Virus record (IMG/VR): IMGVR_UViG_3300026484_000005
Location: 1-40,954 of that record
Direction: 5' to 3' (one strand)
Length of the DNA stretch: 40,954 bases
From: a virus
In this document: one piece after another, positions 1-40,954 of the stretch
Layout: each line of letters opens with the position of its first letter
Numbering within the stretch: the first letter of the stretch is position 1
Translations under genes and position numbers: made by a program
Notes under the pieces: model-generated
What the model was told of the DNA's origin: nothing
What the model saw: only the letters and a program-made list of their open reading frames with translations
Database searches by the model: none

Positions 1-127
1 TATTATGCTTGGGATATTTATGTTCAAGCAGCTCCAAATGATGTACTTAAGAAATTAAAAGCAAAAGATGCTGAGTTACAAGGCAAAGCTCCTCAGAGCA
101 TGGAAAGTTCAACTGCTACAGAACCTA
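1..127. repeat. Terminal overlap, copy 1: identical to 40828-40954 (circular closure or assembly overlap, possibly a short terminal redundancy)
   Basis: Base-by-base comparison shows the first and last 127 nt are identical. An ORF reads in frame across the junction. Confidence 0.95.
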
Positions 128-147
128 GAAACAAGCCTAAGTTGTAG
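1..147 (+). CDS. 3' end of the 162-aa hypothetical protein that starts at 40486 and wraps the circular junction
   Basis: Frame 1 is open from base 1 to TAG at 145-147. It is in frame with ATG 40486 once the 127-nt overlap is collapsed. The polymerase ATG follows 2 nt later. Confidence 0.7.
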   Translation, partial: YYAWDIYVQAAPNDVLKKLKAKDAELQGKAPQSMESSTATEPRNKPKL

Positions 148-149
148 TC

Positions 150-2195
150 ATGATATACAGGAAAAGTTCAGTAAAGGAACTACTTGAGTCTTTAAGACCA
201 AGTGACCCTGTATTCTTAGATACAGAGACAAGTAAACTAGGTAGCCAAATTAGGCTGATACAAATCTATCAAGAGCATTGGGAACAGACTTTACTATTTG
301 ATACAACAGAAGTATCTGTTAGTGTTATATGGTCAATAGTACAGCCCTATAAAATAATTGGTCATAACATAACTTATGACTTTGGCTGTTTTAACAAAGA
401 TATGGAACCTGGAACATTTAAGATGCCTAGGGAGTGGGCTGATACTTTTTACATGAGTAGGTTGAGGTTTCCTGAACTTAATGCTGGTAAAGGTTTTGGT
501 TTAGACTCATGTCTAGCATATGTACTAGGTGAGGACCCATACAAGAAAGCAGGTCTTAATAAAAAAGAAATGCAGATGAGTTTTGAGCGCTTAATGGTAA
601 AAGGTGTTTATGTTGAAGGTCCTGAGGGGTTGTCTGAGCTTACAGATGACCAACTACTTTATGCTGCCATAGATGTTTATGAGTTGCCTAAGTTATACAG
701 AGAAGTAAAAGAATATGAGGACCACTTTGTTCATGTACTAGATAAGTTAACTATTGAGCATATACAAACAGATAGTAAAGGCTTGCCTCTTGACCTTGAT
801 AAACTTACAGCACTTGAAGATGCAGATATAAAACTTATAGCTAACAACACTAAGGCACTTAATGGCCTGAATGTAAACAGTTATTTACAAGTAAGAAAGG
901 CTTTAGGAACTGTAATGTCCTCTGATGAGGAAGCATTATCAATGATACAAAACAGACCTGGAGGGTTAACTGGTATTGCACTAAGAACAAAGATGACAAA
1001 AGGAAAGTTTCCTGCTGCATTACTTCTTGGTTTAAAAACTAAAACACTAAAGGTTGTTACAAGAGAATTTGGTAATGAAACAGTAGTTAACTGTGTTGAG
1101 GACTTACCTGACTCACCTAAAGTTCTGGTTTACTACTATGAGACAAGCTATGTTCATAGTGAGGAAGTTGTAGAGAAAGCTAGGCTTATAAATCAACAGA
1201 GAAAAGCTCTTAAAAGGCTAAACTTTGCTGACAGAGCTAGGAAAGCTTACACAGTTGGAGATGATGGTATACCAAGGATAAGAGGCACATTTAGTCCTCA
1301 TGCTATTAATGGTAGAATTCAGGTTGATAATGAGAACCTTTCACAGTATCCTAGAACAATGAAAAGTATGTGGGGACATCAACCAGGAAATGGTAGAAAG
1401 CTTATATACTCAGATTTTGCTCAGGTGGAACTTAGGATTATTTGTGCTGCTTTACCTGAGATGAATATGTATAAGTCACTTAAGGATGGGATTGACCTGC
1501 ATACATTTGTAGGTAACAACCTTAATCTAAGTGAGGAAGACTTAGCAAACTTACCTGAAGGTATTGAACCTAGGTTCATAGCTAAACAATGTAACTTCTT
1601 GCTACTATATGGTGGAGGTGTATCTAACTTCCAGAGAACAGTTTGTAAGCTTGGTGGTGTTTGGTTTGGAGATGACATAGCTAAAAAGATTACAACTACA
1701 TGGAAAGATATCTTCTCAGACATAAAAGGTTGGCATGCCAAAAATGGTAAGTCTAAAACAATGATGGATATAACAATTAGTGGAAGACCTTATAAGGCGG
1801 GAACAGTAACTGACCTTAACAACATTAGGGTATCAGGTACAGGTAGTGAAATATTTAAACTATGGTTACATTACATTGGAAAATATATAACAAGTCAGTA
1901 TGATGATGTTTATATTGTAAACAGAGTCCATGATAGTGTTATTATAGATGTTCCAGATGATAAAGAGTTATATACTAAACTTAGTAAACAGTTAGTGTTG
2001 ATGGCCCAGACAGCATGGTTTGAGATAACTAAGAATGCACCTCTTAAAGATGTCCCAATGCCTTGTGATGTTGGGGTAGCTAGTAACTGGAAAGATTTAG
2101 AGTATGGTAGAAACTTAGACTTTGAGTACACACTAGAAGGTATGTATATGTATGGTAAAGATTTAGAGGAGGAACTTAATGAACTCAAGTGTTAA
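150..2195 (+). CDS. Family A DNA polymerase with N-terminal 3'-5' proofreading exonuclease
   Basis: Exo motifs 'VFLDTETS', 'GHNITYDFG', 'YAAIDVYEL'. Pol motif A 'DFAQVELRIICA', motif B 'RFIAKQCNFLLLYGG' (Phe at the E. coli F762 position), motif C 'RVHDSVIIDV'. Confidence 0.92.
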   Translation: MIYRKSSVKELLESLRPSDPVFLDTETSKLGSQIRLIQIYQEHWEQTLLFDTTEVSVSVIWSIVQPYKIIGHNITYDFGCFNKDMEPGTFKMPREWADTFYMSRLRFPELNAGKGFGLDSCLAYVLGEDPYKKAGLNKKEMQMSFERLMVKGVYVEGPEGLSELTDDQLLYAAIDVYELPKLYREVKEYEDHFVHVLDKLTIEHIQTDSKGLPLDLDKLTALEDADIKLIANNTKALNGLNVNSYLQVRKALGTVMSSDEEALSMIQNRPGGLTGIALRTKMTKGKFPAALLLGLKTKTLKVVTREFGNETVVNCVEDLPDSPKVLVYYYETSYVHSEEVVEKARLINQQRKALKRLNFADRARKAYTVGDDGIPRIRGTFSPHAINGRIQVDNENLSQYPRTMKSMWGHQPGNGRKLIYSDFAQVELRIICAALPEMNMYKSLKDGIDLHTFVGNNLNLSEEDLANLPEGIEPRFIAKQCNFLLLYGGGVSNFQRTVCKLGGVWFGDDIAKKITTTWKDIFSDIKGWHAKNGKSKTMMDITISGRPYKAGTVTDLNNIRVSGTGSEIFKLWLHYIGKYITSQYDDVYIVNRVHDSVIIDVPDDKELYTKLSKQLVLMAQTAWFEITKNAPLKDVPMPCDVGVASNWKDLEYGRNLDFEYTLEGMYMYGKDLEEELNELKC

Positions 2196-2511
2196 ACAAG
2201 ACCAAGGCAAAAGAAGATTAGACCTTTTACCTTGGGATGCTTTAGACTCAGTAGGTGATGTGCTTACTTATGGTGTTAAGAAGTACCCAAAGCCTGAGGA
2301 AAATTGGAGGGTTAATTCTACTCCTGAGGACATCCCTAGGTATAAAGCTGCATTGCTTAGACACTTTAGTGCAATTCAACAAGGAGAGTTAGTAGACCCA
2401 GAAAGTGGTTTACCTCATATGGCTCATGTAGCTGCAAACAGCTTATTTATAATTGCTTTAGAAAAGAAATTTAAGGAGTCTAAAGATGGCATTATTTCAA
2501 GAGACAGCTAA
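2179..2511 (+). CDS. dATP/dGTP diphosphohydrolase-like protein (phage all-alpha NTP pyrophosphohydrolase family; I recall this as the dGTP_diPhyd_N / DUF5664 type)
   Basis: 'GKRRLDLLPWDAL..VGDVLTYGVKKY...NW' and 'DPESGLPHMAHVAANSLFI' match the conserved blocks I remember for this family. Assigned from memory, not from a search. Confidence 0.55.
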   Translation: MNSSVKQDQGKRRLDLLPWDALDSVGDVLTYGVKKYPKPEENWRVNSTPEDIPRYKAALLRHFSAIQQGELVDPESGLPHMAHVAANSLFIIALEKKFKESKDGIISRDS

Positions 2512-3439
2512 AGAGACAAAGGTTGACTTTGTTGAACTTAAACCAGAACAAACTTACAACATGACAGCACTTATAGATGCAGACACTATTGCCTATGCAG
2601 TTTGTAGTGTATGTGAGATGGGTGATGATGAGACTGGTTATACTATTGACCTTGACTATGCTTTAGAGATAGCAAATGAGAGGATTGATACAATACTTAA
2701 AGCTACAGGTTGTGGTGAAGCAGAGTTACACTTTACTAGAGGTAAAAACTTTAGGTATGCACTAGACAGTGGTTACAAGGATAACAGGTCTACAACAAGA
2801 ATTCCTGAAGGCTTAGGTGAGCTAAAAGAGTTACTTAACAAAAACTATTCAGGTTTAGTTAACACTGACTTTGAAGCAGATGACATGGTATGTATGCTAA
2901 AAAGAGAGTATCCTGAAAAGTATGTACTTGTTGCAGTAGACAAAGATGTTTTATTTGGTGTAGCTGGTACACACTTCAACTACTTTCAAAGAGCAGAAGG
3001 TAAAAACAGATATGGTACTGTTCTTAAAGAAATTAAGATGAAGTGGGTAAAAACAACTGAGAAGGATGCCTTAGCTTGGTCTTATATGCAAGCACTTATG
3101 GGTGACTCAGGTGATGGTATTAAAGGTATTCCAAAATGTGGACCTGTTAAAGCAGTAAAAACTCTGTTTCCTGAAATAGCTAAAGAGGTTAATGAAGCTA
3201 AGAAGGAGTTCAAGAAAAGGACTGAGAAAGATGCTAAGTTATTTGATGACTTAATCCATAAAGATAACATGCTTAAGGATGTTGAACTTACAGAAGAGAT
3301 TCTGTGGGAGAGGCTAAGTAAGGCTTATAAAGATAATGGTCTTGATGATAAACAAGCTATACTTAATATGAGGCTAGTAAACATGCACCAAGTAACAAAG
3401 GAGAGGGAATTATGTCTTTGGACCCAACCAACTATGTAG
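2486..3439 (+). CDS. 5'-3' exonuclease / flap endonuclease (FEN, Pol I 5'-nuclease family)
   Basis: Acidic metal-site blocks 'LIDADTIAYA', 'FEADDMV', 'VAVDKDV'. H3TH-like block 'GDSGDGIKGIPKCGPVKA'. AAGGAG RBS lies 7 nt upstream of the ATG. Confidence 0.85.
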   Translation: MALFQETAKETKVDFVELKPEQTYNMTALIDADTIAYAVCSVCEMGDDETGYTIDLDYALEIANERIDTILKATGCGEAELHFTRGKNFRYALDSGYKDNRSTTRIPEGLGELKELLNKNYSGLVNTDFEADDMVCMLKREYPEKYVLVAVDKDVLFGVAGTHFNYFQRAEGKNRYGTVLKEIKMKWVKTTEKDALAWSYMQALMGDSGDGIKGIPKCGPVKAVKTLFPEIAKEVNEAKKEFKKRTEKDAKLFDDLIHKDNMLKDVELTEEILWERLSKAYKDNGLDDKQAILNMRLVNMHQVTKERELCLWTQPTM

Positions 3440-3789
3440 AAGTTGATGAAGTAGGAGCTTACAAAGTCCTTGCAGAAAAGGTAACTCTTTACAAAGAAAA
3501 ATTCAAGAGGATAGTAGTTGTAGGCAGAGGTGGTTTAAGTGTTGCCCAAGGGCTTGCTTATAAACTTGACTTACCAGTTGTTTCACTTAAAAAGAAACAT
3601 TTAGGTAAACTAAAAGAAACAGATTTGTTTGTTGATGACATTATGTGTACTGGTGAGACTATTGGAAAGATACCTCAACATACTCATGTAGCAGTATTAA
3701 TTCAAAGAAAGTCAGCAAAAGGTTATGCACATAGTGTAGGTAAAACCTATTCAGGGTCAGAATATATTAAATTTAGCTGGGAGGCATAA
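3412..3789 (+). CDS. Small type I purine phosphoribosyltransferase (Gpt/XGPRT-like)
   Basis: 'RIVVVGRGGLSVAQGLAYKLDLP' resembles E. coli Gpt '[21 protein letters not shown]'. PRPP loop 'DLFVDDIMCTGETIG'. C-terminal 'YIKFSWE' resembles Gpt 'WIEQPWD'. Confidence 0.7.
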   Translation: MSLDPTNYVEVDEVGAYKVLAEKVTLYKEKFKRIVVVGRGGLSVAQGLAYKLDLPVVSLKKKHLGKLKETDLFVDDIMCTGETIGKIPQHTHVAVLIQRKSAKGYAHSVGKTYSGSEYIKFSWEA

Positions 3790-3790
3790 A

Positions 3791-4249
3791 ATGAGTGAAT
3801 TTAAAAACGAAAGAAGTATGAAAAGCAATGATAGCACAAGATATGGTAAAGATATAATTAAAAACTTTAACCCTGATGAAGACTTAGTATTTTGGGAGTT
3901 AAGTCCTATTAGCAAGTCAAACAGCTACTGGGTAAATATTTTACATCCAGAGATTTCAGCTCTATGTCCAGTTAGTGGATACCCTGACTCAGGTAAGGTA
4001 ACTGTTGAGTTCAAACCTAATGATAAAACTGTAGAGTTAAAAGCATTCAAACTTTGGATTAACAGTTACAGAGACACAAACATTAGCCATGAAGACTTAG
4101 CTAATGAAATTTACTCAACACTTAAAAAAGGTTTACAGCCAAAAGAGTTATATGTAAAACTTGAAATGATGCCTCGTGGTAATGTTACTACAATTGTAGA
4201 AGTTGGTAACAGCTTCAATACTTGTGTTAAACTAGGTAGGGAGGGTTAG
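3791..4249 (+). CDS. queF: NADPH-dependent 7-cyano-7-deazaguanine (preQ0) reductase, unimodular QueF
   Basis: Catalytic Cys block 'ALCPVSGYPDSG' (B. subtilis 'SLCPKTGQPDF'). QueF motif 'ELKAFKLWINSYR' (E-x-K-x-x-K-L-Y/W). 'HEDLAN', 'PRGNV'. Confidence 0.9.
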   Translation: MSEFKNERSMKSNDSTRYGKDIIKNFNPDEDLVFWELSPISKSNSYWVNILHPEISALCPVSGYPDSGKVTVEFKPNDKTVELKAFKLWINSYRDTNISHEDLANEIYSTLKKGLQPKELYVKLEMMPRGNVTTIVEVGNSFNTCVKLGREG

Positions 4250-4250
4250 T

Positions 4251-4610
4251 ATGGATAAGTTCACTAAAGACTGTCTAAGAACAGAAAGCACACTTTTTAA
4301 TGTTAAGCCTGGTACAGACAGACTACTTCATGCTGCTATGGGTATGCAAACTGAGTCTGCAGAGTTTACAGACATGCTTAAAAAGCATGTCTTTTATGGA
4401 AAGCCTTTAGATAAGGTTAATCTAAAGGAAGAGCTAGGTGACATGCTATGGTATATAGCTATTGCAATGGATGTACTTGACACTACTTTTAGTAAAGAGC
4501 AAAACAGAGTTATAAACAAACTCAAGGAAAGATACTCTGACAAGTTTAGTCAAGATAAAGCAGAGAACAGAGACTTAGAGGCTGAAAGAAGGGTTTTAGA
4601 AGATGAGTAA
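4251..4610 (+). CDS. mazG: MazG-like nucleoside triphosphate pyrophosphohydrolase
   Basis: All-alpha NTP-PPase signature 'ESAEF...KEELGDMLWYIAIAM' (E-x-x-E ... E-x-x-D metal site). Confidence 0.8.
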   Translation: MDKFTKDCLRTESTLFNVKPGTDRLLHAAMGMQTESAEFTDMLKKHVFYGKPLDKVNLKEELGDMLWYIAIAMDVLDTTFSKEQNRVINKLKERYSDKFSQDKAENRDLEAERRVLEDE

Positions 4611-5181
4611 CTATGAGCTTTGGTATGATGTTGAGACAACAGGTCTTGATGTTAATGAGGGAGCAGCAGTTGTTCAATTAGGTTGTATGCTTGTCAAGGA
4701 TGGTGAAATCCTTGACACCTTAAACCTTAAAATTAGTCCTAAATCTTATAACAGAAAAGTAGTTATTAGTAAAAAGGCTATGGAAATAAATGGTTACAAA
4801 GAGGAAGACTTTGATAGTTTTATGTCTGTAGCAGATGCAGTTAATGCCATAACACTTATGGTTAAAGAACATTGTACTGCAAAACCTACTTTGTTTGGTT
4901 ACAATAATAGTACCTTTGATAAGTACTTTATTGAGGATATGTTCAAAGTGTCTAATAGACAATTTAGTGCATTCTTTCACTGGAAACAAATTGATGTTTT
5001 TGAGCTGGTAAAAGCACTAACTGCTATGGGTATACTAGGCAAAACATTTAACCAAAAACTTGGGACAATAGCTAAATCGCTAGAGGTTGAGGCAGAAGGT
5101 GACTTACATGATGCCATAGTAGACATCAAACTAACAAGGGGTATTTACCTCAAACTACAGGAGAAATTAAAATGCAAATAA
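4603..5181 (+). CDS. DEDDh (DnaQ-like) 3'-5' exonuclease
   Basis: ExoI 'WYDVETTGL', ExoII 'GYNNSTFDKYFI', ExoIII 'HDAIVD'. Confidence 0.8.
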   Translation: MSNYELWYDVETTGLDVNEGAAVVQLGCMLVKDGEILDTLNLKISPKSYNRKVVISKKAMEINGYKEEDFDSFMSVADAVNAITLMVKEHCTAKPTLFGYNNSTFDKYFIEDMFKVSNRQFSAFFHWKQIDVFELVKALTAMGILGKTFNQKLGTIAKSLEVEAEGDLHDAIVDIKLTRGIYLKLQEKLKCK

Positions 5182-5645
5182 CAAAACAATTTAAAGCAGA
5201 GGTAGCACACAGATTAGTAGATAGCTACTCAGTAAACTGTCAGAGTATTCATGGTCATTCATACTTATTTAGAGTAACACTTGAAAGTGAGCACTTAGAC
5301 TCAACTGGTATGGTAATGGACTTTGGTGAAGTTAAGGAAAGACTAGGCTCTTTAATTGACTCTTGGGACCACTCATTTATGTTCAACACAAATGATAAGC
5401 TTAAAAATCATTACTTATCAATGCTAGCTGTTGAGCCTCTTAGAATGATAGAAGTTGATTATAACCCTACTGCAGAAAACATGGCTTACCATATCTTTAG
5501 GTCTTGTGTTAAAGCAAGTTTACCTATCAAACATGTAGAGGTGCAGGAAACACTAACAGGATGGGCTAAAGCAGATAGACTTAAACCTTTTGTTGGTGAG
5601 GATGTAACTTACTATAACATCAAAGAAGCTAAAAATGTTTTATAG
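5172..5645 (+). CDS. queD: 6-carboxy-5,6,7,8-tetrahydropterin synthase (QueD, PTPS family)
   Basis: 'FKAEVAHRL...CQSIHGHSY' Zn/His block and T-fold size. Overlaps flanking genes in operon style. Confidence 0.88.
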   Translation: MQITKQFKAEVAHRLVDSYSVNCQSIHGHSYLFRVTLESEHLDSTGMVMDFGEVKERLGSLIDSWDHSFMFNTNDKLKNHYLSMLAVEPLRMIEVDYNPTAENMAYHIFRSCVKASLPIKHVEVQETLTGWAKADRLKPFVGEDVTYYNIKEAKNVL

Positions 5646-6219
5646 AGTTGTAGAGATATTTGATAGTATTCAAGGAGAGGGTAGCTGGGCAGGAATGCCA
5701 GTTACTTTCATAAGACTCTTTGGTTGTAACCTTGACTGTAGTTTTTGTGATGAGCCTCTACATAAAAATCCAGACAACATAAGAGCATATACACTTTCTG
5801 ATTTTGGCATGAGTGACTTTAAAGACCATGTAGTTATAACTGGAGGGGAACCTAGTTTAAATGACTTAACTCTTCTTATAAAATATCTACAAACAATGGG
5901 TAAGAAGGTTGCTATTGAGTCTAATGGTTACAACTATAAAAACTTAGAAGGTGCAGACTTACTTATACTATCACCTAAAGGTGACTTAACTAAAGTGCCT
6001 GAGGGTAATTGGGATGATGTTAAACTACTTGTAGGCCCTGATGGTCTAGACCAAGAAGTTATTGAGGCATACAAGAAGACAGGTGCTGAAGTGTTCCTGA
6101 GTGGAATTAACTATGAAACAGACATAAACCCAACAACACAAGCAAAGGCATTTGAATTGTGTATGGAACACAATTGTAGGTTAAATATACAATTACACAA
6201 AGTTATAGGAGTTAGGTAA
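5635..6219 (+). CDS. queE: 7-carboxy-7-deazaguanine synthase (QueE, radical SAM)
   Basis: 'EIFDSIQGEGSWAGMPVTFIRLFGCNLDCSFCDE' is the QueE N-terminus with the CxxxCxxC cluster. 'ITGGEP'. Confidence 0.9.
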   Translation: MFYRVVEIFDSIQGEGSWAGMPVTFIRLFGCNLDCSFCDEPLHKNPDNIRAYTLSDFGMSDFKDHVVITGGEPSLNDLTLLIKYLQTMGKKVAIESNGYNYKNLEGADLLILSPKGDLTKVPEGNWDDVKLLVGPDGLDQEVIEAYKKTGAEVFLSGINYETDINPTTQAKAFELCMEHNCRLNIQLHKVIGVR

Positions 6220-6932
6220 TGATTAAGGTAATACATATTGCACCCACGGCAAATATGCTTGAGGTTGATACAAAATACAACAATGGGTTAAACATGATAC
6301 TAACTCATCTTGTGCTTAATGATAAAAAGTACAGAGAAGTAGCTGCAAAGCTTCCTGGAGTTAAATACTTAGATAACAGTTTCTTTGAGCTAGGTTACTG
6401 CCTTAAACCAGATGACATGGTAAAAGCAGCTAAGATGGTTGATGCAACAGTACTTATCTGTCCAGATGGTACACTTGATGGAGCAGATTACTTTAGGTCA
6501 GAAGGTTATAAAGTTATGGCTATTCCAAAAACACCTGAACAGTTTGTAGAGTTTATGAATGATAAGAACATTCATCTTGTTGGTGTTAGTGAGGAACACT
6601 TAGACTATAGACACTCTCCAGGAGCTAGGTATGAGTTGTTCAGAGATTATATTGAGCCTATGATGCCAAAAAACAAAATTCACTTATTAGGAGGTACAGA
6701 CAGTATTTGGGAACTAGGTATGCTAAAACCCTTTGATGCTTACATAGAGTCATGGGATAGCTCTGCAGCTATATGGCAGGGACACTTAGGGCATGACCTT
6801 AGTAATATAGCTAGAAAAGATACAACTAGTGTTGATTTTAATGCTAATGTAAACCTTTATAGTTTAACAGTTGTTAAAAATATAGATTTCATAGCTTCAC
6901 TAACAGGAGGTAAACATGCTACTAGTATATAG
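6219..6932 (+). CDS. dpdA: Minimal TGT-fold protein, putative DNA guanine transglycosylase (DpdA-like)
   Basis: Sits between queE and queC. 'LDNSFFELG' aligns with the TGT 'DSGGFQ' catalytic-Asp block. 'KIHLLGGTDSIWELGMLKPF..ESWDSSAAIWQG' aligns with TGT '[34 protein letters not shown]'. No Cys/His Zn subdomain. Confidence 0.6.
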   Translation: MIKVIHIAPTANMLEVDTKYNNGLNMILTHLVLNDKKYREVAAKLPGVKYLDNSFFELGYCLKPDDMVKAAKMVDATVLICPDGTLDGADYFRSEGYKVMAIPKTPEQFVEFMNDKNIHLVGVSEEHLDYRHSPGARYELFRDYIEPMMPKNKIHLLGGTDSIWELGMLKPFDAYIESWDSSAAIWQGHLGHDLSNIARKDTTSVDFNANVNLYSLTVVKNIDFIASLTGGKHATSI

Positions 6933-7590
6933 TGGAGGCTTAGACAGTTCAAGCGCTCTTCATATCTTCAAAGAGGATATTAAGTTAGCAGTTAGTTTTA
7001 ACTATGGTTCTAAGCATAATGCTAGAGAAATTCAAATGGCAAAACTTAACTGTGAAAGGTTAGGTATTGAGCATAAAGTAGTTAACTTAGTAGATGCTTT
7101 TAAGGATATTAAAGGTGCACTACTTAATCCTGATGAAACTATTCCACATGGACACTATGCTGAGTCTAACATGGCCTCAACAGTAGTTCCATTTAGAAAT
7201 GGTATTATGCTAAGTATTGCAGCTGGTATAGCAGAAAGCAATGGTTTAGGCAAAATAATGCTTGCTAGTCATTCTGGAGACCATGCTGTGTATCCTGACT
7301 GTACTCCAGACTTCAACAAAAGTATGTATAAAGCTATTGAGGCTGGTACATCACTAGGTATTGAAGTAGTTATGCCTTTTGAGTCAGTAGACAAGAAGTG
7401 GATTGCTAAAGAAGGTTTAAAGTCAGGTATGGTTCCTTCACAAACATACTCATGCTATGAGGGTAATGAGGTTCATTGTGGAAGGTGTGGAACTTGTGTT
7501 GAAAGACTATGGTCATTAGAAGGCCTTGGGGACAACACAGAATATAAAGATAAAAATTATTACAAAGGAGTTATAGATGGAAGTAACTAG
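6916..7590 (+). CDS. queC: 7-cyano-7-deazaguanine (preQ0) synthase QueC
   Basis: PP-loop 'LLVYSGGLDSS'. C-terminal Zn motif 'CYEG..HCGRCGTCVER'. Confidence 0.92.
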   Translation: MLLVYSGGLDSSSALHIFKEDIKLAVSFNYGSKHNAREIQMAKLNCERLGIEHKVVNLVDAFKDIKGALLNPDETIPHGHYAESNMASTVVPFRNGIMLSIAAGIAESNGLGKIMLASHSGDHAVYPDCTPDFNKSMYKAIEAGTSLGIEVVMPFESVDKKWIAKEGLKSGMVPSQTYSCYEGNEVHCGRCGTCVERLWSLEGLGDNTEYKDKNYYKGVIDGSN

Positions 7591-8146
7591 AGATGAAGCA
7601 ATTGCAGCAATGGAACAGGTAGTAACATACCTAGCTAGAGAGGGTAGAGATGCTCATACAGAAGGTACAGCAGAGAGGTTTATTAAAGGCTGGGACCAAG
7701 ATTGGGGTGAGGGTTATGACATGCCAATTAAATTCACTACTTTTGAGGATGATGGTACTGACCAAATGGTTGTAGAATTAGACATCCCAGTAGTTAGTCA
7801 CTGTTCGCATCACCTTGCACCAATTATGGGTGTATGTCATATTGCTTACTTACCTAAGGATAAAATTGTTGGTTTAAGTAAACTAAACAGAATTGTAGAA
7901 AAGTTTTCAAGACGTCTCCAGGTTCAGGAAAGACTTACAACACAAATAGCACAAGAGTTGCAAGATTTACTTGACCCAAGAGGTGTAGGTGTTCAAATTG
8001 TAGCGGAACATATGTGTGTTAGTTCTAGGGGTGTTAGACACCATGGAGCAAGAACTGTAACTACTAAGCTAACAGGCTTGTTTTTAGAGGATGCAGATGT
8101 TAAAACTGAATTTCTGCAAACTATAAATTCTCATGCAGGAAAATAG
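7577..8146 (+). CDS. folE: GTP cyclohydrolase I (FolE)
   Basis: 'VVSHCSHHLAPIMGVCHIAYLP', 'LSKLNRIVEKFSRRLQVQERLT', 'EHMCVSSRGV'. Confidence 0.92.
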   Translation: MEVTRDEAIAAMEQVVTYLAREGRDAHTEGTAERFIKGWDQDWGEGYDMPIKFTTFEDDGTDQMVVELDIPVVSHCSHHLAPIMGVCHIAYLPKDKIVGLSKLNRIVEKFSRRLQVQERLTTQIAQELQDLLDPRGVGVQIVAEHMCVSSRGVRHHGARTVTTKLTGLFLEDADVKTEFLQTINSHAGK

Positions 8147-8417
8147 TTACATCACTATGGACTTAAAGTCCATAGTGTCATTACTTCATGAGCAACATTA
8201 TACTAATAAAGATATTGGTACTATGCTAGGGGTTACAAAACTTCAGGTTCACTATTATCACAGAGGTAAAACAAAAACACCTAGTGCATTAGTTTGCAAG
8301 GCTATTTATGACAATGTAAGGTTTAATGGTAAGCCTATACTTATTGACTTATACAAAACACCAAAAGAACTGGAGATCCACTATGAACGAGAGCTACAAA
8401 AACTTACTAAAAAGTAA
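8133..8417 (+). CDS. Small helix-turn-helix protein
   Basis: 'NKDIGTMLGVTKLQVHYYHRG' looks like an HTH. Start is uncertain (ATG 8133 overlaps folE; alternative ATG at 8157). Confidence 0.45.
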   Translation: MQENSYITMDLKSIVSLLHEQHYTNKDIGTMLGVTKLQVHYYHRGKTKTPSALVCKAIYDNVRFNGKPILIDLYKTPKELEIHYERELQKLTKK

Positions 8418-9273
8418 ACCTCAAAAAGGTAAAGCTTTTGACCAATTACCTAAAAAGACACTAGAAACATTTGAGGATACTCTTTATGCAGTATCAACTA
8501 AGTTTGATGGGAACCAAATATTTATAACTAAAACAGGTGATAAAATTGAGTTCTTCACTAGTGATTGGAAACAATTTGATATGCCTCTTATAGCAGAGAG
8601 ATACTCTCTGCTACTTAGAGATACTGCTGACTGTATTATAGTCTCTGAGATGAACTATGGGGAAGGCAGGGGAAAACTAGGTGATAGAACTACTGTTCAA
8701 GGAAAGATAACTACTGAAAGAGTTAACTTTAAGAAAGGTCTTGGCTGTTCACTAGATGAGTCTAAAGTTGTTATAAATACATTTGACTTTATTGAAGCAG
8801 ATACAGATAGTCTAACATATGCTCAAAGACATGATAGAGGCTCTACAATAGGTCTATCAATGGTTGACATTAAAGTTATGACTGGTAAACAAGCTGTAGC
8901 TTATGTAAAAGCATTAGTTCATGATGGATGGGAAGGTGGTATGCTTATTGAGCCAGACTCACTGTATCAAGCTGGTAAAAGAGTTAACTATAGTATAAAA
9001 CTAAAGTATCGTAAAACTGCTGATTTACTTTGTGTGGGTACAGAAGAAGGTGAAGGTAAATATGAAGGTATGATTGGTAGTTTAGTTCTACAGGATAAAA
9101 AAGGTAGAATTGTTAAAGTTGGTAGTGGTTTAAGTGATAATTCTAGAGGTGAAGAACCTAGTTATTTTATTGGTAAAGTTATAGAGATTGAGTATGAGCA
9201 AATACTGGATACTTATATTCAACCAACACTTCTAGGTATAAGATTTGATAAAACAAAAGAGGAGACAGATTAA
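8383..9273 (+). CDS. ATP-dependent DNA ligase
   Basis: Adenylation motif I 'STKFDGNQ' (KxDG). 'EGGMLIEP' and 'IKLKYRK' motifs. Start trimmed to ATG 8383, which has GGAG 7 nt upstream, rather than the track start at 8326. Confidence 0.85.
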   Translation: MNESYKNLLKSKPQKGKAFDQLPKKTLETFEDTLYAVSTKFDGNQIFITKTGDKIEFFTSDWKQFDMPLIAERYSLLLRDTADCIIVSEMNYGEGRGKLGDRTTVQGKITTERVNFKKGLGCSLDESKVVINTFDFIEADTDSLTYAQRHDRGSTIGLSMVDIKVMTGKQAVAYVKALVHDGWEGGMLIEPDSLYQAGKRVNYSIKLKYRKTADLLCVGTEEGEGKYEGMIGSLVLQDKKGRIVKVGSGLSDNSRGEEPSYFIGKVIEIEYEQILDTYIQPTLLGIRFDKTKEETD

Positions 9274-9768
9274 ATGGAAGCGTTTATTAGAACTAAGAGG
9301 ATTAATGCAAAACCTATGACTAGGTTAGAGTATAATAAGTTTAGAGGTTGGGAGTTGCCATCAGATGAAAATGGCTCAGATGAAGGTATGCTAGTTGAGT
9401 ATGTAGATGAGGGTAAGCCTAACACAGATGAGTTTAAAGGTTATGTGTCTTGGTCTCCTCTAGATGTGTTTAACAGAGCTTACACACCTATTAGGGGTAT
9501 GACTTTTGGAGAAGCTATTCAAGCAATGAAAGAAGGTCAAAAGGTTTGCAGAGCTGGTTGGAATAGTAAAGGTATGTTTATTTACTATGTTGAAGCTAAT
9601 AAGTATCCAGCTAATGGGAATAAGAAAGGAACAATGGTTGGAGTATTTGAAGATGATATGGTGCCATATCAAGCATATATAGCTATGAAGACAGCCAATA
9701 ATACTGTAGTACCTTGGCTGGCTAGTCAAAGTGATATGTTAGATACCAGTTGGGAGGTAATAGATTAA
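9274..9768 (+). CDS. Two-domain protein: conserved phage N-terminal domain plus C-terminal DUF2829 (Tad2-family) domain
   Basis: C-terminal half 'MTFGEAIQAMKEGQKVCRAGWNSKGMFIYY...AYIAMKTANNTVVPWLASQSDMLDTSWEV' follows the DUF2829 consensus (F-x-E-A...G-x-K-v-x-R-x-G-W ... W-x-A-S-Q-x-D-x-L-x-x-D/S-W). Confidence 0.75.
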   Translation: MEAFIRTKRINAKPMTRLEYNKFRGWELPSDENGSDEGMLVEYVDEGKPNTDEFKGYVSWSPLDVFNRAYTPIRGMTFGEAIQAMKEGQKVCRAGWNSKGMFIYYVEANKYPANGNKKGTMVGVFEDDMVPYQAYIAMKTANNTVVPWLASQSDMLDTSWEVID

Positions 9769-9977
9769 TGAGCAAGATTGTAGTTAGATTACATACTGAT
9801 AAGACATCAGGAGATATTCAGATAAAGATAAAAAGTGAATGTACTCTCAACGAGTTAAGAGCTACTGTAGGTTACTTAATGGCAGGCTTAGCTGCTAACA
9901 CTAATATTGAAACTTTAGAAGCTATGGTAGCTGAAATAAAAACAGACATGGAGAACAATGATGAAAGTAATTCTTGA
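9768..9977 (+). CDS. Hypothetical protein (69 aa)
   Basis: ATG 9768 overlaps the upstream TAA by 1 nt, with GGGAGG upstream. No recognisable motif. Confidence 0.5.
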   Translation: MSKIVVRLHTDKTSGDIQIKIKSECTLNELRATVGYLMAGLAANTNIETLEAMVAEIKTDMENNDESNS

Positions 9978-10569
9978 AGATTATAACAACAGAACAGAGG
10001 AAATGGCAGCAACAGGTGCAGCTATTTGCTACAATAGTAAACCAAAAAATTTAGGTCTTATTAAAACTATGAAAGAGCATAAACACTTAGCTACATTTAG
10101 ATTTGCTTATGCGGTTATTAAGATTGAGGATATTTCAACTATTGGTGCGGTACAAACACTTAGAACAAGTTTTGCAGATATGATAGATAGTGATAGTCAC
10201 TTATGGGAGTCACAAAGATATGTTAAGCAAAGTGAAAGAGAATTTGTTGTTCCACCCTGTGAATATTTAAGGGGAGATGATAAACTAGCGACCCCAGCTA
10301 TATTTAAAGACATAAACAAAATGTCTAAAGATGCTTACAACGAACTCATAAGAATTGGTGTTAGAAAAGAAGATGCAAGATTTGCTTTAACTAGAGCAGT
10401 AACAACAGATTTATATATTGCTGGAAATATGCAGATGTGGAGTCAATTCTTAAAGCTTAGAACAGACAAGCACGCACAATGGGAAATTAGAGCTATAGCA
10501 AACGAGATAGCTTTAGTTTTATCTGAGAAGTTTCCTCGGATTATGCAGGAGTTTGTAGATGGGAACTAA
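9958..10569 (+). CDS. thyX: ThyX-like flavin-dependent thymidylate synthase homologue (divergent signature)
   Basis: C-terminal 'FLKLRTDKHAQWEIR' and 'WESQRY' match ThyX blocks. The canonical RHR block reads 'TLRTSF'. Confidence 0.65.
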   Translation: MMKVILEDYNNRTEEMAATGAAICYNSKPKNLGLIKTMKEHKHLATFRFAYAVIKIEDISTIGAVQTLRTSFADMIDSDSHLWESQRYVKQSEREFVVPPCEYLRGDDKLATPAIFKDINKMSKDAYNELIRIGVRKEDARFALTRAVTTDLYIAGNMQMWSQFLKLRTDKHAQWEIRAIANEIALVLSEKFPRIMQEFVDGN

Positions 10570-10822
10570 CAAGTTTAAAAAGAAAAGTTTATACATTCTA
10601 GAAGTTTTTATTGTAAATGGTGATAAGCTCAAACATGGCTGGAAGAAACAAATGCAAGTAGTTTTAACAACTAAGGGGGTTTTTATTTCAGCTATTGAGA
10701 ATGCTCCTGACTGGACTGACTTTATTAATGGCAAAAAGTATAATGTGGAAGTTAGTGAAGGCTCAGGACATTTGTGGATAGCTAAACCAAGGCTAAGCTT
10801 TTTAGGAGGCTCAAATGGCTAA
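10559..10822 (+). CDS. Hypothetical protein (87 aa)
   Basis: ORF with operon-style overlaps at both ends. No motif recognised. Confidence 0.5.
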   Translation: MGTNKFKKKSLYILEVFIVNGDKLKHGWKKQMQVVLTTKGVFISAIENAPDWTDFINGKKYNVEVSEGSGHLWIAKPRLSFLGGSNG

Positions 10823-11834
10823 AAATATTTTTAATCCAGAATCTACTGAGGTATTTCACCCTATAGTTGGTGGTAATCCTGATGGGATAGCAGACTTTTC
10901 TAATCCCTCAAGAACTGTATATAAAACAATCTGGGATGGTATGTTAGATAGAACTTGGTTCCCCTCTCAAGTAGATTTATCAGGTGATATGCAAGCTATT
11001 CAACACCTTAGTCCTGCAGAAGTTAGAGCTTATAAGTTTGCTTTTGGTAAGTTGATATTTAATGACTCTGTTATAACTAACAGAATTATGGACAACATGA
11101 ACCCTTATATCACAGATCCAATAGCTAATGCTTGTTTAGCAAGGCAAAGTTTTGAGGAAGCACTACATAGTTCCTCATATGCTTATATAGGTGATGATGT
11201 TCTAAAAGAAGCTGGTATGGATAGTAAAGAGATTTATGAACTATTTAAAACTGACCCTAAACTTATTGCACTAGCTAAAGCTATTAATGCTGATTATGCA
11301 ATGTTTGATAAAGAAGGAGAGCCCACTTTTGAGGGTTTGTCTTTAGCAGCTATAGCCAATCTATCATTAGAAGGTGTTAGTTTTCCTGCTGGTTTTTCTG
11401 TAGTTTGGGCACTAGGTTCTAAAATGGTAGGCTCAGCATCTATGATTACTGAGATTAGTAAGGATGAACTAGGTAGTCATTTACCTCTTTATGCAAATAT
11501 CTACAAACATATTAAGCAAGACACTGGTGTTAATGCAGATATAAAAGCCAAGGAAATGCTTATAGCTTCTGTAGAAAGAGAGGTAGACTATTTGAAGTAC
11601 TCTACTGCTGGTGTTATGGGCTTTAATGACCAAGCTATAGACAATCTAATGTACTGGATAGGTAATGACCGCTTTAGAGAAGTAGGTTTTGGAAGAGAGT
11701 TTCCAGTAGCAAACAAAAATGATGGTCTCATAAGGCTGTTTAAGTCTTATAGTAAACTTAATGATACAAAAACTAACTTTTTTGAAGGCACAGTTAAAAA
11801 CTACTCTAAGAAAAAGCTAGACATGGACTTCTAG
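10815..11834 (+). CDS. nrdB: Ribonucleotide reductase small subunit (class I R2 / NrdB)
   Basis: Di-iron and radical blocks 'FNDSVITN' (Asp), 'EEALHSSSYAYI' (E-x-x-H plus radical Tyr), 'NLSLEGVSFPAGF' (Glu), 'EISKDELGSH' (E-x-x-H). C-terminal 'TNFFEGTVKNY' plus an acidic/hydrophobic tail. Confidence 0.85.
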   Translation: MAKNIFNPESTEVFHPIVGGNPDGIADFSNPSRTVYKTIWDGMLDRTWFPSQVDLSGDMQAIQHLSPAEVRAYKFAFGKLIFNDSVITNRIMDNMNPYITDPIANACLARQSFEEALHSSSYAYIGDDVLKEAGMDSKEIYELFKTDPKLIALAKAINADYAMFDKEGEPTFEGLSLAAIANLSLEGVSFPAGFSVVWALGSKMVGSASMITEISKDELGSHLPLYANIYKHIKQDTGVNADIKAKEMLIASVEREVDYLKYSTAGVMGFNDQAIDNLMYWIGNDRFREVGFGREFPVANKNDGLIRLFKSYSKLNDTKTNFFEGTVKNYSKKKLDMDF

Positions 11835-11835
11835 T

Positions 11836-12123
11836 ATGGGCTACCATCTACCTACATATGGTGAAGCACACACTAAAGTAAAGTTAAGTCTAACTATGGT
11901 AGATGGTGTGTTTAAAGGAGATGCACTACCAAAGTGCAGACCTAGAATGTCTAGAAAAGAGGCTAGTGCTCACTATAGTAAAAAGTTTAGTAACTACTGG
12001 GATGAGATGTTTAAGACTGAGTTTCCTAATAAGGCTGACAGGCACAAGATTATAAGAGCTATATGTACTAATTCATTGGTGTATAGAAGGTTTTGCTCTA
12101 AGAAAGGCTTATGTGATGATTAG
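11836..12123 (+). CDS. Hypothetical protein (95 aa, basic, Cys-containing)
   Basis: ORF starts 1 nt after the nrdB stop. No motif recognised. Confidence 0.5.
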   Translation: MGYHLPTYGEAHTKVKLSLTMVDGVFKGDALPKCRPRMSRKEASAHYSKKFSNYWDEMFKTEFPNKADRHKIIRAICTNSLVYRRFCSKKGLCDD

Positions 12124-12155
12124 GTTAGCTATTGTGTATATTATGTTAGGGCCTC

Positions 12156-12183
12156 TTGACAGCACCAAAGGTAGTGTTATAAG
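12156..12183 (+). promoter_or_regulatory. Sigma70-type promoter: TTGACA, 16-nt spacer, TGTTATAAG (extended -10)
   Basis: TTGACA at 12156-12161. TG at 12175-12176. TATAAG at 12178-12183. Lies in a 99-nt gap upstream of the AAGGAG RBS and ATG 12223. Confidence 0.5.
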
Positions 12184-12222
12184 AGTTAAACAAGACTTAT
12201 ATAAATTACTAGTAAGGAGTGC

Positions 12223-12492
12223 ATGGCAGAAGCAGCTTCCATAATTAGTAGGGTTTCAAGTGAGAATGACTTAAGTATAGTTATATTTGACTTGATAGAG
12301 TTCCTCATACTTGATGATACATTTAGTAGTGATGTAGATGATATTATACTTCAACTATTAAATGTTGTGGACAAAGAGTATATAGAGGTTAGTAAGGATG
12401 TTATAGCATCTACAAGAGAGTTTTATAGGCTATTAGAGGAGGAGATAAGTGACAGAGCAACAAATACAGAAAAAGATAACAACCTATCTTGA
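12223..12492 (+). CDS. Strongly acidic hypothetical protein (89 aa)
   Basis: Own promoter and a strong RBS ('GTAAGGAGTGCATG'). D/E-rich sequence. Confidence 0.55.
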   Translation: MAEAASIISRVSSENDLSIVIFDLIEFLILDDTFSSDVDDIILQLLNVVDKEYIEVSKDVIASTREFYRLLEEEISDRATNTEKDNNLS

Positions 12493-12730
12493 GAAAAGAG
12501 GTTGCTATGTAGTTAAGGTAGTTAGTGCAACTAAGGCAGGTGTGCCTGATATTCTGGGTTGTTATGAGGGAGTATTTTTTGGTATAGAGGTTAAAACACC
12601 TAAAACTAGAAATAATGTTTCTAAGCTTCAAGAGTACAACCTAGATAAAATTAGAGAGGCTGATGGACACTCACTAGTTGCTTGGAATGTTGAGCAAGTA
12701 GAAGAGTTTATCAATGGGTTACTACTATGA
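12449..12730 (+). CDS. VRR-NUC / PD-(D/E)xK nuclease (Holliday-junction-resolvase-like)
   Basis: 'GVPDILGC...FFGIEVKTPK...LSKLQEYNLDKIREADG' gives the D...E-x-K core typical of VRR-NUC. GTG start at 12449 with GGAGGAG 5 nt upstream. Confidence 0.7.
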   Translation: MTEQQIQKKITTYLEKRGCYVVKVVSATKAGVPDILGCYEGVFFGIEVKTPKTRNNVSKLQEYNLDKIREADGHSLVAWNVEQVEEFINGLLL

Positions 12731-12890
12731 CAACTGAAGACTTTGTTAATGTATTTGTAGATTTTCTCAGGAGCATCCTGAGTTAAACATTAATATAGAA
12801 ACTATACAAATGTATGCTGATAGAGCAGAAGATTTAACTTATGCTGAATTAATGGAGGAGCTATATGAGGATTTTTGGGGTAGACTATGA
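12727..12890 (+). pseudogene. Small gene split over two frames (19-aa plus 26-aa pieces); possible homopolymer indel or two mini-ORFs
   Basis: ATG 12727 overlaps the upstream TGA, and TGA 12888-12890 overlaps the downstream ATG 12887. One extra T in the T4 run at 12762-12765 would fuse both pieces into a 54-aa ORF. Confidence 0.3.
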
Positions 12891-13102
12891 GTAAAGACAC
12901 TGGATTACTTCAGTTAGCTGGTATGCAAGCACTTAGTACTTTGAATGAGGTACTAAGTGAACTAACACAGCAGATTGAAATACTTAAAGATGAACAAGAT
13001 GAGTACAGAAGAAAGTGGCTAGAAGCTATAGATGCTGTTGTAGAGGTTGGTAATGAAAATTCAAACATCAAACAGATTTCTGGTAAATTAAAGGAAAAGT
13101 AA
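12887..13102 (+). CDS. Hypothetical coiled-coil protein (71 aa)
   Basis: ORF with heptad-like E/K/L composition. Confidence 0.5.
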   Translation: MSKDTGLLQLAGMQALSTLNEVLSELTQQIEILKDEQDEYRRKWLEAIDAVVEVGNENSNIKQISGKLKEK

Positions 13103-13104
13103 GA

Positions 13105-13317
13105 ATGAAGAAAAGTATATTAGCACAATTAATGATGACTATGTCAATGTCTACTGGGTTACAACAAGAGCCTATGGGCATTAGAAAAGCAAGAAGTATT
13201 CATAGGAATTGGAAAGACACTCAAACTGAAGAGGAAATAAATCTAGCTTTAGCTAAGGCCAGATTAAAGAGGAAGAGAAAGGCAAATAGAGGCCCTGGCT
13301 TCTCTAAAGGATGTTGA
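13105..13317 (+). CDS. Hypothetical basic protein (70 aa)
   Basis: ORF starts 2 nt after the upstream stop. K/R-rich C-terminus 'LAKARLKRKRKANRG'. Confidence 0.5.
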   Translation: MKKSILAQLMMTMSMSTGLQQEPMGIRKARSIHRNWKDTQTEEEINLALAKARLKRKRKANRGPGFSKGC

Positions 13318-13337
13318 TAGTGGAAACTATTCTAACT

Positions 13338-13418
13338 ATGGAACTTATTGCTTTATTTATTTTGGTATTAGATACATTATTATTAGTAGCTAATGGTTAC
13401 TACTATAATAAACTTTAA
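13338..13418 (+). CDS. Possible 26-aa hydrophobic mini-protein
   Basis: ATG...TAA encodes 'MELIALFILVLDTLLLVANGYYYNKL'. Below the ORF-track cutoff and has no clear RBS. Confidence 0.2.
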   Translation: MELIALFILVLDTLLLVANGYYYNKL

Positions 13419-13427
13419 GGTGTTGTA

Positions 13428-13523
13428 ATGAAGGGCCTACTAACAATAGCAGATATATTATTAATATCTGCTATACTATTTTTAACAGCAAAACTATGGT
13501 TGAACACTTGTAATGAGGAATGA
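13428..13523 (+). CDS. Possible 31-aa hydrophobic mini-protein
   Basis: 'MKGLLTIADILLISAILFLTAKLWLNTCNEE' with AAGG 8 nt upstream. Below the ORF-track cutoff. Confidence 0.25.
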   Translation: MKGLLTIADILLISAILFLTAKLWLNTCNEE

Positions 13524-13554
13524 CATAAAGTGGTATTAATATAAGGAGTACAAA

Positions 13555-14793
13555 ATGAAACCATTTAAACATCAAATGGAAAAGGCAGAACAATGTTGGG
13601 AAATTTTAAAAAACACTGGCTATGTATATTTAGCTGGAAAGCCCAGGTCTGGGAAAACATACACAAGTTTATTAATAGCAGAAAAAAGCGAAAAGATAAA
13701 CAGTGTATTAATTCTAACAAAGAAGGCAGCAATACCAGGCTGGGAGAAGTTTCTGAACAGTGCAACTCTCAAACACAAATATCATGTTACAAACTATGAG
13801 CAAGCTCATAAACTAACTAGTTCTGACTACGACCTAGTTATATTTGATGAGTCACACAATCTAGGAACACTAGGAAAACCAAGTCAAAGAATAAAAACTG
13901 TAAAGAAACTATGTTACAACATGCCACATATACACCTTAGTGGCACTGCAATAGTTGAGTCTCCTAATAGCATATTTCACCAAATGGGTCTGCATTACTA
14001 TACTCCTTTTGAGCACAAAAACTTTTATCACTTTTTTAAAGAGTATGGAGAACCTTACTACATAAAGGCTGCAGGCAGAGAAATACAGCAGTATGATAGA
14101 TATAAACCTGAACTCCTAGAAAAGATTAATGAGTTTACAGTTTATATGACCCAAGAAGATGCTGGGATATCTAAGGATGTGCAAGCTATTGATAAGGTTC
14201 ACTATGTGGAACTAAGGGAGGCTACCAAGGAACTATATAATACTTTACAGAAAGACAATATAGCTAAGGTTTATAAAGAATGTAATATACACAGCGAACC
14301 TAGTATCTGGAATAACTCATCAGAAGTTTACGACCTAGTTTGTGATACAACTATGAAGCTAAGAACTTCCTTACATATGCTAGAGTCTGGCATAGCTAAA
14401 GTGGATGATGAGTATATTGACTTAGGTAATAATGAGAAGATAGACTACATCTATGATACTTTTGGTGATACAGAAGATGTTGGGATTATGTGTCACTTTG
14501 TAGGTGAGAGACAGAAGCTAGAGAGGAGGTTTAAACATGCAACAATATATAGTAGTTCTGCCCATGCTGAGGGAGTTGACCTTAGCCATCTTAAGCACTT
14601 TGTTATTCTTAGTTCTGACTATTCAGGTGCTAAGTTCATTCAAAGACGGGACAGAGTAGTTAATGTAAATGGTAGTAATACCACAGTAGTTAACCACATA
14701 CTTGTAAAGAAAGCTATATCTGAACAAGTGTATAAAAAGGTGAGTAAGAAAGAAGACTTCAACAACTCTACTTATGAGAGAAGAGCTTTATAG
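13555..14793 (+). CDS. SF2 (SNF2/DEAD-like) DNA helicase
   Basis: Walker A 'GKPRSGKT', motif II 'VIFDESHN', motif III 'LSGTA', motif VI 'FIQRRDR'. AAGGAG RBS. Confidence 0.8.
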   Translation: MKPFKHQMEKAEQCWEILKNTGYVYLAGKPRSGKTYTSLLIAEKSEKINSVLILTKKAAIPGWEKFLNSATLKHKYHVTNYEQAHKLTSSDYDLVIFDESHNLGTLGKPSQRIKTVKKLCYNMPHIHLSGTAIVESPNSIFHQMGLHYYTPFEHKNFYHFFKEYGEPYYIKAAGREIQQYDRYKPELLEKINEFTVYMTQEDAGISKDVQAIDKVHYVELREATKELYNTLQKDNIAKVYKECNIHSEPSIWNNSSEVYDLVCDTTMKLRTSLHMLESGIAKVDDEYIDLGNNEKIDYIYDTFGDTEDVGIMCHFVGERQKLERRFKHATIYSSSAHAEGVDLSHLKHFVILSSDYSGAKFIQRRDRVVNVNGSNTTVVNHILVKKAISEQVYKKVSKKEDFNNSTYERRAL

Positions 14794-14800
14794 CTCTTCT
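14779..14800. terminator. 9-bp perfect hairpin at the convergence point of the plus and minus transcription units
   Basis: AGAAGAGCT-TTAT-AGCTCTTCT overlaps the helicase stop codon. There is no clear U-tract on either strand. Confidence 0.35.
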
Positions 14801-14827
14801 AGTATAGTAGTAATAATGGTACATTTA

Positions 14828-15397
14828 TTAATTTTCTGTATCCTTTGATAAGTCTATAATAGTCTCATACTTAGGAGCACTATTAACTTGTCTAAGTTTA
14901 ATATAGTCATTATTGTCACCAAATTCTAGTATTTCAAATATACCTGGTTTTATAAGGACTTCTTCTCCCTCTTCAAAATGACTAGAACCCCCAACACTAT
15001 ATTGAGGTATATCTGAATTATCAAATTCTATCAATATTGGCTCATGATTCCTTAGGTAATTATCTTTATCCTTATAATATAGAGCAGTGTCTAAATCATC
15101 TGTTGAAGATACCATATCATTTATCTTAACATAGCTATTCATTCTACCTTCAAATATATTATTATATTGCTCAGTAGGTATTAACTGACCTCTGAAGGTA
15201 TTTTTATCATAGTTTCCTCTTAGCTTAAACATATCTTTGAGTTCTTTAGGTAAATTTTCAGAATGGCCTATAGAATGGTCTACATTGAAATAATTATTTA
15301 ATATTTCTTGTATATTTGGGTTACTATTTAAGTACTCATCTAGATGCTCACCACTTATACTATCTAATGCTGCCTTCAATAATTTATCACATTTCAT
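14828..15397 (-). CDS. ADP-ribosyltransferase-like protein (R-S-E class)
   Basis: Ordered 'TFRGQ' (Arg region), 'MVSSTDDLDTA' (S-T-S-like region) and 'EEGEEVLIKPGIFEI' (E-x-E followed by VL[IL]xPG). ATGA overlap with the upstream virion gene. Confidence 0.55.
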   Translation of the reverse strand: MKCDKLLKAALDSISGEHLDEYLNSNPNIQEILNNYFNVDHSIGHSENLPKELKDMFKLRGNYDKNTFRGQLIPTEQYNNIFEGRMNSYVKINDMVSSTDDLDTALYYKDKDNYLRNHEPILIEFDNSDIPQYSVGGSSHFEEGEEVLIKPGIFEILEFGDNNDYIKLRQVNSAPKYETIIDLSKDTEN

Positions 15398-17790
15398 TTA
15401 CAATCCTTTACCATATCATCTAATTTCATTTTAATAATTTTCTCAGCTTCTTTTGGGTGTAACTTAACACCCTCAGATTTTTCTATATACTTAATTAACT
15501 GCTTAGCTTCATCAGTTATAATATTTTTAACCACTTTTATATTATGATTAGCATCATCTACCTTAAGTTTCTTTCTAGTATTTTTAAGTATACCCTCAAA
15601 TCTATTTTTAGCTACACCTTTAGGAGTGAAGTACTGTTTATGAATATAGTCTACTGTAGCATCAGTGCCTTTCATAGCATCTCTAACCATTTGCCATTGA
15701 GCATCCTGAACTCTTATTTTACCAGCAAGTTCTCTTCTAACAGCACTAGCTTTAGAACCTTCAGGTAAATTATTCATGACCCTAGGTATATCCTCTGAAG
15801 GTATAGTCTTGCCATCTACTATGAAGGTATCACCTGTTGGTGTCTTTTTGCTATAACCCAACTGAATGGGTTTACTAGTGCTTTTCAATGCTTCCTGAGC
15901 ATTTAACTCCTGCAGTTTTGTTATGTAATCAGTACCAATCTCCTCCTTAACTGACTGAGGTAGTTTCTCAAATGTCTTACTAAGGTCAGCAGAACCTGTT
16001 GGAGTTTTAAGTATATCAGCTAAATCATCCATCTTTCTAAGGTGTTTAGCAGTACTGCTATATGGAACATGCTTACGGGCCATGTTAGCTACTTTATTGA
16101 TAATATACACTAAAGCCTTACCCTCAGCAGTAGTTGCAATAGATGCACCTTCATGACCCATACTAGTGTTTAGAAGCCTAGTAGCATCATCAGTTTTAAA
16201 TGTTGTTTTGAATGAGTCAACTATCTCTTGAAGTCTTTTACCTTCAGGTGTAACAAAGCCCTTGTTTCTAAGATTTGAACTTACTGTCTTCCATGATTTG
16301 TTATCACTAAGTGCTGAACTTATAATACTTTTCTCTAAGGACTGTGTTTTATCAGCACCTACAAGTGTAGAAATATTTTCAAAAATATCATCACCTCCTG
16401 ATACTTTACCAATCTTAGCCATAACTTCCTCAGGAGTACTTTTTGGATTACCTTTGTATGATTTACTTCTTGCAGTAGCTATAAGGTCACCAAGTTTTGA
16501 CTCTCTAACTGTAGCCATTTTACTGTAAAGGTCATTAGTTTCTTTCCACAATTTATACTGACTTTCTGTTAAAGTGTTAGCTAATTCAGCATCAACTGCT
16601 TTACCTAATTCTGTCCATTTATGTTTACTTCTGCTTTTACTTTTCCTAATCATGCTATTGATTATAGGCATTGAGTCTACTAAGTCTTTAGAGTTAATTT
16701 GGGGATTATCTGAGCCTATTAAGTTTCTAAGTTCAGCTACATCTCCTGTAGTCGCCTCATCTAATGCTACCCAAGGTTCAGTTTCAAACTCAGCTTTAAC
16801 TGGTACACTACTTAGTGTATCCTTAACCTCTGAATACTTAGTTGCTACATCATCATATGAAGCTTTTAAATCATCTGCAAAATTAACAATATTAAAGTCA
16901 CTAGCAGCTAAATCCTTTACTGCTTTTTGTGTATCCTGAACCCTTTTGTTTAAGTTCATAACTGTTACTGGGTCACTTGAAGTTGATTGCTTAATACTAA
17001 CACCCCTATCCCCTAGCATGTCAACCATAGATTTTATTTTATTCTCAACACTATTTGACTCACCTGTAGCTTGTCTCCACTTAGTAAAGTTAGAATTAAC
17101 TGTAGCTTCATCTAAGTTGTAGTGTTCAAGCATGTAGTTGTATAGTTTGGTAGCTTTAGTTTTGTCTAACTTGTTAATAACAGCTTGAGTACCAGCACCT
17201 AAACCTCCACCTAACAACATAGCTAGGCCAGTATCTACAGCATCTCTATCAGCACCTATACTTGATGTACCAGCAATTCCAGCTTCTCTGGCACCTATAG
17301 CTAGTGCTGATTTACCTACAGATAAACCACCCAAGAGAATATTAGAAGCTATTTCACCTGCTAATGCTGGACCTTCAAGTTCTTTATCTTTAATATATTG
17401 CTCATTATCTGCTATCCATTGGTCCACTTTAGCTGACTGGCTACCTGTAAGTTTATTATAAAACCCTTCACCAAGATAAGCTACACCTAAGGTGGGTCTA
17501 GCTGCACCTCTAGCCATACCTTGTCCAACTTCACCAACTCTTTCAGTAACATTTACATTAAATGCTCCTCCATAAGTCTCTGGTTGACCAGTTGTAATAG
17601 TGCTTACAGTACCATCAGATACTGTAGGTTCTCTAAGTGTAGAATAGTCTGTAACACCAGATAATTCTGGTGCCTGCATTGATTCCATCTTAGATAAAAC
17701 ACTTGGCTCTTCAGGAGCTTCTAACTCATCCCATAGACTAGCTGAAGCTTCCTCAGCTGGAGCATCTAACTCATCCCATAAACTATTCAT
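15394..17790 (-). CDS. Large internal virion / ejection protein (798 aa)
   Basis: Lies next to the portal. Duplicated acidic N-terminal motif 'SLWDEL(D/E)AP'. Gly/Ala-rich hydrophobic segment 'GGLSVGKSALAIG...LLGGGLGAG'. No enzymatic motif recognised. Confidence 0.5.
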   Translation of the reverse strand: MNSLWDELDAPAEEASASLWDELEAPEEPSVLSKMESMQAPELSGVTDYSTLREPTVSDGTVSTITTGQPETYGGAFNVNVTERVGEVGQGMARGAARPTLGVAYLGEGFYNKLTGSQSAKVDQWIADNEQYIKDKELEGPALAGEIASNILLGGLSVGKSALAIGAREAGIAGTSSIGADRDAVDTGLAMLLGGGLGAGTQAVINKLDKTKATKLYNYMLEHYNLDEATVNSNFTKWRQATGESNSVENKIKSMVDMLGDRGVSIKQSTSSDPVTVMNLNKRVQDTQKAVKDLAASDFNIVNFADDLKASYDDVATKYSEVKDTLSSVPVKAEFETEPWVALDEATTGDVAELRNLIGSDNPQINSKDLVDSMPIINSMIRKSKSRSKHKWTELGKAVDAELANTLTESQYKLWKETNDLYSKMATVRESKLGDLIATARSKSYKGNPKSTPEEVMAKIGKVSGGDDIFENISTLVGADKTQSLEKSIISSALSDNKSWKTVSSNLRNKGFVTPEGKRLQEIVDSFKTTFKTDDATRLLNTSMGHEGASIATTAEGKALVYIINKVANMARKHVPYSSTAKHLRKMDDLADILKTPTGSADLSKTFEKLPQSVKEEIGTDYITKLQELNAQEALKSTSKPIQLGYSKKTPTGDTFIVDGKTIPSEDIPRVMNNLPEGSKASAVRRELAGKIRVQDAQWQMVRDAMKGTDATVDYIHKQYFTPKGVAKNRFEGILKNTRKKLKVDDANHNIKVVKNIITDEAKQLIKYIEKSEGVKLHPKEAEKIIKMKLDDMVKDCK

Positions 17791-19616
17791 TACTCACCTC
17801 CTATTTGTGCTCTACCTGGCATATTATTCATAGCTTGACCTTGACTCATTTGCCCAGGAAGCTGACCTTGTTGCATGGCTGCTTGTTGTTGTCCACCTAA
17901 CATCATAGCTGTCTCATCTAAGATACTAGCTAGTTCAGGACTATATTTAGACTTAACATTTTTAATTGATAATGCACCTGCTCTAAAGTATCCTGCTGGA
18001 TTAACCTGACTAAGTATATTACCTAAAGGTCCATTAATAAACTGTTCTAGCAGTTGTTGGTTCTTTTCATCATCATCATTAAAACTAACAGAGTCTATCT
18101 CAATCTCAGCTTTAGTGAATGTTATGTCAGTATCCATAGTTGGAATAGGAGCCATAATTATGTTGCCAAACTCATCTTTAACTGGCTTACCACTAGCTGG
18201 TTCTAGTACCTCTTCAAATACCATACGAGTCTGAGGTAATCCAGTTTGTGAGTCTATATATCCAGTAGGTATCTCTAGAGGTTTATTTAGCTCTATCCAC
18301 TTGTTACCTTGGTAGTTATCTGATACTCTTATAACATCATGAGCAGTATAATACTGTTTAATTAAATTAACTATATCCCAACCTAATAGTCTATAGAATT
18401 GCTCTATCTTAGAAGTACTATATCTTTGTGCAACCATTGAAGCATTTTGCTGTAACTTAACCTTCGCTCCACTATCAGATGCATATGCCATACCTAGGAA
18501 ACTATCATTTATACTAAGTACTCTCTGGACTCTATCTAAGGCCTTGTCAATAACAGTATATTGGTCAAGAACTTCTCTTGTTAAACTTTCAATCCTAATT
18601 CCAGCTAACTTTTTAACTGGTATAATAGCATTTACTCTGTTAAATTGGTCAGTAAAATCTGCTAAGTTGTCTACTGCATTGTCTTCTACAAAAGCTTTCT
18701 GTGTATTAACCATTAACTGAATTTTAATAAGTGCTTGGTTAATAGCATTTTGAGTTTCTGTAACTTCTCTAAACATACCATAAAATTCTACTTTATTTGA
18801 AGTGTTGAGCTTCTGGACTCTATAAGGATTTTTTACATCCTTATAAGTAACCTCTTCCTTGCTTAAAATAGTGTCACCACTCCAATAAACTGACCAAGTC
18901 TTGTCACCATCTTTCATAATAGTATGAACTATTAAATAGTTATCAAACCTTTTATATTGACCCTGGAACTCTGTACCATAAGTGTAAGCAAACTCTGCTT
19001 CATCAATATTTAAGTGGTTGTAGTAAGAGCCTAGTTTCTCTCTTTTTCTTTTACCAAATAAGCTATCTACCTCTTCCTCAGCTACCCATTTAAACCTATG
19101 AATGTATCTAGCATCTGAGTAGTCATCTAATCTACTCATTGGGTCAAGAGCTATTTCAAGTGAAGGTACATGATTAATTTTAATCTCATACTTAGGTCTT
19201 CCAAACTCATCTGTTTCCTCAGTTTTAACTACATCAGTATAACTACACATTAAACCAGTTAGTATACAGTCTAACTTAATTTTGTCACCTTCAAGTGCAA
19301 AGTTATTAGTTCTAAAGATGTAGTCAGTAGTGTCTTGAAGTACTGAAGCAGTAATAATACTTTCCTCTTTAGCTGGGTTAATTTTAACATTATTAACTAT
19401 TGTTGAGTAGTAGCCTAATAGCATTCTACCAAATAACTTAATAATATTAAAAGTCTCAGCAGGTTGACCCCTTAGGGCTAGTGTGTTTAGCTGGTCTGTA
19501 GTATAGTGCCTATTGTGGTAAAAGTCTAGTACTTTGAGAGCCTCCTTACGAGACTTTTCAAAAGCATCATAGCTAATCTTGAATGTATCTTTAAGATTTT
19601 CTATTGTTGGTTTCAT
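17790..19616 (-). CDS. Portal protein
   Basis: N-terminal 'FYHNRHYTTDQLNTLALRGQPAETFNIIKLFGRMLLGY' matches the portal pattern (Y..G.q....l..l...grp...N.i...v). Size is 608 aa with a Q-rich C-terminal tail. Confidence 0.75.
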   Translation of the reverse strand: MKPTIENLKDTFKISYDAFEKSRKEALKVLDFYHNRHYTTDQLNTLALRGQPAETFNIIKLFGRMLLGYYSTIVNNVKINPAKEESIITASVLQDTTDYIFRTNNFALEGDKIKLDCILTGLMCSYTDVVKTEETDEFGRPKYEIKINHVPSLEIALDPMSRLDDYSDARYIHRFKWVAEEEVDSLFGKRKREKLGSYYNHLNIDEAEFAYTYGTEFQGQYKRFDNYLIVHTIMKDGDKTWSVYWSGDTILSKEEVTYKDVKNPYRVQKLNTSNKVEFYGMFREVTETQNAINQALIKIQLMVNTQKAFVEDNAVDNLADFTDQFNRVNAIIPVKKLAGIRIESLTREVLDQYTVIDKALDRVQRVLSINDSFLGMAYASDSGAKVKLQQNASMVAQRYSTSKIEQFYRLLGWDIVNLIKQYYTAHDVIRVSDNYQGNKWIELNKPLEIPTGYIDSQTGLPQTRMVFEEVLEPASGKPVKDEFGNIIMAPIPTMDTDITFTKAEIEIDSVSFNDDDEKNQQLLEQFINGPLGNILSQVNPAGYFRAGALSIKNVKSKYSPELASILDETAMMLGGQQQAAMQQGQLPGQMSQGQAMNNMPGRAQIGGE

Positions 19617-21205
19617 TATTTAACTTCCTCATAAATTGGATTGAATGGAGCTTCCTTCTCAAACCCTACTAGTTTCTTACCAGTCTTAGGATTTACTTGA
19701 CCTATTAAAGACTTATACTTCTCATACTTTCTTTGATAAGCATCATTTATTACAGGTTCCTTTTGAGTTGCTACTTCAGAAGTATCTTTTTGTTGTACTT
19801 CAGGCTTTTTAGTTTCTCTATATGTAGTAAATCTTACAACAGAATCTGGAGCATAGTGCTTATTATTTTCAGCTAGAATTTTATTATACTCCTTAGACTC
19901 TGAAGCAAATTTTTTCATTGCTTGTTTGACAAATGTCTCATCAGCTAAATCTCCACCTTGGAATATATTTAATAGCCTTCTAGCTTCTACATCACTAACA
20001 GTAGCACCAGACATATCCTTCATAAAACCAGCAAGTAATAAGCCTCCAGCAGTATTAAAGTCAACATTTTTTAGTGCTTGTGGAGTATCCTTACCAAAGA
20101 TTTTACTTACATAAGTTGTAAAGTTAGCTACTGTATCCTTGTCTACTTTAACTCTACCTTCATCAGCTTCTTTAAGCAGTCTATCAATGGATACAACCAT
20201 TTTATGGTTAGCTTTCATTGATTTTAAGTCATCCTTAACTTGTGTTTTTACATTAGAGTCTAAGTCGGACATAATAGAGTTTTCTAATTTAAGTAAGTCT
20301 TTTCTCTCATACTTACCACTATCAACTAAGTCAATAGCTTTTAACTGATTATTAGTTAAGTCAGATACACCTTTATCCTTCCTAGTTTGAGCTACACCAT
20401 AAATAGATTTCTCCATTACACCTTTTATATAAGCATCTCTTTCCTCTTTGGTTGCATTAGGATTGTTCCTATCAAATGTTTCTATTTGTTTTTGATACTG
20501 ACCTTTACTCTCTTTAGCTTGTTTACCTATCTGTTCATACTCTGAATATGAACCACCAGTTTTCTTATGCCATTCTAGGAAGTCCTTAGCTTTAACCTCA
20601 TCAGTAGTTAGCTTTTTACCTATATTAGCTAGTTTATTTCTTATACCTAAGTAAGCATTGAACTTATCTGATGTCATTTTATTTATGTAACCAGTCTGGT
20701 TTACAAATTCATCTAAACTAGTTAAATGCCCAGCATCTGTCATATAAAATGACCTGCCAATACCTTCCTTTTTATCCTCATCACTTAATTGTGACAAAAC
20801 TTCAGGGTCTACGCCAGCTTTAATTACCTCTGCAATGTCTTGTTTATTATTCCAATCTATTGGCCTAATACTTTTAACTCTATAGTTATTAGCAAACTTT
20901 TGAGCTAATGTTAGGTTATTTTTAATTATACTATTAAACTCTTCATAATTACCATTAGTAATTAAAGAGTCAGTAGCTTGGTCTAAGTCCTTAGCTGCCA
21001 TTTGATTTTGTAACATTACCATCTGCTTATGTAGCATTTGATTTTGAATTTTTAACTGCTCAGTATTCTGGGTAACTTTACCAGTCTTTGCTGCTTGATA
21101 AGCTGTCTTTGAAGCTTCCTGAGCTTGTAATGCTTTCCTATCTTTTTCAAAACCACCTGCTAGTCCATAACCTAAAGCTTCCCATCCAGTTGGATTATAT
21201 GCCAT
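19616..21205 (-). CDS. Virion-associated hypothetical protein (529 aa)
   Basis: Translationally coupled to the portal gene within the late operon. K/E/Q-rich. No motif recognised. Confidence 0.45.
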   Translation of the reverse strand: MAYNPTGWEALGYGLAGGFEKDRKALQAQEASKTAYQAAKTGKVTQNTEQLKIQNQMLHKQMVMLQNQMAAKDLDQATDSLITNGNYEEFNSIIKNNLTLAQKFANNYRVKSIRPIDWNNKQDIAEVIKAGVDPEVLSQLSDEDKKEGIGRSFYMTDAGHLTSLDEFVNQTGYINKMTSDKFNAYLGIRNKLANIGKKLTTDEVKAKDFLEWHKKTGGSYSEYEQIGKQAKESKGQYQKQIETFDRNNPNATKEERDAYIKGVMEKSIYGVAQTRKDKGVSDLTNNQLKAIDLVDSGKYERKDLLKLENSIMSDLDSNVKTQVKDDLKSMKANHKMVVSIDRLLKEADEGRVKVDKDTVANFTTYVSKIFGKDTPQALKNVDFNTAGGLLLAGFMKDMSGATVSDVEARRLLNIFQGGDLADETFVKQAMKKFASESKEYNKILAENNKHYAPDSVVRFTTYRETKKPEVQQKDTSEVATQKEPVINDAYQRKYEKYKSLIGQVNPKTGKKLVGFEKEAPFNPIYEEVK

Positions 21206-21214
21206 TTTATCTCC

Positions 21215-21892
21215 TTATTGTAATAAAGCTTTGGTAACACCACCAACAACTTTACCTGTTAAGTTACCCATAGAACCAATATTAGCAGTACCTAGCTGAC
21301 CTGCTAAATCTGCTTGTTGTCCAGCTATACTAGCTTGAGTACTTATACCTGTTTGAGCTACTGAAGCTTGTGTCCCTAACATCTGAGTACCTTGGCCTAA
21401 ACCTAAGCCTAAGAAATTTAATCTACTCTGTTCAGCTATAGAGTCTTGAGATGCTCTAATATTAGCTTTTTGTGATGCTTCTTGACCATATAGTTGTGTA
21501 AGTCCTGCTGCCTCTATACCACTACCAGATATACCTCTTTGAGCTAATGCTTGAGATAACTGCTTTTGTGCAGTTTGGTACTCTTGAGAAGTTTGACCTA
21601 ATTGTTGTGCCACTATATCCTCTCCGGTATATCTTGCTATATAGTCAGCCTCCTGCTCCTGTATAGAGCCATAAATATCTTTCCAGTCATTATACTGGTC
21701 TTGTTGAAACTTTAACTGGTCCTCATACATCTTCATACTGGCATCTGAAGCTTCTTTGGATGCTTTAGCTGCAGCTTCTTGACCCTGAAAATTTGTAACT
21801 CCTATAGCATCAGTAGCAGTATGAAGACCAGACTCTACTGACCTTCCTACAGTGTCTAATAATTGACTACCACCACTTTCTATCTTTCCCAT
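21215..21892 (-). CDS. Gln/Gly/Ala-rich internal virion protein (225 aa)
   Basis: Low-complexity 'GQ..AQ..GI' repeats typical of podophage internal/ejection proteins. Assigned by position in the late operon. Confidence 0.45.
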   Translation of the reverse strand: MGKIESGGSQLLDTVGRSVESGLHTATDAIGVTNFQGQEAAAKASKEASDASMKMYEDQLKFQQDQYNDWKDIYGSIQEQEADYIARYTGEDIVAQQLGQTSQEYQTAQKQLSQALAQRGISGSGIEAAGLTQLYGQEASQKANIRASQDSIAEQSRLNFLGLGLGQGTQMLGTQASVAQTGISTQASIAGQQADLAGQLGTANIGSMGNLTGKVVGGVTKALLQ

Positions 21893-22302
21893 TATATCTC
21901 CTTATAATATTTAATCTCTATTGGAACTGCACCATAGCTATTGAACATTTTACCTGATTGCTTAGTAACACTATTAGCAATCCAACCTGAATAACCTAGT
22001 GATTTAATGTATCTTTCTGTCTCTTGCAAAAACTTTTTAACATAGTATCTATGTTTAGTGTCTACATACATAGAACTAAAGTTAACTACTACCTTGTTAG
22101 AACCTTCACCAAGAATAAAGCCTACTAAATTATCTTCCTTATACAGACCAAGAGCTATTGAGTTACTTTGAAGAAGCTCCTTATTAAGTAATCTTGCAGA
22201 TACAAAGTTACTATGCTTTGTAGGTAGAACTTCTTGGTAATCTTGATATAACTCTAATAGCCTATTATAGTCTTTGTCATCTATAATTTTAATTTTTATC
22301 AT
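21892..22302 (-). CDS. Hypothetical protein, possible GNAT-fold acetyltransferase
   Basis: Size and pattern 'NLVGFILGEG...MYVDTKHRYYVKKFLQETERYIKSLGY' resemble the GNAT beta4-alpha3 region. The Q/R-x-x-G-x-G/A motif is not canonical. Confidence 0.3.
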   Translation of the reverse strand: MIKIKIIDDKDYNRLLELYQDYQEVLPTKHSNFVSARLLNKELLQSNSIALGLYKEDNLVGFILGEGSNKVVVNFSSMYVDTKHRYYVKKFLQETERYIKSLGYSGWIANSVTKQSGKMFNSYGAVPIEIKYYKEI

Positions 22303-22307
22303 TGTTT

Positions 22308-22316
22308 ATTATATCA
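22308..22316 (-). promoter_or_regulatory. Extended -10 element TGATATAAT (minus strand) 5 nt upstream of ATG 22302
   Basis: Reverse complement of 22308-22316 is TGATATAAT. There is no Shine-Dalgarno sequence between it and the ATG, so the mRNA could be leaderless. Confidence 0.35.
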
Positions 22317-22336
22317 AAATCAATATTAATTTAAGG

Positions 22337-22657
22337 TTAATTATAGATAATTTTAGACTTTCTTAATGCAACTAGAATTTCATCTACCTTATCACTAATG
22401 GCTTGAACCTCTTCCTGTGTAGGAGGGTCACTAATGGTTTGGTCTAATGAGTCTATGAAATCTTGCTTAGGATTATCAGTAGCTAATGAAGGTAAGTCCT
22501 TCTTAGCTACAAAGCCATTATCCAAGTATCCAGTGTTGCTAAAAGCTACATCAATCTGTTGAATTAACTGACTTAAGAACCTCCTAAGTTGTTGAGGGTT
22601 TTCAACATCTTGAGGAACTTGTATAAATGTACTACCCTCACTTTTCTTACCTACCAT
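22337..22657 (-). CDS. Hypothetical virion-module protein (106 aa)
   Basis: Overlaps the upstream tail gene by 11 nt. No motif recognised. Confidence 0.45.
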   Translation of the reverse strand: MVGKKSEGSTFIQVPQDVENPQQLRRFLSQLIQQIDVAFSNTGYLDNGFVAKKDLPSLATDNPKQDFIDSLDQTISDPPTQEEVQAISDKVDEILVALRKSKIIYN

Positions 22658-24869
22658 TTGTTTGCCTTTCTAGTGGAACCATTTCCACATCATATAGTTT
22701 ACCTGTACCAGAGTACTCTATACTTATATAATAAGCTCTACTAATTGATGAAGGTAAAAGTATTTCCTTAGTCTCCAACTCAGCACTACTTAAAGACTTA
22801 TTAAGCACTTCAGTATTATCAAGATATATTTTTATGTCTATTGAGCCTGTATAACATAACATAAGATTTTTAAACATTTTATGATTAGTTATATTAAATG
22901 GTATTGTACCACTCTTATAACCATCTACTGTTTTATTGAACTCAATGGGTTGGTTATTTACCTTAACTATTTCTTTAAACTCTGTAGTTGAGTAAAACTT
23001 CAATGCTCCAGCGATGTTACTTTTATTATAAGAATCGAAAGTTATATCATAAACCTTTCCTGTCCCTATAACTTCAAAAACTAAAGAATAACCAGTTAAG
23101 TCTTGGAACTCAATAATCTCTTCAACTAAAGATGTACTACTTAAAACCTTAGAATACATTACTCCATCAAGGTATACTCTAAACTCTACTGAACCATTAA
23201 ATTTAACTCTTAAGTTATCAAACAAACTTAAATTTGTAGGTTCTATATTAATGTTACCACTCTTATAACCATCTACTGTTTTATTGAACTCAATGGGTTG
23301 GTTATTTACCTTAACTATTTCTTTAAACTCTGTAGTTGAGTAAAACTTCAATGCTCCAGCGATGTTATCTTTATCTAAAGTTCTATAATCTACAAAGAAT
23401 ACCTCACCAGTACCTGTAACAGTAAACTCTAAGTTATACCCAATATATTCTTCAACCTCCAGAATTTCAACAGTAGTTCTAGTTGTAGAACTTAATGACT
23501 TAGTAACTACAGTGGTTCCATCTATGATAACACTAATTGTAATACTACCTATATACTCTACTTTAAAATTGTAGTATAAGCTTTTATAATTAGGTTTATC
23601 TAATATTAGGGGACTTTTATAGCTCATAGACATAGTATTAGGGCTAGTAAACAAGCTATATAAACTACCATTTAGTGAATAGTATAGAGTATCGTTATGT
23701 ATTGAAAATCTATCTATTGTTTGAGATACCTCCCTTAGTATATTTCCAAATCTAGTATCAAGAGCTAATATCTTATCTTCATAAGCTAAGTAGTATACAT
23801 CATCAAATACTATAGAGTCTTTAATATTTGTAATTTCAATCTTACCAAGTTTATCTCTACTAGCAACCTGTATAATACCTCCATCAGATGCACATATACC
23901 ATCTGTTGATGCCCATATTAAAGTATCCTTTGCAAAACTAATAGAGCTATGGCTCAAGCATCCTTGGTTTGAACTTAATAAGTATTTAGACAAAGTCATT
24001 GGGCTTGTACCAGTAACTATATGAGTTTTATACTTAGTAAACACTAATAGACCATTAGCTGTTGCACCAATACCAGTAATATCATTATCAAACTTAATAT
24101 AATTAAAAGCACTCCAGTACTCTGTAAAAGCAATATCACTAAAGTATAATTTATTGTCTATACTACCAAAAAGCATTGCATTACTTTCAGTTAAATAGTT
24201 TAGTCCAGTTGGCGCTGGTGCATTATTATAGCTATCTAAAACACCAAGTATATAATCATCTGGTATACTAGAATTTACATCCTTAGTATTACCCTCACCA
24301 GGATTGTCAGTTTCAAAAGCTAGTGACATTGATGTAAGATTTCCACCAATTCTATAAACTCTAAGCTTATCTATACCAGGTTGACCAGTACCAACTAAGT
24401 TTTTTGTAAGTATAGCTGAGTCTATAGCTGTAATAAAACTACTATAATCGCTAGGTTGACTTTCTAGTCCAGTGGAAGAGTTATAATATGTATAACAAAA
24501 TTGATAGGAGCCATGATAATTTCCAGTATCACCTAATGCTACAGTTGGAGCACTAGGTGGTCTATCTACACCAAGAGTTAACCAGTTAGTCCCATCAGAC
24601 GTCCACATAGGCCTAGAAGAACCATCACTATAGTATAAATTATCCTGAAATATAACATAGTCTTTATAAGTGCTTGAGCTTACCCAAGAGTCTCTAAAAT
24701 TTATAAAGTAGGTTCCTATAATAGTATTTTCATTTGTGCTAGATTTTACAGGTCGTAGAGACATACTAGAGTTATCTACATTAGTATACTCAACTGCCTC
24801 ATTTGCATTTATTAAATGAGGAGATAAACGAATGTTTATCCCTCCATTAAATTGAGTTAATTGTGCCAT
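22647..24869 (-). CDS. Tail protein with a beta-rich N-terminal domain and three tandem C-terminal modules
   Basis: Three repeats share the pattern '..Y.GSI.I.V..DG..V..KSLSS......EI......GY.L.F.V.GTG.V'. They are separated by a 37-aa linker that occurs twice, identically. Confidence 0.6.
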   Translation of the reverse strand: MAQLTQFNGGINIRLSPHLINANEAVEYTNVDNSSMSLRPVKSSTNENTIIGTYFINFRDSWVSSSTYKDYVIFQDNLYYSDGSSRPMWTSDGTNWLTLGVDRPPSAPTVALGDTGNYHGSYQFCYTYYNSSTGLESQPSDYSSFITAIDSAILTKNLVGTGQPGIDKLRVYRIGGNLTSMSLAFETDNPGEGNTKDVNSSIPDDYILGVLDSYNNAPAPTGLNYLTESNAMLFGSIDNKLYFSDIAFTEYWSAFNYIKFDNDITGIGATANGLLVFTKYKTHIVTGTSPMTLSKYLLSSNQGCLSHSSISFAKDTLIWASTDGICASDGGIIQVASRDKLGKIEITNIKDSIVFDDVYYLAYEDKILALDTRFGNILREVSQTIDRFSIHNDTLYYSLNGSLYSLFTSPNTMSMSYKSPLILDKPNYKSLYYNFKVEYIGSITISVIIDGTTVVTKSLSSTTRTTVEILEVEEYIGYNLEFTVTGTGEVFFVDYRTLDKDNIAGALKFYSTTEFKEIVKVNNQPIEFNKTVDGYKSGNINIEPTNLSLFDNLRVKFNGSVEFRVYLDGVMYSKVLSSTSLVEEIIEFQDLTGYSLVFEVIGTGKVYDITFDSYNKSNIAGALKFYSTTEFKEIVKVNNQPIEFNKTVDGYKSGTIPFNITNHKMFKNLMLCYTGSIDIKIYLDNTEVLNKSLSSAELETKEILLPSSISRAYYISIEYSGTGKLYDVEMVPLERQTNGR
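22907..23019. repeat. 113-bp perfect direct repeat, copy 1 (inside the tail gene)
   Basis: Identical to 23255-23367 at an offset of 348 bp (116 codons). Encodes 'NIAGALKFYSTTEFKEIVKVNNQPIEFNKTVDGYKSG'. Confidence 0.95.
23255..23367. repeat. 113-bp perfect direct repeat, copy 2 (inside the tail gene)
   Basis: Identical to 22907-23019. Confidence 0.95.
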
Positions 24870-24878
24870 TATATACTC

Positions 24879-27095
24879 CTATTCAGTTATATAAGTAAGA
24901 GATAGGAATAAGTCTGCTGCATCTTCAACAACATCACCCCAATCAACAACAGTGCCAGTAGCAATATCTGTAAACTCACTCAATTCTGTCCCACTTGCTT
25001 CAAATGAGGCTACTATGTAAGAACCTAAAGTATCATTATTGAAGCTTCTAAGTATAGCAGTCCCATAAGCATCTCCTTTTATTGAATAAGGTAATCCTTT
25101 TAGTACAAAATCCCCTGTTAAAAGAGTATCTATATTTAAAGCTCTACACTCAACAGTTACAGTATTTCCATTTTTAGTATAATTTTTACTTGTAATAGAA
25201 CCAAAAACTGTGTCATCTGTTCCATTAGATGGTATAGGTGTCCAAGTACCATCAAAAATAGTTTCACCAATTTTACCAAAGTTATCAAATACTGCAGTAT
25301 CTCCAGCTATTCCTTCAGTTGTACACACCCAACCTATAAAACCAGATGTTGTAGGGCTAGAATAAAAGCCTGTCTCACCTTTCTTATATGTACCTACTGT
25401 AGGAAAATCAGTCCATATACTACAGTTTGTATGTAACTCACAGTCAGTTAAGTTTTGACTAGTTATAATATCTATATACTCTGAAGAGTTTATATTTAAA
25501 ATTGTGTTAACATCATAGTTTAAAACAGAATACATATACATTGTTATGTTGCCTGGAGTATAAGGTCCTATTACCTTGTTACCTGAAACATTAACATTTC
25601 CTATTGGTGAATAATCTCCATTAAGTCTCATAAAATAGTATTTACTTCCTACATAGTCATCATCAAAGTATAAAGTATTGTTTTTTATAGTTGTTGATAC
25701 TTTTGTTAATGTATCATTGCTCTCTAAAGCAGAAAAGTAAATTCCATAACCAGTTGCATCATATCGTGGAGATACTATATTGTTATTCTCTACAACAGAG
25801 CCTTCAGCATAAAATCTAATAGAGTAACTAGCTCTACAATTTACAATCTCATTATCAGAGATAACTAAACCACCTAATATAGCTTCCTCTCCACTATTAC
25901 CTAGGATACCATACCCACCAGAGTTTTTAATATAGTTTCCAACTATCTTAGTGTTATTTACATAAGCTTGTATTCCTACAGTATCATCTTCATAACCAGC
26001 AGTAAAAATAATGTTATTATTTTCAATAAAACTAGACTCATCTCTTACATCTGCACCTTTAATAGTAATAGCTCCACCATAAGCACCTGCATCAATTAGG
26101 TAATTGTCTTTTATGTGAACATTAAAACCTTTTGTGTAAATGGGCTCACATCCTGTTGCTTGTGGTTGAGATGTTCTAATATTAAAAAGTTTGTTATCTC
26201 TTATATATACATTCTTCAGCAGTACAATAATTCCATGAACTTCTGTACCTTCTGTATCACCAGTATATTTAACACCATCTATTATATTGCCTTCAACATA
26301 GGCATCACCAACATCATAAATATCTGTACCTAATTGAATACCACCAGGCTGATGGTCACTAATACAATCTATAAGTTTATTTCTTTTAACAGAAGCTATA
26401 CCTATGTTACTTGATATATAAAAAGGAAATTCTACTAAAGTTGTTTCATTATCCTCAAGAGTAATTCTATTTATGCTATTTACATATCTAATATCAACTA
26501 CTCTATATAAATTACTAAACTTAACACCTACGATACTAAGCATTTCCATACCTAAAGTATCTTGTCTTGTATAAAGTAAACTATCTATTGATGTTCCTGT
26601 AATTGTAGCATCTAACTCTGCCTTTATATTGATATATGTAAGGTCATCAATAACTATCCTCCCACTTAGACAAGTTCCTTTAGATACAGATAATTGCCTT
26701 TTGTTATCTGAACAATATGATAAAGCCTTAGTTAATGCTACTGTATTATCAGTAACTCCATCACTTTTAGCTCCAAACATATTTGTAGTTATGACATCTA
26801 TATCTTGCCTGCACCAACCATCTAAAACTACACCACCATCATTTATGGCTGACTGTGTTGAGTCGTAATGAAATATACCACCTCTATTACTATCTATAAC
26901 ATTACAAGTTAAATACTTAGATGTGTCTAAGGCTAACATATCTTCTATAGTATCAACAACTTTATGTGGTCTTATCCTAGTTACTGGTACAATGCCACTA
27001 AACCTTTCCTGATTTTCACTACCATAACCTAATAGTAAATCTTCCTCTCCAGCTAATTGCTTAACTATTTTTCTAGTTCCTATTGTATCAGCCAT
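24879..27095 (-). CDS. Tailspike / depolymerase with a right-handed beta-helix (pectate-lyase-3-like) domain
   Basis: 'FGAKSDGVTDNTVALTKAL' is the hallmark N-cap of Pectate_lyase_3 domains. Many 'N-N-x-I' / 'GNxI' coil repeats ('VENNNIVS', 'IENNNIIF', 'ISDNEIVN', 'IRDNKLFN'). Confidence 0.8.
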   Translation of the reverse strand: MADTIGTRKIVKQLAGEEDLLLGYGSENQERFSGIVPVTRIRPHKVVDTIEDMLALDTSKYLTCNVIDSNRGGIFHYDSTQSAINDGGVVLDGWCRQDIDVITTNMFGAKSDGVTDNTVALTKALSYCSDNKRQLSVSKGTCLSGRIVIDDLTYINIKAELDATITGTSIDSLLYTRQDTLGMEMLSIVGVKFSNLYRVVDIRYVNSINRITLEDNETTLVEFPFYISSNIGIASVKRNKLIDCISDHQPGGIQLGTDIYDVGDAYVEGNIIDGVKYTGDTEGTEVHGIIVLLKNVYIRDNKLFNIRTSQPQATGCEPIYTKGFNVHIKDNYLIDAGAYGGAITIKGADVRDESSFIENNNIIFTAGYEDDTVGIQAYVNNTKIVGNYIKNSGGYGILGNSGEEAILGGLVISDNEIVNCRASYSIRFYAEGSVVENNNIVSPRYDATGYGIYFSALESNDTLTKVSTTIKNNTLYFDDDYVGSKYYFMRLNGDYSPIGNVNVSGNKVIGPYTPGNITMYMYSVLNYDVNTILNINSSEYIDIITSQNLTDCELHTNCSIWTDFPTVGTYKKGETGFYSSPTTSGFIGWVCTTEGIAGDTAVFDNFGKIGETIFDGTWTPIPSNGTDDTVFGSITSKNYTKNGNTVTVECRALNIDTLLTGDFVLKGLPYSIKGDAYGTAILRSFNNDTLGSYIVASFEASGTELSEFTDIATGTVVDWGDVVEDAADLFLSLTYITE

Positions 27096-27424
27096 TATTT
27101 ATCCTTTGGGTCATATTCTATGTGGAAATGTGAGTTATGAAATACTACATCATAATCATTACCTAGCTTCTCTCTTAGCTCTTGAACTACTTTAGGTTTC
27201 TCACTAGATGAAAAGAACCTATTTCTAAAATCTAATGCCTTACCAAATGGGTGAAGGCTTCCAGGAGAATGAATTAAATCTTTACCATTAAATGCCTCAG
27301 TTCCTGCTGTAATAACTAAGTCGTGACCATACTTAGAATATATAGCTTCTCCTACTTTTAATACTTTTCTCATTGATATATGTAAACCAATAAAAGAAAT
27401 ACTAGTATCTTTTCTTTTTACCAT
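27095..27424 (-). CDS. Endolysin, peptidase M15 family (Zn D-Ala-D-Ala / L-Ala-D-Glu peptidase type)
   Basis: 'SLHPFGKALDF' matches S-x-H-x-x-G-x-A-x-D. 'NSHFHIEY' supplies H-x-H. Confidence 0.8.
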   Translation of the reverse strand: MVKRKDTSISFIGLHISMRKVLKVGEAIYSKYGHDLVITAGTEAFNGKDLIHSPGSLHPFGKALDFRNRFFSSSEKPKVVQELREKLGNDYDVVFHNSHFHIEYDPKDK

Positions 27425-27609
27425 CTTTTACATTCCTTTAACTTTTTATTAAGCTTATATTGATCACTCATCCAGGAGTCTACACTAGAGTTATTTATAT
27501 CTCTAATCTTAGTCAAAACTAACTGAGAAGGCTTAGGATATGAAGGACAAATTATTGAGCTATTACACCCAGAAAATACCAAAATTAAAGCTAATAATAT
27601 TAACTTCAT
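27418..27609 (-). CDS. Outer-membrane lipoprotein, putative o-spanin
   Basis: Signal peptide plus lipobox 'LILVFSGC'. 63 aa, Pro/Cys-containing. Located between the membrane proteins and the endolysin. Confidence 0.5.
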   Translation of the reverse strand: MKLILLALILVFSGCNSSIICPSYPKPSQLVLTKIRDINNSSVDSWMSDQYKLNKKLKECKRW

Positions 27610-27612
27610 CTA

Positions 27613-27801
27613 TTACCAATCCTCCTCATTATATACTTTAGTTTTATCAATAACTTTATTGTCAATATTTTGCCAAGACTCAAGAGTTTTATTGTCTCTT
27701 TTAACATCCTCAAGTTCCTTAGATTTCCTACCAGCAATAAAAATTGCTACTGTAGGAAATAAGTCTTTAAGTAACTTTACTATTACTGTGAGTAAGTTCA
27801 T
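27613..27801 (-). CDS. Small membrane-anchored protein, possible i-spanin
   Basis: ATG at 27801 (the track start at 27825 is a TTG). Hydrophobic N-terminus 'LLTVIVKLLKDLFPTVAIFIAG' followed by a charged tail. Shorter than typical i-spanins. Confidence 0.35.
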   Translation of the reverse strand: MNLLTVIVKLLKDLFPTVAIFIAGRKSKELEDVKRDNKTLESWQNIDNKVIDKTKVYNEEDW

Positions 27802-28153
27802 AATTAGCACCAAACTTCTGGGCAACTTTACGCTTTATCATAAAGTCTAATTCATTAGAGTAGTCAGTAATTATAGACTTATCCATTCTGTTAATATAAT
27901 CTAAAGCTAAATTATGCTTATCTGTAGAGGCTAAGGCCTTTGAGGAACTTGTAGCAAATTCTTTACCTTTAATCTCTGCATAGCTTATAGCATTATCTAT
28001 AATTCTTTCAACTCTATCTCTTTCAAAACCATACTTTTCAAAGTCTATTCTAGACCTAATAAGGTTTTTAACATATCCCCCAATAACAGCAAGTACCCCA
28101 CTTAGGAATAATACTATAATTTGGTATACTAACTCTTGAACTGTTGTTTCCAT
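27767..28153 (-). CDS. Holin-like protein (resembles the LL-H holin family)
   Basis: Single N-terminal TM 'LVYQIIVLFLSGVLAVIGGYV' followed by 'IIDNAISYAEIKGKEF...ALDYI', as in LL-H-type holins. Confidence 0.5.
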   Translation of the reverse strand: METTVQELVYQIIVLFLSGVLAVIGGYVKNLIRSRIDFEKYGFERDRVERIIDNAISYAEIKGKEFATSSSKALASTDKHNLALDYINRMDKSIITDYSNELDFMIKRKVAQKFGANYELTHSNSKVT

Positions 28154-28154
28154 T

Positions 28155-28556
28155 TTAACCCCTTGCTAATATAAATAAAGAACCAACTAATCCCGATACA
28201 AATGTACCAATTAGTGTTCTAACTATCCAAGTTATATTCTTCTCTACTTTATCAATTTTACTAGCTAAGGTTTTATTAGCTTGTATATTTAGTTGTAGAG
28301 GAGTACAACCAACACTTTGAACATCCCTAACATCTTCTATTTTACTATATACTCTGTTAAAACTATCTTTAGTTCTAGTCTCTATATTAGTTATCTTCTC
28401 TAGTATAAGTTCTTGCTTACCCATTGAAGTAACTATTGAGTCCAGTTTAACATTAGAAGTTTTAGCTTCTTCTGTTAAGGTATCAATAGCTTTTGCTACT
28501 GACTTAATAGCTTGGTCGTGTTCATAAATAGTCTCAACCATCTTCTCTTCTGTCAT
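28155..28556 (-). CDS. XhlA-like membrane protein (coiled coil plus C-terminal TM), lysis-associated
   Basis: 'KIDKVEKNITWIVRTLIGTFVSGLVGSLFIL' matches the XhlA pattern (N..W..R..iG....lvG). N-terminal coiled coil. Confidence 0.45.
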   Translation of the reverse strand: MTEEKMVETIYEHDQAIKSVAKAIDTLTEEAKTSNVKLDSIVTSMGKQELILEKITNIETRTKDSFNRVYSKIEDVRDVQSVGCTPLQLNIQANKTLASKIDKVEKNITWIVRTLIGTFVSGLVGSLFILARG

Positions 28557-28569
28557 TAATAACCACTCA

Positions 28570-28821
28570 TTAGTCTATACTTAGATAAGTATCTCTGTGG
28601 CAATAACCATACAGATTACCATCTATATCAACTATGTTAACTAATGTATTACGAGTTAAAACCTTAGCTCTTTTACTGTCAGCTAATGAAATAGGACTCC
28701 TAGGTTTGCTAGAGTCCTGAACTAAGTAAACAGGGCAACCTACCCTATGTTGTAATGTACAGTCTTCTGAGCCTAAATCTACCCATTCACCTGCTGGTAA
28801 ATCAATACTTCTACTTGCCAT
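28570..28821 (-). CDS. Hypothetical virion-module protein (83 aa)
   Basis: ORF coupled to the upstream gene. No motif recognised. Confidence 0.45.
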   Translation of the reverse strand: MASRSIDLPAGEWVDLGSEDCTLQHRVGCPVYLVQDSSKPRSPISLADSKRAKVLTRNTLVNIVDIDGNLYGYCHRDTYLSID

Positions 28822-29591
28822 TAAAAACCTCCTATATATGATACTTCAAATCTTTTACCAGTTGTTACATAGTCTAATGCTTTTTCTTTTATAGCTTCTT
28901 CAAGCTCTCTAGTATAAAAACCTAATTCTTCATTACCTACTGCTCTATTTTGAGTATCCATATCATCTCTAAGAGCTTTACCTACTACATAATATTTAAC
29001 AGCTTTGTCAAAAATCTCATCAATCTCTAGTTGGTCATCAATAGAGCTAATAGTATTAGGTTTTTTCAAATAGTGAATAACAAAAAGGTAAGAGCTTTCT
29101 AGTATTTGAGTCACTGCTCCAAATAAATCAGATACATTAGATGAACCATCCTCTATATCAGTAACTATGCCAAAGTCATCAATAGTAAATGGAGTTCCTG
29201 GTACTGCTAAACTATAACTAGAATCCTCTAAAATAGGATAAACCTGCAACTCTCTAGGGCCTATCTTATCAGTAATAATATATCTGGGTTTACCAACATC
29301 CGTTTCCCAGTGTATATTAATCTTATCCAAGGTTTCTCTTGTAATAAAATCCAGTTTTTCATTATTTACAGTAACTCTAGTTAACAGCATTAAGTCTTCA
29401 GGTAACTCTATAGAGTTTGTATTAGCTGGAATAATCATACTGTAAGTTTTATTTAGAAGTTTAGCATGTCTAACTATGTCTTTTTGAGCTTCATCAACAA
29501 GTCTAAGAAGTCTTGGGTCATCCCACCTATCTCCTGTAGGGTCTGCTAAAGTATCTCTAACCCTAATAAGTATATCTGAAATTCTACTCAT
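28821..29591 (-). CDS. Putative head-tail adaptor / head completion protein
   Basis: N-terminal 'RVRDTLADPTGDRWDDPRLLRLVDEAQKDI' is a pattern I associate with phage adaptor proteins. Lies downstream of the capsid genes. Confidence 0.35.
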   Translation of the reverse strand: MSRISDILIRVRDTLADPTGDRWDDPRLLRLVDEAQKDIVRHAKLLNKTYSMIIPANTNSIELPEDLMLLTRVTVNNEKLDFITRETLDKINIHWETDVGKPRYIITDKIGPRELQVYPILEDSSYSLAVPGTPFTIDDFGIVTDIEDGSSNVSDLFGAVTQILESSYLFVIHYLKKPNTISSIDDQLEIDEIFDKAVKYYVVGKALRDDMDTQNRAVGNEELGFYTRELEEAIKEKALDYVTTGKRFEVSYIGGF

Positions 29592-29626
29592 TTCTTGTTC
29601 CTTTCTTCCAGAGTGGAAGCATCCTT

Positions 29627-29651
29627 AATAAAACCCTTCATAATAGAAGGG
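29627..29651 (-). terminator. Rho-independent terminator-like hairpin (minus strand)
   Basis: Minus-strand RNA would read CCCUUC-UAUUAU-GAAGGG followed by UUUUAUU. It is the middle of three hairpins in a 102-nt spacer. Confidence 0.5.
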
Positions 29652-29693
29652 CTCTATAAAGACACCCTCCTATCAGAGGAGTCAAGTTACTGA

Positions 29694-30086
29694 TTAATCA
29701 GTATATAAACCAGTTGAAAGCTCAGTCTCAATGTACTCAACTACAACTTTTAGGCGTCCTGCATCATCAGGAGCATCTGCACCCGCAACTACAGTAACAC
29801 TACCACCTGTAGGGAAATACCCTTTAGCTTGTGTACCTTCTTGTACTCCTGTAACACCAGTAACAACTTCATCAGCAACAACAGTAGAACCAACTTTAAT
29901 GTCTACAGTATCTGTAGCTTCTCCTGAAGCAGTTAAAACTACTGCATAAGCTCTTGTAACTAATGATGCTTCAGGAAGAGTGAATAATGTGTCATCCATA
30001 GTAGCAGAAGTTGCAACAACACTAGAAGCAAATACACTAAGTTCTTTCTTTTGGTTGTTTTTGTTTTCAAATCTTAAATCAGCCAT
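29694..30086 (-). CDS. Abundant small structural protein (possible capsid decoration protein)
   Basis: Immediately downstream of the MCP and bracketed by hairpins. A/V/T/G-rich, beta-type sequence. Locally higher GC and codon usage similar to the MCP. Confidence 0.4.
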   Translation of the reverse strand: MADLRFENKNNQKKELSVFASSVVATSATMDDTLFTLPEASLVTRAYAVVLTASGEATDTVDIKVGSTVVADEVVTGVTGVQEGTQAKGYFPTGGSVTVVAGADAPDDAGRLKVVVEYIETELSTGLYTD

Positions 30087-30106
30087 AAATTTTCCTTTTC
30101 AAATTA

Positions 30107-30125
30107 AGCGGCAAAAGATGCCGCT
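30107..30125 (-). terminator. Hairpin after the major capsid gene (attenuating terminator)
   Basis: Minus-strand AGCGGC-AUCUUUU-GCCGCU followed by UAAUUUG. It is the most GC-rich stem in this region. Confidence 0.55.
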
Positions 30126-30151
30126 GCAAATACTTTCTTCATCTCAGTAAC

Positions 30152-31282
30152 CTATAGAGGTACATCAATGAAGATTGAACCATAGTTATAACCAGCAACT
30201 TTACCACTTTTGTAGTCTGAATTTTCAGCAACTAATTTAGTTGATTTAGCAGCACACCAAGTTTCAAGACAAGACTCAGAGAATTTACCAAAATCTGTTT
30301 CATCATATTTGTAGTCTGGCATCATACCATTTGCTTTCTGGAATGCTCCAGCACCTAATACAATACCACGAGAAACAGTTGCTGTTCCATTAAAGTTTTC
30401 TGTACCAGTCCAGTTACCATTTGCATCTTTTTGCCTTAAACCAGCAATTTCAACACCAGTGTTGTCATAGTTGTAGTAACCATTTGTCAGAATCTCACCT
30501 TCAGTTTCACCAAAGAATGTTTGAGCTTCAACAATCAAGAATGAACCAATTTTGCCTAGAACACCTTTGATTAAACGGTTGTCATTACCACGAACATCTG
30601 CTGCTTGTAAAACATTACCTGCATTTTTAATGAATTTAGCTTTAATTGCTACATCAATAACAAATAACCATACTGGCTCACCATTTGCAAGTTTGAAAGG
30701 TTTAAGAGGTAAACGCTTAGTAATACCAGCTGGTGTAGTATCAAACCCTGTACCAGTTTTAACTAGTTTTTCAATAGTCATAATACCATCTAAATCAAAT
30801 GTGTGTGCTTCATCTGAACCATCAAAGTTATAACCAAATTCTGCACCTTGTTGAGCTAAGTCAAAGAATGCTTGGTCTTCAGAACGAACCCATAAATCTG
30901 CAAGTTTTGAACGAGAGTCAGAGTGCTCATTAATAGATAAGTCACCAATCTCAATACCATCAAATTTTGTTCCATTGTCAACTACATATCTATAGTCTGC
31001 AACTGTTAAAGTGTCAGAGAATTTTTTCTTTTGTTCACCAGTACCTTTTGCTGTAGTGTTACCTTTAACAGGTTTACCACTTAAGTTACCATCAAAATCA
31101 AAAGTAACTGTATGCCCTTTTGAAGCACTAATATCATTTTCAACTAAAATGATAGAGTCAAATGTTTTACCTTTATAAGGTGCCCAAAATGAAGTTGCAG
31201 ACTTTTGAAAAAGTCCTTCTGCCATCCAAGCTTTTCTTACTAAAGCAGAACCAATATCTACCTTTCCTGTACCATCAGCCAT
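30152..31282 (-). CDS. Major capsid protein (HK97 fold, resembles the N4-gp56 family)
   Basis: 'VRKAWMAEGLFQKSATSFWAPYKG...IILVENDISASKGHTVTFDFDGNLSGKPVKG' matches my memory of the N4-gp56-type capsid N-terminus. Follows the scaffold gene. Uses the CGT Arg codon seen in the other apparently highly expressed gene (34356-34892). Confidence 0.75.
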   Translation of the reverse strand: MADGTGKVDIGSALVRKAWMAEGLFQKSATSFWAPYKGKTFDSIILVENDISASKGHTVTFDFDGNLSGKPVKGNTTAKGTGEQKKKFSDTLTVADYRYVVDNGTKFDGIEIGDLSINEHSDSRSKLADLWVRSEDQAFFDLAQQGAEFGYNFDGSDEAHTFDLDGIMTIEKLVKTGTGFDTTPAGITKRLPLKPFKLANGEPVWLFVIDVAIKAKFIKNAGNVLQAADVRGNDNRLIKGVLGKIGSFLIVEAQTFFGETEGEILTNGYYNYDNTGVEIAGLRQKDANGNWTGTENFNGTATVSRGIVLGAGAFQKANGMMPDYKYDETDFGKFSESCLETWCAAKSTKLVAENSDYKSGKVAGYNYGSIFIDVPL

Positions 31283-31323
31283 ATTTTTCCTTTATACATA
31301 AGTTACATCGTTCATCTAGTTGC

Positions 31324-31965
31324 CTAGAATACGATGTTTTTATAATCTTTAACAATGTCTTTTTGCACTGCACCATCTGTAGGAGTATCATCCCCACCAA
31401 CTTTGTTCAAGTTTGGTTGGTTTAGAGTTTTATTCCCATCACCAATAACCTTAGGAGCTTGTAAGAACTCTGCAACTTCCTCGAGATAAGTTTCAAAGCT
31501 TACTTCTCCTTTTTCAAGCTTTTGAGTAATTCTAGGAGGAACATCATACTGAATAGTTTCATCAGTGATAACTAATTCGGGATGGCTCACATTGAAATCT
31601 GCTAAAACCTGTTTTCGTCTTTCCAGTTCTGCTTGTTGAGCTGCAATTCTTCCAGCCTCATCCAAAGTGTCTTTATGTTTCCTGTGTGCCTCTGTTTCCA
31701 GCTGGTTCATTTTAACTCTCCAAGCATCTGGGTCTTCATATTTCAAGGACTCTAGTTCTTGTTTAGTTTGTTCGTCTAATTCCACCTTAGGTGCTGTAAG
31801 TTTCTCTAGTGCTTCAAGCTTTGCCTTAGCTGCTTTCAGCTCTTGCTGAGATTTTGTATAAGCACTTTGAGTGTCCTTAAACCGTTTTTCAAAGTCTACA
31901 CCCGAACTATTATCTTTAGTTGAGGTAGCATCTGCAGTTTTCTGCTCTGGATTACCTGTTTCCAT
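31324..31965 (-). CDS. Scaffolding protein
   Basis: E/K/Q-rich coiled-coil protein located between the terminase and MCP genes. Confidence 0.65.
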   Translation of the reverse strand: METGNPEQKTADATSTKDNSSGVDFEKRFKDTQSAYTKSQQELKAAKAKLEALEKLTAPKVELDEQTKQELESLKYEDPDAWRVKMNQLETEAHRKHKDTLDEAGRIAAQQAELERRKQVLADFNVSHPELVITDETIQYDVPPRITQKLEKGEVSFETYLEEVAEFLQAPKVIGDGNKTLNQPNLNKVGGDDTPTDGAVQKDIVKDYKNIVF

Positions 31966-31994
31966 ATCTATCCTTTTAATTGAAATTAAATCAT

Positions 31995-32003
31995 ATTATA
32001 ACA
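31995..32003 (-). promoter_or_regulatory. Extended -10 element TGTTATAAT (minus strand) upstream of the scaffold and capsid genes
   Basis: Reverse complement of 31995-32003 is TGTTATAAT. AAAAGGA RBS and ATG 31965 lie downstream. Confidence 0.4.
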
Positions 32004-32025
32004 AAAACAGGCTTAGTTTAAGCTT
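32001..32025 (-). terminator. Weak hairpin plus U-tract overlapping the terL stop codon
   Basis: Minus-strand AAGCUUA-AAC-UAAGCCU (7 bp including one G-U pair) followed by GUUUUUG. Confidence 0.3.
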
Positions 32026-33523
32026 AAATGTCATAACCTAATGATTTTCTTTTAACTTGTTTAGTCTCTCTTACATAAATATCACTTATAGGACTTGATA
32101 GAAGACCCATAGCTATGTACCTTATCATGTCAGCGGTGTGAGAATACTCATCATGAAGAGGAGAGTCTAGATACACTGATAAAGATCTATCAAATTTCTT
32201 TCTATAATTTTGTATTGCACCTACTATAGCTTCACACTTATTAGATATAACTACTGTTTTTAGAAAGCGTCTTGTAGCCTCAATACCATCAAGTAGTCTA
32301 TGCTTCTGAACTAGGACTGGATTGAAGCCCATCTCAACCATAGCATCCCATCTTGTCTGAGCAGCTATAAGTTCTTTTACTGCTACATCATGAGGTACAT
32401 AGGTTACACCAAAGACCCAACCACGTTCCTTACTTAATGCTTTATATATGTCTCTGTAAAAAGCTAGTCCTTGTCCATTATTGTGGTATTCTCCAATTAT
32501 TTTTACTGTTCCATCTGGATGCTGTTGGAAGAAACCTATTGAGAAGGTATCATTCATACCTAAGTCCATTGCAGAGTGAACTAAGAGGTTTGGATCATAA
32601 AGTTCCTGCTCTTGGATGTTCAAAGTCTTATACTCATTAAGGTAATATGTACCCTCTACTGGTACATCAAATGCTGCCTTAGGACTGTATGGATACTCCT
32701 GGTCAAACTTACCACCTAATCTGGATCTTTTTGCTGCTGCCCAGTTCTTTTGCTCTTGGGTTAGAACTATATCTAGGTCTTTCTCTACTTTAGTAAAGTA
32801 CAGCCTATCCTCTTTAGTAGCTTCATAGTACTCTGCCATACTACAGTCAGGGTCATCTGTCCAACTAAGGAAAATAGGATAAAAGTCTAGTGGTGTAAGA
32901 CCTTCCTCACCTACAAGTTTTAGTCTTAACTCTGCTCTCTGCCACATTTCATAGAACAAACCTCCCTTACCTTCTGCTGTTGACTCTATACTTATTGAGG
33001 AGTTAGTACTTACTGCCTCAAATGCACCAGTGTTTAACTCCTCAGCCTTTTCTGGAAACTTTTTAGCTATTTTAGCTAACTCTGATACATGTAAACTAGA
33101 CAATGTATCACCACGGAAGTTACCTATCTTAAGTGTTGAACCATTATTAAACTTAAAACCCTCACTATTAGCTACAACTAACTTTATACCTAAGGACTTT
33201 TTTATTGTAGGGTCAAAGTGCTCCCACATAAATAGTGCCTTAGCATATAGTTTCTTTGACTCACTCAGACCATAACTCTGGATACCATTCTGTGAGTTAG
33301 CCTCAAATATACAGCGGTCCAAACCCTCTGCTACTTTGTATGTAGAAATCCCCTGCTGTCTAGACTTCAGTGTTATAGTCTTAGGATGCTTAACCTTAAA
33401 TAGAACTGTTTGAGCATAGTTCATTTTAAGTATACCCACATTGTCTTCTTTATCAACTATTGTGTATAAGTTATCAAGCCTCCAATGCTTATTAGCTAGA
33501 AATACTGCAAGTTGCTTAAGCAT
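32024..33523 (-). CDS. terL: Terminase large subunit
   Basis: Walker A-like 'LKSRQQGISTY'. C-terminal nuclease region 'HDEYSHTADMIRY'. 499 aa, at the head of the late operon. Confidence 0.85.
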   Translation of the reverse strand: MLKQLAVFLANKHWRLDNLYTIVDKEDNVGILKMNYAQTVLFKVKHPKTITLKSRQQGISTYKVAEGLDRCIFEANSQNGIQSYGLSESKKLYAKALFMWEHFDPTIKKSLGIKLVVANSEGFKFNNGSTLKIGNFRGDTLSSLHVSELAKIAKKFPEKAEELNTGAFEAVSTNSSISIESTAEGKGGLFYEMWQRAELRLKLVGEEGLTPLDFYPIFLSWTDDPDCSMAEYYEATKEDRLYFTKVEKDLDIVLTQEQKNWAAAKRSRLGGKFDQEYPYSPKAAFDVPVEGTYYLNEYKTLNIQEQELYDPNLLVHSAMDLGMNDTFSIGFFQQHPDGTVKIIGEYHNNGQGLAFYRDIYKALSKERGWVFGVTYVPHDVAVKELIAAQTRWDAMVEMGFNPVLVQKHRLLDGIEATRRFLKTVVISNKCEAIVGAIQNYRKKFDRSLSVYLDSPLHDEYSHTADMIRYIAMGLLSSPISDIYVRETKQVKRKSLGYDI

Positions 33524-33815
33524 CTATATACTTTGGTGGAAGTGTGTACAGATTATCACCTTCCATGTCTTTTCTATACTTCTCTATTAGTTCAATAAGT
33601 GGTTCATCTTCCTCATCAACTAAAAGGTTTCTATCAAGAGAAGCTTCAAGGGATAATCCTGTAGTAACTAAGGTTTTTAGTTCATTAGGCTCAAGGTGTT
33701 GAGCGTTACCATTGGATATAGCATCAGTCAAAAGGTTAAGGGCATGGATCTTGAAAAGGTTTAAGTTCTCAATTATGTCTTGTCTATCAGCTGTGTCTTT
33801 CAAGTGGGCTATCAT
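33516..33815 (-). CDS. Possible small terminase subunit (assigned by position only)
   Basis: 99-aa acidic ORF overlapping terL by 8 nt. No motif recognised. Confidence 0.3.
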   Translation of the reverse strand: MIAHLKDTADRQDIIENLNLFKIHALNLLTDAISNGNAQHLEPNELKTLVTTGLSLEASLDRNLLVDEEDEPLIELIEKYRKDMEGDNLYTLPPKYIDA

Positions 33816-33833
33816 ATAGTGTCCTTTTTATGT

Positions 33834-33841
33834 ATTATAAT
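33834..33841 (-). promoter_or_regulatory. Palindromic ATTATAAT -10-like box upstream of the late operon
   Basis: Reads TATAAT on both strands. On the minus strand it is followed by AAAAAGGA and ATG 33815. No good -35 element. Confidence 0.3.
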
Positions 33842-33922
33842 GAGTTCTTCCTTAAAAATAGCTTAAACTGGGATTTTAGTAGGTTTATTTGGTTTAAAGT
33901 TTGTTATGAGGTATTATAATGG

Positions 33923-33931
33923 TGATATAAT
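33923..33931 (+). promoter_or_regulatory. Extended -10 element TGATATAAT (plus strand)
   Basis: Exact TGnTATAAT in the divergent intergenic region. Confidence 0.35.
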
Positions 33932-33984
33932 AAGGAAAATGGCTCCTAGTAAATATTTTAAAGGGTTCCATTTATATGCACCTT

Positions 33985-34007
33985 CCCCCCCACCCAGGTT
34001 CGGGGGG
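33985..34007. other. Isolated C7 / G6 hairpin
   Basis: CCCCCCC-ACCCAGGTTC-GGGGGG. These are the only long C and G runs I noticed in this AT-rich window. Not followed by a T-tract on either strand. Confidence 0.6.
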
Positions 34008-34232
34008 TGTCTAGCTAAATTTCATCTTAAGTAAAACTATTAACCAAAATATTTAAGCTTTATAAAGCAAAAGAAACAAAGTTAACTATAATATTTCACC
34101 TAAATCTCAACTATATTTCAGGTATCTCTAAGCAAAGATCTACTATCCTCTAATACATTATATAATAGCAACCCAAATACCTTAGACAATTCACATACTA
34201 ATTAAACTACATTTAAGGTATATTATAATACA

Positions 34233-34241
34233 ATTATAACA
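34233..34241 (-). promoter_or_regulatory. TGTTATAAT on the minus strand (possible leftward promoter far upstream of the late operon)
   Basis: Reverse complement of ATTATAACA at 34233-34241. It overlaps a plus-strand TATAAT at 34224-34229, so the functional orientation is ambiguous. Confidence 0.3.
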
Positions 34242-34313
34242 TCACAAAGGATGATAAGCAAAAGTTGATGGACAACATCCCACACTTAACTAAAGGTTCA
34301 GTTAAGACTTTTA

Positions 34314-34322
34314 TGATATAAT
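34314..34322 (+). promoter_or_regulatory. Extended -10 promoter TGATATAAT for the 34356 gene
   Basis: Lies 33 nt upstream of ATG 34356, with AGGAG at 34345-34349. Confidence 0.5.
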
Positions 34323-34355
34323 TACATCATAAATAATTAAACAAAGGAGTCAGAG

Positions 34356-34892
34356 ATGGCACAAGAGATTAAGAAAACAATGGTAGAAGCATTGGAGTTT
34401 GTTAAAACACATGGTAGAATGAAAGAGGACAAGTTAGAAGAGTTCATCACTAAATTCTGTATTAAAAAAGATGGTGCAACAGCAACTACTCCAAGAGAAG
34501 TAACTATCCTAAAAGATGTTGATGGTAACCAATTAGGTCGTAAATGTTCTGTAACTGGTTTATGGTTCCCAAATGAAGCATTTAGCAAAGGTACATCTTG
34601 CATTAAACTAGCGGATAGTGCTAAAGGTAAAATCTATGCAGAAAGCAAGAAGATGGAAAAGGATGCTCAATCTTTACTAGATGAGGCCCGTGACCTTACA
34701 GATATTCAAGAGAAAGTTGCTAAATTTACTGAGTATGATGAGAAACTACTTGCAGCTAAAGAGTATCGTTTACAACCTGTTCCAGTTACTGATGAAATGA
34801 AGCAAGGTGGTTTTGAGTCTATTGAGGCACTAGCAAAACACCTTAAAGTTAAAGTAAATCCAGTTAAACCTACTGGACCAGAAGCTGAGTAG
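34356..34892 (+). CDS. Monocistronic, probably abundant early protein of unknown function (178 aa)
   Basis: Own promoter, strong RBS and own terminator. Uses the CGT Arg codon as the capsid gene does, whereas AGA/AGG dominate elsewhere. Confidence 0.7.
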   Translation: MAQEIKKTMVEALEFVKTHGRMKEDKLEEFITKFCIKKDGATATTPREVTILKDVDGNQLGRKCSVTGLWFPNEAFSKGTSCIKLADSAKGKIYAESKKMEKDAQSLLDEARDLTDIQEKVAKFTEYDEKLLAAKEYRLQPVPVTDEMKQGGFESIEALAKHLKVKVNPVKPTGPEAE

Positions 34893-34893
34893 T

Positions 34894-34932
34894 AACCTGC
34901 ATAACTAGCTACATGCTGGTTATGCTTTTTTT
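34894..34932 (+). terminator. Rho-independent terminator
   Basis: AACCTGCAT...ATGCTGGTT stem (9 bp with one mismatch) followed, after 4 nt, by T7 at 34926-34932. Starts 2 nt after the stop codon. Confidence 0.55.
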
Positions 34933-34952
34933 ATGTCTGCAAAATATAATGG

Positions 34953-34961
34953 TGTTATAAT
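34953..34961 (+). promoter_or_regulatory. Extended -10 promoter TGTTATAAT
   Basis: Exact TGnTATAAT directly after the terminator and upstream of the 35092 gene. Confidence 0.45.
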
Positions 34962-35091
34962 AAACCTTAAGACACTATTAATGACATATAGTTGAGGTAT
35001 ATGAGGTTTTAAAATGAATATACATAAATGTTCATTCAGTGAATATTTATGGGTATTTACCCAGACAAAATTAATATAATGAGGTATTAAC

Positions 35092-35394
35092 ATGTATAAT
35101 AATATTGATGTAAACAAAATGGTACAACAGCAAATTAAGGAAAATGAAAGAATTGCTAAAACTATGGAAACTAGGGTTGTTGAGGACTCAGTAGCATACT
35201 TTGATAGGAAGGAAGTTGAGGCAGTATCAAAAACTAACATAGTTTTAACTAATGGTCACCTTTACCTAACTAGGTATATTAATAGCAAGGTAGCTAAGGT
35301 TGAGTTTGCTATAGATGTTAAGGTTGTGGACATCATGGGTTACTTTGATGTAACAGATGAGGTATTTGCTAGTGTGAGTGTTAATAGATGCTAG
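35092..35394 (+). CDS. Hypothetical early protein (100 aa)
   Basis: GAGG RBS 6 nt upstream of the ATG. No motif recognised. Confidence 0.55.
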   Translation: MYNNIDVNKMVQQQIKENERIAKTMETRVVEDSVAYFDRKEVEAVSKTNIVLTNGHLYLTRYINSKVAKVEFAIDVKVVDIMGYFDVTDEVFASVSVNRC

Positions 35395-35480
35395 TGGTCC
35401 TCATAATTATTAACCTATTAACTATATGGTTTTTATACAATGGTAAAGTGAGGTATGCTAGTGTGTTGCATGAGCTACTC

Positions 35481-35587
35481 TTTGCTATTGAGGCACTGGT
35501 TGGAATTGCTATTGGTTTATGAAGTAGACTAGGGATAGGTAGGAAGTTTGCTATTGAGGTAGAAGGTTTAGCTATTGGGTTATGAGG
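35481..35587. repeat. Iteron-like cluster: 4 copies of GCTATTG(A/G)G arranged as a degenerate ~65-bp duplication
   Basis: TTTGCTATTGAGG occurs at 35481 and 35548. GCTATTGGTTTATGAAG at 35508 pairs with GCTATTGGGTTATGAGG at 35571. Confidence 0.7.
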
Positions 35588-35617
35588 TGTTTACTTCCAT
35601 ACTTTATACCCTTTACT

Positions 35618-35715
35618 CTTATTATTACTTTTATATATTATTATATAATAAATAAATATATATATAAATAATAATAAAATGTATTATGAAAATTTGAAAT
35701 ATTTATTGTGTAATA
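35618..35715. other. Extreme AT tract (candidate DNA unwinding element)
   Basis: 35629-35680 is 52 nt with no G or C. The flanking sequence is also almost pure A/T. Confidence 0.6.
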
Positions 35716-35828
35716 AATGTGTGGTCAAATGTCATATATATAGAATTCTTTTATTTTAATATATTAAACAATGAAACCCCCATTTTAGGTGGTTTCAAAG
35801 GGGTAATTATAAGATTTTGTTATGTAAA

Positions 35829-35845
35829 AACCATTGATAATGGTT
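35829..35845. promoter_or_regulatory. Perfect 7-3-7 inverted repeat AACCATT-GAT-AATGGTT (operator-like)
   Basis: Seen directly in the non-coding region upstream of the primase gene. Confidence 0.35.
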
Positions 35846-36103
35846 ATCAAAAAATATTATCCTGAAACCTTAACCTATTCTTACTTTGAAACTGAAGTTG
35901 AACTTAAAGTAAATTTAAAATAATCTTAAATTCACCTTCCTCAAAGAATTGTTATATCATAACTTAGTTAAACCTTAAACCAAAAATTTAAGAAAAATTT
36001 AAACTTTCAAAAACCTCATATTAACCTTGGAGACAATATAATGTCAATGTGCAACACATAAACAACTAGCTAACACCAAATAAACCTAGAATAAGGAGAA
36101 ACA

Positions 36104-38626
36104 ATGGTACTTAAATATGCAACATTACCAAAAAGACTAGTAAGAGCTAATCAAATCTATAGTAATGACCAACTAAAACTTAATGGATTGAAACCAACAG
36201 ACAAACTCTTAGAAGATGGTTCACAGGACAAGAAAACAGAACAAAGATGGGTAAACAACACTAAGAAGCTACTCACCACAAGCACATTCAAGGAACTCAT
36301 AGCTATTGAAGATAAAACAGTAGCAATAGTCCATGGATTATGTGACCCACCTTTACTAACTATAGACATTGACTGTAAGCATAAGAGTGATGTAATAATG
36401 CCCATAGTTAATGCTTTACCAGAACACCAAAAACCCTTAGTTATTAGTAAAAGTGTAGGGAAGGAAGGCTATCACCTATTATACCATTACACTGACTCTA
36501 TGCTAACTGATTATGTATTAGCAATTCACAAAGGTGGGATAGGTGATGAGTTAGATGTACTCTTTTCCAGCACAAGAGTGCTTTTCATAGGTAACAAAGG
36601 AAACTTAACTAAAGAACATATTTACTTAGCTGAAACAGACGACCCAGACTATAAAGAGGACACTATAAGGCCAGTACCACAAATACTCCAGTTAGCTGTA
36701 ATGGCACTATTTAAAGACACAAGGCCTGCACACCTTAGTGTAGCACAGGAGAGTGGAACACTACTACCTGAGCATACTGCACAGAAAAGCAACCTGGGGT
36801 ATATGTTTAAGGAGTTTATACTTATGACTCCAGAACAGCAAGAGGTAGTTATAGCTTCATTCATAGCTAAACGGGCTAAGGCAGACCTAAAAAGCAACTT
36901 TAGGCAGGCACCACAGGAGGAGGGTTATCCCTACCACCCTAAGTATTACAATGCAACACCAAACGACTTGTTGCTAAGACTTAGTGGCAGCTTAAAAAAT
37001 GACTCAGGAGTGGATATAGCTACTCACAAGTATGTGATAGAGACTATAAACTCTCTATTACCTCATAGTAAAAATAGTGTAGACTTAAAAAATGAAATAT
37101 TGGACCCAGACACAAAGAGTCCTTATAATTATAATGAAAGGTGGGAGGATATGACATCATCAGTGCAAACAGTACATGGACAGATTATAGATATATATAG
37201 GATAACTAGGTCTACATCACCTAACCCACACATGTTGCACAATGTGGAGACGGGAGAGGTTAGGTTGTTTAAAACTGTCTCAGATATGATAGAGGAGTTA
37301 GCTGGAGAGGTAACACTAACAGCTAAGAAACTAAGACTAATACAAAGTAAAGCTAGGTTAGTGGACCTACTAGAAAGACCAGATAAGGACTTTGGACTAA
37401 TAAGTCCAGAGAAAGATAGTGTGTCTAGGAGGGATAGCTTCAATGTCTATAGGAGGACAACAGTTCAGGAAATGTTCTACTCACCTGAGGAGACGGCACA
37501 ACAACTAGGTCATAGGTATAAGCCACCACTAACTATACTCCGTGCTATAGAAAGTCAGATGGGTTATGATAAAACACATGAGCTATTCCTGCCTTTCATA
37601 AGAAGGAAATTGATGACTCATGAGCCGTCGCCACTGATATTTGCACTAATGGGTCCACCACATAGTTTTAAGACAGGGTTGGTAGAAGGACTATTGAAGC
37701 CTCTATTCTCCTCACAAAGATATCTCAAAACTAGTGGAGATATACTTACGGAGAAGTATAATGACTTCTTAGTTAACTTGGATATACTACTAGTTGATGA
37801 GATACACCACCTTGTAGGTACAGCACTACTTAAACCAGTAGTTCAAACACTAAACAAGTTTGGAGCAGAATACCATGAGGGTATTAGACATATGTATGCT
37901 TCAGTAACAAAGGGTAAGGATGTTCACCAGGAGGTTACACCTTTTATAACTATGAATAAGGTAGTGGTACCTGCAACTGAGACAGTAGGAGAGAGGAGAC
38001 TTGTAGTTGGTTATGCAGAAACACCTCTAAGAATTGCACTAGGCATGGAAGACCCAGACATCAAAGCAGCTATAAAAAGAGAGTTATTGGACTTTGCATA
38101 CTACTTAGCTAAAGAGGTTAGTAACATTTCACCTAAGGACTATGGACATAATGAGAGATGGAAGGAAGTGGACAATCACTACTACCAGTTTATGGAAGAT
38201 GGTATAAGTGTACTTAAAAGACTAAGCATGGCAGTAGGTATGACAACAGATAGACTTAACTATAACCAGCTTAGAAAGTTTCTTAAGAACAACACACTTA
38301 GTGATTGTGTGGTTAAGCTTGGGAAAGCTAGTCATGGTACTCCATACAGAATTAGGGTATGGAATGCTAAAGGAGGTTTCACACCTGAGATACCTGGTGT
38401 ACTTGATGAGATTGAGAACATAGACCCAAGTGATGTAGTTAAAGCACTAAGTCATAATGAGAAGGTGCTTAAGCCTTGTATAGTTGGTAATGGCATAAAC
38501 CAGATGAAGCAAGACATAATAGTTACTAAAGATGAGTTGTTGGCTGAAGGCCTTCTAGATGAGAATGGACTTCCATGGAGGGACCACAAAAAGTTAGAAA
38601 AACTACCACAGGAGGCAAACAAATGA
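36104..38626 (+). CDS. Bifunctional primase-polymerase (AEP) / SF3 helicase
   Basis: AEP motifs 'LLTIDIDCKH' (DxD), 'EGYHLLYHY' (sxH), 'ELDVLFSSTRVLFIGN'. C-terminal P-loop 'LMGPPHSFKTG' and Walker B 'ILLVDEIH'. Confidence 0.8.
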   Translation: MVLKYATLPKRLVRANQIYSNDQLKLNGLKPTDKLLEDGSQDKKTEQRWVNNTKKLLTTSTFKELIAIEDKTVAIVHGLCDPPLLTIDIDCKHKSDVIMPIVNALPEHQKPLVISKSVGKEGYHLLYHYTDSMLTDYVLAIHKGGIGDELDVLFSSTRVLFIGNKGNLTKEHIYLAETDDPDYKEDTIRPVPQILQLAVMALFKDTRPAHLSVAQESGTLLPEHTAQKSNLGYMFKEFILMTPEQQEVVIASFIAKRAKADLKSNFRQAPQEEGYPYHPKYYNATPNDLLLRLSGSLKNDSGVDIATHKYVIETINSLLPHSKNSVDLKNEILDPDTKSPYNYNERWEDMTSSVQTVHGQIIDIYRITRSTSPNPHMLHNVETGEVRLFKTVSDMIEELAGEVTLTAKKLRLIQSKARLVDLLERPDKDFGLISPEKDSVSRRDSFNVYRRTTVQEMFYSPEETAQQLGHRYKPPLTILRAIESQMGYDKTHELFLPFIRRKLMTHEPSPLIFALMGPPHSFKTGLVEGLLKPLFSSQRYLKTSGDILTEKYNDFLVNLDILLVDEIHHLVGTALLKPVVQTLNKFGAEYHEGIRHMYASVTKGKDVHQEVTPFITMNKVVVPATETVGERRLVVGYAETPLRIALGMEDPDIKAAIKRELLDFAYYLAKEVSNISPKDYGHNERWKEVDNHYYQFMEDGISVLKRLSMAVGMTTDRLNYNQLRKFLKNNTLSDCVVKLGKASHGTPYRIRVWNAKGGFTPEIPGVLDEIENIDPSDVVKALSHNEKVLKPCIVGNGINQMKQDIIVTKDELLAEGLLDENGLPWRDHKKLEKLPQEANK

Positions 38627-38835
38627 GATTACTACTTAAAGTAAGAACAAAAAGGTTCTTGAAATATGCACTAGTGAAAGACAACAAACCAATAGGTACT
38701 CACACTTATAATAGAAAAACTAGGGGTCACTCCCTAGTTGTAGCAGAAACATTCGAGGGTGATTTAGAGAAGCTATTTAACACAAGCAGAGACCTAGTTA
38801 ATGAAAGGATAGACAATGACACAGGAAAAGTTTAG
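38623..38835 (+). CDS. Hypothetical basic protein (70 aa)
   Basis: ATG 38623 overlaps the primase TGA, with GGAGG 8 nt upstream. Trimmed from the track start at 38575. Confidence 0.5.
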   Translation: MRLLLKVRTKRFLKYALVKDNKPIGTHTYNRKTRGHSLVVAETFEGDLEKLFNTSRDLVNERIDNDTGKV

Positions 38836-39037
38836 AAGCTTAACACTTAGTAAAGAGTGGACTGTTACAGTAAATGCAGTTGAGTTTAAAAGGTTGCTTG
38901 AGCAGAGGGATACCATGAAGGTTTCCATAGAAGAACACTTGAAGGAAGTAAAGAGGCTCAGAGAGCAAATTAGGGCACTGCTAGACAGAAATGCTAGTAA
39001 AGCCAATATAGTAGTTGAGCTTGATGTAAGGGTTTAG
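38816..39037 (+). CDS. Hypothetical coiled-coil protein (73 aa)
   Basis: ORF with heptad-like composition and an operon-style overlap. Confidence 0.5.
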   Translation: MTQEKFRSLTLSKEWTVTVNAVEFKRLLEQRDTMKVSIEEHLKEVKRLREQIRALLDRNASKANIVVELDVRV

Positions 39038-39039
39038 TC

Positions 39040-40215
39040 ATGACTATATATTATACAACTGGTTATGCTGGTACAGGTAAAAGCACTAAACTGCTTGAAC
39101 TTCTGCCAACATTACCTCAACAGACAACAGTAGTTATAGGTCCTACCCATAAAGCATTAGCTAGATTAGCTAAAGAGTATGATGGAGAGATAGAACTTAA
39201 AACAATCCACTCACTAATGGGCTTAATACCTAGAATTAATGAGGAGGCTAAACATATTGGTAACATAAGTACTATATTTAACCTTGATAAACCTATAGAG
39301 GGTTATACAGATATAGTTATTGATGAGGCTGGTATGATAAATGAGGAGCATTTCTTAGAGTTAGTAGCTAAACTTGAGGTAGTAGAGGAAGAAAATGACA
39401 TAGAAATAACCATGCACCTATTCCTTGACCCCTACCAACTTTTACCCGTTAAAGGTAGACAGTTAATGACTGATAAAGCTACAACTACAAACCTGACTAC
39501 TCAGTATAGGAGTGAGTCTCCAGATATAGTTAACTTATATACTCAGTTTGTAGACTATTTAAGAGGTGTAAATACAGATAATTTAAGTACACCCTACTCT
39601 AAAAATGTAAAGCCTTTAGATATTAAGCATTTTAGAAAAGGAGATAAACTACTAGCTTATACAAATGAGGCAGTAGGAAAGTGGAACAAGAAAATTGCTA
39701 AACACCTAGGTATAACTAGCTATGTTGGACAGGAAGTACAGTTAGGTAACCAGGGTACAGTAATCATGGAGGGTTTTGTAGACCTAAACTACCAGGAGTT
39801 ACTAAGGCTTTATGAGAGTGATACCTTAGTGTTGCAAAACAAGCAGATAAACAAGAAGTTTCTGGAGCAAGCCTTAAGAGCATTACTTCATAAGGATATA
39901 AAGTTTATATTAGCTGAGGGTAGGGTTATTCCAGTCATAGTAGGTATTGGAGAAGCAGCAAAAATAAACAAGAAAGCAGGAGAAGCTGCTATAAAAAATA
40001 GATCTAAGTTTAGTCATGTCTATGCACTAGGCAGGGCATTTGTAATGGACTACAATTTTGCTTCTACTGTACATAAGTCTCAAGGTAGTGAGTATTCTAC
40101 AGTATTTGTAGACAAGGAGGATATTCAGAAAAGTATCTTTAAAGGCAACTACAAGACTTATGCTAGGCTAATGTATGTTGCAATTTCAAGGTGTAAAAAT
40201 ACCTTGTATATATAA
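39040..40215 (+). CDS. SF1B DNA helicase (Dda / RecD / Pif1-like)
   Basis: Walker A 'GYAGTGKST', Walker B 'IVIDEAGMI', motif V/VI 'STVHKSQGSEYSTVFV' and 'MYVAISRCKNTLYI'. Confidence 0.85.
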   Translation: MTIYYTTGYAGTGKSTKLLELLPTLPQQTTVVIGPTHKALARLAKEYDGEIELKTIHSLMGLIPRINEEAKHIGNISTIFNLDKPIEGYTDIVIDEAGMINEEHFLELVAKLEVVEEENDIEITMHLFLDPYQLLPVKGRQLMTDKATTTNLTTQYRSESPDIVNLYTQFVDYLRGVNTDNLSTPYSKNVKPLDIKHFRKGDKLLAYTNEAVGKWNKKIAKHLGITSYVGQEVQLGNQGTVIMEGFVDLNYQELLRLYESDTLVLQNKQINKKFLEQALRALLHKDIKFILAEGRVIPVIVGIGEAAKINKKAGEAAIKNRSKFSHVYALGRAFVMDYNFASTVHKSQGSEYSTVFVDKEDIQKSIFKGNYKTYARLMYVAISRCKNTLYI

Positions 40216-40347
40216 CACTCTTGTGGGTACAAGGCATTATTATTTCATACCTATATCCATTATATGGGTTTGATATAAAATGCCTTATATCACACATTGG
40301 TTTAAGAAAATTTTAAGTTTCATTTAAGGTGTTTTTAATTATAATGA

Positions 40348-40366
40348 TGTTATAATTGTGTTATAA
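40348..40366 (+). promoter_or_regulatory. Tandem extended -10 elements TGTTATAAT / TGTTATAAC
   Basis: TGTTATAAT at 40348-40356 and TGTTATAAC at 40358-40366, upstream of a structured leader and ATG 40486. Confidence 0.4.
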
Positions 40367-40372
40367 CAAAGG

Positions 40373-40471
40373 ATGGTACTAGAGAGTAAAAGGTTCTCTA
40401 GTGCTATTTGGAGCACACCTGATGGGCAGGTAACCCACAGATTTTGCTATGGAGGTACCATAGCTAGCTAT
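40373..40471 (+). other. Structured leader: closing helix, three hairpins and a 12-bp palindrome
   Basis: ATGGTAC (40373-40379) pairs with GTACCAT (40455-40461). Internal hairpins at 40380-40400, 40401-40416 and 40417-40431. ATAGCTAGCTAT at 40460-40471. Confidence 0.4.
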
Positions 40472-40485
40472 ACAAGGGATATTTT

Positions 40486-40954
40486 ATGGCAATGTTTGAA
40501 GAGAAAAAAGTTGACAGTAGTGAGTACACACAACACAAGTTGGAAGAGTTAACACCTAGCAAAGGTGATAGTATTGGTTTTTACTTAGTAGAAACACCTA
40601 TGATTGATGGTGATGATGGTGAGTTCATGGTATGTAATGGGCTTCTTGTAAACTTAAATGCTTCATCAATGGATGAACTTGTGGATACTGCAGAAGCAGT
40701 TAGTTTTATTCCTAAGTCAATCCTTCAAGGTGAGATTGAAGATGAAAACTGGAATATTGGACAGCTTGCTCGTCTTGAGAACACAAACAGACCTGGTGAC
40801 TTAAACAAAAAAGGTAAGAAAACAAGATATTATGCTTGGGATATTTATGTTCAAGCAGCTCCAAATGATGTACTTAAGAAATTAAAAGCAAAAGATGCTG
40901 AGTTACAAGGCAAAGCTCCTCAGAGCATGGAAAGTTCAACTGCTACAGAACCTA
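40486..40954 (+). CDS. Hypothetical protein (162 aa after collapsing the overlap); continues at 1-147
   Basis: ATG 40486 with AAGGGA 6 nt upstream. Open to the window end and in frame with bases 1-147. No motif recognised. Confidence 0.7.
   Translation, partial: MAMFEEKKVDSSEYTQHKLEELTPSKGDSIGFYLVETPMIDGDDGEFMVCNGLLVNLNASSMDELVDTAEAVSFIPKSILQGEIEDENWNIGQLARLENTNRPGDLNKKGKKTRYYAWDIYVQAAPNDVLKKLKAKDAELQGKAPQSMESSTATEP
40828..40954. repeat. Terminal overlap, copy 2 (identical to 1-127)
   Basis: Base-by-base identity with the window start. Confidence 0.95.

Follow-up and report, generated by a model that had tools for sequence, protein, structure and literature searches.

The window, a 40,954-nucleotide (nt) stretch analysed over its whole length (IMG/VR record IMGVR_UViG_3300026484_000005), is the nearly complete genome of a 41-kb uncultured tailed phage, represented by metagenome contigs alone, which is a KF-1/VPMS1-like podophage. 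[quoted passage not shown] Neighbouring genes in the cluster overlap by 1–17 nt, suggesting translational coupling, and all of the features described below lie on the plus strand. The first gene of the operon encodes a family A DNA polymerase (PolA; 150–2195), with PF00476 and PF01612 on record for an identical gene, and the order of PolA followed by the cluster recurs in the relatives L005 and L092–L097. Next to it is a stand-alone PF18909 domain protein (2179–2511; PF18909, 91.4 bits, E = 3.8e-26; phrog_801), which a scan of 12 relatives with QueF detected in 11; elsewhere, phage dATP/dGTP diphosphohydrolases carry this domain at their N terminus. The protein has no visible MazG-type EExxE motif. 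The replication context is also evident from a 5′–3′ exonuclease/flap endonuclease (2486–3439; phrog_107, E = 1.5e-47; NF011544, E = 8e-21), and a DnaQ-like 3′–5′ exonuclease (4603–5181; PF00929, 54.9 bits; phrog_192) is embedded in the cluster. Directly 3′ of FolE, a conserved 94-residue ORF (8133–8417), helix-turn-helix-like by eye, occupies the same position in all close relatives (34–48% identity) and had no family match in our searches. Neither tRNA genes nor a classical tgt gene were found in the 41-kb stretch.

The catalytic signatures that the earlier note had read in the five pathway genes were confirmed along with their coordinates, and profile searches assigned all five to the expected families. 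FolE (GTP cyclohydrolase I; 7577–8146) matches PF01227 at 192.5 bits (E = 5.7e-57; cut-off 27) and phrog_2197 (E = 2.3e-62), and contains the CSHH and HxC..RG motifs. QueC (7-cyano-7-deazaguanine (preQ0) synthase; 6916–7590) exceeds the TIGR00364 cut-off (152.1 versus 150.3 bits), matches PF06508 (162.6 bits) and has an SGGLDSS PP-loop and a C...CxxCxxC zinc motif. QueF (3791–4249, with the start at 3818 according to the gene caller) is a unimodular NADPH-dependent reductase that converts preQ0 to preQ1; it scores above the TIGR03139 cut-off (91 versus 86.9 bits) and matches PF14489 (72.6 bits). Its sequence contains the catalytic C59 within LCPVSGYPD, D66, H100/E101, the HED triad and ELKAFKLW as the NADPH motif, which has been defined for unimodular QueF as E(S/L)K(S/A)hK(L/Y)(Y/F/W) (PMC10516641). 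QueD (6-carboxytetrahydropterin synthase; 5172–5645) matches PF01242 (PTPS; 97.6 bits) and TIGR03367, the latter at 85.6 bits against an equivalog cut-off of 89.25, and carries the CxxxHGH motif as NCQSIHGH. QueE (7-carboxy-7-deazaguanine synthase; 5635–6219) is a short radical-SAM form (PF04055, 35.7 bits) with the cluster motif CX3CX2C as CNLDCSFC at residues 31–38; its best NCBIfam matches are all QueE equivalogs, at 57–84 bits and each below its cut-off (TIGR04508, 84 versus 240). Despite these sub-cut-off scores, we infer the functions of QueD and QueE from the retained motifs, the top ranking of the QueD and QueE models and the location in a que operon.

The earlier inventory holds for these six ORFs, whereas two further members of the cluster had gone unrecognised. 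One is a mini Gpt-like 6-oxopurine phosphoribosyltransferase (PRTase) of 125 residues (3412–3789), with the PRPP motif LFVDDIMCTGET and a C-terminal YIKFSWE motif. Searched alone against Pfam and NCBIfam, it gives a weak match (E = 5e-4); a profile built from 12 phage homologues matches the Pyrococcus horikoshii purine PRTase 1vdm (E = 4e-23) and the Escherichia coli XGPRT 1a95 (E = 3e-14). The phage protein shares with these E. coli Gpt and archaeal enzymes the PRPP loop, the RGG motif and the C-terminal aromatic W/Y-I-x-F-x-W-E motif, but its flexible catalytic loop lacks about 17–20 residues that longer phage homologues keep; its candidate substrates are guanine and a 7-deazaguanine. Homologues are found in Cellulophaga phage phiST (CGPG_00045, 31% identity), in Flavobacterium phage immuto_2-6A and in the Campylobacter CP220 group; in Vibrio Queuovirinae phages they are joined to FolE in one polypeptide, a fusion that fits a role in GTP supply. 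As the Gpt-like PRTase is almost exclusive to 7-deazaguanine phages in the phage database, it appears to be a marker gene for such systems. The other newly recognised gene encodes a MazG-like nucleoside-triphosphate pyrophosphohydrolase (NTP-PPase; 4251–4610; PF03819, 27.8 bits; phrog_229, E = 2e-40). MazG-type genes occupy the same place in the relatives L005, L093, L096 and L098, and lie beside DpdA3 or FolE in phiST and immuto_2-6A.

The remaining ORF (6219–6932) is located between queE and queC, its start and stop codons overlapping both, and has no family match in Pfam, NCBIfam, PHROGs or PADLOC. An AlphaFold (AF2) model of the 237-residue protein (pLDDT 95.5, pTM 0.91) revealed a bare (β/α)8 barrel of eight β/α units. 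In a structure search of the PDB with this model, the tRNA-guanine transglycosylase (TGT) 2pot ranked second, and in a Foldseek search of BFVD the third match was the phiST protein M4SLA5 (259 residues; E = 6e-11, TM 0.76/0.70), with the classical phage DpdAs of Mufasa8, nt-1 and Bella96 also in the list. BLASTP by itself does not link the ORF to the DpdA3 prototypes phiST CGPG_00065 and immuto26A_65. At the profile level, by contrast, hhalign aligned the barrel family with the annotated DpdA immuto26A_65 over 193 columns (98.3% probability, E = 1.4e-14) and with CGPG_00065 over 221 columns (96% probability, E = 4e-9). By profile comparison, the ORF is thus a member of the DpdA3 family, and we describe it as a predicted guanine/7-deazaguanine transglycosylase with a bare TIM barrel.

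The relationship to classical DpdA and TGT enzymes is far more distant. The barrel family profile aligned with that of classical phage DpdA over 154 columns at E = 0.017, with LDNSxFE/LDSGAFS, HxLG/HGFG and SWDSS/SVDSS in register; a control alignment of classical DpdA with E. coli Tgt was no better (E = 0.022, 16 columns). The residues D52, N53, D83, R137, H155, G158 and D180, at the C-terminal ends of strands, are invariant in the barrel family. Of these, D52, D83 and D180, invariant in 38 diverse members, are located at the ends of β3, β4 and β8 in the model, and D52 and D180 line up with the Asp motifs of classical DpdA in the weak profile match at E = 0.017. Classical DpdA has a zinc site (CXCX2CX22H), and its Ins1 and Ins8 surfaces hold duplex DNA (PMC10164549). 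The barrel lacks the zinc site, as it has two cysteines, neither conserved in the family, and lacks both insertions, with about 25 residues between β8 and α8 in the model. None of the 38 members matches the PF01702 HMM at E ≤ 5, and the sole weak Pfam match among them is to DUF6610 (DpdA4 family; E = 0.15); the classical Queuovirinae DpdAs on record likewise have no Pfam match. With PF01702 unmatched and the TGT zinc site missing, the label 'TGT-fold' given to the ORF in the earlier note is correct solely as a statement about a distant superfamily: a DpdA3 barrel is present, but not a canonical TGT or DpdA.

Clustered at 50% identity, the barrel family has 3,481 representatives, and it is essentially confined to viral contigs, with 405 matches in IMG/VR versus three MAG contigs among 185,579 species genomes. 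We sampled the neighbourhoods of 80 IMG/VR loci, 24 of which have at least 6 kb of flanking sequence on both sides (well-flanked loci). Near the barrel, FolE is present in all 24 well-flanked loci, QueE in 22 and a Gpt-like PRTase in 14. QueC occurs in 13 and QueF in 6 of the 80 loci, most relatives being of a QueC-less type, and the present phage is in the minority that carries the full preQ1 branch. A T4 gp1-like dNMP kinase is encoded directly downstream of the barrel in 37 of the 80 loci and in Aeromonas phage Ahp1.

A comparison with known systems identified immuto_2-6A as the nearest characterized gene set. Both phages encode FolE, QueD, QueE, QueC, QueF, a DpdA3 barrel with the motifs LDNSxFEL, HxLG and xDxS, a Gpt-like PRTase, a MazG-superfamily NTP-PPase and a family A polymerase. 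The immuto_2-6A cluster comprises QueD, QueE, PRTase, FolE, NTP-PPase, DpdA3, QueF and PolA; QueC lies apart from these genes, within the 30-kb region retrieved. However, immuto_2-6A is a 160-kb myovirus rather than a 41-kb podovirus, its QueF is bimodular (306 residues) rather than unimodular (152 residues), its barrel is longer (264 versus 237 residues) and diverged beyond BLAST detection, and it has a DpdN formyltransferase and a P-loop kinase, both absent here. The DpdA3 phages phiST (dDG) and the CP220 group (dADG) share with the present phage the DpdA3 barrel, the Gpt-like PRTase, a MazG-type gene beside FolE, and FolE, QueD and QueE, whereas they lack QueC and QueF, their pathway ending at CDG, and phiST carries a DpdL decarboxylase. 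Phages with classical DpdA1 or DpdA2 and QueF (Cellulophaga phiSM, Vibrio VH7D and Streptococcus Dp-1) and the bacterial DpdA/DpdB systems have preQ0/preQ1 genes as here, and the same base-exchange chemistry is predicted, with three Asp-containing motifs in register. Unlike the present barrel, classical DpdAs are 300–400 residues long, with the zinc site and insertions, and modify 0.01–30% of G in sequence motifs.

These findings point to a self-sufficient 7-deazaguanine DNA-modification system in which, as we consider likely, the DpdA3 barrel puts preQ1 in place of guanine in the phage DNA. By homology, FolE, QueD, QueE and QueC would convert GTP to preQ0, and QueF would reduce the free preQ0 base to preQ1. 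In phages, QueF reduces preQ0 as the free base, and where a phage encodes QueF, its DpdA inserts preQ1 (PMC10516641). The barrel may then swap guanine for preQ1 by a TGT-type double displacement, with D180 as the likely nucleophile, D52 as a putative general acid/base and D83 as a candidate for base recognition, yielding DNA that contains dPreQ1 and would resist G-dependent restriction enzymes. Guanine released by the exchange is most likely salvaged to GMP by the Gpt-like PRTase, refilling the GTP pool drained by FolE, and the probable role of the MazG-like enzyme is to keep the (d)GTP pool down or to clear non-canonical NTPs. By analogy with every characterized DpdA3 phage, replacement of G is probably high to complete. 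As DpdA3-type enzymes go with complete G replacement in the related phages studied, the system is, by this analogy, of a known anti-restriction kind, here in another lineage.

The predicted base is dPreQ1, because the gene set is that of immuto_2-6A minus the formyltransferase. A decorated or different 7-deazaguanine, made by an unrecognized enzyme, or preQ0 inserted owing to an inactive QueF, seems rather unlikely as the final base. In immuto_2-6A, with the same core genes, dPreQ1 had been predicted and formyl-preQ1 (fdPreQ1) was found at 100% of G (PMC10516641), so a decorating enzyme could be hidden among the several small unannotated ORFs of the stretch. In the close relative L094, PolA and the PF18909 gene are separated by a gene for an Amidoligase_2 and LMWPc fusion, suggesting that decoration is specific to the lineage. 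Against this, the view of the earlier note that no known decorating enzyme is present held up, as tblastn and Pfam searches of the stretch revealed no homologue of DpdN, DpdL, DpdM (DUF3109), Gat-QueC or ArcS, and QueF retains all catalytic and NADPH-binding signatures and scores above its equivalog cut-off. It is very improbable that the que genes serve host tRNA queuosine only, favouring phage translation and leaving the DNA unmodified. This was the older view for phages lacking a recognizable DpdA (PMC6884629), and the function of the barrel is a prediction from sequence. However, the barrel is sandwiched between queE and queC with overlapping codons inside a DNA replication operon, its nearly all-viral family occurs in phages whose DNA is proven to be modified, and DNA modification has been found in every tested phage that combines a 7-deazaguanine pathway with a DpdA-type gene (PMC10516641).

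The nucleotide-pool genes bear on when the base is exchanged. We regard as unlikely a pre-replicative route, in which the barrel would carry out the exchange on free (deoxy)guanine nucleotides, such as MazG-derived dGMP, rather than on duplex DNA, or the PRTase would make a preQ1 nucleotide, followed by phosphorylation and incorporation by PolA, with the PRTase recycling guanine to GTP for FolE. Consistent with such a route, the barrel is devoid of the nucleic-acid-binding insertions and zinc site of DpdA and TGT (PMC10164549), and nucleotide-pool enzymes are its constant companions: the PRTase in 14 of the 24 well-flanked loci and in each of the three lineages for which 100% replacement is proven, and MazG-type NTP-PPases in this phage, L005, phiST and immuto_2-6A. 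The dNMP kinase is directly 3′ of the barrel in 37 of the 80 loci and in Ahp1, and the immuto_2-6A cluster also includes a kinase. A modified-dGTP route has also been proposed for Campylobacter phages (PMC6884629). By contrast, the TGT superfamily is known to act solely on polynucleotides, the present stretch encodes no recognizable nucleotide kinase, and the adjacency of the dNMP kinase may stem from shared ancestry of T4-like contigs. The PRTase cannot discriminate between the routes, because phages with a classical post-replicative DpdA likewise encode it as a FolE fusion. All other cases of complete base replacement known from phages proceed via the dNTP pool, which favours the pre-replicative route. 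Post-replicative insertion is preferred in the study that defined DpdA3 (PMC10516641).

If guanine is indeed exchanged for preQ1 by the DpdA3 barrel, this lineage would provide the first DpdA3-type system with plain preQ1 as its predicted end point. DpdA3 activity has never been demonstrated, heterologous tests having failed (PMC10516641). The minimal 237-residue barrel, with its high-confidence model, is therefore a good candidate for an in vitro demonstration, and the small 41-kb podovirus and its 11-gene operon would be easy to synthesize and test. The barrel could settle how complete G replacement is achieved and whether it arises before or after replication, and the answer would extend to many environmental phages, given the 3,481 cluster representatives. 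Were the pre-replicative route true, preQ1 would be a polymerase-incorporated substitute for G.

The base composition of the genome is also unusual. CpG occurs 94 times versus about 1,230 expected, and GATC is strongly avoided. The strong avoidance of both shows that selection still acts on the sequence of the genome, contrary to what one would expect under complete protection. The GATC avoidance is common to VPMS1, a relative without the cluster. Among related contigs of the clade, near-total CpG loss goes with the presence of QueF.

All five ORFs that the earlier note assigned to 7-deazaguanine biosynthesis are real, lie where it placed them and carry their catalytic motifs in translation. 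FolE (7577–8146) matches PF01227 with 192.5 bits and has the CSHH and HxC..RG motifs. QueC (6916–7590) scores 152.1 bits with TIGR00364, above the cut-off of 150.3, with an SGGLDSS motif and a Cys cluster, and QueF (3791–4249) scores 91 bits with the unimodular equivalog TIGR03139, above its cut-off of 86.9. The QueF translation contains the catalytic Cys within LCPVSGYPD, an HED triad and the NADPH motif ELKAFKLW, which fits the published consensus E(S/L)K(S/A)hK(L/Y)(Y/F/W) (PMC10516641). QueD (5172–5645) matches PTPS with 97.6 bits and TIGR03367 with 85.6 bits, slightly under the cut-off of 89.25, and keeps the CxxxHGH motif; QueE (5635–6219), a radical SAM protein, has only QueE models as its top matches (57–84 bits, far under their cut-offs) and keeps CX3CX2C. 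The enzymes are short, diverged phage versions. Neighbouring genes overlap by 11 nt (QueD/QueE), 1 nt (QueE and the ORF at 6219–6932), 17 nt (that ORF and QueC) and 14 nt (QueC/FolE), indicating that they form one translationally coupled operon. Directly 3′ of FolE lies a 94-residue ORF (8133–8417) with a helix-turn-helix look, which is kept in every close relative and for which no family assignment was found. In one relative (L093, 8217–9404), the QueD product reaches 395 residues and joins an HNH_3 endonuclease domain to PTPS, probably through a homing-endonuclease insertion or a fusion.

The ORF between QueE and QueC (6219–6932, plus strand, 237 residues; hereafter the barrel) has no match in Pfam, NCBIfam, PHROGs, PADLOC or the PDB sequences, even with a family profile, and 92 metagenomic homologues at E ≤ 1e-3. 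An AlphaFold model built from its alignment with 50 of these (pLDDT 95.5, pTM 0.91) comprises eight alternating strand/helix units, that is, a bare (β/α)8 barrel. Foldseek against the PDB returned mostly generic TIM barrels (TM 0.45–0.59), with Zymomonas mobilis TGT (2pot) second (E 4.9e-5, TM 0.54); this rank is suggestive, not discriminating, and alone no proof of TGT kinship. Against viral models, the third match was a 259-residue Cellulophaga phage phiST protein (E 6.4e-11, TM 0.76/0.70), and lower in the list came a protein of Vibrio phage nt-1 and annotated phage queuine tRNA-ribosyltransferases, the DpdAs of Mufasa8 and Bella96. The phiST match has the same length as CGPG_00065 of that phage, the DpdA3 prototype (PMC10516641), which the profile of the 50-homologue alignment matches end to end (96% probability, E 4e-9).

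An alignment of 38 family sequences, including CGPG_00065 and the annotated DpdA of Flavobacterium phage immuto_2-6A, has 14 invariant positions (P9, L28, Y38, D52, N53, D83, P103, R137, H155, L157, G158, E165, D180 and N221). The acidic ones lie at the C-terminal ends of strands 3, 4 and 8, and such strand ends form the catalytic face of a TIM barrel. We propose that D52 acts as the general acid/base, D83 in base recognition and D180 as the nucleophile, the putative counterparts of D95, D130 and D256 in S. Montevideo DpdA (PMC10164549). Local hhalign of the barrel family against a classical Queuovirinae DpdA profile covered 154 columns (E 0.017) and paired LDNSaFE with LDSGAFS, HcLG with HGFG and SWDSS with SVDSS. 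In a control, the classical DpdA profile aligned to E. coli Tgt over 16 columns (E 0.022, LDSGAFS/TDSGGFQ). The barrel-family profile gave no signal against the single Tgt sequence in hhalign, a comparison that is insensitive rather than negative because the classical DpdA profile performs no better. By this yardstick of sequence profiles, the barrel lies about as far from DpdA as DpdA does from TGT.

The barrel lacks several features of the classical enzymes. In the classical enzymes, DpdA and TGT, structural Zn is bound at a CXCX2CX22H site, and in classical DpdA a large Ins8 subdomain forms, together with Ins1, a positively charged DNA-binding crescent (PMC10164549), whereas the barrel has two cysteines only, neither conserved, and merely ~25 residues from strand 8 to the last helix. 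The isoelectric point, tried as an indicator of DNA binding, was uninformative (family median 5.6; E. coli Tgt 5.97). No family member matches PF01702, and the sole faint Pfam match is DUF6610, the family of DpdA4 (E 0.15); the authors who defined DpdA3 reported an HHpred probability of 98.8% to PF01702 for phiST (PMC10516641). We file this ORF under DpdA3; its first description as TGT-fold applies only as loosely as those authors place DpdA3 in the TGT superfamily, as a distant relationship. With corrections, the genes noted first are confirmed and the reading given to them is supported: the cluster is another DpdA3-type 7-deazaguanine system, with the preQ1 branch, and is predicted to yield dPreQ1.

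The closest characterised system is that of immuto_2-6A. Within 10 kb, this phage encodes QueD, QueE, a phosphoribosyltransferase (PRTase), FolE, an NTP pyrophosphohydrolase, DpdA3, the formyltransferase DpdN, a P-loop kinase, QueF and PolA; QueC lies ~11 kb upstream in the fetched stretch. Every G in its DNA is replaced by formyl-preQ1 (PMC10516641). The window has all of these parts save DpdN and the kinase. Homologues of these two immuto proteins and of phiST DpdL were absent from the window by tblastn (E ≤ 0.1), and Pfam scans of its remaining ORFs found no DUF3109 (DpdM), formyltransferase, amidotransferase or methyltransferase, in line with the first reading of the sequence. The predicted end product is therefore dPreQ1, with the caveat that dPreQ1 was at first the expectation for immuto_2-6A too. 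Replacement of G would be high to complete, if analogy with the three characterised DpdA3 lineages is the only guide. A close QueF-bearing relative (L094) encodes a 398-residue Amidoligase_2 + LMWPc fusion (3018–4214) between PolA and the PF18909 gene; this protein, a candidate decorator of the preQ1 amine, is absent from the window.

The barrel family is large and viral: it comprises 3,481 representatives at 50% identity (E ≤ 1e-3; 1,290 at E ≤ 1e-10) and 405 confirmed places in IMG/VR, and among 185,579 prokaryotic species (one genome each) its homologues occur on only three contigs, all from MAGs and probably mis-binned, which gave no host. We scanned 80 IMG/VR loci with purpose-built small HMMs. 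Among the 24 flanked by 6 kb or more on each side, FolE is present in all 24, QueE in 22, QueD in 18, a Gpt-like PRTase in 14, a T4 gp1-like dNMP kinase in 13, QueC in four and QueF in three. These counts indicate that most relatives are of the phiST type: their pathway ends at CDG, and the barrel gene is immediately preceded by one for a DpdL-like T-fold protein. Such a gene directly precedes the ~280-residue DpdA3-like barrels of a large clade (L018–L086, and Aeromonas phage Ahp1, L001, 7549–9445). The window belongs to a podophage minority that combines a short barrel (219–245 residues) with QueC; within this clade, QueF is present in L008–L011, L013, L014, L092–L096 and L098, and absent from L005, L012, L016, L017 and L097.

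Two further genes of the cluster escaped the first reading. One encodes a 125-residue Gpt-like PRTase (3412–3789), which alone scores weakly (E 5e-4) and for which a word-indexed homologue search gave three proteins. A profile of 12 phage homologues matched 1vdm, the purine PRTase of P. horikoshii (E 4e-23), and the E. coli XGPRT (E 3e-14), with which it has in common the RGG, VDD..TG.T and W/Y-I-x-F-x-W-E motifs; in the window copy, ~17–20 residues of the flexible loop are missing. Of 50,697 phage records, only 34 matched in a tblastn search with phiST CGPG_00045. The Campylobacter CP220 group accounts for 15 (dADG, 100%), the Cellulophaga phiST group for five (dDG, 100%) and the Flavobacterium immuto phages for four (fdPreQ1, 100%). 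Five are Vibrio Queuovirinae phages, in which the PRTase is fused to the N terminus of FolE, two are Brevundimonas phages, in which the PRTase gene is flanked by FolE and a hypothetical gene, next to a dNMP kinase and RNR, and three are others. Nearly all 34 are 7-deazaguanine phages. The word 'phosphoribosyl' is absent from the main text of both key papers, and the mini-PRTase seems to mark phage 7-deazaguanine systems without having been discussed as such. Further copies lie at 28218–28646 (L002), 14980–15375 (L088), 6821–7723 (L089) and 6983–7468 (L090). In L024, L025 and L030, the PRTase has an N-terminal extension that by eye resembles DUF3310, and in L097 a DUF3310 gene (8277–8519) lies just upstream of it. 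The other unnoticed gene encodes a MazG-type pyrophosphohydrolase (4251–4610); genes of this superfamily occupy the same place in relatives, and in phiST and immuto they neighbour FolE or DpdA3. The ORF at 2179–2511 is a stand-alone PF18909 domain, which takes its name from the N-terminal domain of phage dATP/dGTP diphosphohydrolases.

Guanine is what transglycosylase exchange releases, and its salvage is the simplest role to propose for the PRTase, given the fusion to FolE and the Gpt-type fold. [quoted passage not shown] The PRTase would return guanine, with PRPP, to GMP and on to GTP, the substrate of FolE, and the modified DNA would resist restriction, as family membership, gene context and analogy suggest for all but the biosynthetic steps. 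The main rival scheme has the same outcome by a different mechanism: the barrel would swap the base on a free nucleotide that the polymerase then incorporated. The absence of DNA-binding parts from the barrel would fit such a route, as would its steady company of nucleotide-pool enzymes, namely the PRTase, MazG and, immediately downstream of the barrel in 37 of the 80 loci, the T4 gp1-like dNMP kinase (PF21448). For Campylobacter phages, an earlier proposal involved modified dGTP (PMC6884629), and efforts to demonstrate DpdA3 activity in E. coli failed (PMC10516641). Two facts speak against this scheme: no kinase was recognised in the window, and classical DpdA also has the PRTase as a companion. 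We consider base exchange on the free nucleotide unlikely. Fusion proteins do not discriminate between the two mechanisms: four barrel representatives (P0251, P0259, P0261 and P0264) have a C-terminal DUF3310, and a 1,114-residue protein (P0244), which may be a gene-calling artefact, combines PolA, a flap endonuclease and the barrel. The compact genome of the window would offer a convenient test bed for the DpdA3 mechanism.

Together with the PRTase signature, a purge of CpG would be unexpected even to a specialist. The window contains 94 CpG against ~1,230 expected (odds ratio 0.08), whereas GpC is normal (1,294), AG/CT is raised (1.37) and CA/TG barely so (1.08). The loss is equal at every position class, with 28 found against 218 expected at codon positions 1–2, 20 against 291 at positions 2–3, 28 against 365 at positions 3–1 and 19 against 241 outside the listed genes, so the pressure acts on DNA and not on codon choice. 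The ratio is 0.03–0.51 in 12 scanned QueF-bearing contigs of the clade, with six at or below 0.08, and 0.03 in a thirteenth (L098) checked later, compared with 0.38–0.79 in eight QueF-less contigs (Mann–Whitney p = 2e-4, a value without phylogenetic correction). Besides the window, CpG is almost absent from L013, L092, L093, L095, L096 and L098. Elsewhere the ratio is 0.81 in Vibrio phage VPMS1, which has no such cluster, 0.67 in phiST and 0.49 in immuto. Streptococcus phage Dp-1, which carries dPreQ1 at a low level and a classical DpdA, has a ratio of 0.95; preQ1 by itself thus fails to account for the loss, and we rejected it as a general cause. A host effect is possible, since one CpG-poor contig of the clade was binned with the Spirochaetia MAG SABI01 (INTA.CYC.084). 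GATC is also strongly avoided in the window (9 against 82 expected, z −8), as is CATG to a lesser degree (94 against 168). As VPMS1 avoids GATC equally (3 against 85 expected) without the cluster, we rejected this as evidence on modification and regard it as an unrelated trait of the lineage.

The window is a nearly complete genome (~41 kb, ~35% G+C) of an uncultured tailed phage. Its replication and nucleotide-metabolism arm occupies two plus-strand stretches, one from 150 to ~14,800 and the other running from ~34,300 to the end, and the structural arm on the minus strand includes the portal (17790–19616), major head protein (30152–31282) and large terminase (32024–33523). An identical sequence exists in the ENA contig ERZ27262648:k141_255023 (40,968 bp) and a Logan assembly, and megablast of the region found no DNA-level match among 50,697 phage records. 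The source samples are ERZ27262648 and SRR7968107. The portal is 53–55% identical to those of VPMS1, Edwardsiella phages KF-1/ETP-1 and Pseudoalteromonas phage PH1, all podophages of 41–43 kb. VPMS1 has no 7-deazaguanine genes and none of these phages was among the tblastn matches of the barrel, which indicates that the cluster is an accessory module of the lineage. Scans of the window found no tRNA genes and no Rfam families, including the preQ1 riboswitch, and promoter and terminator counts were at chance level. ThyX (PF02511, 9958–10569) and a ribonucleotide-reductase small-subunit-like gene (PF00268, 10815–11834) are present in the window, which has no ORF big enough for the large subunit. 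A 164-residue protein (9274–9768) combines an N-terminal extension of ~75 residues with a C-terminal domain resembling Tad2 (Thoeris anti-defence 2; PF11195, 88 bits) and is probably the product of an anti-defence gene within the replication operon.

Follow-up and report, generated by a model that had tools for sequence, protein, structure and literature searches.

A small phosphoribosyltransferase (PRTase) encoded in the window, the 40,954-nucleotide stretch of viral DNA analysed here (IMG/VR record IMGVR_UViG_3300026484_000005), belongs functionally with the deazaguanine system. This conclusion is drawn because FolE/QueD/QueE genes lie within 10 kb at 72 of 80 PRTase-anchored viral loci compared with 2 of 80 cellular loci, and because PRTase homologs occur in CP220, phiST and immuto_2-6A, all three of the phages for which 100% replacement of G has been reported (PMC10516641). 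The association between the PRTase and que genes is real and specific, and the co-occurrence of small PRTases with que/dpdA genes, which the first-pass annotation had raised, is strongly borne out. The pairing across many phage contigs suggests that guanine replacement includes a helper step which has so far gone unrecognised, and a role for the PRTase is not described in the searchable papers on the deazaguanine system. The step tentatively favoured here, with a little under an even chance, is guanine salvage that supplies GTP to FolE; it is preferred to a TubE-like PRTase that joins deazaguanines to PRPP and feeds the nucleotide pool. Both ideas had been put forward from a first reading of the DNA, and the evidence leans to guanine recycling because most homologs have the Asp that contacts purine N7, because the protein resembles cellular housekeeping Gpt and because its distribution is that of an accessory gene.

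The genes concerned appear to form one operon, since they run along the + strand with ends that overlap or abut (Table 1). Every gene in the order named by the first-pass annotation was found in its place and on that strand. FEN is the immediate upstream neighbour of the PRTase gene in all members of the lineage, and in the window the two genes share 28 nt, at the 3' end of FEN and the start of the PRTase. QueD, QueE and QueC are clear assignments from profile matches, and an HMM seeded with FolE, which is the first step of the pathway and uses up GTP, matched genes annotated as GTP cyclohydrolase I in Ahp1 (6e-79) and immuto (gp210, 6e-61). [quoted passage not shown]

Table 1. Predicted genes around the PRTase in the window, in order along the strand.
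Predicted product	Coordinates	Strand	Evidence
PolA		+	
PF18909 (dGTP_diPhyd_N) protein, 110 aa	2179..2511	+	Pfam 91.4 bits (cut-off 27); phrog_801 1.8e-30
FEN / 5'-3' exonuclease	2486..3439	+	phrog_107 1.5e-47; weak Pfam 5_3_exonuc matches
Gpt/XGPRT-type PRTase, small, 125 aa	3412..3789	+	phrog_8995 7e-8; Pfam PF00156 19.7 bits (cut-off 26.3)
QueF, unimodular preQ0 reductase	3791..4249	+	TIGR03139 91 bits (cut-off 86.9); Pfam QueF 72.6 bits
MazG-type all-alpha NTP pyrophosphohydrolase, 119 aa	4251..4610	+	Pfam 27.8 bits (cut-off 22); phrog_229 2e-40
DnaQ/RNase T-like 3'-5' exonuclease	4603..5181	+	Pfam RNase_T 2e-14; phrog_192
QueD, CPH4 synthase	5172..5645	+	Pfam PTPS 97.6 bits
QueE, CDG synthase, radical SAM	5635..6219	+	Pfam Radical_SAM and Fer4_12; synteny with annotated QueE genes
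DpdA3-family TGT-like TIM-barrel protein, 237 aa, without Zn subdomain	6219..6932	+	HMM links; AF2 fold
QueC, preQ0 synthase	6916..7590	+	Pfam QueC 162.6 bits
FolE, GTP cyclohydrolase I	7577..8146	+	HMM matches to annotated GTP cyclohydrolase I genes

The TGT-like protein had been called dpdA-like, and this label can now be narrowed. It had no match in Pfam or PHROG, and its HMM links it to three published DpdA3 proteins (immuto_2-6A gp206, 9e-23; CP220 CPT_0056, 1e-16; phiST CGPG_00065, 2e-13). TGT is among the top fold matches of its AF2 model (pLDDT 93), and the protein carries the motifs LDNSFFEL, IHLLGG and SWDSS. It belongs to DpdA3, the family associated with replacement of every G. Searches with tblastn found no PRTase match in 9g, CAjan, nt-1 or Rosebush, partial-replacement phages of the DpdA1/2 type.

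The description of the PRTase as Gpt-like is fair by both profile and fold. Its family profile matched the purine PRTase 1vdm over the full length (E 1.5e-16), E. coli XGPRT (about 1e-7), S. solfataricus GpT-1/2 and H. pylori XGHPRT, and the top Foldseek matches of its AF2 model were the same purine PRTases. Among cellular proteins, those closest to it come from archaea and Campylobacterales, in the family that includes the solved purine PRTases. By profile and model alike, the protein is a trimmed Gpt/XGPRT-type purine PRTase. The GRGGL loop is present, as is the PRPP motif LFVDDIMC79TGET, in which Cys79 stands, here and throughout its subclade, where cellular Gpt/XGPRT have the N7-contacting Asp (D137 in human HGPRT). 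Among distinct phage homologs 80 of 98 retain this Asp, as do 77 of 82 cellular homologs. Conservation also covers the GRGG loop, the PRPP motif, a basic residue at the site of the O6-Lys and the aromatic residue used in stacking. The flexible (catalytic) loop of the window PRTase, between strands 2 and 3, is ~17 aa shorter than in the cellular enzymes. Because of this shortening and the change of Asp to Cys79, the window PRTase may be a poor guanine PRTase or may have switched substrate.

The usual order at PRTase-anchored viral loci is FolE-PRT-(QueD)-QueE, and FolE, the GTP consumer, often adjoins the PRTase directly. Most of these modules read FolE-PRT-QueD-QueE without QueC and have no recognisable DpdA within 10 kb; all the complete PRTase-positive isolate genomes that were checked contained a DpdA-family gene. 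The PRTase is an accessory gene: of the 50 DpdA3 clusters that were fully covered just 24 have it, and it is missing from close relatives of the source phage. In relatives L020-L024, DpdA3 and the que genes are retained, but the gene next after FEN is QueF or the exonuclease.

Under guanine salvage, the PRTase would be a phage copy of a cellular Gpt/XGPRT 6-oxopurine PRTase that converts free guanine and PRPP to GMP. The guanine would come from DpdA3 base exchange and from breakdown of host nucleic acid, and host kinases would convert GMP to GTP, the substrate of FolE, so that each exchanged guanine would be recycled into new deazaguanine. Salvage would at the same time hold down the free guanine that the exchange reaction produces. 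It would be of consequence only if a large part of the total G is exchanged, which would explain why the PRTase is found in complete-replacement phages and is dispensable where the hosts of relatives suffice. The retained active-site residues fit an ordinary purine with N7 as the substrate, and where a cluster stops at CDG, an Asp next to the C7 carboxylate would be disfavoured. However, exchange with preQ1 by bacterial tRNA-guanine transglycosylase is regarded as practically irreversible, so a guanine sink may be unneeded. The lack of a recognisable DpdA near most PRTase modules also counts against salvage, and the ADG nucleoside reported from the cytoplasm of cells infected with CP220 (cited in PMC10516641) is a hint that deazaguanine nucleotides occur free. 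A pathway step fits the biosynthetic-operon setting and the TubE precedent (PMC6112128) as well as recycling does.

Such a step is the better of two alternatives, although it is rather unlikely. Here the PRTase would act like TubE and ToyH and couple PRPP to a free 7-deazaguanine base, which, according to the cluster, would be CDG, ADG, preQ0 or preQ1. The ribonucleotide would then be phosphorylated, reduced by ribonucleotide reductase (RNR) and built into DNA by the phage polymerase. Such a route would give pre-replicative and complete replacement, and dGTP-degrading enzymes (MazG, PF18909 and HD proteins) would cut competition. TubE is a proven CDG:PRPP PRTase (PMC6112128) encoded beside FolE/QueD/QueE homologs in a cluster without QueC (PMC6112128; bioRxiv 10.64898/2026.04.15.718813), the same gene content as most phage modules. 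DpdA3 failed to work in an E. coli test system (PMC10516641), which favours this route as the ADG nucleoside does. Neighbouring genes also point to it: Brevundimonas StAshley has the order RNR beta, RNR alpha, dNMP kinase, FolE, PRT; in phiST, RNR lies three genes from PRT and the cluster contains a MazG-like gene; the immuto cluster contains a 'thymidylate kinase'; and CP220 DpdA3 is flanked by an HD-plus-P-loop protein and a P-loop protein. In well-understood phages such as T4, SPO1 and S-2L complete replacement is a nucleotide-pool phenomenon, and the PRTase is common to all three 100%-replacement phages; the subclade of the window PRTase also lacks the N7-contacting Asp. However, that Asp is kept by most homologs, including those in CDG-type clusters, and the DpdA-family genes of the complete isolate genomes would be redundant under this route. 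Close relatives keep everything but the PRTase, and no NMP kinase or RNR large subunit of the phage's own was found in the window.

The pool route also draws no help from the two pyrophosphohydrolases. The proposal that they deplete dGTP for the pathway is unsupported, since both are generic phage genes that do not track the deazaguanine cluster: PF18909 has homologs in 1,203 GenBank phage records and MazG in 993, phages that lack que genes widely encode members of both families, and both are absent from most PRTase-que modules. PF18909 is a generic replication-module gene placed after PolA, which it accompanies in the lineage of the source phage whether or not the PRTase is present; MazG is sporadic in that lineage. 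The MazG motif ExxE...EExxD is readable in the translation, its HMM also matches phiST CGPG_00068 (1e-10), and no relative of PF18909 with a solved structure was found. For both proteins 'NTP pyrophosphohydrolase' is a family label only, and most likely they are ordinary nucleotide-pool housekeeping rather than dedicated pathway parts.

It is improbable that the PRTase, with no specific tie to modification, serves general purine supply for replication or is a cut-down regulator that binds PRPP or nucleotides without catalysis, like PyrR, PurR or ppGpp-binding PRTase-like proteins. In favour of such a role, the gene is accessory, the window protein falls under the Pfam cut-off and lacks the flexible loop and the general-base Asp, its second-best Foldseek match is 5vog, a PRTase-like protein crystallised with ppGpp, and one PRTase-positive GenBank phage contig (MT835497) has no que gene nearby. 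Against it, the viral co-occurrence and placement between FolE and QueD/QueE are hard to square with an unrelated role, and homologs of just 40-53% identity show no variation in their PRPP and PPi motifs.

Cellular Gpt/XGPRT enzymes (E. coli XGPRT, H. pylori XGHPRT, P. horikoshii 1vdm, S. solfataricus GpT-1/GpT-2) are the best profile and fold matches of the PRTase and share its type I core, GRGG PPi loop, acidic-pair plus TGxT PRPP motif, aromatic residue at the stacking position and C-terminal (F/Y)xWE motif. The window PRTase is smaller (125 aa vs ~150 aa) and sits in a phage deazaguanine operon, a setting rarely matched by its cellular homologs. The window also recalls the PurZ/MazZ/DatZ logic of Z-genome phages, which likewise combines a base-modification pathway with genes of NTP pyrophosphohydrolase families (the Pfam name of PF18909 is 'dATP/dGTP diphosphohydrolase, N-terminal'), but unlike the Z-genome enzymes its PF18909 and MazG show no sign of specificity for dGTP or of a tie to the pathway. 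TubE/ToyH of tubercidin/toyocamycin synthesis in Streptomyces (PMC6112128) are PF00156-type PRTases clustered, as in the phages, with GTP cyclohydrolase I, QueD and QueE homologs, a likeness of gene content that extends to the missing QueC of the tubercidin cluster and most phage modules; their clusters differ in having no nucleic-acid transglycosylase and in making free nucleoside antibiotics. Also close are the systems of phiST, vB_FspM_immuto_2-6A and CP220 (Hutinet et al. 2023, PMC10516641), phages of Cellulophaga, Flavobacterium and Campylobacter, respectively, which all carry a DpdA3-family protein and a PRTase homolog, although the published DpdA3 model has no PRTase step and the term is not present in that paper. 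The source phage (~41 kb) is unrelated to these three, and the window had no nucleotide-level match among GenBank phages. Its set of FolE, QueD, QueE, QueC, QueF and DpdA3 is the immuto_2-6A set minus DpdN, and its PRTase differs in being the minimal Cys variant.

Translation of the window placed eleven plus-strand ORFs (2179-8146) downstream of PolA, and because their ends overlap or abut they look like a single operon. Their order is the one listed in the first-pass annotation. [quoted passage not shown] The window covers nearly all of a 40,968-base metagenomic contig, and megablast of 12 kb of it found no nucleotide-level relative among GenBank phages. A ribonucleotide reductase (RNR) large subunit and a nucleotide (NMP) kinase were looked for in the window and neither was detected; an RNR small subunit is encoded downstream of the operon. 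Directly 3' of FolE is a 94-aa ORF with no assigned function whose position is kept throughout the window's lineage ("orf94" matches 16 ORFs). Since this ORF runs past position 8326, given as the start of the DNA ligase, the ligase probably begins further downstream. Just 3' of the ligase is a Tad2-like (Thoeris anti-defence 2) protein, and in one relative (L003) a Tad2-like gene immediately follows QueF. GC skew and coding strand both flip at about 14.8 kb and revert at about 34 kb; the long minus-strand ORFs between about 14800 and 34000, Pfam-negative where tested, are presumably the structural module.

Features of the window in and around the deazaguanine gene cluster
Feature	Positions	Strand	Support
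PolA	150-2195		
PF18909 (dGTP_diPhyd_N)	2179-2511	+	Pfam 91.4 bits (cut-off 27)
FEN	2486-3439	+	
PRTase-like, 125 aa	3412-3789	+	
QueF	3791-4249	+	TIGR03139 above cut-off
MazG	4251-4610	+	Pfam 27.8 (cut-off 22); phrog_229 2e-40
RNase T-type exonuclease	4603-5181	+	
QueD	5172-5645	+	Pfam or NCBIfam above cut-off
QueE	5635-6219	+	radical-SAM matches
DpdA3-family protein, 237 aa	6219-6932	+	HMM links; Pfam and PHROG blank
QueC	6916-7590	+	Pfam or NCBIfam above cut-off
FolE	7577-8146	+	HMM links
94-aa ORF	8133-8417		
Tad2-like protein	9274-9768		PF11195, 88 bits
RNR small subunit	10815-11834		Pfam 125 bits

The 237-aa protein belongs to a lineage that is common but unannotated, as at least 92 related metagenome protein clusters were found (91 besides its own) and none of them carries a Pfam domain. 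It has TGT-like motifs (LDNSFFEL, IHLLGG and SWDSS), and its AF2 model is a TIM barrel (pLDDT 93) with no Zn subdomain. TGT was among the best fold matches of this model, though other TIM barrels scored equally, and a HMMER search of its profile against PDB sequences found no TGT. The class assignment therefore rests on HMM links to published DpdA3 proteins: the window-seeded HMM matched gp206 of Flavobacterium phage immuto_2-6A (annotated as DpdA; E 9e-23), CPT_0056 of Campylobacter phage CP220 (1e-16) and CGPG_00065 of Cellulophaga phage phiST (2e-13), all three of which are DpdA3 as defined by Hutinet et al. 2023 (PMC10516641). On these links the protein is a DpdA3-family member. The same study reported that DpdA3 phages show complete G replacement, that reconstitution of DpdA3 activity in E. 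coli failed, and that a phage with DpdA3 and the FolE/QueD/QueE/QueC/QueF set "should have complete replacement to preQ1" (PMC10516641). As both are present here, the prediction for this uncultured 41-kb phage is dPreQ1 in place of all G.

The PRTase is harder to place by single-sequence searches, in which it scores below the cut-offs (Pfam 19.7 against 26.3; NCBIfam PRK09177 19.6 against 138) with a xanthine PRTase as its best NCBIfam match. Only two close homologs were found among 5.8 billion proteins. Searching 1.84 billion representatives with a profile recovered 429 relatives, mostly of 115-150 aa, and a family profile built from 17 of them was compared with solved enzymes. It matched the P. 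horikoshii purine PRTase 1vdm over its full length (E 1.5e-16) and also S. solfataricus GpT-1/GpT-2, H. pylori XGHPRT and E. coli XGPRT (the last at about 1e-7). The AF2 model (mean pLDDT 64; core residues 11-98 at 61-88; C-terminal 27 residues outside the model) has the expected alpha/beta fold, and the top Foldseek matches were 1vdm, 5vog and E. coli XGPRT (E 2e-4 to 1e-3, TM 0.4-0.54). Because profile and model lead to the same solved purine PRTases, the earlier label "Gpt-like" was right.

In the closest homologs the PPi loop VGRGGLSVAQ and the PRPP motif DLFVDDIMCTGET show no variation, and they line up with the same motifs in 1vdm, 4trb, 4z1o and 7kl6; even at only 40-53% identity, homologs have an invariant GRGG loop, PRPP motif and C-terminal aromatic/FSWE motif. 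About 17 residues present in the flexible catalytic loop (between strands 2 and 3) of 1vdm, 4trb and 4z1o are missing from the window protein; large-phage homologs retain the long form. The window protein also has Cys79 at the position of the general-base Asp that contacts purine N7, D137 in human HGPRT (the "DTG" Asp). Cys at this position was found in eight homologs, seven of them from the window's lineage. As deazaguanine bases lack N7, Cys79 was considered as a mark of a deazaguanine substrate. This was rejected as a general argument, since 80 of 98 phage homologs, que-linked ones included, have the Asp (77 of 82 cellular ones do), and the presence of Cys did not correlate with QueF or QueC content.

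Every close homolog of the PRTase came from the same phage lineage and sat at the same site, in the order FEN-PRTase-QueF or FEN-PRTase-QueD with QueE-DpdA3-QueC-FolE downstream. Distant homologs occurred in three further settings. In the first, the PRTase carries an N-terminal DUF3310 domain (L013, L014, L035 and L036) and the fusion adjoins QueD/QueE/QueC/FolE. In the second, found on three short metagenomic contigs (L016-L018), a PF18909 gene runs into the start of an Asp-type PRTase gene, with QueD next; beyond the window's lineage, no other case of PF18909 and PRTase genes lying side by side was found. The third comprises large or jumbo phage contigs with QueE-PRTase-QueD-FolE-DpdA3 and no QueC. 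Rhizobium phage RHph_I1_18 (L006 7989-9257) encodes a DpdA3-like protein with DUF3310 fused at its C-terminal end, and the domain is thus physically tied to both PRTase and DpdA3.

The first-pass annotation had proposed a survey of PRTase co-occurrence with que and dpdA genes, and the association with que genes proved strong. When IMG/VR was scanned with the PRTase as anchor, at least 480 stretches encoding it came up, and in 72 of the best 80 loci FolE, QueD, QueE, QueC or QueF genes lay within 10 kb, the PRTase usually being flanked by FolE on one side and QueD/QueE on the other. As a control, the identical query was run against 185,579 species genomes, where the homologs were archaeal and from Campylobacterales; only 2 of 80 cellular loci had a que gene nearby. 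A recognisable DpdA was found within the 10-kb flanks of only about 11 of the 80 viral loci, a count that does not imply genome-wide absence. In the opposite direction, the PRTase was present in 25 of 80 IMG/VR loci retrieved with DpdA3 as the sole anchor and in 24 of the 50 DpdA3-anchored loci showing both QueE and FolE. The gene is accessory: five relatives (L020-L024) have QueF or the exonuclease immediately after FEN and retain the rest of the cluster.

A tblastn search with the window PRTase against GenBank phages was blank, and homologs in isolates (13-24 records) were reached only through profile searches or with large-phage PRTase queries. They are found in Cellulophaga phages phiST, phi13:1 and phi19:2 (CGPG_00045, three genes from RNR); Flavobacterium phages immuto_2-6A, 3-5A and 13-6C (gp211, between QueE and FolE in a cluster that also contains a "thymidylate kinase", a hydrolase, DpdN and QueF); eleven named CP220-like Campylobacter phages (15 records; CPT_0182 in CP220, HMM E 3.6e-22); Brevundimonas phages StAshley and MaInes (RNR beta, RNR alpha, dNMP kinase, FolE, PRTase in StAshley); and Synechococcus phage BUCT-ZZ01 (QueE-PRTase-x-QueD-FolE, with an unannotated TGT-like protein two genes later). 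Several of these genes are annotated "phosphoribosyl transferase", and phage F379 offers one instance of [quoted passage not shown]. The three phages with measured 100% replacement, CP220, phiST and immuto_2-6A, all have a PRTase homolog. Three PRTase tblastn searches found no match in the DpdA1/2 phages, which are partial-replacement types. A DpdA-family gene was present in every complete PRTase-positive isolate genome examined. The TGT-like protein of BUCT-ZZ01 (UTS52034.1; L107 12161-13411), a 416-aa "hypothetical protein" with the motifs ADSGGLQ, LHVLGIG and YDST, appears to be a DpdA that went unannotated and does not belong to the DpdA3 type; eight PRTase-anchored loci also have the 447-aa protein that is encoded between it and FolE. 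In CP220, DpdA3 (CPT_0056; L103 3542-6035, FN667788 53542-56035) lies between CPT_0055, a fusion of HD-phosphohydrolase and P-loop domains, and CPT_0057, a P-loop NTPase; these nucleotide-metabolism neighbours could bear on a pool-level route.

The PF18909 protein and MazG had been suggested to deplete dGTP as an arm of the pathway, and this part of the earlier interpretation did not hold up. MazG has the metal-binding motif ExxE...EExxD (TESAEF and KEELGD in the window translation), and dGTP depletion by either protein is possible. The comparative counts, however, argue against their being dedicated to modification. Homologs of PF18909 and MazG were found in 1,203 and 993 GenBank phage records, respectively, spread over many phage groups; neither was found in the 80 PRTase-anchored loci (best 80 of at least 480), and they occurred in 6 and 1 of the 80 DpdA3-anchored loci. 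Members of the window's lineage have PF18909 after PolA both with and without the PRTase, and MazG is inside the cluster in only a few of them. The sole hint of recurrence is a MazG-like gene in the phiST cluster (window MazG HMM, 1e-10). No solved structural relative of PF18909 was found. A single superfamily of PF18909, DUF3310 and MazG, by which the DUF3310-PRTase fusions would tie the window's PF18909 gene to the PRTase, was rejected as hhalign found no such relationship (with shallow alignments). The two are regarded as generic phage nucleotide-housekeeping genes.

As for the PRTase itself, the reading we tentatively favour, at a little under an even chance, is guanine salvage, in which guanine and PRPP would give GMP and then GTP for FolE. 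The family would be the phage version of the 6-oxopurine PRTase that cells use for housekeeping, and salvage would matter where every G is exchanged and both the release of guanine and the need for GTP would be stoichiometrically large. The PRTase gene often abuts FolE, the consumer of GTP. It accompanies phages that exchange every G and is dispensable in close relatives, and the base-contacting features, to judge from the alignments, are kept in most members. In clusters whose end product is CDG, an Asp placed beside the C7 carboxylate would be disfavoured, which counts for salvage over use of a deazaguanine base. That second possibility, a PRTase acting on a deazaguanine base, has a proven precedent in TubE of the tubercidin pathway, a CDG:PRPP transferase whose gene neighbours FolE/QueD/QueE homologs and whose cluster has no QueC (PMC6112128). 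Most phage PRTase modules have this same content, several phages have RNR, dNMP-kinase-like or HD/MazG genes near the PRTase or DpdA3, and DpdA3 action on DNA has never been demonstrated. Complete replacement in other systems is a hallmark of nucleotide-pool routes, which also favours a deazaguanine substrate, as does the ADG nucleoside detected in CP220-infected cells (cited in PMC10516641). However, the DpdA-family gene in all complete PRTase-positive genomes examined, the accessory nature of the PRTase and the lack of an own NMP kinase or RNR large subunit in the window speak against it, and we consider it somewhat improbable. The Cys79 short-loop variant of the window is poorly explained by either of these two readings. 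A non-specific or non-catalytic PRTase is hard to reconcile with the contrast between viral and cellular loci (72 of the best 80 of at least 480 against 2 of 80) and is very unlikely.

A broader proposal, which we regard as unlikely, is that DpdA3 phages gain 100% replacement at the nucleotide level and not on finished DNA. In one variant the PRTase would make a deazaguanine nucleotide in the manner of TubE. In the other, the short Zn-less DpdA3 would exchange guanine for deazaguanine on a dGMP/dGTP-type mononucleotide and the PRTase would clear the guanine released. Kinases, RNR and dGTP-degrading enzymes would then complete a pre-replicative route. If this were true, the PRTase, and not DpdA3 alone, would mark complete G replacement, and the published claim that deazaguanine DNA modification is all post-replicative would be wrong for the DpdA3 class.

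The current account of phage 7-deazaguanine DNA modification consists wholly of DpdA base exchange on DNA, and at stake is the route by which the DpdA3 class attains complete replacement. No role has been assigned to the phage PRTase in the papers searchable on this system: "phosphoribosyl" is absent from Hutinet et al. 2023 (PMC10516641) and "phosphoribosyltransferase" from the 2019 reference paper, and the original paper is the only one on DpdA3 in phage DNA modification as far as the literature is searchable. We rate the PRTase as an unrecognised, widespread accessory component of deazaguanine clusters. As a recurrent and specific partner of these clusters it offers a cheap biochemical handle on a recycling loop versus a nucleotide-pool route, and guanine salvage and deazaguanine transfer would each add a step to the pathway. 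Knowledge of the enzyme would aid the engineering of fully deazaguanine-substituted DNA and sharpen the prediction of modification levels from phage genomes.

The window cluster adds a new member to the known DpdA3-type system, with the same preQ1 genes and a DpdA3-family transglycosylase. Its PRTase shares the PRPP motif, the RGG PPi loop and the alpha/beta fold with Gpt/XGPRT type I PRTases but differs by Cys in place of the N7-Asp and by the shortened flexible loop. The MazZ/DatZ logic of Z-genome phages calls for a hydrolase specific for a canonical dNTP and dedicated to the modification pathway; MazG and PF18909 of the window are assigned by family matches, and the comparative counts argue against such dedication. 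A parallel in gene content is with TubE/ToyH, where a PRTase is likewise clustered with FolE/QueD/QueE homologs, as in the window and in 72 of 80 viral loci (best 80 of at least 480). However, the TubE/ToyH clusters have no nucleic-acid transglycosylase and their product is a free nucleotide or nucleoside, whereas the window operon includes DpdA3.

Follow-up and report, generated by a model that had tools for sequence, protein, structure and literature searches.

A predicted, divergent R-S-E-clade ADP-ribosyltransferase-fold protein encoded in an exchangeable cargo slot behind the post-portal gene of a podovirus

The cargo gene and its neighborhood

The window analyzed here is the whole 40,954-nt stretch of DNA of the IMG/VR virus record IMGVR_UViG_3300026484_000005. 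It carries a 189-aa open reading frame (ORF), which an initial annotation made from the sequence had described as an ADP-ribosyltransferase (ART)-like gene forming the last cistron of the virion operon. The position was confirmed, as this ORF closes the structural block on the minus strand and faces a convergent helicase gene, which ends at position 14793 (Table 1). The translational coupling to a 798-aa ORF and the adjoining portal gene, both part of the same description, were also found: the start codon of the ART gene overlaps the TGA stop codon of the 798-aa ORF as ATGA, an AAGGA Shine-Dalgarno-like sequence is located 6 nt upstream of the start, and the product of the next gene upstream was identified as a portal protein through PF16510.

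Table 1. Positions of the cargo gene, its motifs and its neighbors within the window.
Feature	Position	Strand	Basis
189-aa ORF, predicted divergent R-S-E-clade ART-fold protein; accessory 'cargo' gene	14828..15397	minus	ATG start, homologues, profile, fold
Leader MKCDKLLKAALDSIS, residues 1-15, common to unrelated slot proteins of sister phages	15353..15397	minus	Motif scan
F68-R69-G70, on strand beta-1 of the model; R69 is the predicted NAD-binding residue of the R-S-E triad	15188..15196	minus	Alignment
S97-S98-T99, equivalent of the S-T-S motif	15101..15109	minus	Alignment
E142-E143-G144-E145-E146, end of the ARTT loop; E146 at the catalytic-Glu position	14960..14974	minus	Alignment
Junction: AAGGA Shine-Dalgarno-like sequence, 6-nt spacer, ATGA stop/start overlap	15394..15408	minus	Sequence
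798-aa post-portal protein, probable P22 gp16-like ejection protein	15394..17790	minus	Synteny, moderate profile match, published KF-1 gp37 assignment
Portal protein, P22-type, immediately upstream of the 798-aa gene	17790..19616	minus	PF16510, E 1.3e-75; phrog_156, E 5e-84
Perfect 9-bp inverted repeat AGAAGAGCT TTAT AGCTCTTCT between the ART and helicase genes	14779..14800		
Convergent helicase gene, which delimits the far side of the slot in all relatives	13555..14793	plus	phrog_62, E 1.3e-43

The chance of finding 189 open codons at this base composition is approximately 8e-9. Among the 37 ORFs examined, all with 100 aa or more (mean GC content 0.350, sd 0.027), the ART ORF had the lowest value (0.288). 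Neither a promoter of its own nor an intrinsic terminator was detected above background for this gene (terminator scan). The inverted repeat that separates it from the helicase gene was left uncalled by the scan because it is not followed by a T-run; lying between convergent genes, it possibly acts as a shared transcription stop.

The 798-aa protein had been labeled an internal virion protein. No direct family match was obtained for this ORF, Pfam giving nothing at E ≤ 0.001. A MuF domain (PF04233) was not detected, nor was anything MuF-like present among the weak Pfam matches listed at E ≤ 1. Searches of the PDB with the 798-aa family yielded nothing significant, and neither megablast nor tblastn found a match to the protein in 50,697 phage genomes. 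The family was nonetheless related to gp37 of Edwardsiella phage KF-1 (hhalign E 2.5e-5, probability 75%), which has been assigned as P22 gp16-like (PMC4819975). Direct comparisons with P22 gp16 were not significant, either for the 798-aa family profile or, by BLASTP, for KF-1 gp37. The reading of the 798-aa protein as a probable P22 gp16-like ejection protein is two inferential steps away from the sequence, being based on synteny, the moderate profile match to KF-1 gp37 and the published assignment of the latter; the earlier label was not confirmed by any direct family match.

Two features of the 798-aa protein stood out: a Gly/Ala-rich hydrophobic stretch at approximately residues 140–205, and a C-terminal region of about 110 aa that forms a conserved 'handle' preceding the cargo slot. 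KF-1 gp37, whose length of 969 aa is near the sum of 798 and 189, was considered as a protein hiding a C-terminal ART domain, and none was found. That a conserved frameshift joins the ART to the 798-aa protein was also discarded, as the frame offset differs among relatives. The effector and post-portal ORFs were separate cistrons in all seven cargo-bearing backbone types examined.

Assignment to the R-S-E clade of ADP-ribosyltransferases

The three motif strings on which the ART-like reading had been founded are present in the 189-aa ORF in the order described: TFRGQ (R69), VSSTDD (S97-S98-T99) and FEEGEEVLIKPGIF (E142-F154). Searched alone, the protein had no match in Pfam (E ≤ 10), PHROGs or the sequences of the PDB, and megablast and tblastn against the 50,697 phage genomes were also negative for it. 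A k-mer-indexed homologue search recovered only the ART itself, and the profile version of this search added one sequence. An exhaustive phmmer search against 1.84 billion representative proteins revealed five distant homologues, with E-values from 1e-8 to 3e-4. When a profile was built from these five homologues without the query, the query scored 72 bits, and none of 2000 shuffled versions of its sequence exceeded 9.1 bits. A pattern scan of IMG/VR, JGI metagenome contigs and GTDB genomes gave no confirmed further relatives of the ART. The subfamily comprises eight known members, has no Pfam or PHROG assignment and forms six clusters among the 1.84 billion representatives; the analysis defines it as a predicted, previously unannotated ART subfamily.

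A family profile was then composed of six sequences, i.e., the query and its five homologues. Against the PDB, it matched the Vibrio splendidus ART toxin Vis (4xzj) with an E-value of 4.8e-12 over the regions of the Arg, the S-T-S and the Glu. ExoT was also matched (E 1.1e-4), and XopAI, ExoS and a Tre1-type PAAR toxin (6dre/6drh) were matched weakly (E 0.025–0.05). The Pfam family ADPrib_exo_Tox was hit by two of the homologues, both below the gathering threshold, the best one (P0002) with 23.0 bits vs. a cutoff of 23.4. For neither of the Pfam ART families PF03496 and PF01129 did the query itself reach the curated cutoff, and family membership is therefore based on the profile-to-PDB match and the fold, and not on a Pfam score.

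Structure prediction from the single sequence with AlphaFold gave an unusable model (pLDDT 45). The AF2 model computed on the 6-sequence alignment reached a pLDDT of 67.7 and a pTM of 0.64, with values of about 64–87 per ten-residue block in the core. With this model, all 50 PDB matches listed by Foldseek were R-S-E-clade ARTs, 27 of them at E ≤ 0.001. The best was again Vis (E 4.6e-7, TM 0.55, approximately 16–17% identity in the fold alignment); TM-scores to ARTs were only 0.4–0.55, with a model of moderate quality. Matches in BFVD included Alt, ModA, fusions of ARTs to MuF or 'head morphogenesis' proteins and portal–ART fusions.

Individual motif positions were compared with those of Vis, the roles of the alpha-lobe and ART residues being taken from PMC6628389. 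R69 is invariant in the eight family members and aligns with YRGT of Vis. S97 is invariant in the 6-member alignment, S97-S98-T99 aligns with STS of Vis, and E146-V147-L148 is invariant in the eight members, with the Glu placed directly before a hydrophobic strand. The alpha-lobe residues Y36 and N38 are retained as well. Remote homology searching and structure prediction, which had been proposed for checking the ART-like reading, both bear it out: the profile led to Vis at E 4.8e-12, only R-S-E-clade ARTs appeared among the listed folds, and R69, the S-T-S position and E146-V147-L148 are kept in the homologues. We thus assign the product of the gene, on profile and model evidence, to the R-S-E clade as a divergent protein with a predicted ART fold.

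The 'E-x-E' reading of the Glu region needed correction. The triplet E143-G144-E145 is one residue out of register; E146 occupies the catalytic position, and the residue at position −2 is G144 in the 189-aa protein vs. Glu in all seven relatives. This substitution suggests an acceptor specificity unlike that of the arginine-directed relatives, or else a bias towards NAD-glycohydrolase activity. A G-x-E active site is unusual and could mark a new acceptor specificity.

With Vis and C3/VIP2/ExoS-like R-S-E mono-ARTs, the 189-aa protein would share a single domain of about 200 aa, an N-terminal alpha-lobe, the YRG and S-T-S motifs and a Glu before V-L. Whereas Vis possesses a secretion signal and a canonical E-x-E (PMC6628389), the 189-aa protein lacks a signal peptide and shows G-x-E in register. 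It also differs from Vis in that it is encoded by a phage, within a virion operon, and starts with a leader that it has in common with non-ART proteins.

An exchangeable slot and a shared leader

The arrangement around the ART gene recurred in related loci. One of them (L001) repeats the order portal, ~790-aa protein, ART and convergent helicase, and in three more (L002, L003 and L005) the post-portal 3′ end, the ART and the convergent helicase recur. The stop/start overlap of the post-portal gene and the ART was kept in every relative with an ART, and relatives show the same junction as this phage. Helicase identity was 74–84% in L003 and L002 and 39% in L005, and the ART was only about 30% identical. 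In other loci, the content of the slot differed: it was empty in L010 and L016, held two tandem ARTs in L015, and in L011 and L012 contained 322-, 441- and 247-aa proteins without detectable ART similarity. Homologues of the 322- and 441-aa proteins occupied the slot of L022, the portal of which is 81% identical to that of this phage. The ART gene therefore occupies a swappable slot, as seen from the presence, absence and exchange of its cargo.

Relic copies of the post-portal 3′ end and junction were found upstream of the second cassettes in L015 and L011; a scan of IMG/VR with the junction DNA pattern re-found L015 and nothing else. The 646-aa protein of L022 matches the 798-aa protein only over residues 689–798, i.e., in the handle, with 56% identity. 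The possibility that the 322/259-aa family is a cryptic ART was discarded, as profile–profile comparison aligned the leader only and neither Pfam nor PDB matches were obtained. The analysis defines the 322/259 and 441 proteins as two further cargo families, both of them possible new phage effectors.

Kafunavirus-like podoviruses (Edwardsiella phage KF-1, Vibrio phage VPMS1, Pseudoalteromonas phage PH1 and Dickeya phage Amaethon) are the closest cultivated relatives, with portals of 49–55% identity, and have the same order of DNA-ejection gene, ~560-aa gene, portal and large post-portal gene. In these phages, however, the post-portal protein has about 960–970 aa, its gene precedes a ~60-aa ORF and tail or lysis genes, and ART, leader motif and cargo slot are all absent.

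All slot proteins but one, the 247-aa product of the last gene of one slot, start with a leader of about 15 residues, MxC[SDN][KPQ]LLKxAL. This leader is common to the ART, '322/259' and '441' families, between which nothing else aligns. The pattern C[SDNT][KPQR][LVI][LMFYI][KAQR]xA[LIVFYM] occurred exclusively at the N-termini of slot genes when 342,312 six-frame residues were scanned, a set consisting of the loci available before L022. The latter was retrieved later with a DNA pattern derived from the leader and adds two more leader-bearing genes; the leader of its non-ART cargo is identical to that of the 189-aa ART in 13 of 15 residues. As judged from these sequences, the leader tracks the phage backbone and not the type of cargo, and synonymous codon variation within it indicates that conservation acts at the protein level.

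A function of the leader as a signal peptide, or as a lipoprotein signal through Cys3, was rejected, since it is charged and amphipathic rather than hydrophobic. Cys3 of the leader and a Cys near the C-terminus of the handle, Cys797 in the 798-aa protein, always co-occur, and the two might be linked to each other within the particle. On the other hand, conservation of the leader and junction could mainly reflect use as a recombination handle or as a translation-initiation region, and not as a targeting signal.

Proposed role, known systems and alternative readings

The position in the slot and the shared leader suggest a protein that is carried by the virion and injected from it. The account that we consider somewhat more probable than its negation is that of an accessory R-S-E mono-ADP-ribosyltransferase which is made late, loaded into the virion by means of its leader, injected, and engaged in NAD+-dependent modification of the host; its activity, its packaging and injection, and the docking role of the leader are what we infer. 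The ART would be produced late by translational coupling to the post-portal gene, and its amphipathic leader MKCDKLLKAALDSIS would direct it into the assembling particle, where its most likely docking site would be the conserved handle formed by the last ~110 residues of the post-portal protein. It would then enter the next host cell together with the ejection proteins and DNA, and modify a host macromolecule, with NAD+ as substrate, at the very onset of infection. The idea of a packaged effector, already raised in the initial annotation, is strengthened by the coupling in every ART-bearing relative, by the leader on unrelated proteins and by the fused counterpart in Pf-WMP4 described below. 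No phage RNA polymerase was found among the large ORFs scanned, so that the phage probably depends on the RNA polymerase of its host. If injected, the protein would represent a first-minute host-takeover or anti-defense enzyme in a phage group without characterized effectors.

More tentatively, and as a reading somewhat less likely than not, we propose that the leader, perhaps with the Gly-rich tail of the relatives, is a portable signal for virion loading and ejection in a group of podoviruses with a P22-type portal, docking any protein encoded downstream onto the conserved C-terminus of the gp16-like protein. The slot would then be a plug-and-play effector cassette site for ARTs and at least two other families, exchanged by recombination at the handle and leader, and would parallel, in podoviruses, the capsid targeting sequence (CTS)/internal-protein system of T4. 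The occurrence of the leader on unrelated cargo points to a simple transferable signal for loading podovirus particles; such a signal would account for the diversification of the proteins that these phages inject. The leader could also be put to use for delivering proteins of choice along with the phage DNA, as the capsid targeting sequence of T4 has been.

In T4, Alt is an ART that is made late, packaged and injected with the DNA (PMC9503650). The internal proteins of T-even phages are diverse and have only the capsid targeting sequence in common (PMC3012670), and they resemble the slot proteins in carrying a short N-terminal sequence on unrelated cargo, here with a presumed targeting role. 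The 189-aa protein is similar to Alt/ModA homologues at the level of the predicted fold, without a detectable sequence relationship to Alt. Unlike T4, this phage is a podovirus with a P22-type portal, and its cargo is coupled to a probable ejection-protein gene and not to the scaffold core. No prohead protease was recognized among the structural ORFs scanned, a set to which several small ORFs did not belong, and cleavage of the leader is therefore not expected.

The concept of a virion-associated ART is less new than had been implied: ARTs located next to portal or terminase genes are an already described theme and have been predicted to be packaged in the head (PMC9503650). Further, domains bound for the host cytoplasm are contained in internal virion proteins of podoviruses (PMC4819975). 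ORF32 of Pf-WMP4, which is located at the IVP-D position, carries a C-terminal ADPrib_exo_Tox domain at residues 1250–1396 (38.3 bits vs. the cutoff of 23.4). MuF-toxin, polyvalent and IVP-D fusions of this kind resemble the present locus in that an effector ART is placed C-terminally, behind an internal or portal-proximal virion protein, and their effector modules differ between related phages (PMC5576092; PMC9503650; PMC4819975). Here, in contrast, the ART is a separate, coupled cistron with a partner devoid of a detectable MuF domain, and the common element is a short N-terminal leader on each cargo, plus the C-terminal tail in relatives.

An active ART that stays out of the particle, made late and acting inside the infected cell like T4 ModA/ModB, appears fairly unlikely to us. 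In that case, the operon end would be a permissive site for accessory genes, and the enzyme might act on host transcription or translation, block defenses or superinfecting phages, or modify progeny DNA or virion proteins. An unpackaged enzyme would share the ART fold and motifs, and the gene is accessory, being absent from close relatives, with the lowest GC content of the ORFs examined; accessory genes such as sieA also follow gene 16 in P22. The phage carries DNA modification genes, and DNA-modifying enzymes exist among R-S-E ARTs. However, the ART gene lacks its own promoter and terminator, the stop/start overlap is kept in every relative, and a backbone-matched leader, conserved at the protein level on unrelated cargo, would be hard to explain for free cytoplasmic enzymes. 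The existence of fused ART–virion-protein architectures elsewhere also speaks against this reading.

It is unlikely, too, that the 189-aa protein is a catalytically attenuated or decaying member, either restricted to NAD+ glycohydrolase activity or an inactive remnant, retained by chance or because it serves in structure or docking. It is the sole ART of the eight without the hydrophobic, Gly-rich C-terminal tail (…IMSLTGGxILL…), a tail that recurs in looser form at the C-termini of the 322/259- and 441-type slot proteins. The 189-aa protein further lacks 7 residues of the alpha-lobe ahead of the alpha-3 motif and has 3 additional aa in front of S-T-S. Together with G144 at a position that is Glu in all relatives, the lost tail and the 7-residue deletion mean that the protein is possibly an attenuated member; the low GC content and the persistence of this phage type with an empty slot would fit such decay. 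Other ExE toxins require the first Glu for transfer to arginine, but hydrolyze NAD without it. Against decay, the 189 codons have remained intact in very AT-rich DNA, coupling and the Shine-Dalgarno-like sequence are intact, and R69, S97, E146, Y36 and N38 are all retained. As regards G144, it is flanked by E143 and E145, and the length of the ARTT loop varies by 1–2 residues among relatives; it is possible that E143 or E145 functionally replaces the first Glu.

That the three motifs resemble those of ARTs by chance in a protein of another fold is very improbable: the query alone lacked Pfam, PHROG and PDB sequence matches and its single-sequence AF2 model was poor, but it has significant homology to a family matching Vis over all three motif regions, the 50 PDB fold matches listed were all ARTs, and the motif residues are invariant.

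Position and family of the 189-aa protein

The 189-aa ORF that the initial annotation had interpreted as an ADP-ribosyltransferase (ART)-like gene begins with ATG, both in the ORF listing and in the raw sequence, and the chance probability of 189 open codons at its base composition is ~8e-9. Its start codon shares an ATGA with the TGA that ends the 798-aa ORF (the post-portal gene), and an AAGGA Shine-Dalgarno-like element is found 6 nt upstream. The post-portal gene is directly preceded by the gene for a portal of P22 type (PF16510, E 1.3e-75; phrog_156, E 5e-84); the coupling and the closeness to the portal described earlier are both seen in the sequence. The minus-strand structural block proceeds from the large terminase via the major capsid protein and tail genes to a gp7-like 'DNA ejection' protein and then the portal, and is convergent with a helicase gene ending at 14793. 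The inverted repeat at this junction has no T-run and may end transcription of both convergent operons, one from each side.

Features of the window and of related loci
Feature	Positions	Strand	Remarks
GTP cyclohydrolase-like ORFs (two)	3791-4249 and 7577-8146	+	
QueD-, QueE- and QueC-like ORFs	within 3791-8146	+	
237-aa ORF	6219-6932	+	unassigned; mid-cluster, among 7-deazaguanine genes
Inverted repeat	14779-14800		perfect 9 bp, 4-nt loop; spans helicase stop codon, 27 nt beyond ART stop
189-aa ORF (window ART)	14828..15397	-	last gene of structural block
798-aa ORF (post-portal gene)	15394..17790	-	
136-aa acetyltransferase-like ORF	21892-22302	-	phrog_1249, E 8e-6
'Internal virion protein' match	22647-24869	-	phrog_511, E 1.3e-74
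Large terminase	32024..33523	-	start of structural block
L022 post-portal gene	1963-3903		646 aa
L011 247-aa ORF	8334-9077		end of L011/L012 slot
Pf-WMP4 ORF32 (L021, NC_008367)	5061-9440		1459 aa

Taken alone, the 189-aa protein gave no match in Pfam, PHROGs, PDB sequences, a k-mer-indexed protein database or GenBank phages. With phmmer, an exhaustive comparison with 1.84 billion cluster representatives recovered five distant homologues (227-314 aa; E 1e-8 to 3e-4), and two further family members came to light afterwards as a tandem pair in L015, the closest relative among the contigs. Homology to this family is secure, since the query scored 72 bits against a profile built without it, compared with 9.1 bits for the best of 2000 query shuffles. 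A six-sequence profile matched Vis, an ART toxin of Vibrio splendidus of known crystal structure, at E 4.8e-12 over the Arg, S-T-S and Glu regions, and more weakly ExoT (E 1.1e-4) and XopAI, ExoS and a Tre1-type PAAR toxin (6dre/6drh; E 0.025-0.05). Two of the homologues, P0002 and P0006, reached 23.0 and 17.7 bits with Pfam ADPrib_exo_Tox, below the gathering threshold of 23.4.

AlphaFold2 with the six-sequence alignment returned a moderate model (mean pLDDT 67.7, pTM 0.64), with averages of about 64-87 over ten-residue blocks within the core, residues 61-170. Among the PDB matches listed by Foldseek, 50/50 were R-S-E-clade ARTs, including Vis, C3bot, Tre1, Certhrax, CDTa, XopAI, C3larvin, ART2.2 and SdeC. 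In a viral structure library the model matched Alt and ModA homologues, as well as fusion proteins in which an ART domain is joined to a 'head morphogenesis', 'minor capsid' or 'portal' protein. Membership in the ART fold and family is therefore well supported, by the profile homology, the Vis match and the predicted structure, which supports the ART interpretation of the initial annotation.

Active site and divergence of the window ART

The three motif strings read initially are present (F68-R69-G70, S97-S98-T99 and E142-E143-G144-E145-E146-V-L-I-K-P-G). R69 and E146-V147-L148 are the same in 8/8 family members; the six-member alignment shows no substitution of S97, and an S/T-rich triplet of S-T-S type occupies that position throughout the family. 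The alpha-lobe motif residues Y36 and N38 are also retained (for the roles of such residues, see PMC6628389). The observation was real in all but the register of its E-x-E: in the clade the catalytic Glu stands directly before [VI]-L and the first Glu/Gln two residues earlier, a position occupied by Glu in 7/7 relatives but by Gly144 in the window ART. Since E143 and E145 flank Gly144 and the ARTT loop differs in length by 1-2 residues among relatives, compensation by these neighbours is possible.

Further, all other ARTs of the family have a hydrophobic, Gly-rich C-terminal tail (…IMSLTGGxILL…) that the window ART lacks; its alpha-lobe carries a 7-residue deletion, and its GC (0.288) is the lowest among the 37 ORFs of >=100 aa examined (mean 0.350, sd 0.027). 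Together these traits mark it as the most derived member. Altered acceptor specificity, a bias towards NADase activity and attenuation are each possible and computationally indistinguishable.

A cargo slot with a shared leader

Contigs carrying ART homologues and contigs carrying homologues of the 798-aa protein were compared at the slot, the region between the post-portal and the convergent helicase genes. L001 has the complete order portal, ~790-aa protein, ART and convergent helicase; the 3' end of the post-portal gene, ART and helicase recur in L002, L003 and L005, and the stop/start overlap is present in all four. In L003 and L002 the helicase retains 74-84% identity against only about 30% for the ART, which is thus evolving much faster than the genes beside it. 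In L015, with a portal 79% and a post-portal protein 58% identical to those of the window, the slot holds two tandem ART paralogues (205 and 239 aa). It is empty in L010 and L016 (about 41 kb each, same phage type), where an 800-aa gene abuts the helicase. In L011, L012, L013, L014 and L019 it holds a 322-aa protein, followed in the long-enough contigs (L011, L012) by 441- and 247-aa proteins; these three had no Pfam or PDB match and no ART similarity by profile comparison. The 247-aa ORF, without a leader or a family match, overlaps the 441-aa gene by 20 nt. L022, whose portal is 81% identical, carries homologues of the 322- and 441-aa proteins behind a different post-portal protein, which has only the C-terminal ~110 residues (56% identity) in common with that of the window. 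This comparison indicates that the post-portal protein is itself mosaic.

All slot proteins except the 247-aa one share an N-terminal leader of ~15 residues. In the ART P0002 its core lies three residues further in (MSVNNCDKLYQEAF), and P0006, an ART from a different gene context, is without it.

N-termini of slot proteins
Protein	Type	N-terminus
Window ORF	ART	MKCDKLLKAALDSISG
L015 gene a	ART	MKCSKLLKEALEGI
L015 gene b	ART	MKCSKLMKEALERY
P0004	ART	MYCSKLLKDAVGGL
P0003	ART	MECNKLFAEAYQHY
P0005	ART	MVCSQVMKDALDDV
L011 322-aa	non-ART	MACNPLLKKAIEDL
L011 441-aa	non-ART	MACNPLLKEAIEGI
L022 259-aa	non-ART	MKCNKLLKEALELK
L022 partial	non-ART	MKCNKLLKEALDSIG

In 342,312 six-frame residues of the loci preceding L022, including the cultivated podovirus relatives Edwardsiella phage KF-1 and VPMS1, matches to a regular expression for the leader core fell at slot-protein N-termini and nowhere else; L022, retrieved by a leader-derived DNA pattern, adds two more. 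Similarity between cargo families is limited to the first 12-28 residues. At leader codons the variation is synonymous (Leu TTA/CTA/TTG, Ala GCA/GCT, Cys TGT/TGC), which places the conservation at the level of the protein. The leader follows the phage backbone rather than the cargo type: that of the non-ART cargo in L022 is identical to that of the window ART at 13/15 positions.

In L015 and L011, the second cassette is preceded by intergenic DNA that is a relic copy of the post-portal 3' end (…K-D-C-E-stop and …E-E-C-K-stop), so cassettes travel or are duplicated along with this handle, the conserved C-terminal region of the post-portal protein. Post-portal C-termini read K[DE]CK or E[EQ]C[ND]GM before cargo and KETK in the two cargo-less contigs. 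The Cys, which lies two to four residues before the end of the protein (window 15394-15405 and relatives), always co-occurs with leader Cys3, a correlation confounded by the Shine-Dalgarno-like sequence encoded in the same codons.

The C-terminus of each ART relative is a short hydrophobic tail, rich in Gly, Ala and Leu, that follows a Lys and leads into a charged end (e.g. KNIMSLTGGAILLDK, ISLLSAAILLPLANK). This tail was seen at slot-protein C-termini in L001, L002, L003, L005, L006, L011, L015 and L022, with looser versions in the 322/259- and 441-type proteins, and is absent at window positions 14828-14920. It might be a second shared module that makes membrane or Gly-zipper contacts, works as a loading peptide or provides a 3' recombination arm.

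Probable ejection neighbourhood and proposed role

The 798-aa protein had no direct family or PDB match. Its family profile aligned with KF-1 gp37 (YP_006990467; 969 aa, same position; hhalign E 2.5e-5, probability 75%, 381 columns), which Hardies et al. place in the IVP-D column with similarity to the P22 gp16 ejection protein and not to T7 IVP-D (PMC4819975). Compared directly, the protein and P22 gp16 showed no significant match, so the case for a gp16-like identity is indirect, though plausible. Upstream of the ~530-aa pre-portal gene lies a match to the P22 gp7-type 'DNA ejection' family (phrog_21132, E 5e-27), which fits an ejection-protein neighbourhood. The 798-aa N-terminus (17700-17790, minus strand) carries an acidic motif in tandem, SLWDEL[DE]AP.EE twice; L015 (5869-5970) and L010 (6001-6110) have NINDL.P.DY.VV twice, unlike in sequence and the same in arrangement. 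The acetyltransferase-like ORF, within the structural operon just before the gp7-like gene, may be another enzyme of the virion or ejection module. KF-1 gp42, placed equally to the window's 'internal virion protein' match, has that annotation in GenBank; since Hardies et al. (Table 2) class gp42 as tubular tail B (PMC4819975), the label is probably misleading.

ARTs placed at the end of an ejection-protein gene in podoviruses are of a kind already known. A survey of phage ARTs encoded beside portal or terminase genes, or joined to MuF or portal domains, predicted that they are packaged in the head as first-line effectors (PMC9503650). The experimental model is T4 Alt, and the diverse T-even internal proteins have only a capsid targeting sequence in common (PMC3012670); podoviral internal virion proteins variably host cytoplasm-destined domains (PMC4819975). 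ORF32 of the Phormidium podovirus Pf-WMP4, at the IVP-D position and publicly annotated as 'ParB-like partition nuclease', has a missed C-terminal ADPrib_exo_Tox domain (PF03496, residues 1250-1396; 38.3 bits, cutoff 23.4). There the ART is fused, whereas in the window it is a separate, translationally coupled cistron. This arrangement is new, as are the very small, previously unannotated ART subfamily, the G-x-E active-site variant and, above all, the shared leader and handle defining an exchangeable cargo slot; the interest lies mainly in this architecture and less in the ART itself.

We propose that the ART would be made late, coupled to the ejection-protein gene, loaded into particles via the leader, injected with ejection proteins and DNA, and would then ADP-ribosylate a host target, a chain that we consider somewhat probable as a whole. 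The packaged effector analogous to T4 Alt envisaged in the initial annotation is strengthened as an idea, and packaging itself is putative. Since the ORFs scanned yielded no phage RNA polymerase, host RNAP is, by analogy only, a reasonable candidate target. A non-packaged ART acting late appears rather unlikely. An attenuated, NADase-only or decaying copy, for which Gly144 and the lost tail speak and against which the retained R69 and E146 stand, is judged unlikely. Chance resemblance to ARTs is highly improbable given the profile score and the Vis match.

Elsewhere in the window, the preQ0/queuosine-type synthesis gene cluster at 3791-8146 (plus strand) suggests 7-deazaguanine modification of the phage DNA; the same genes occur in L010.
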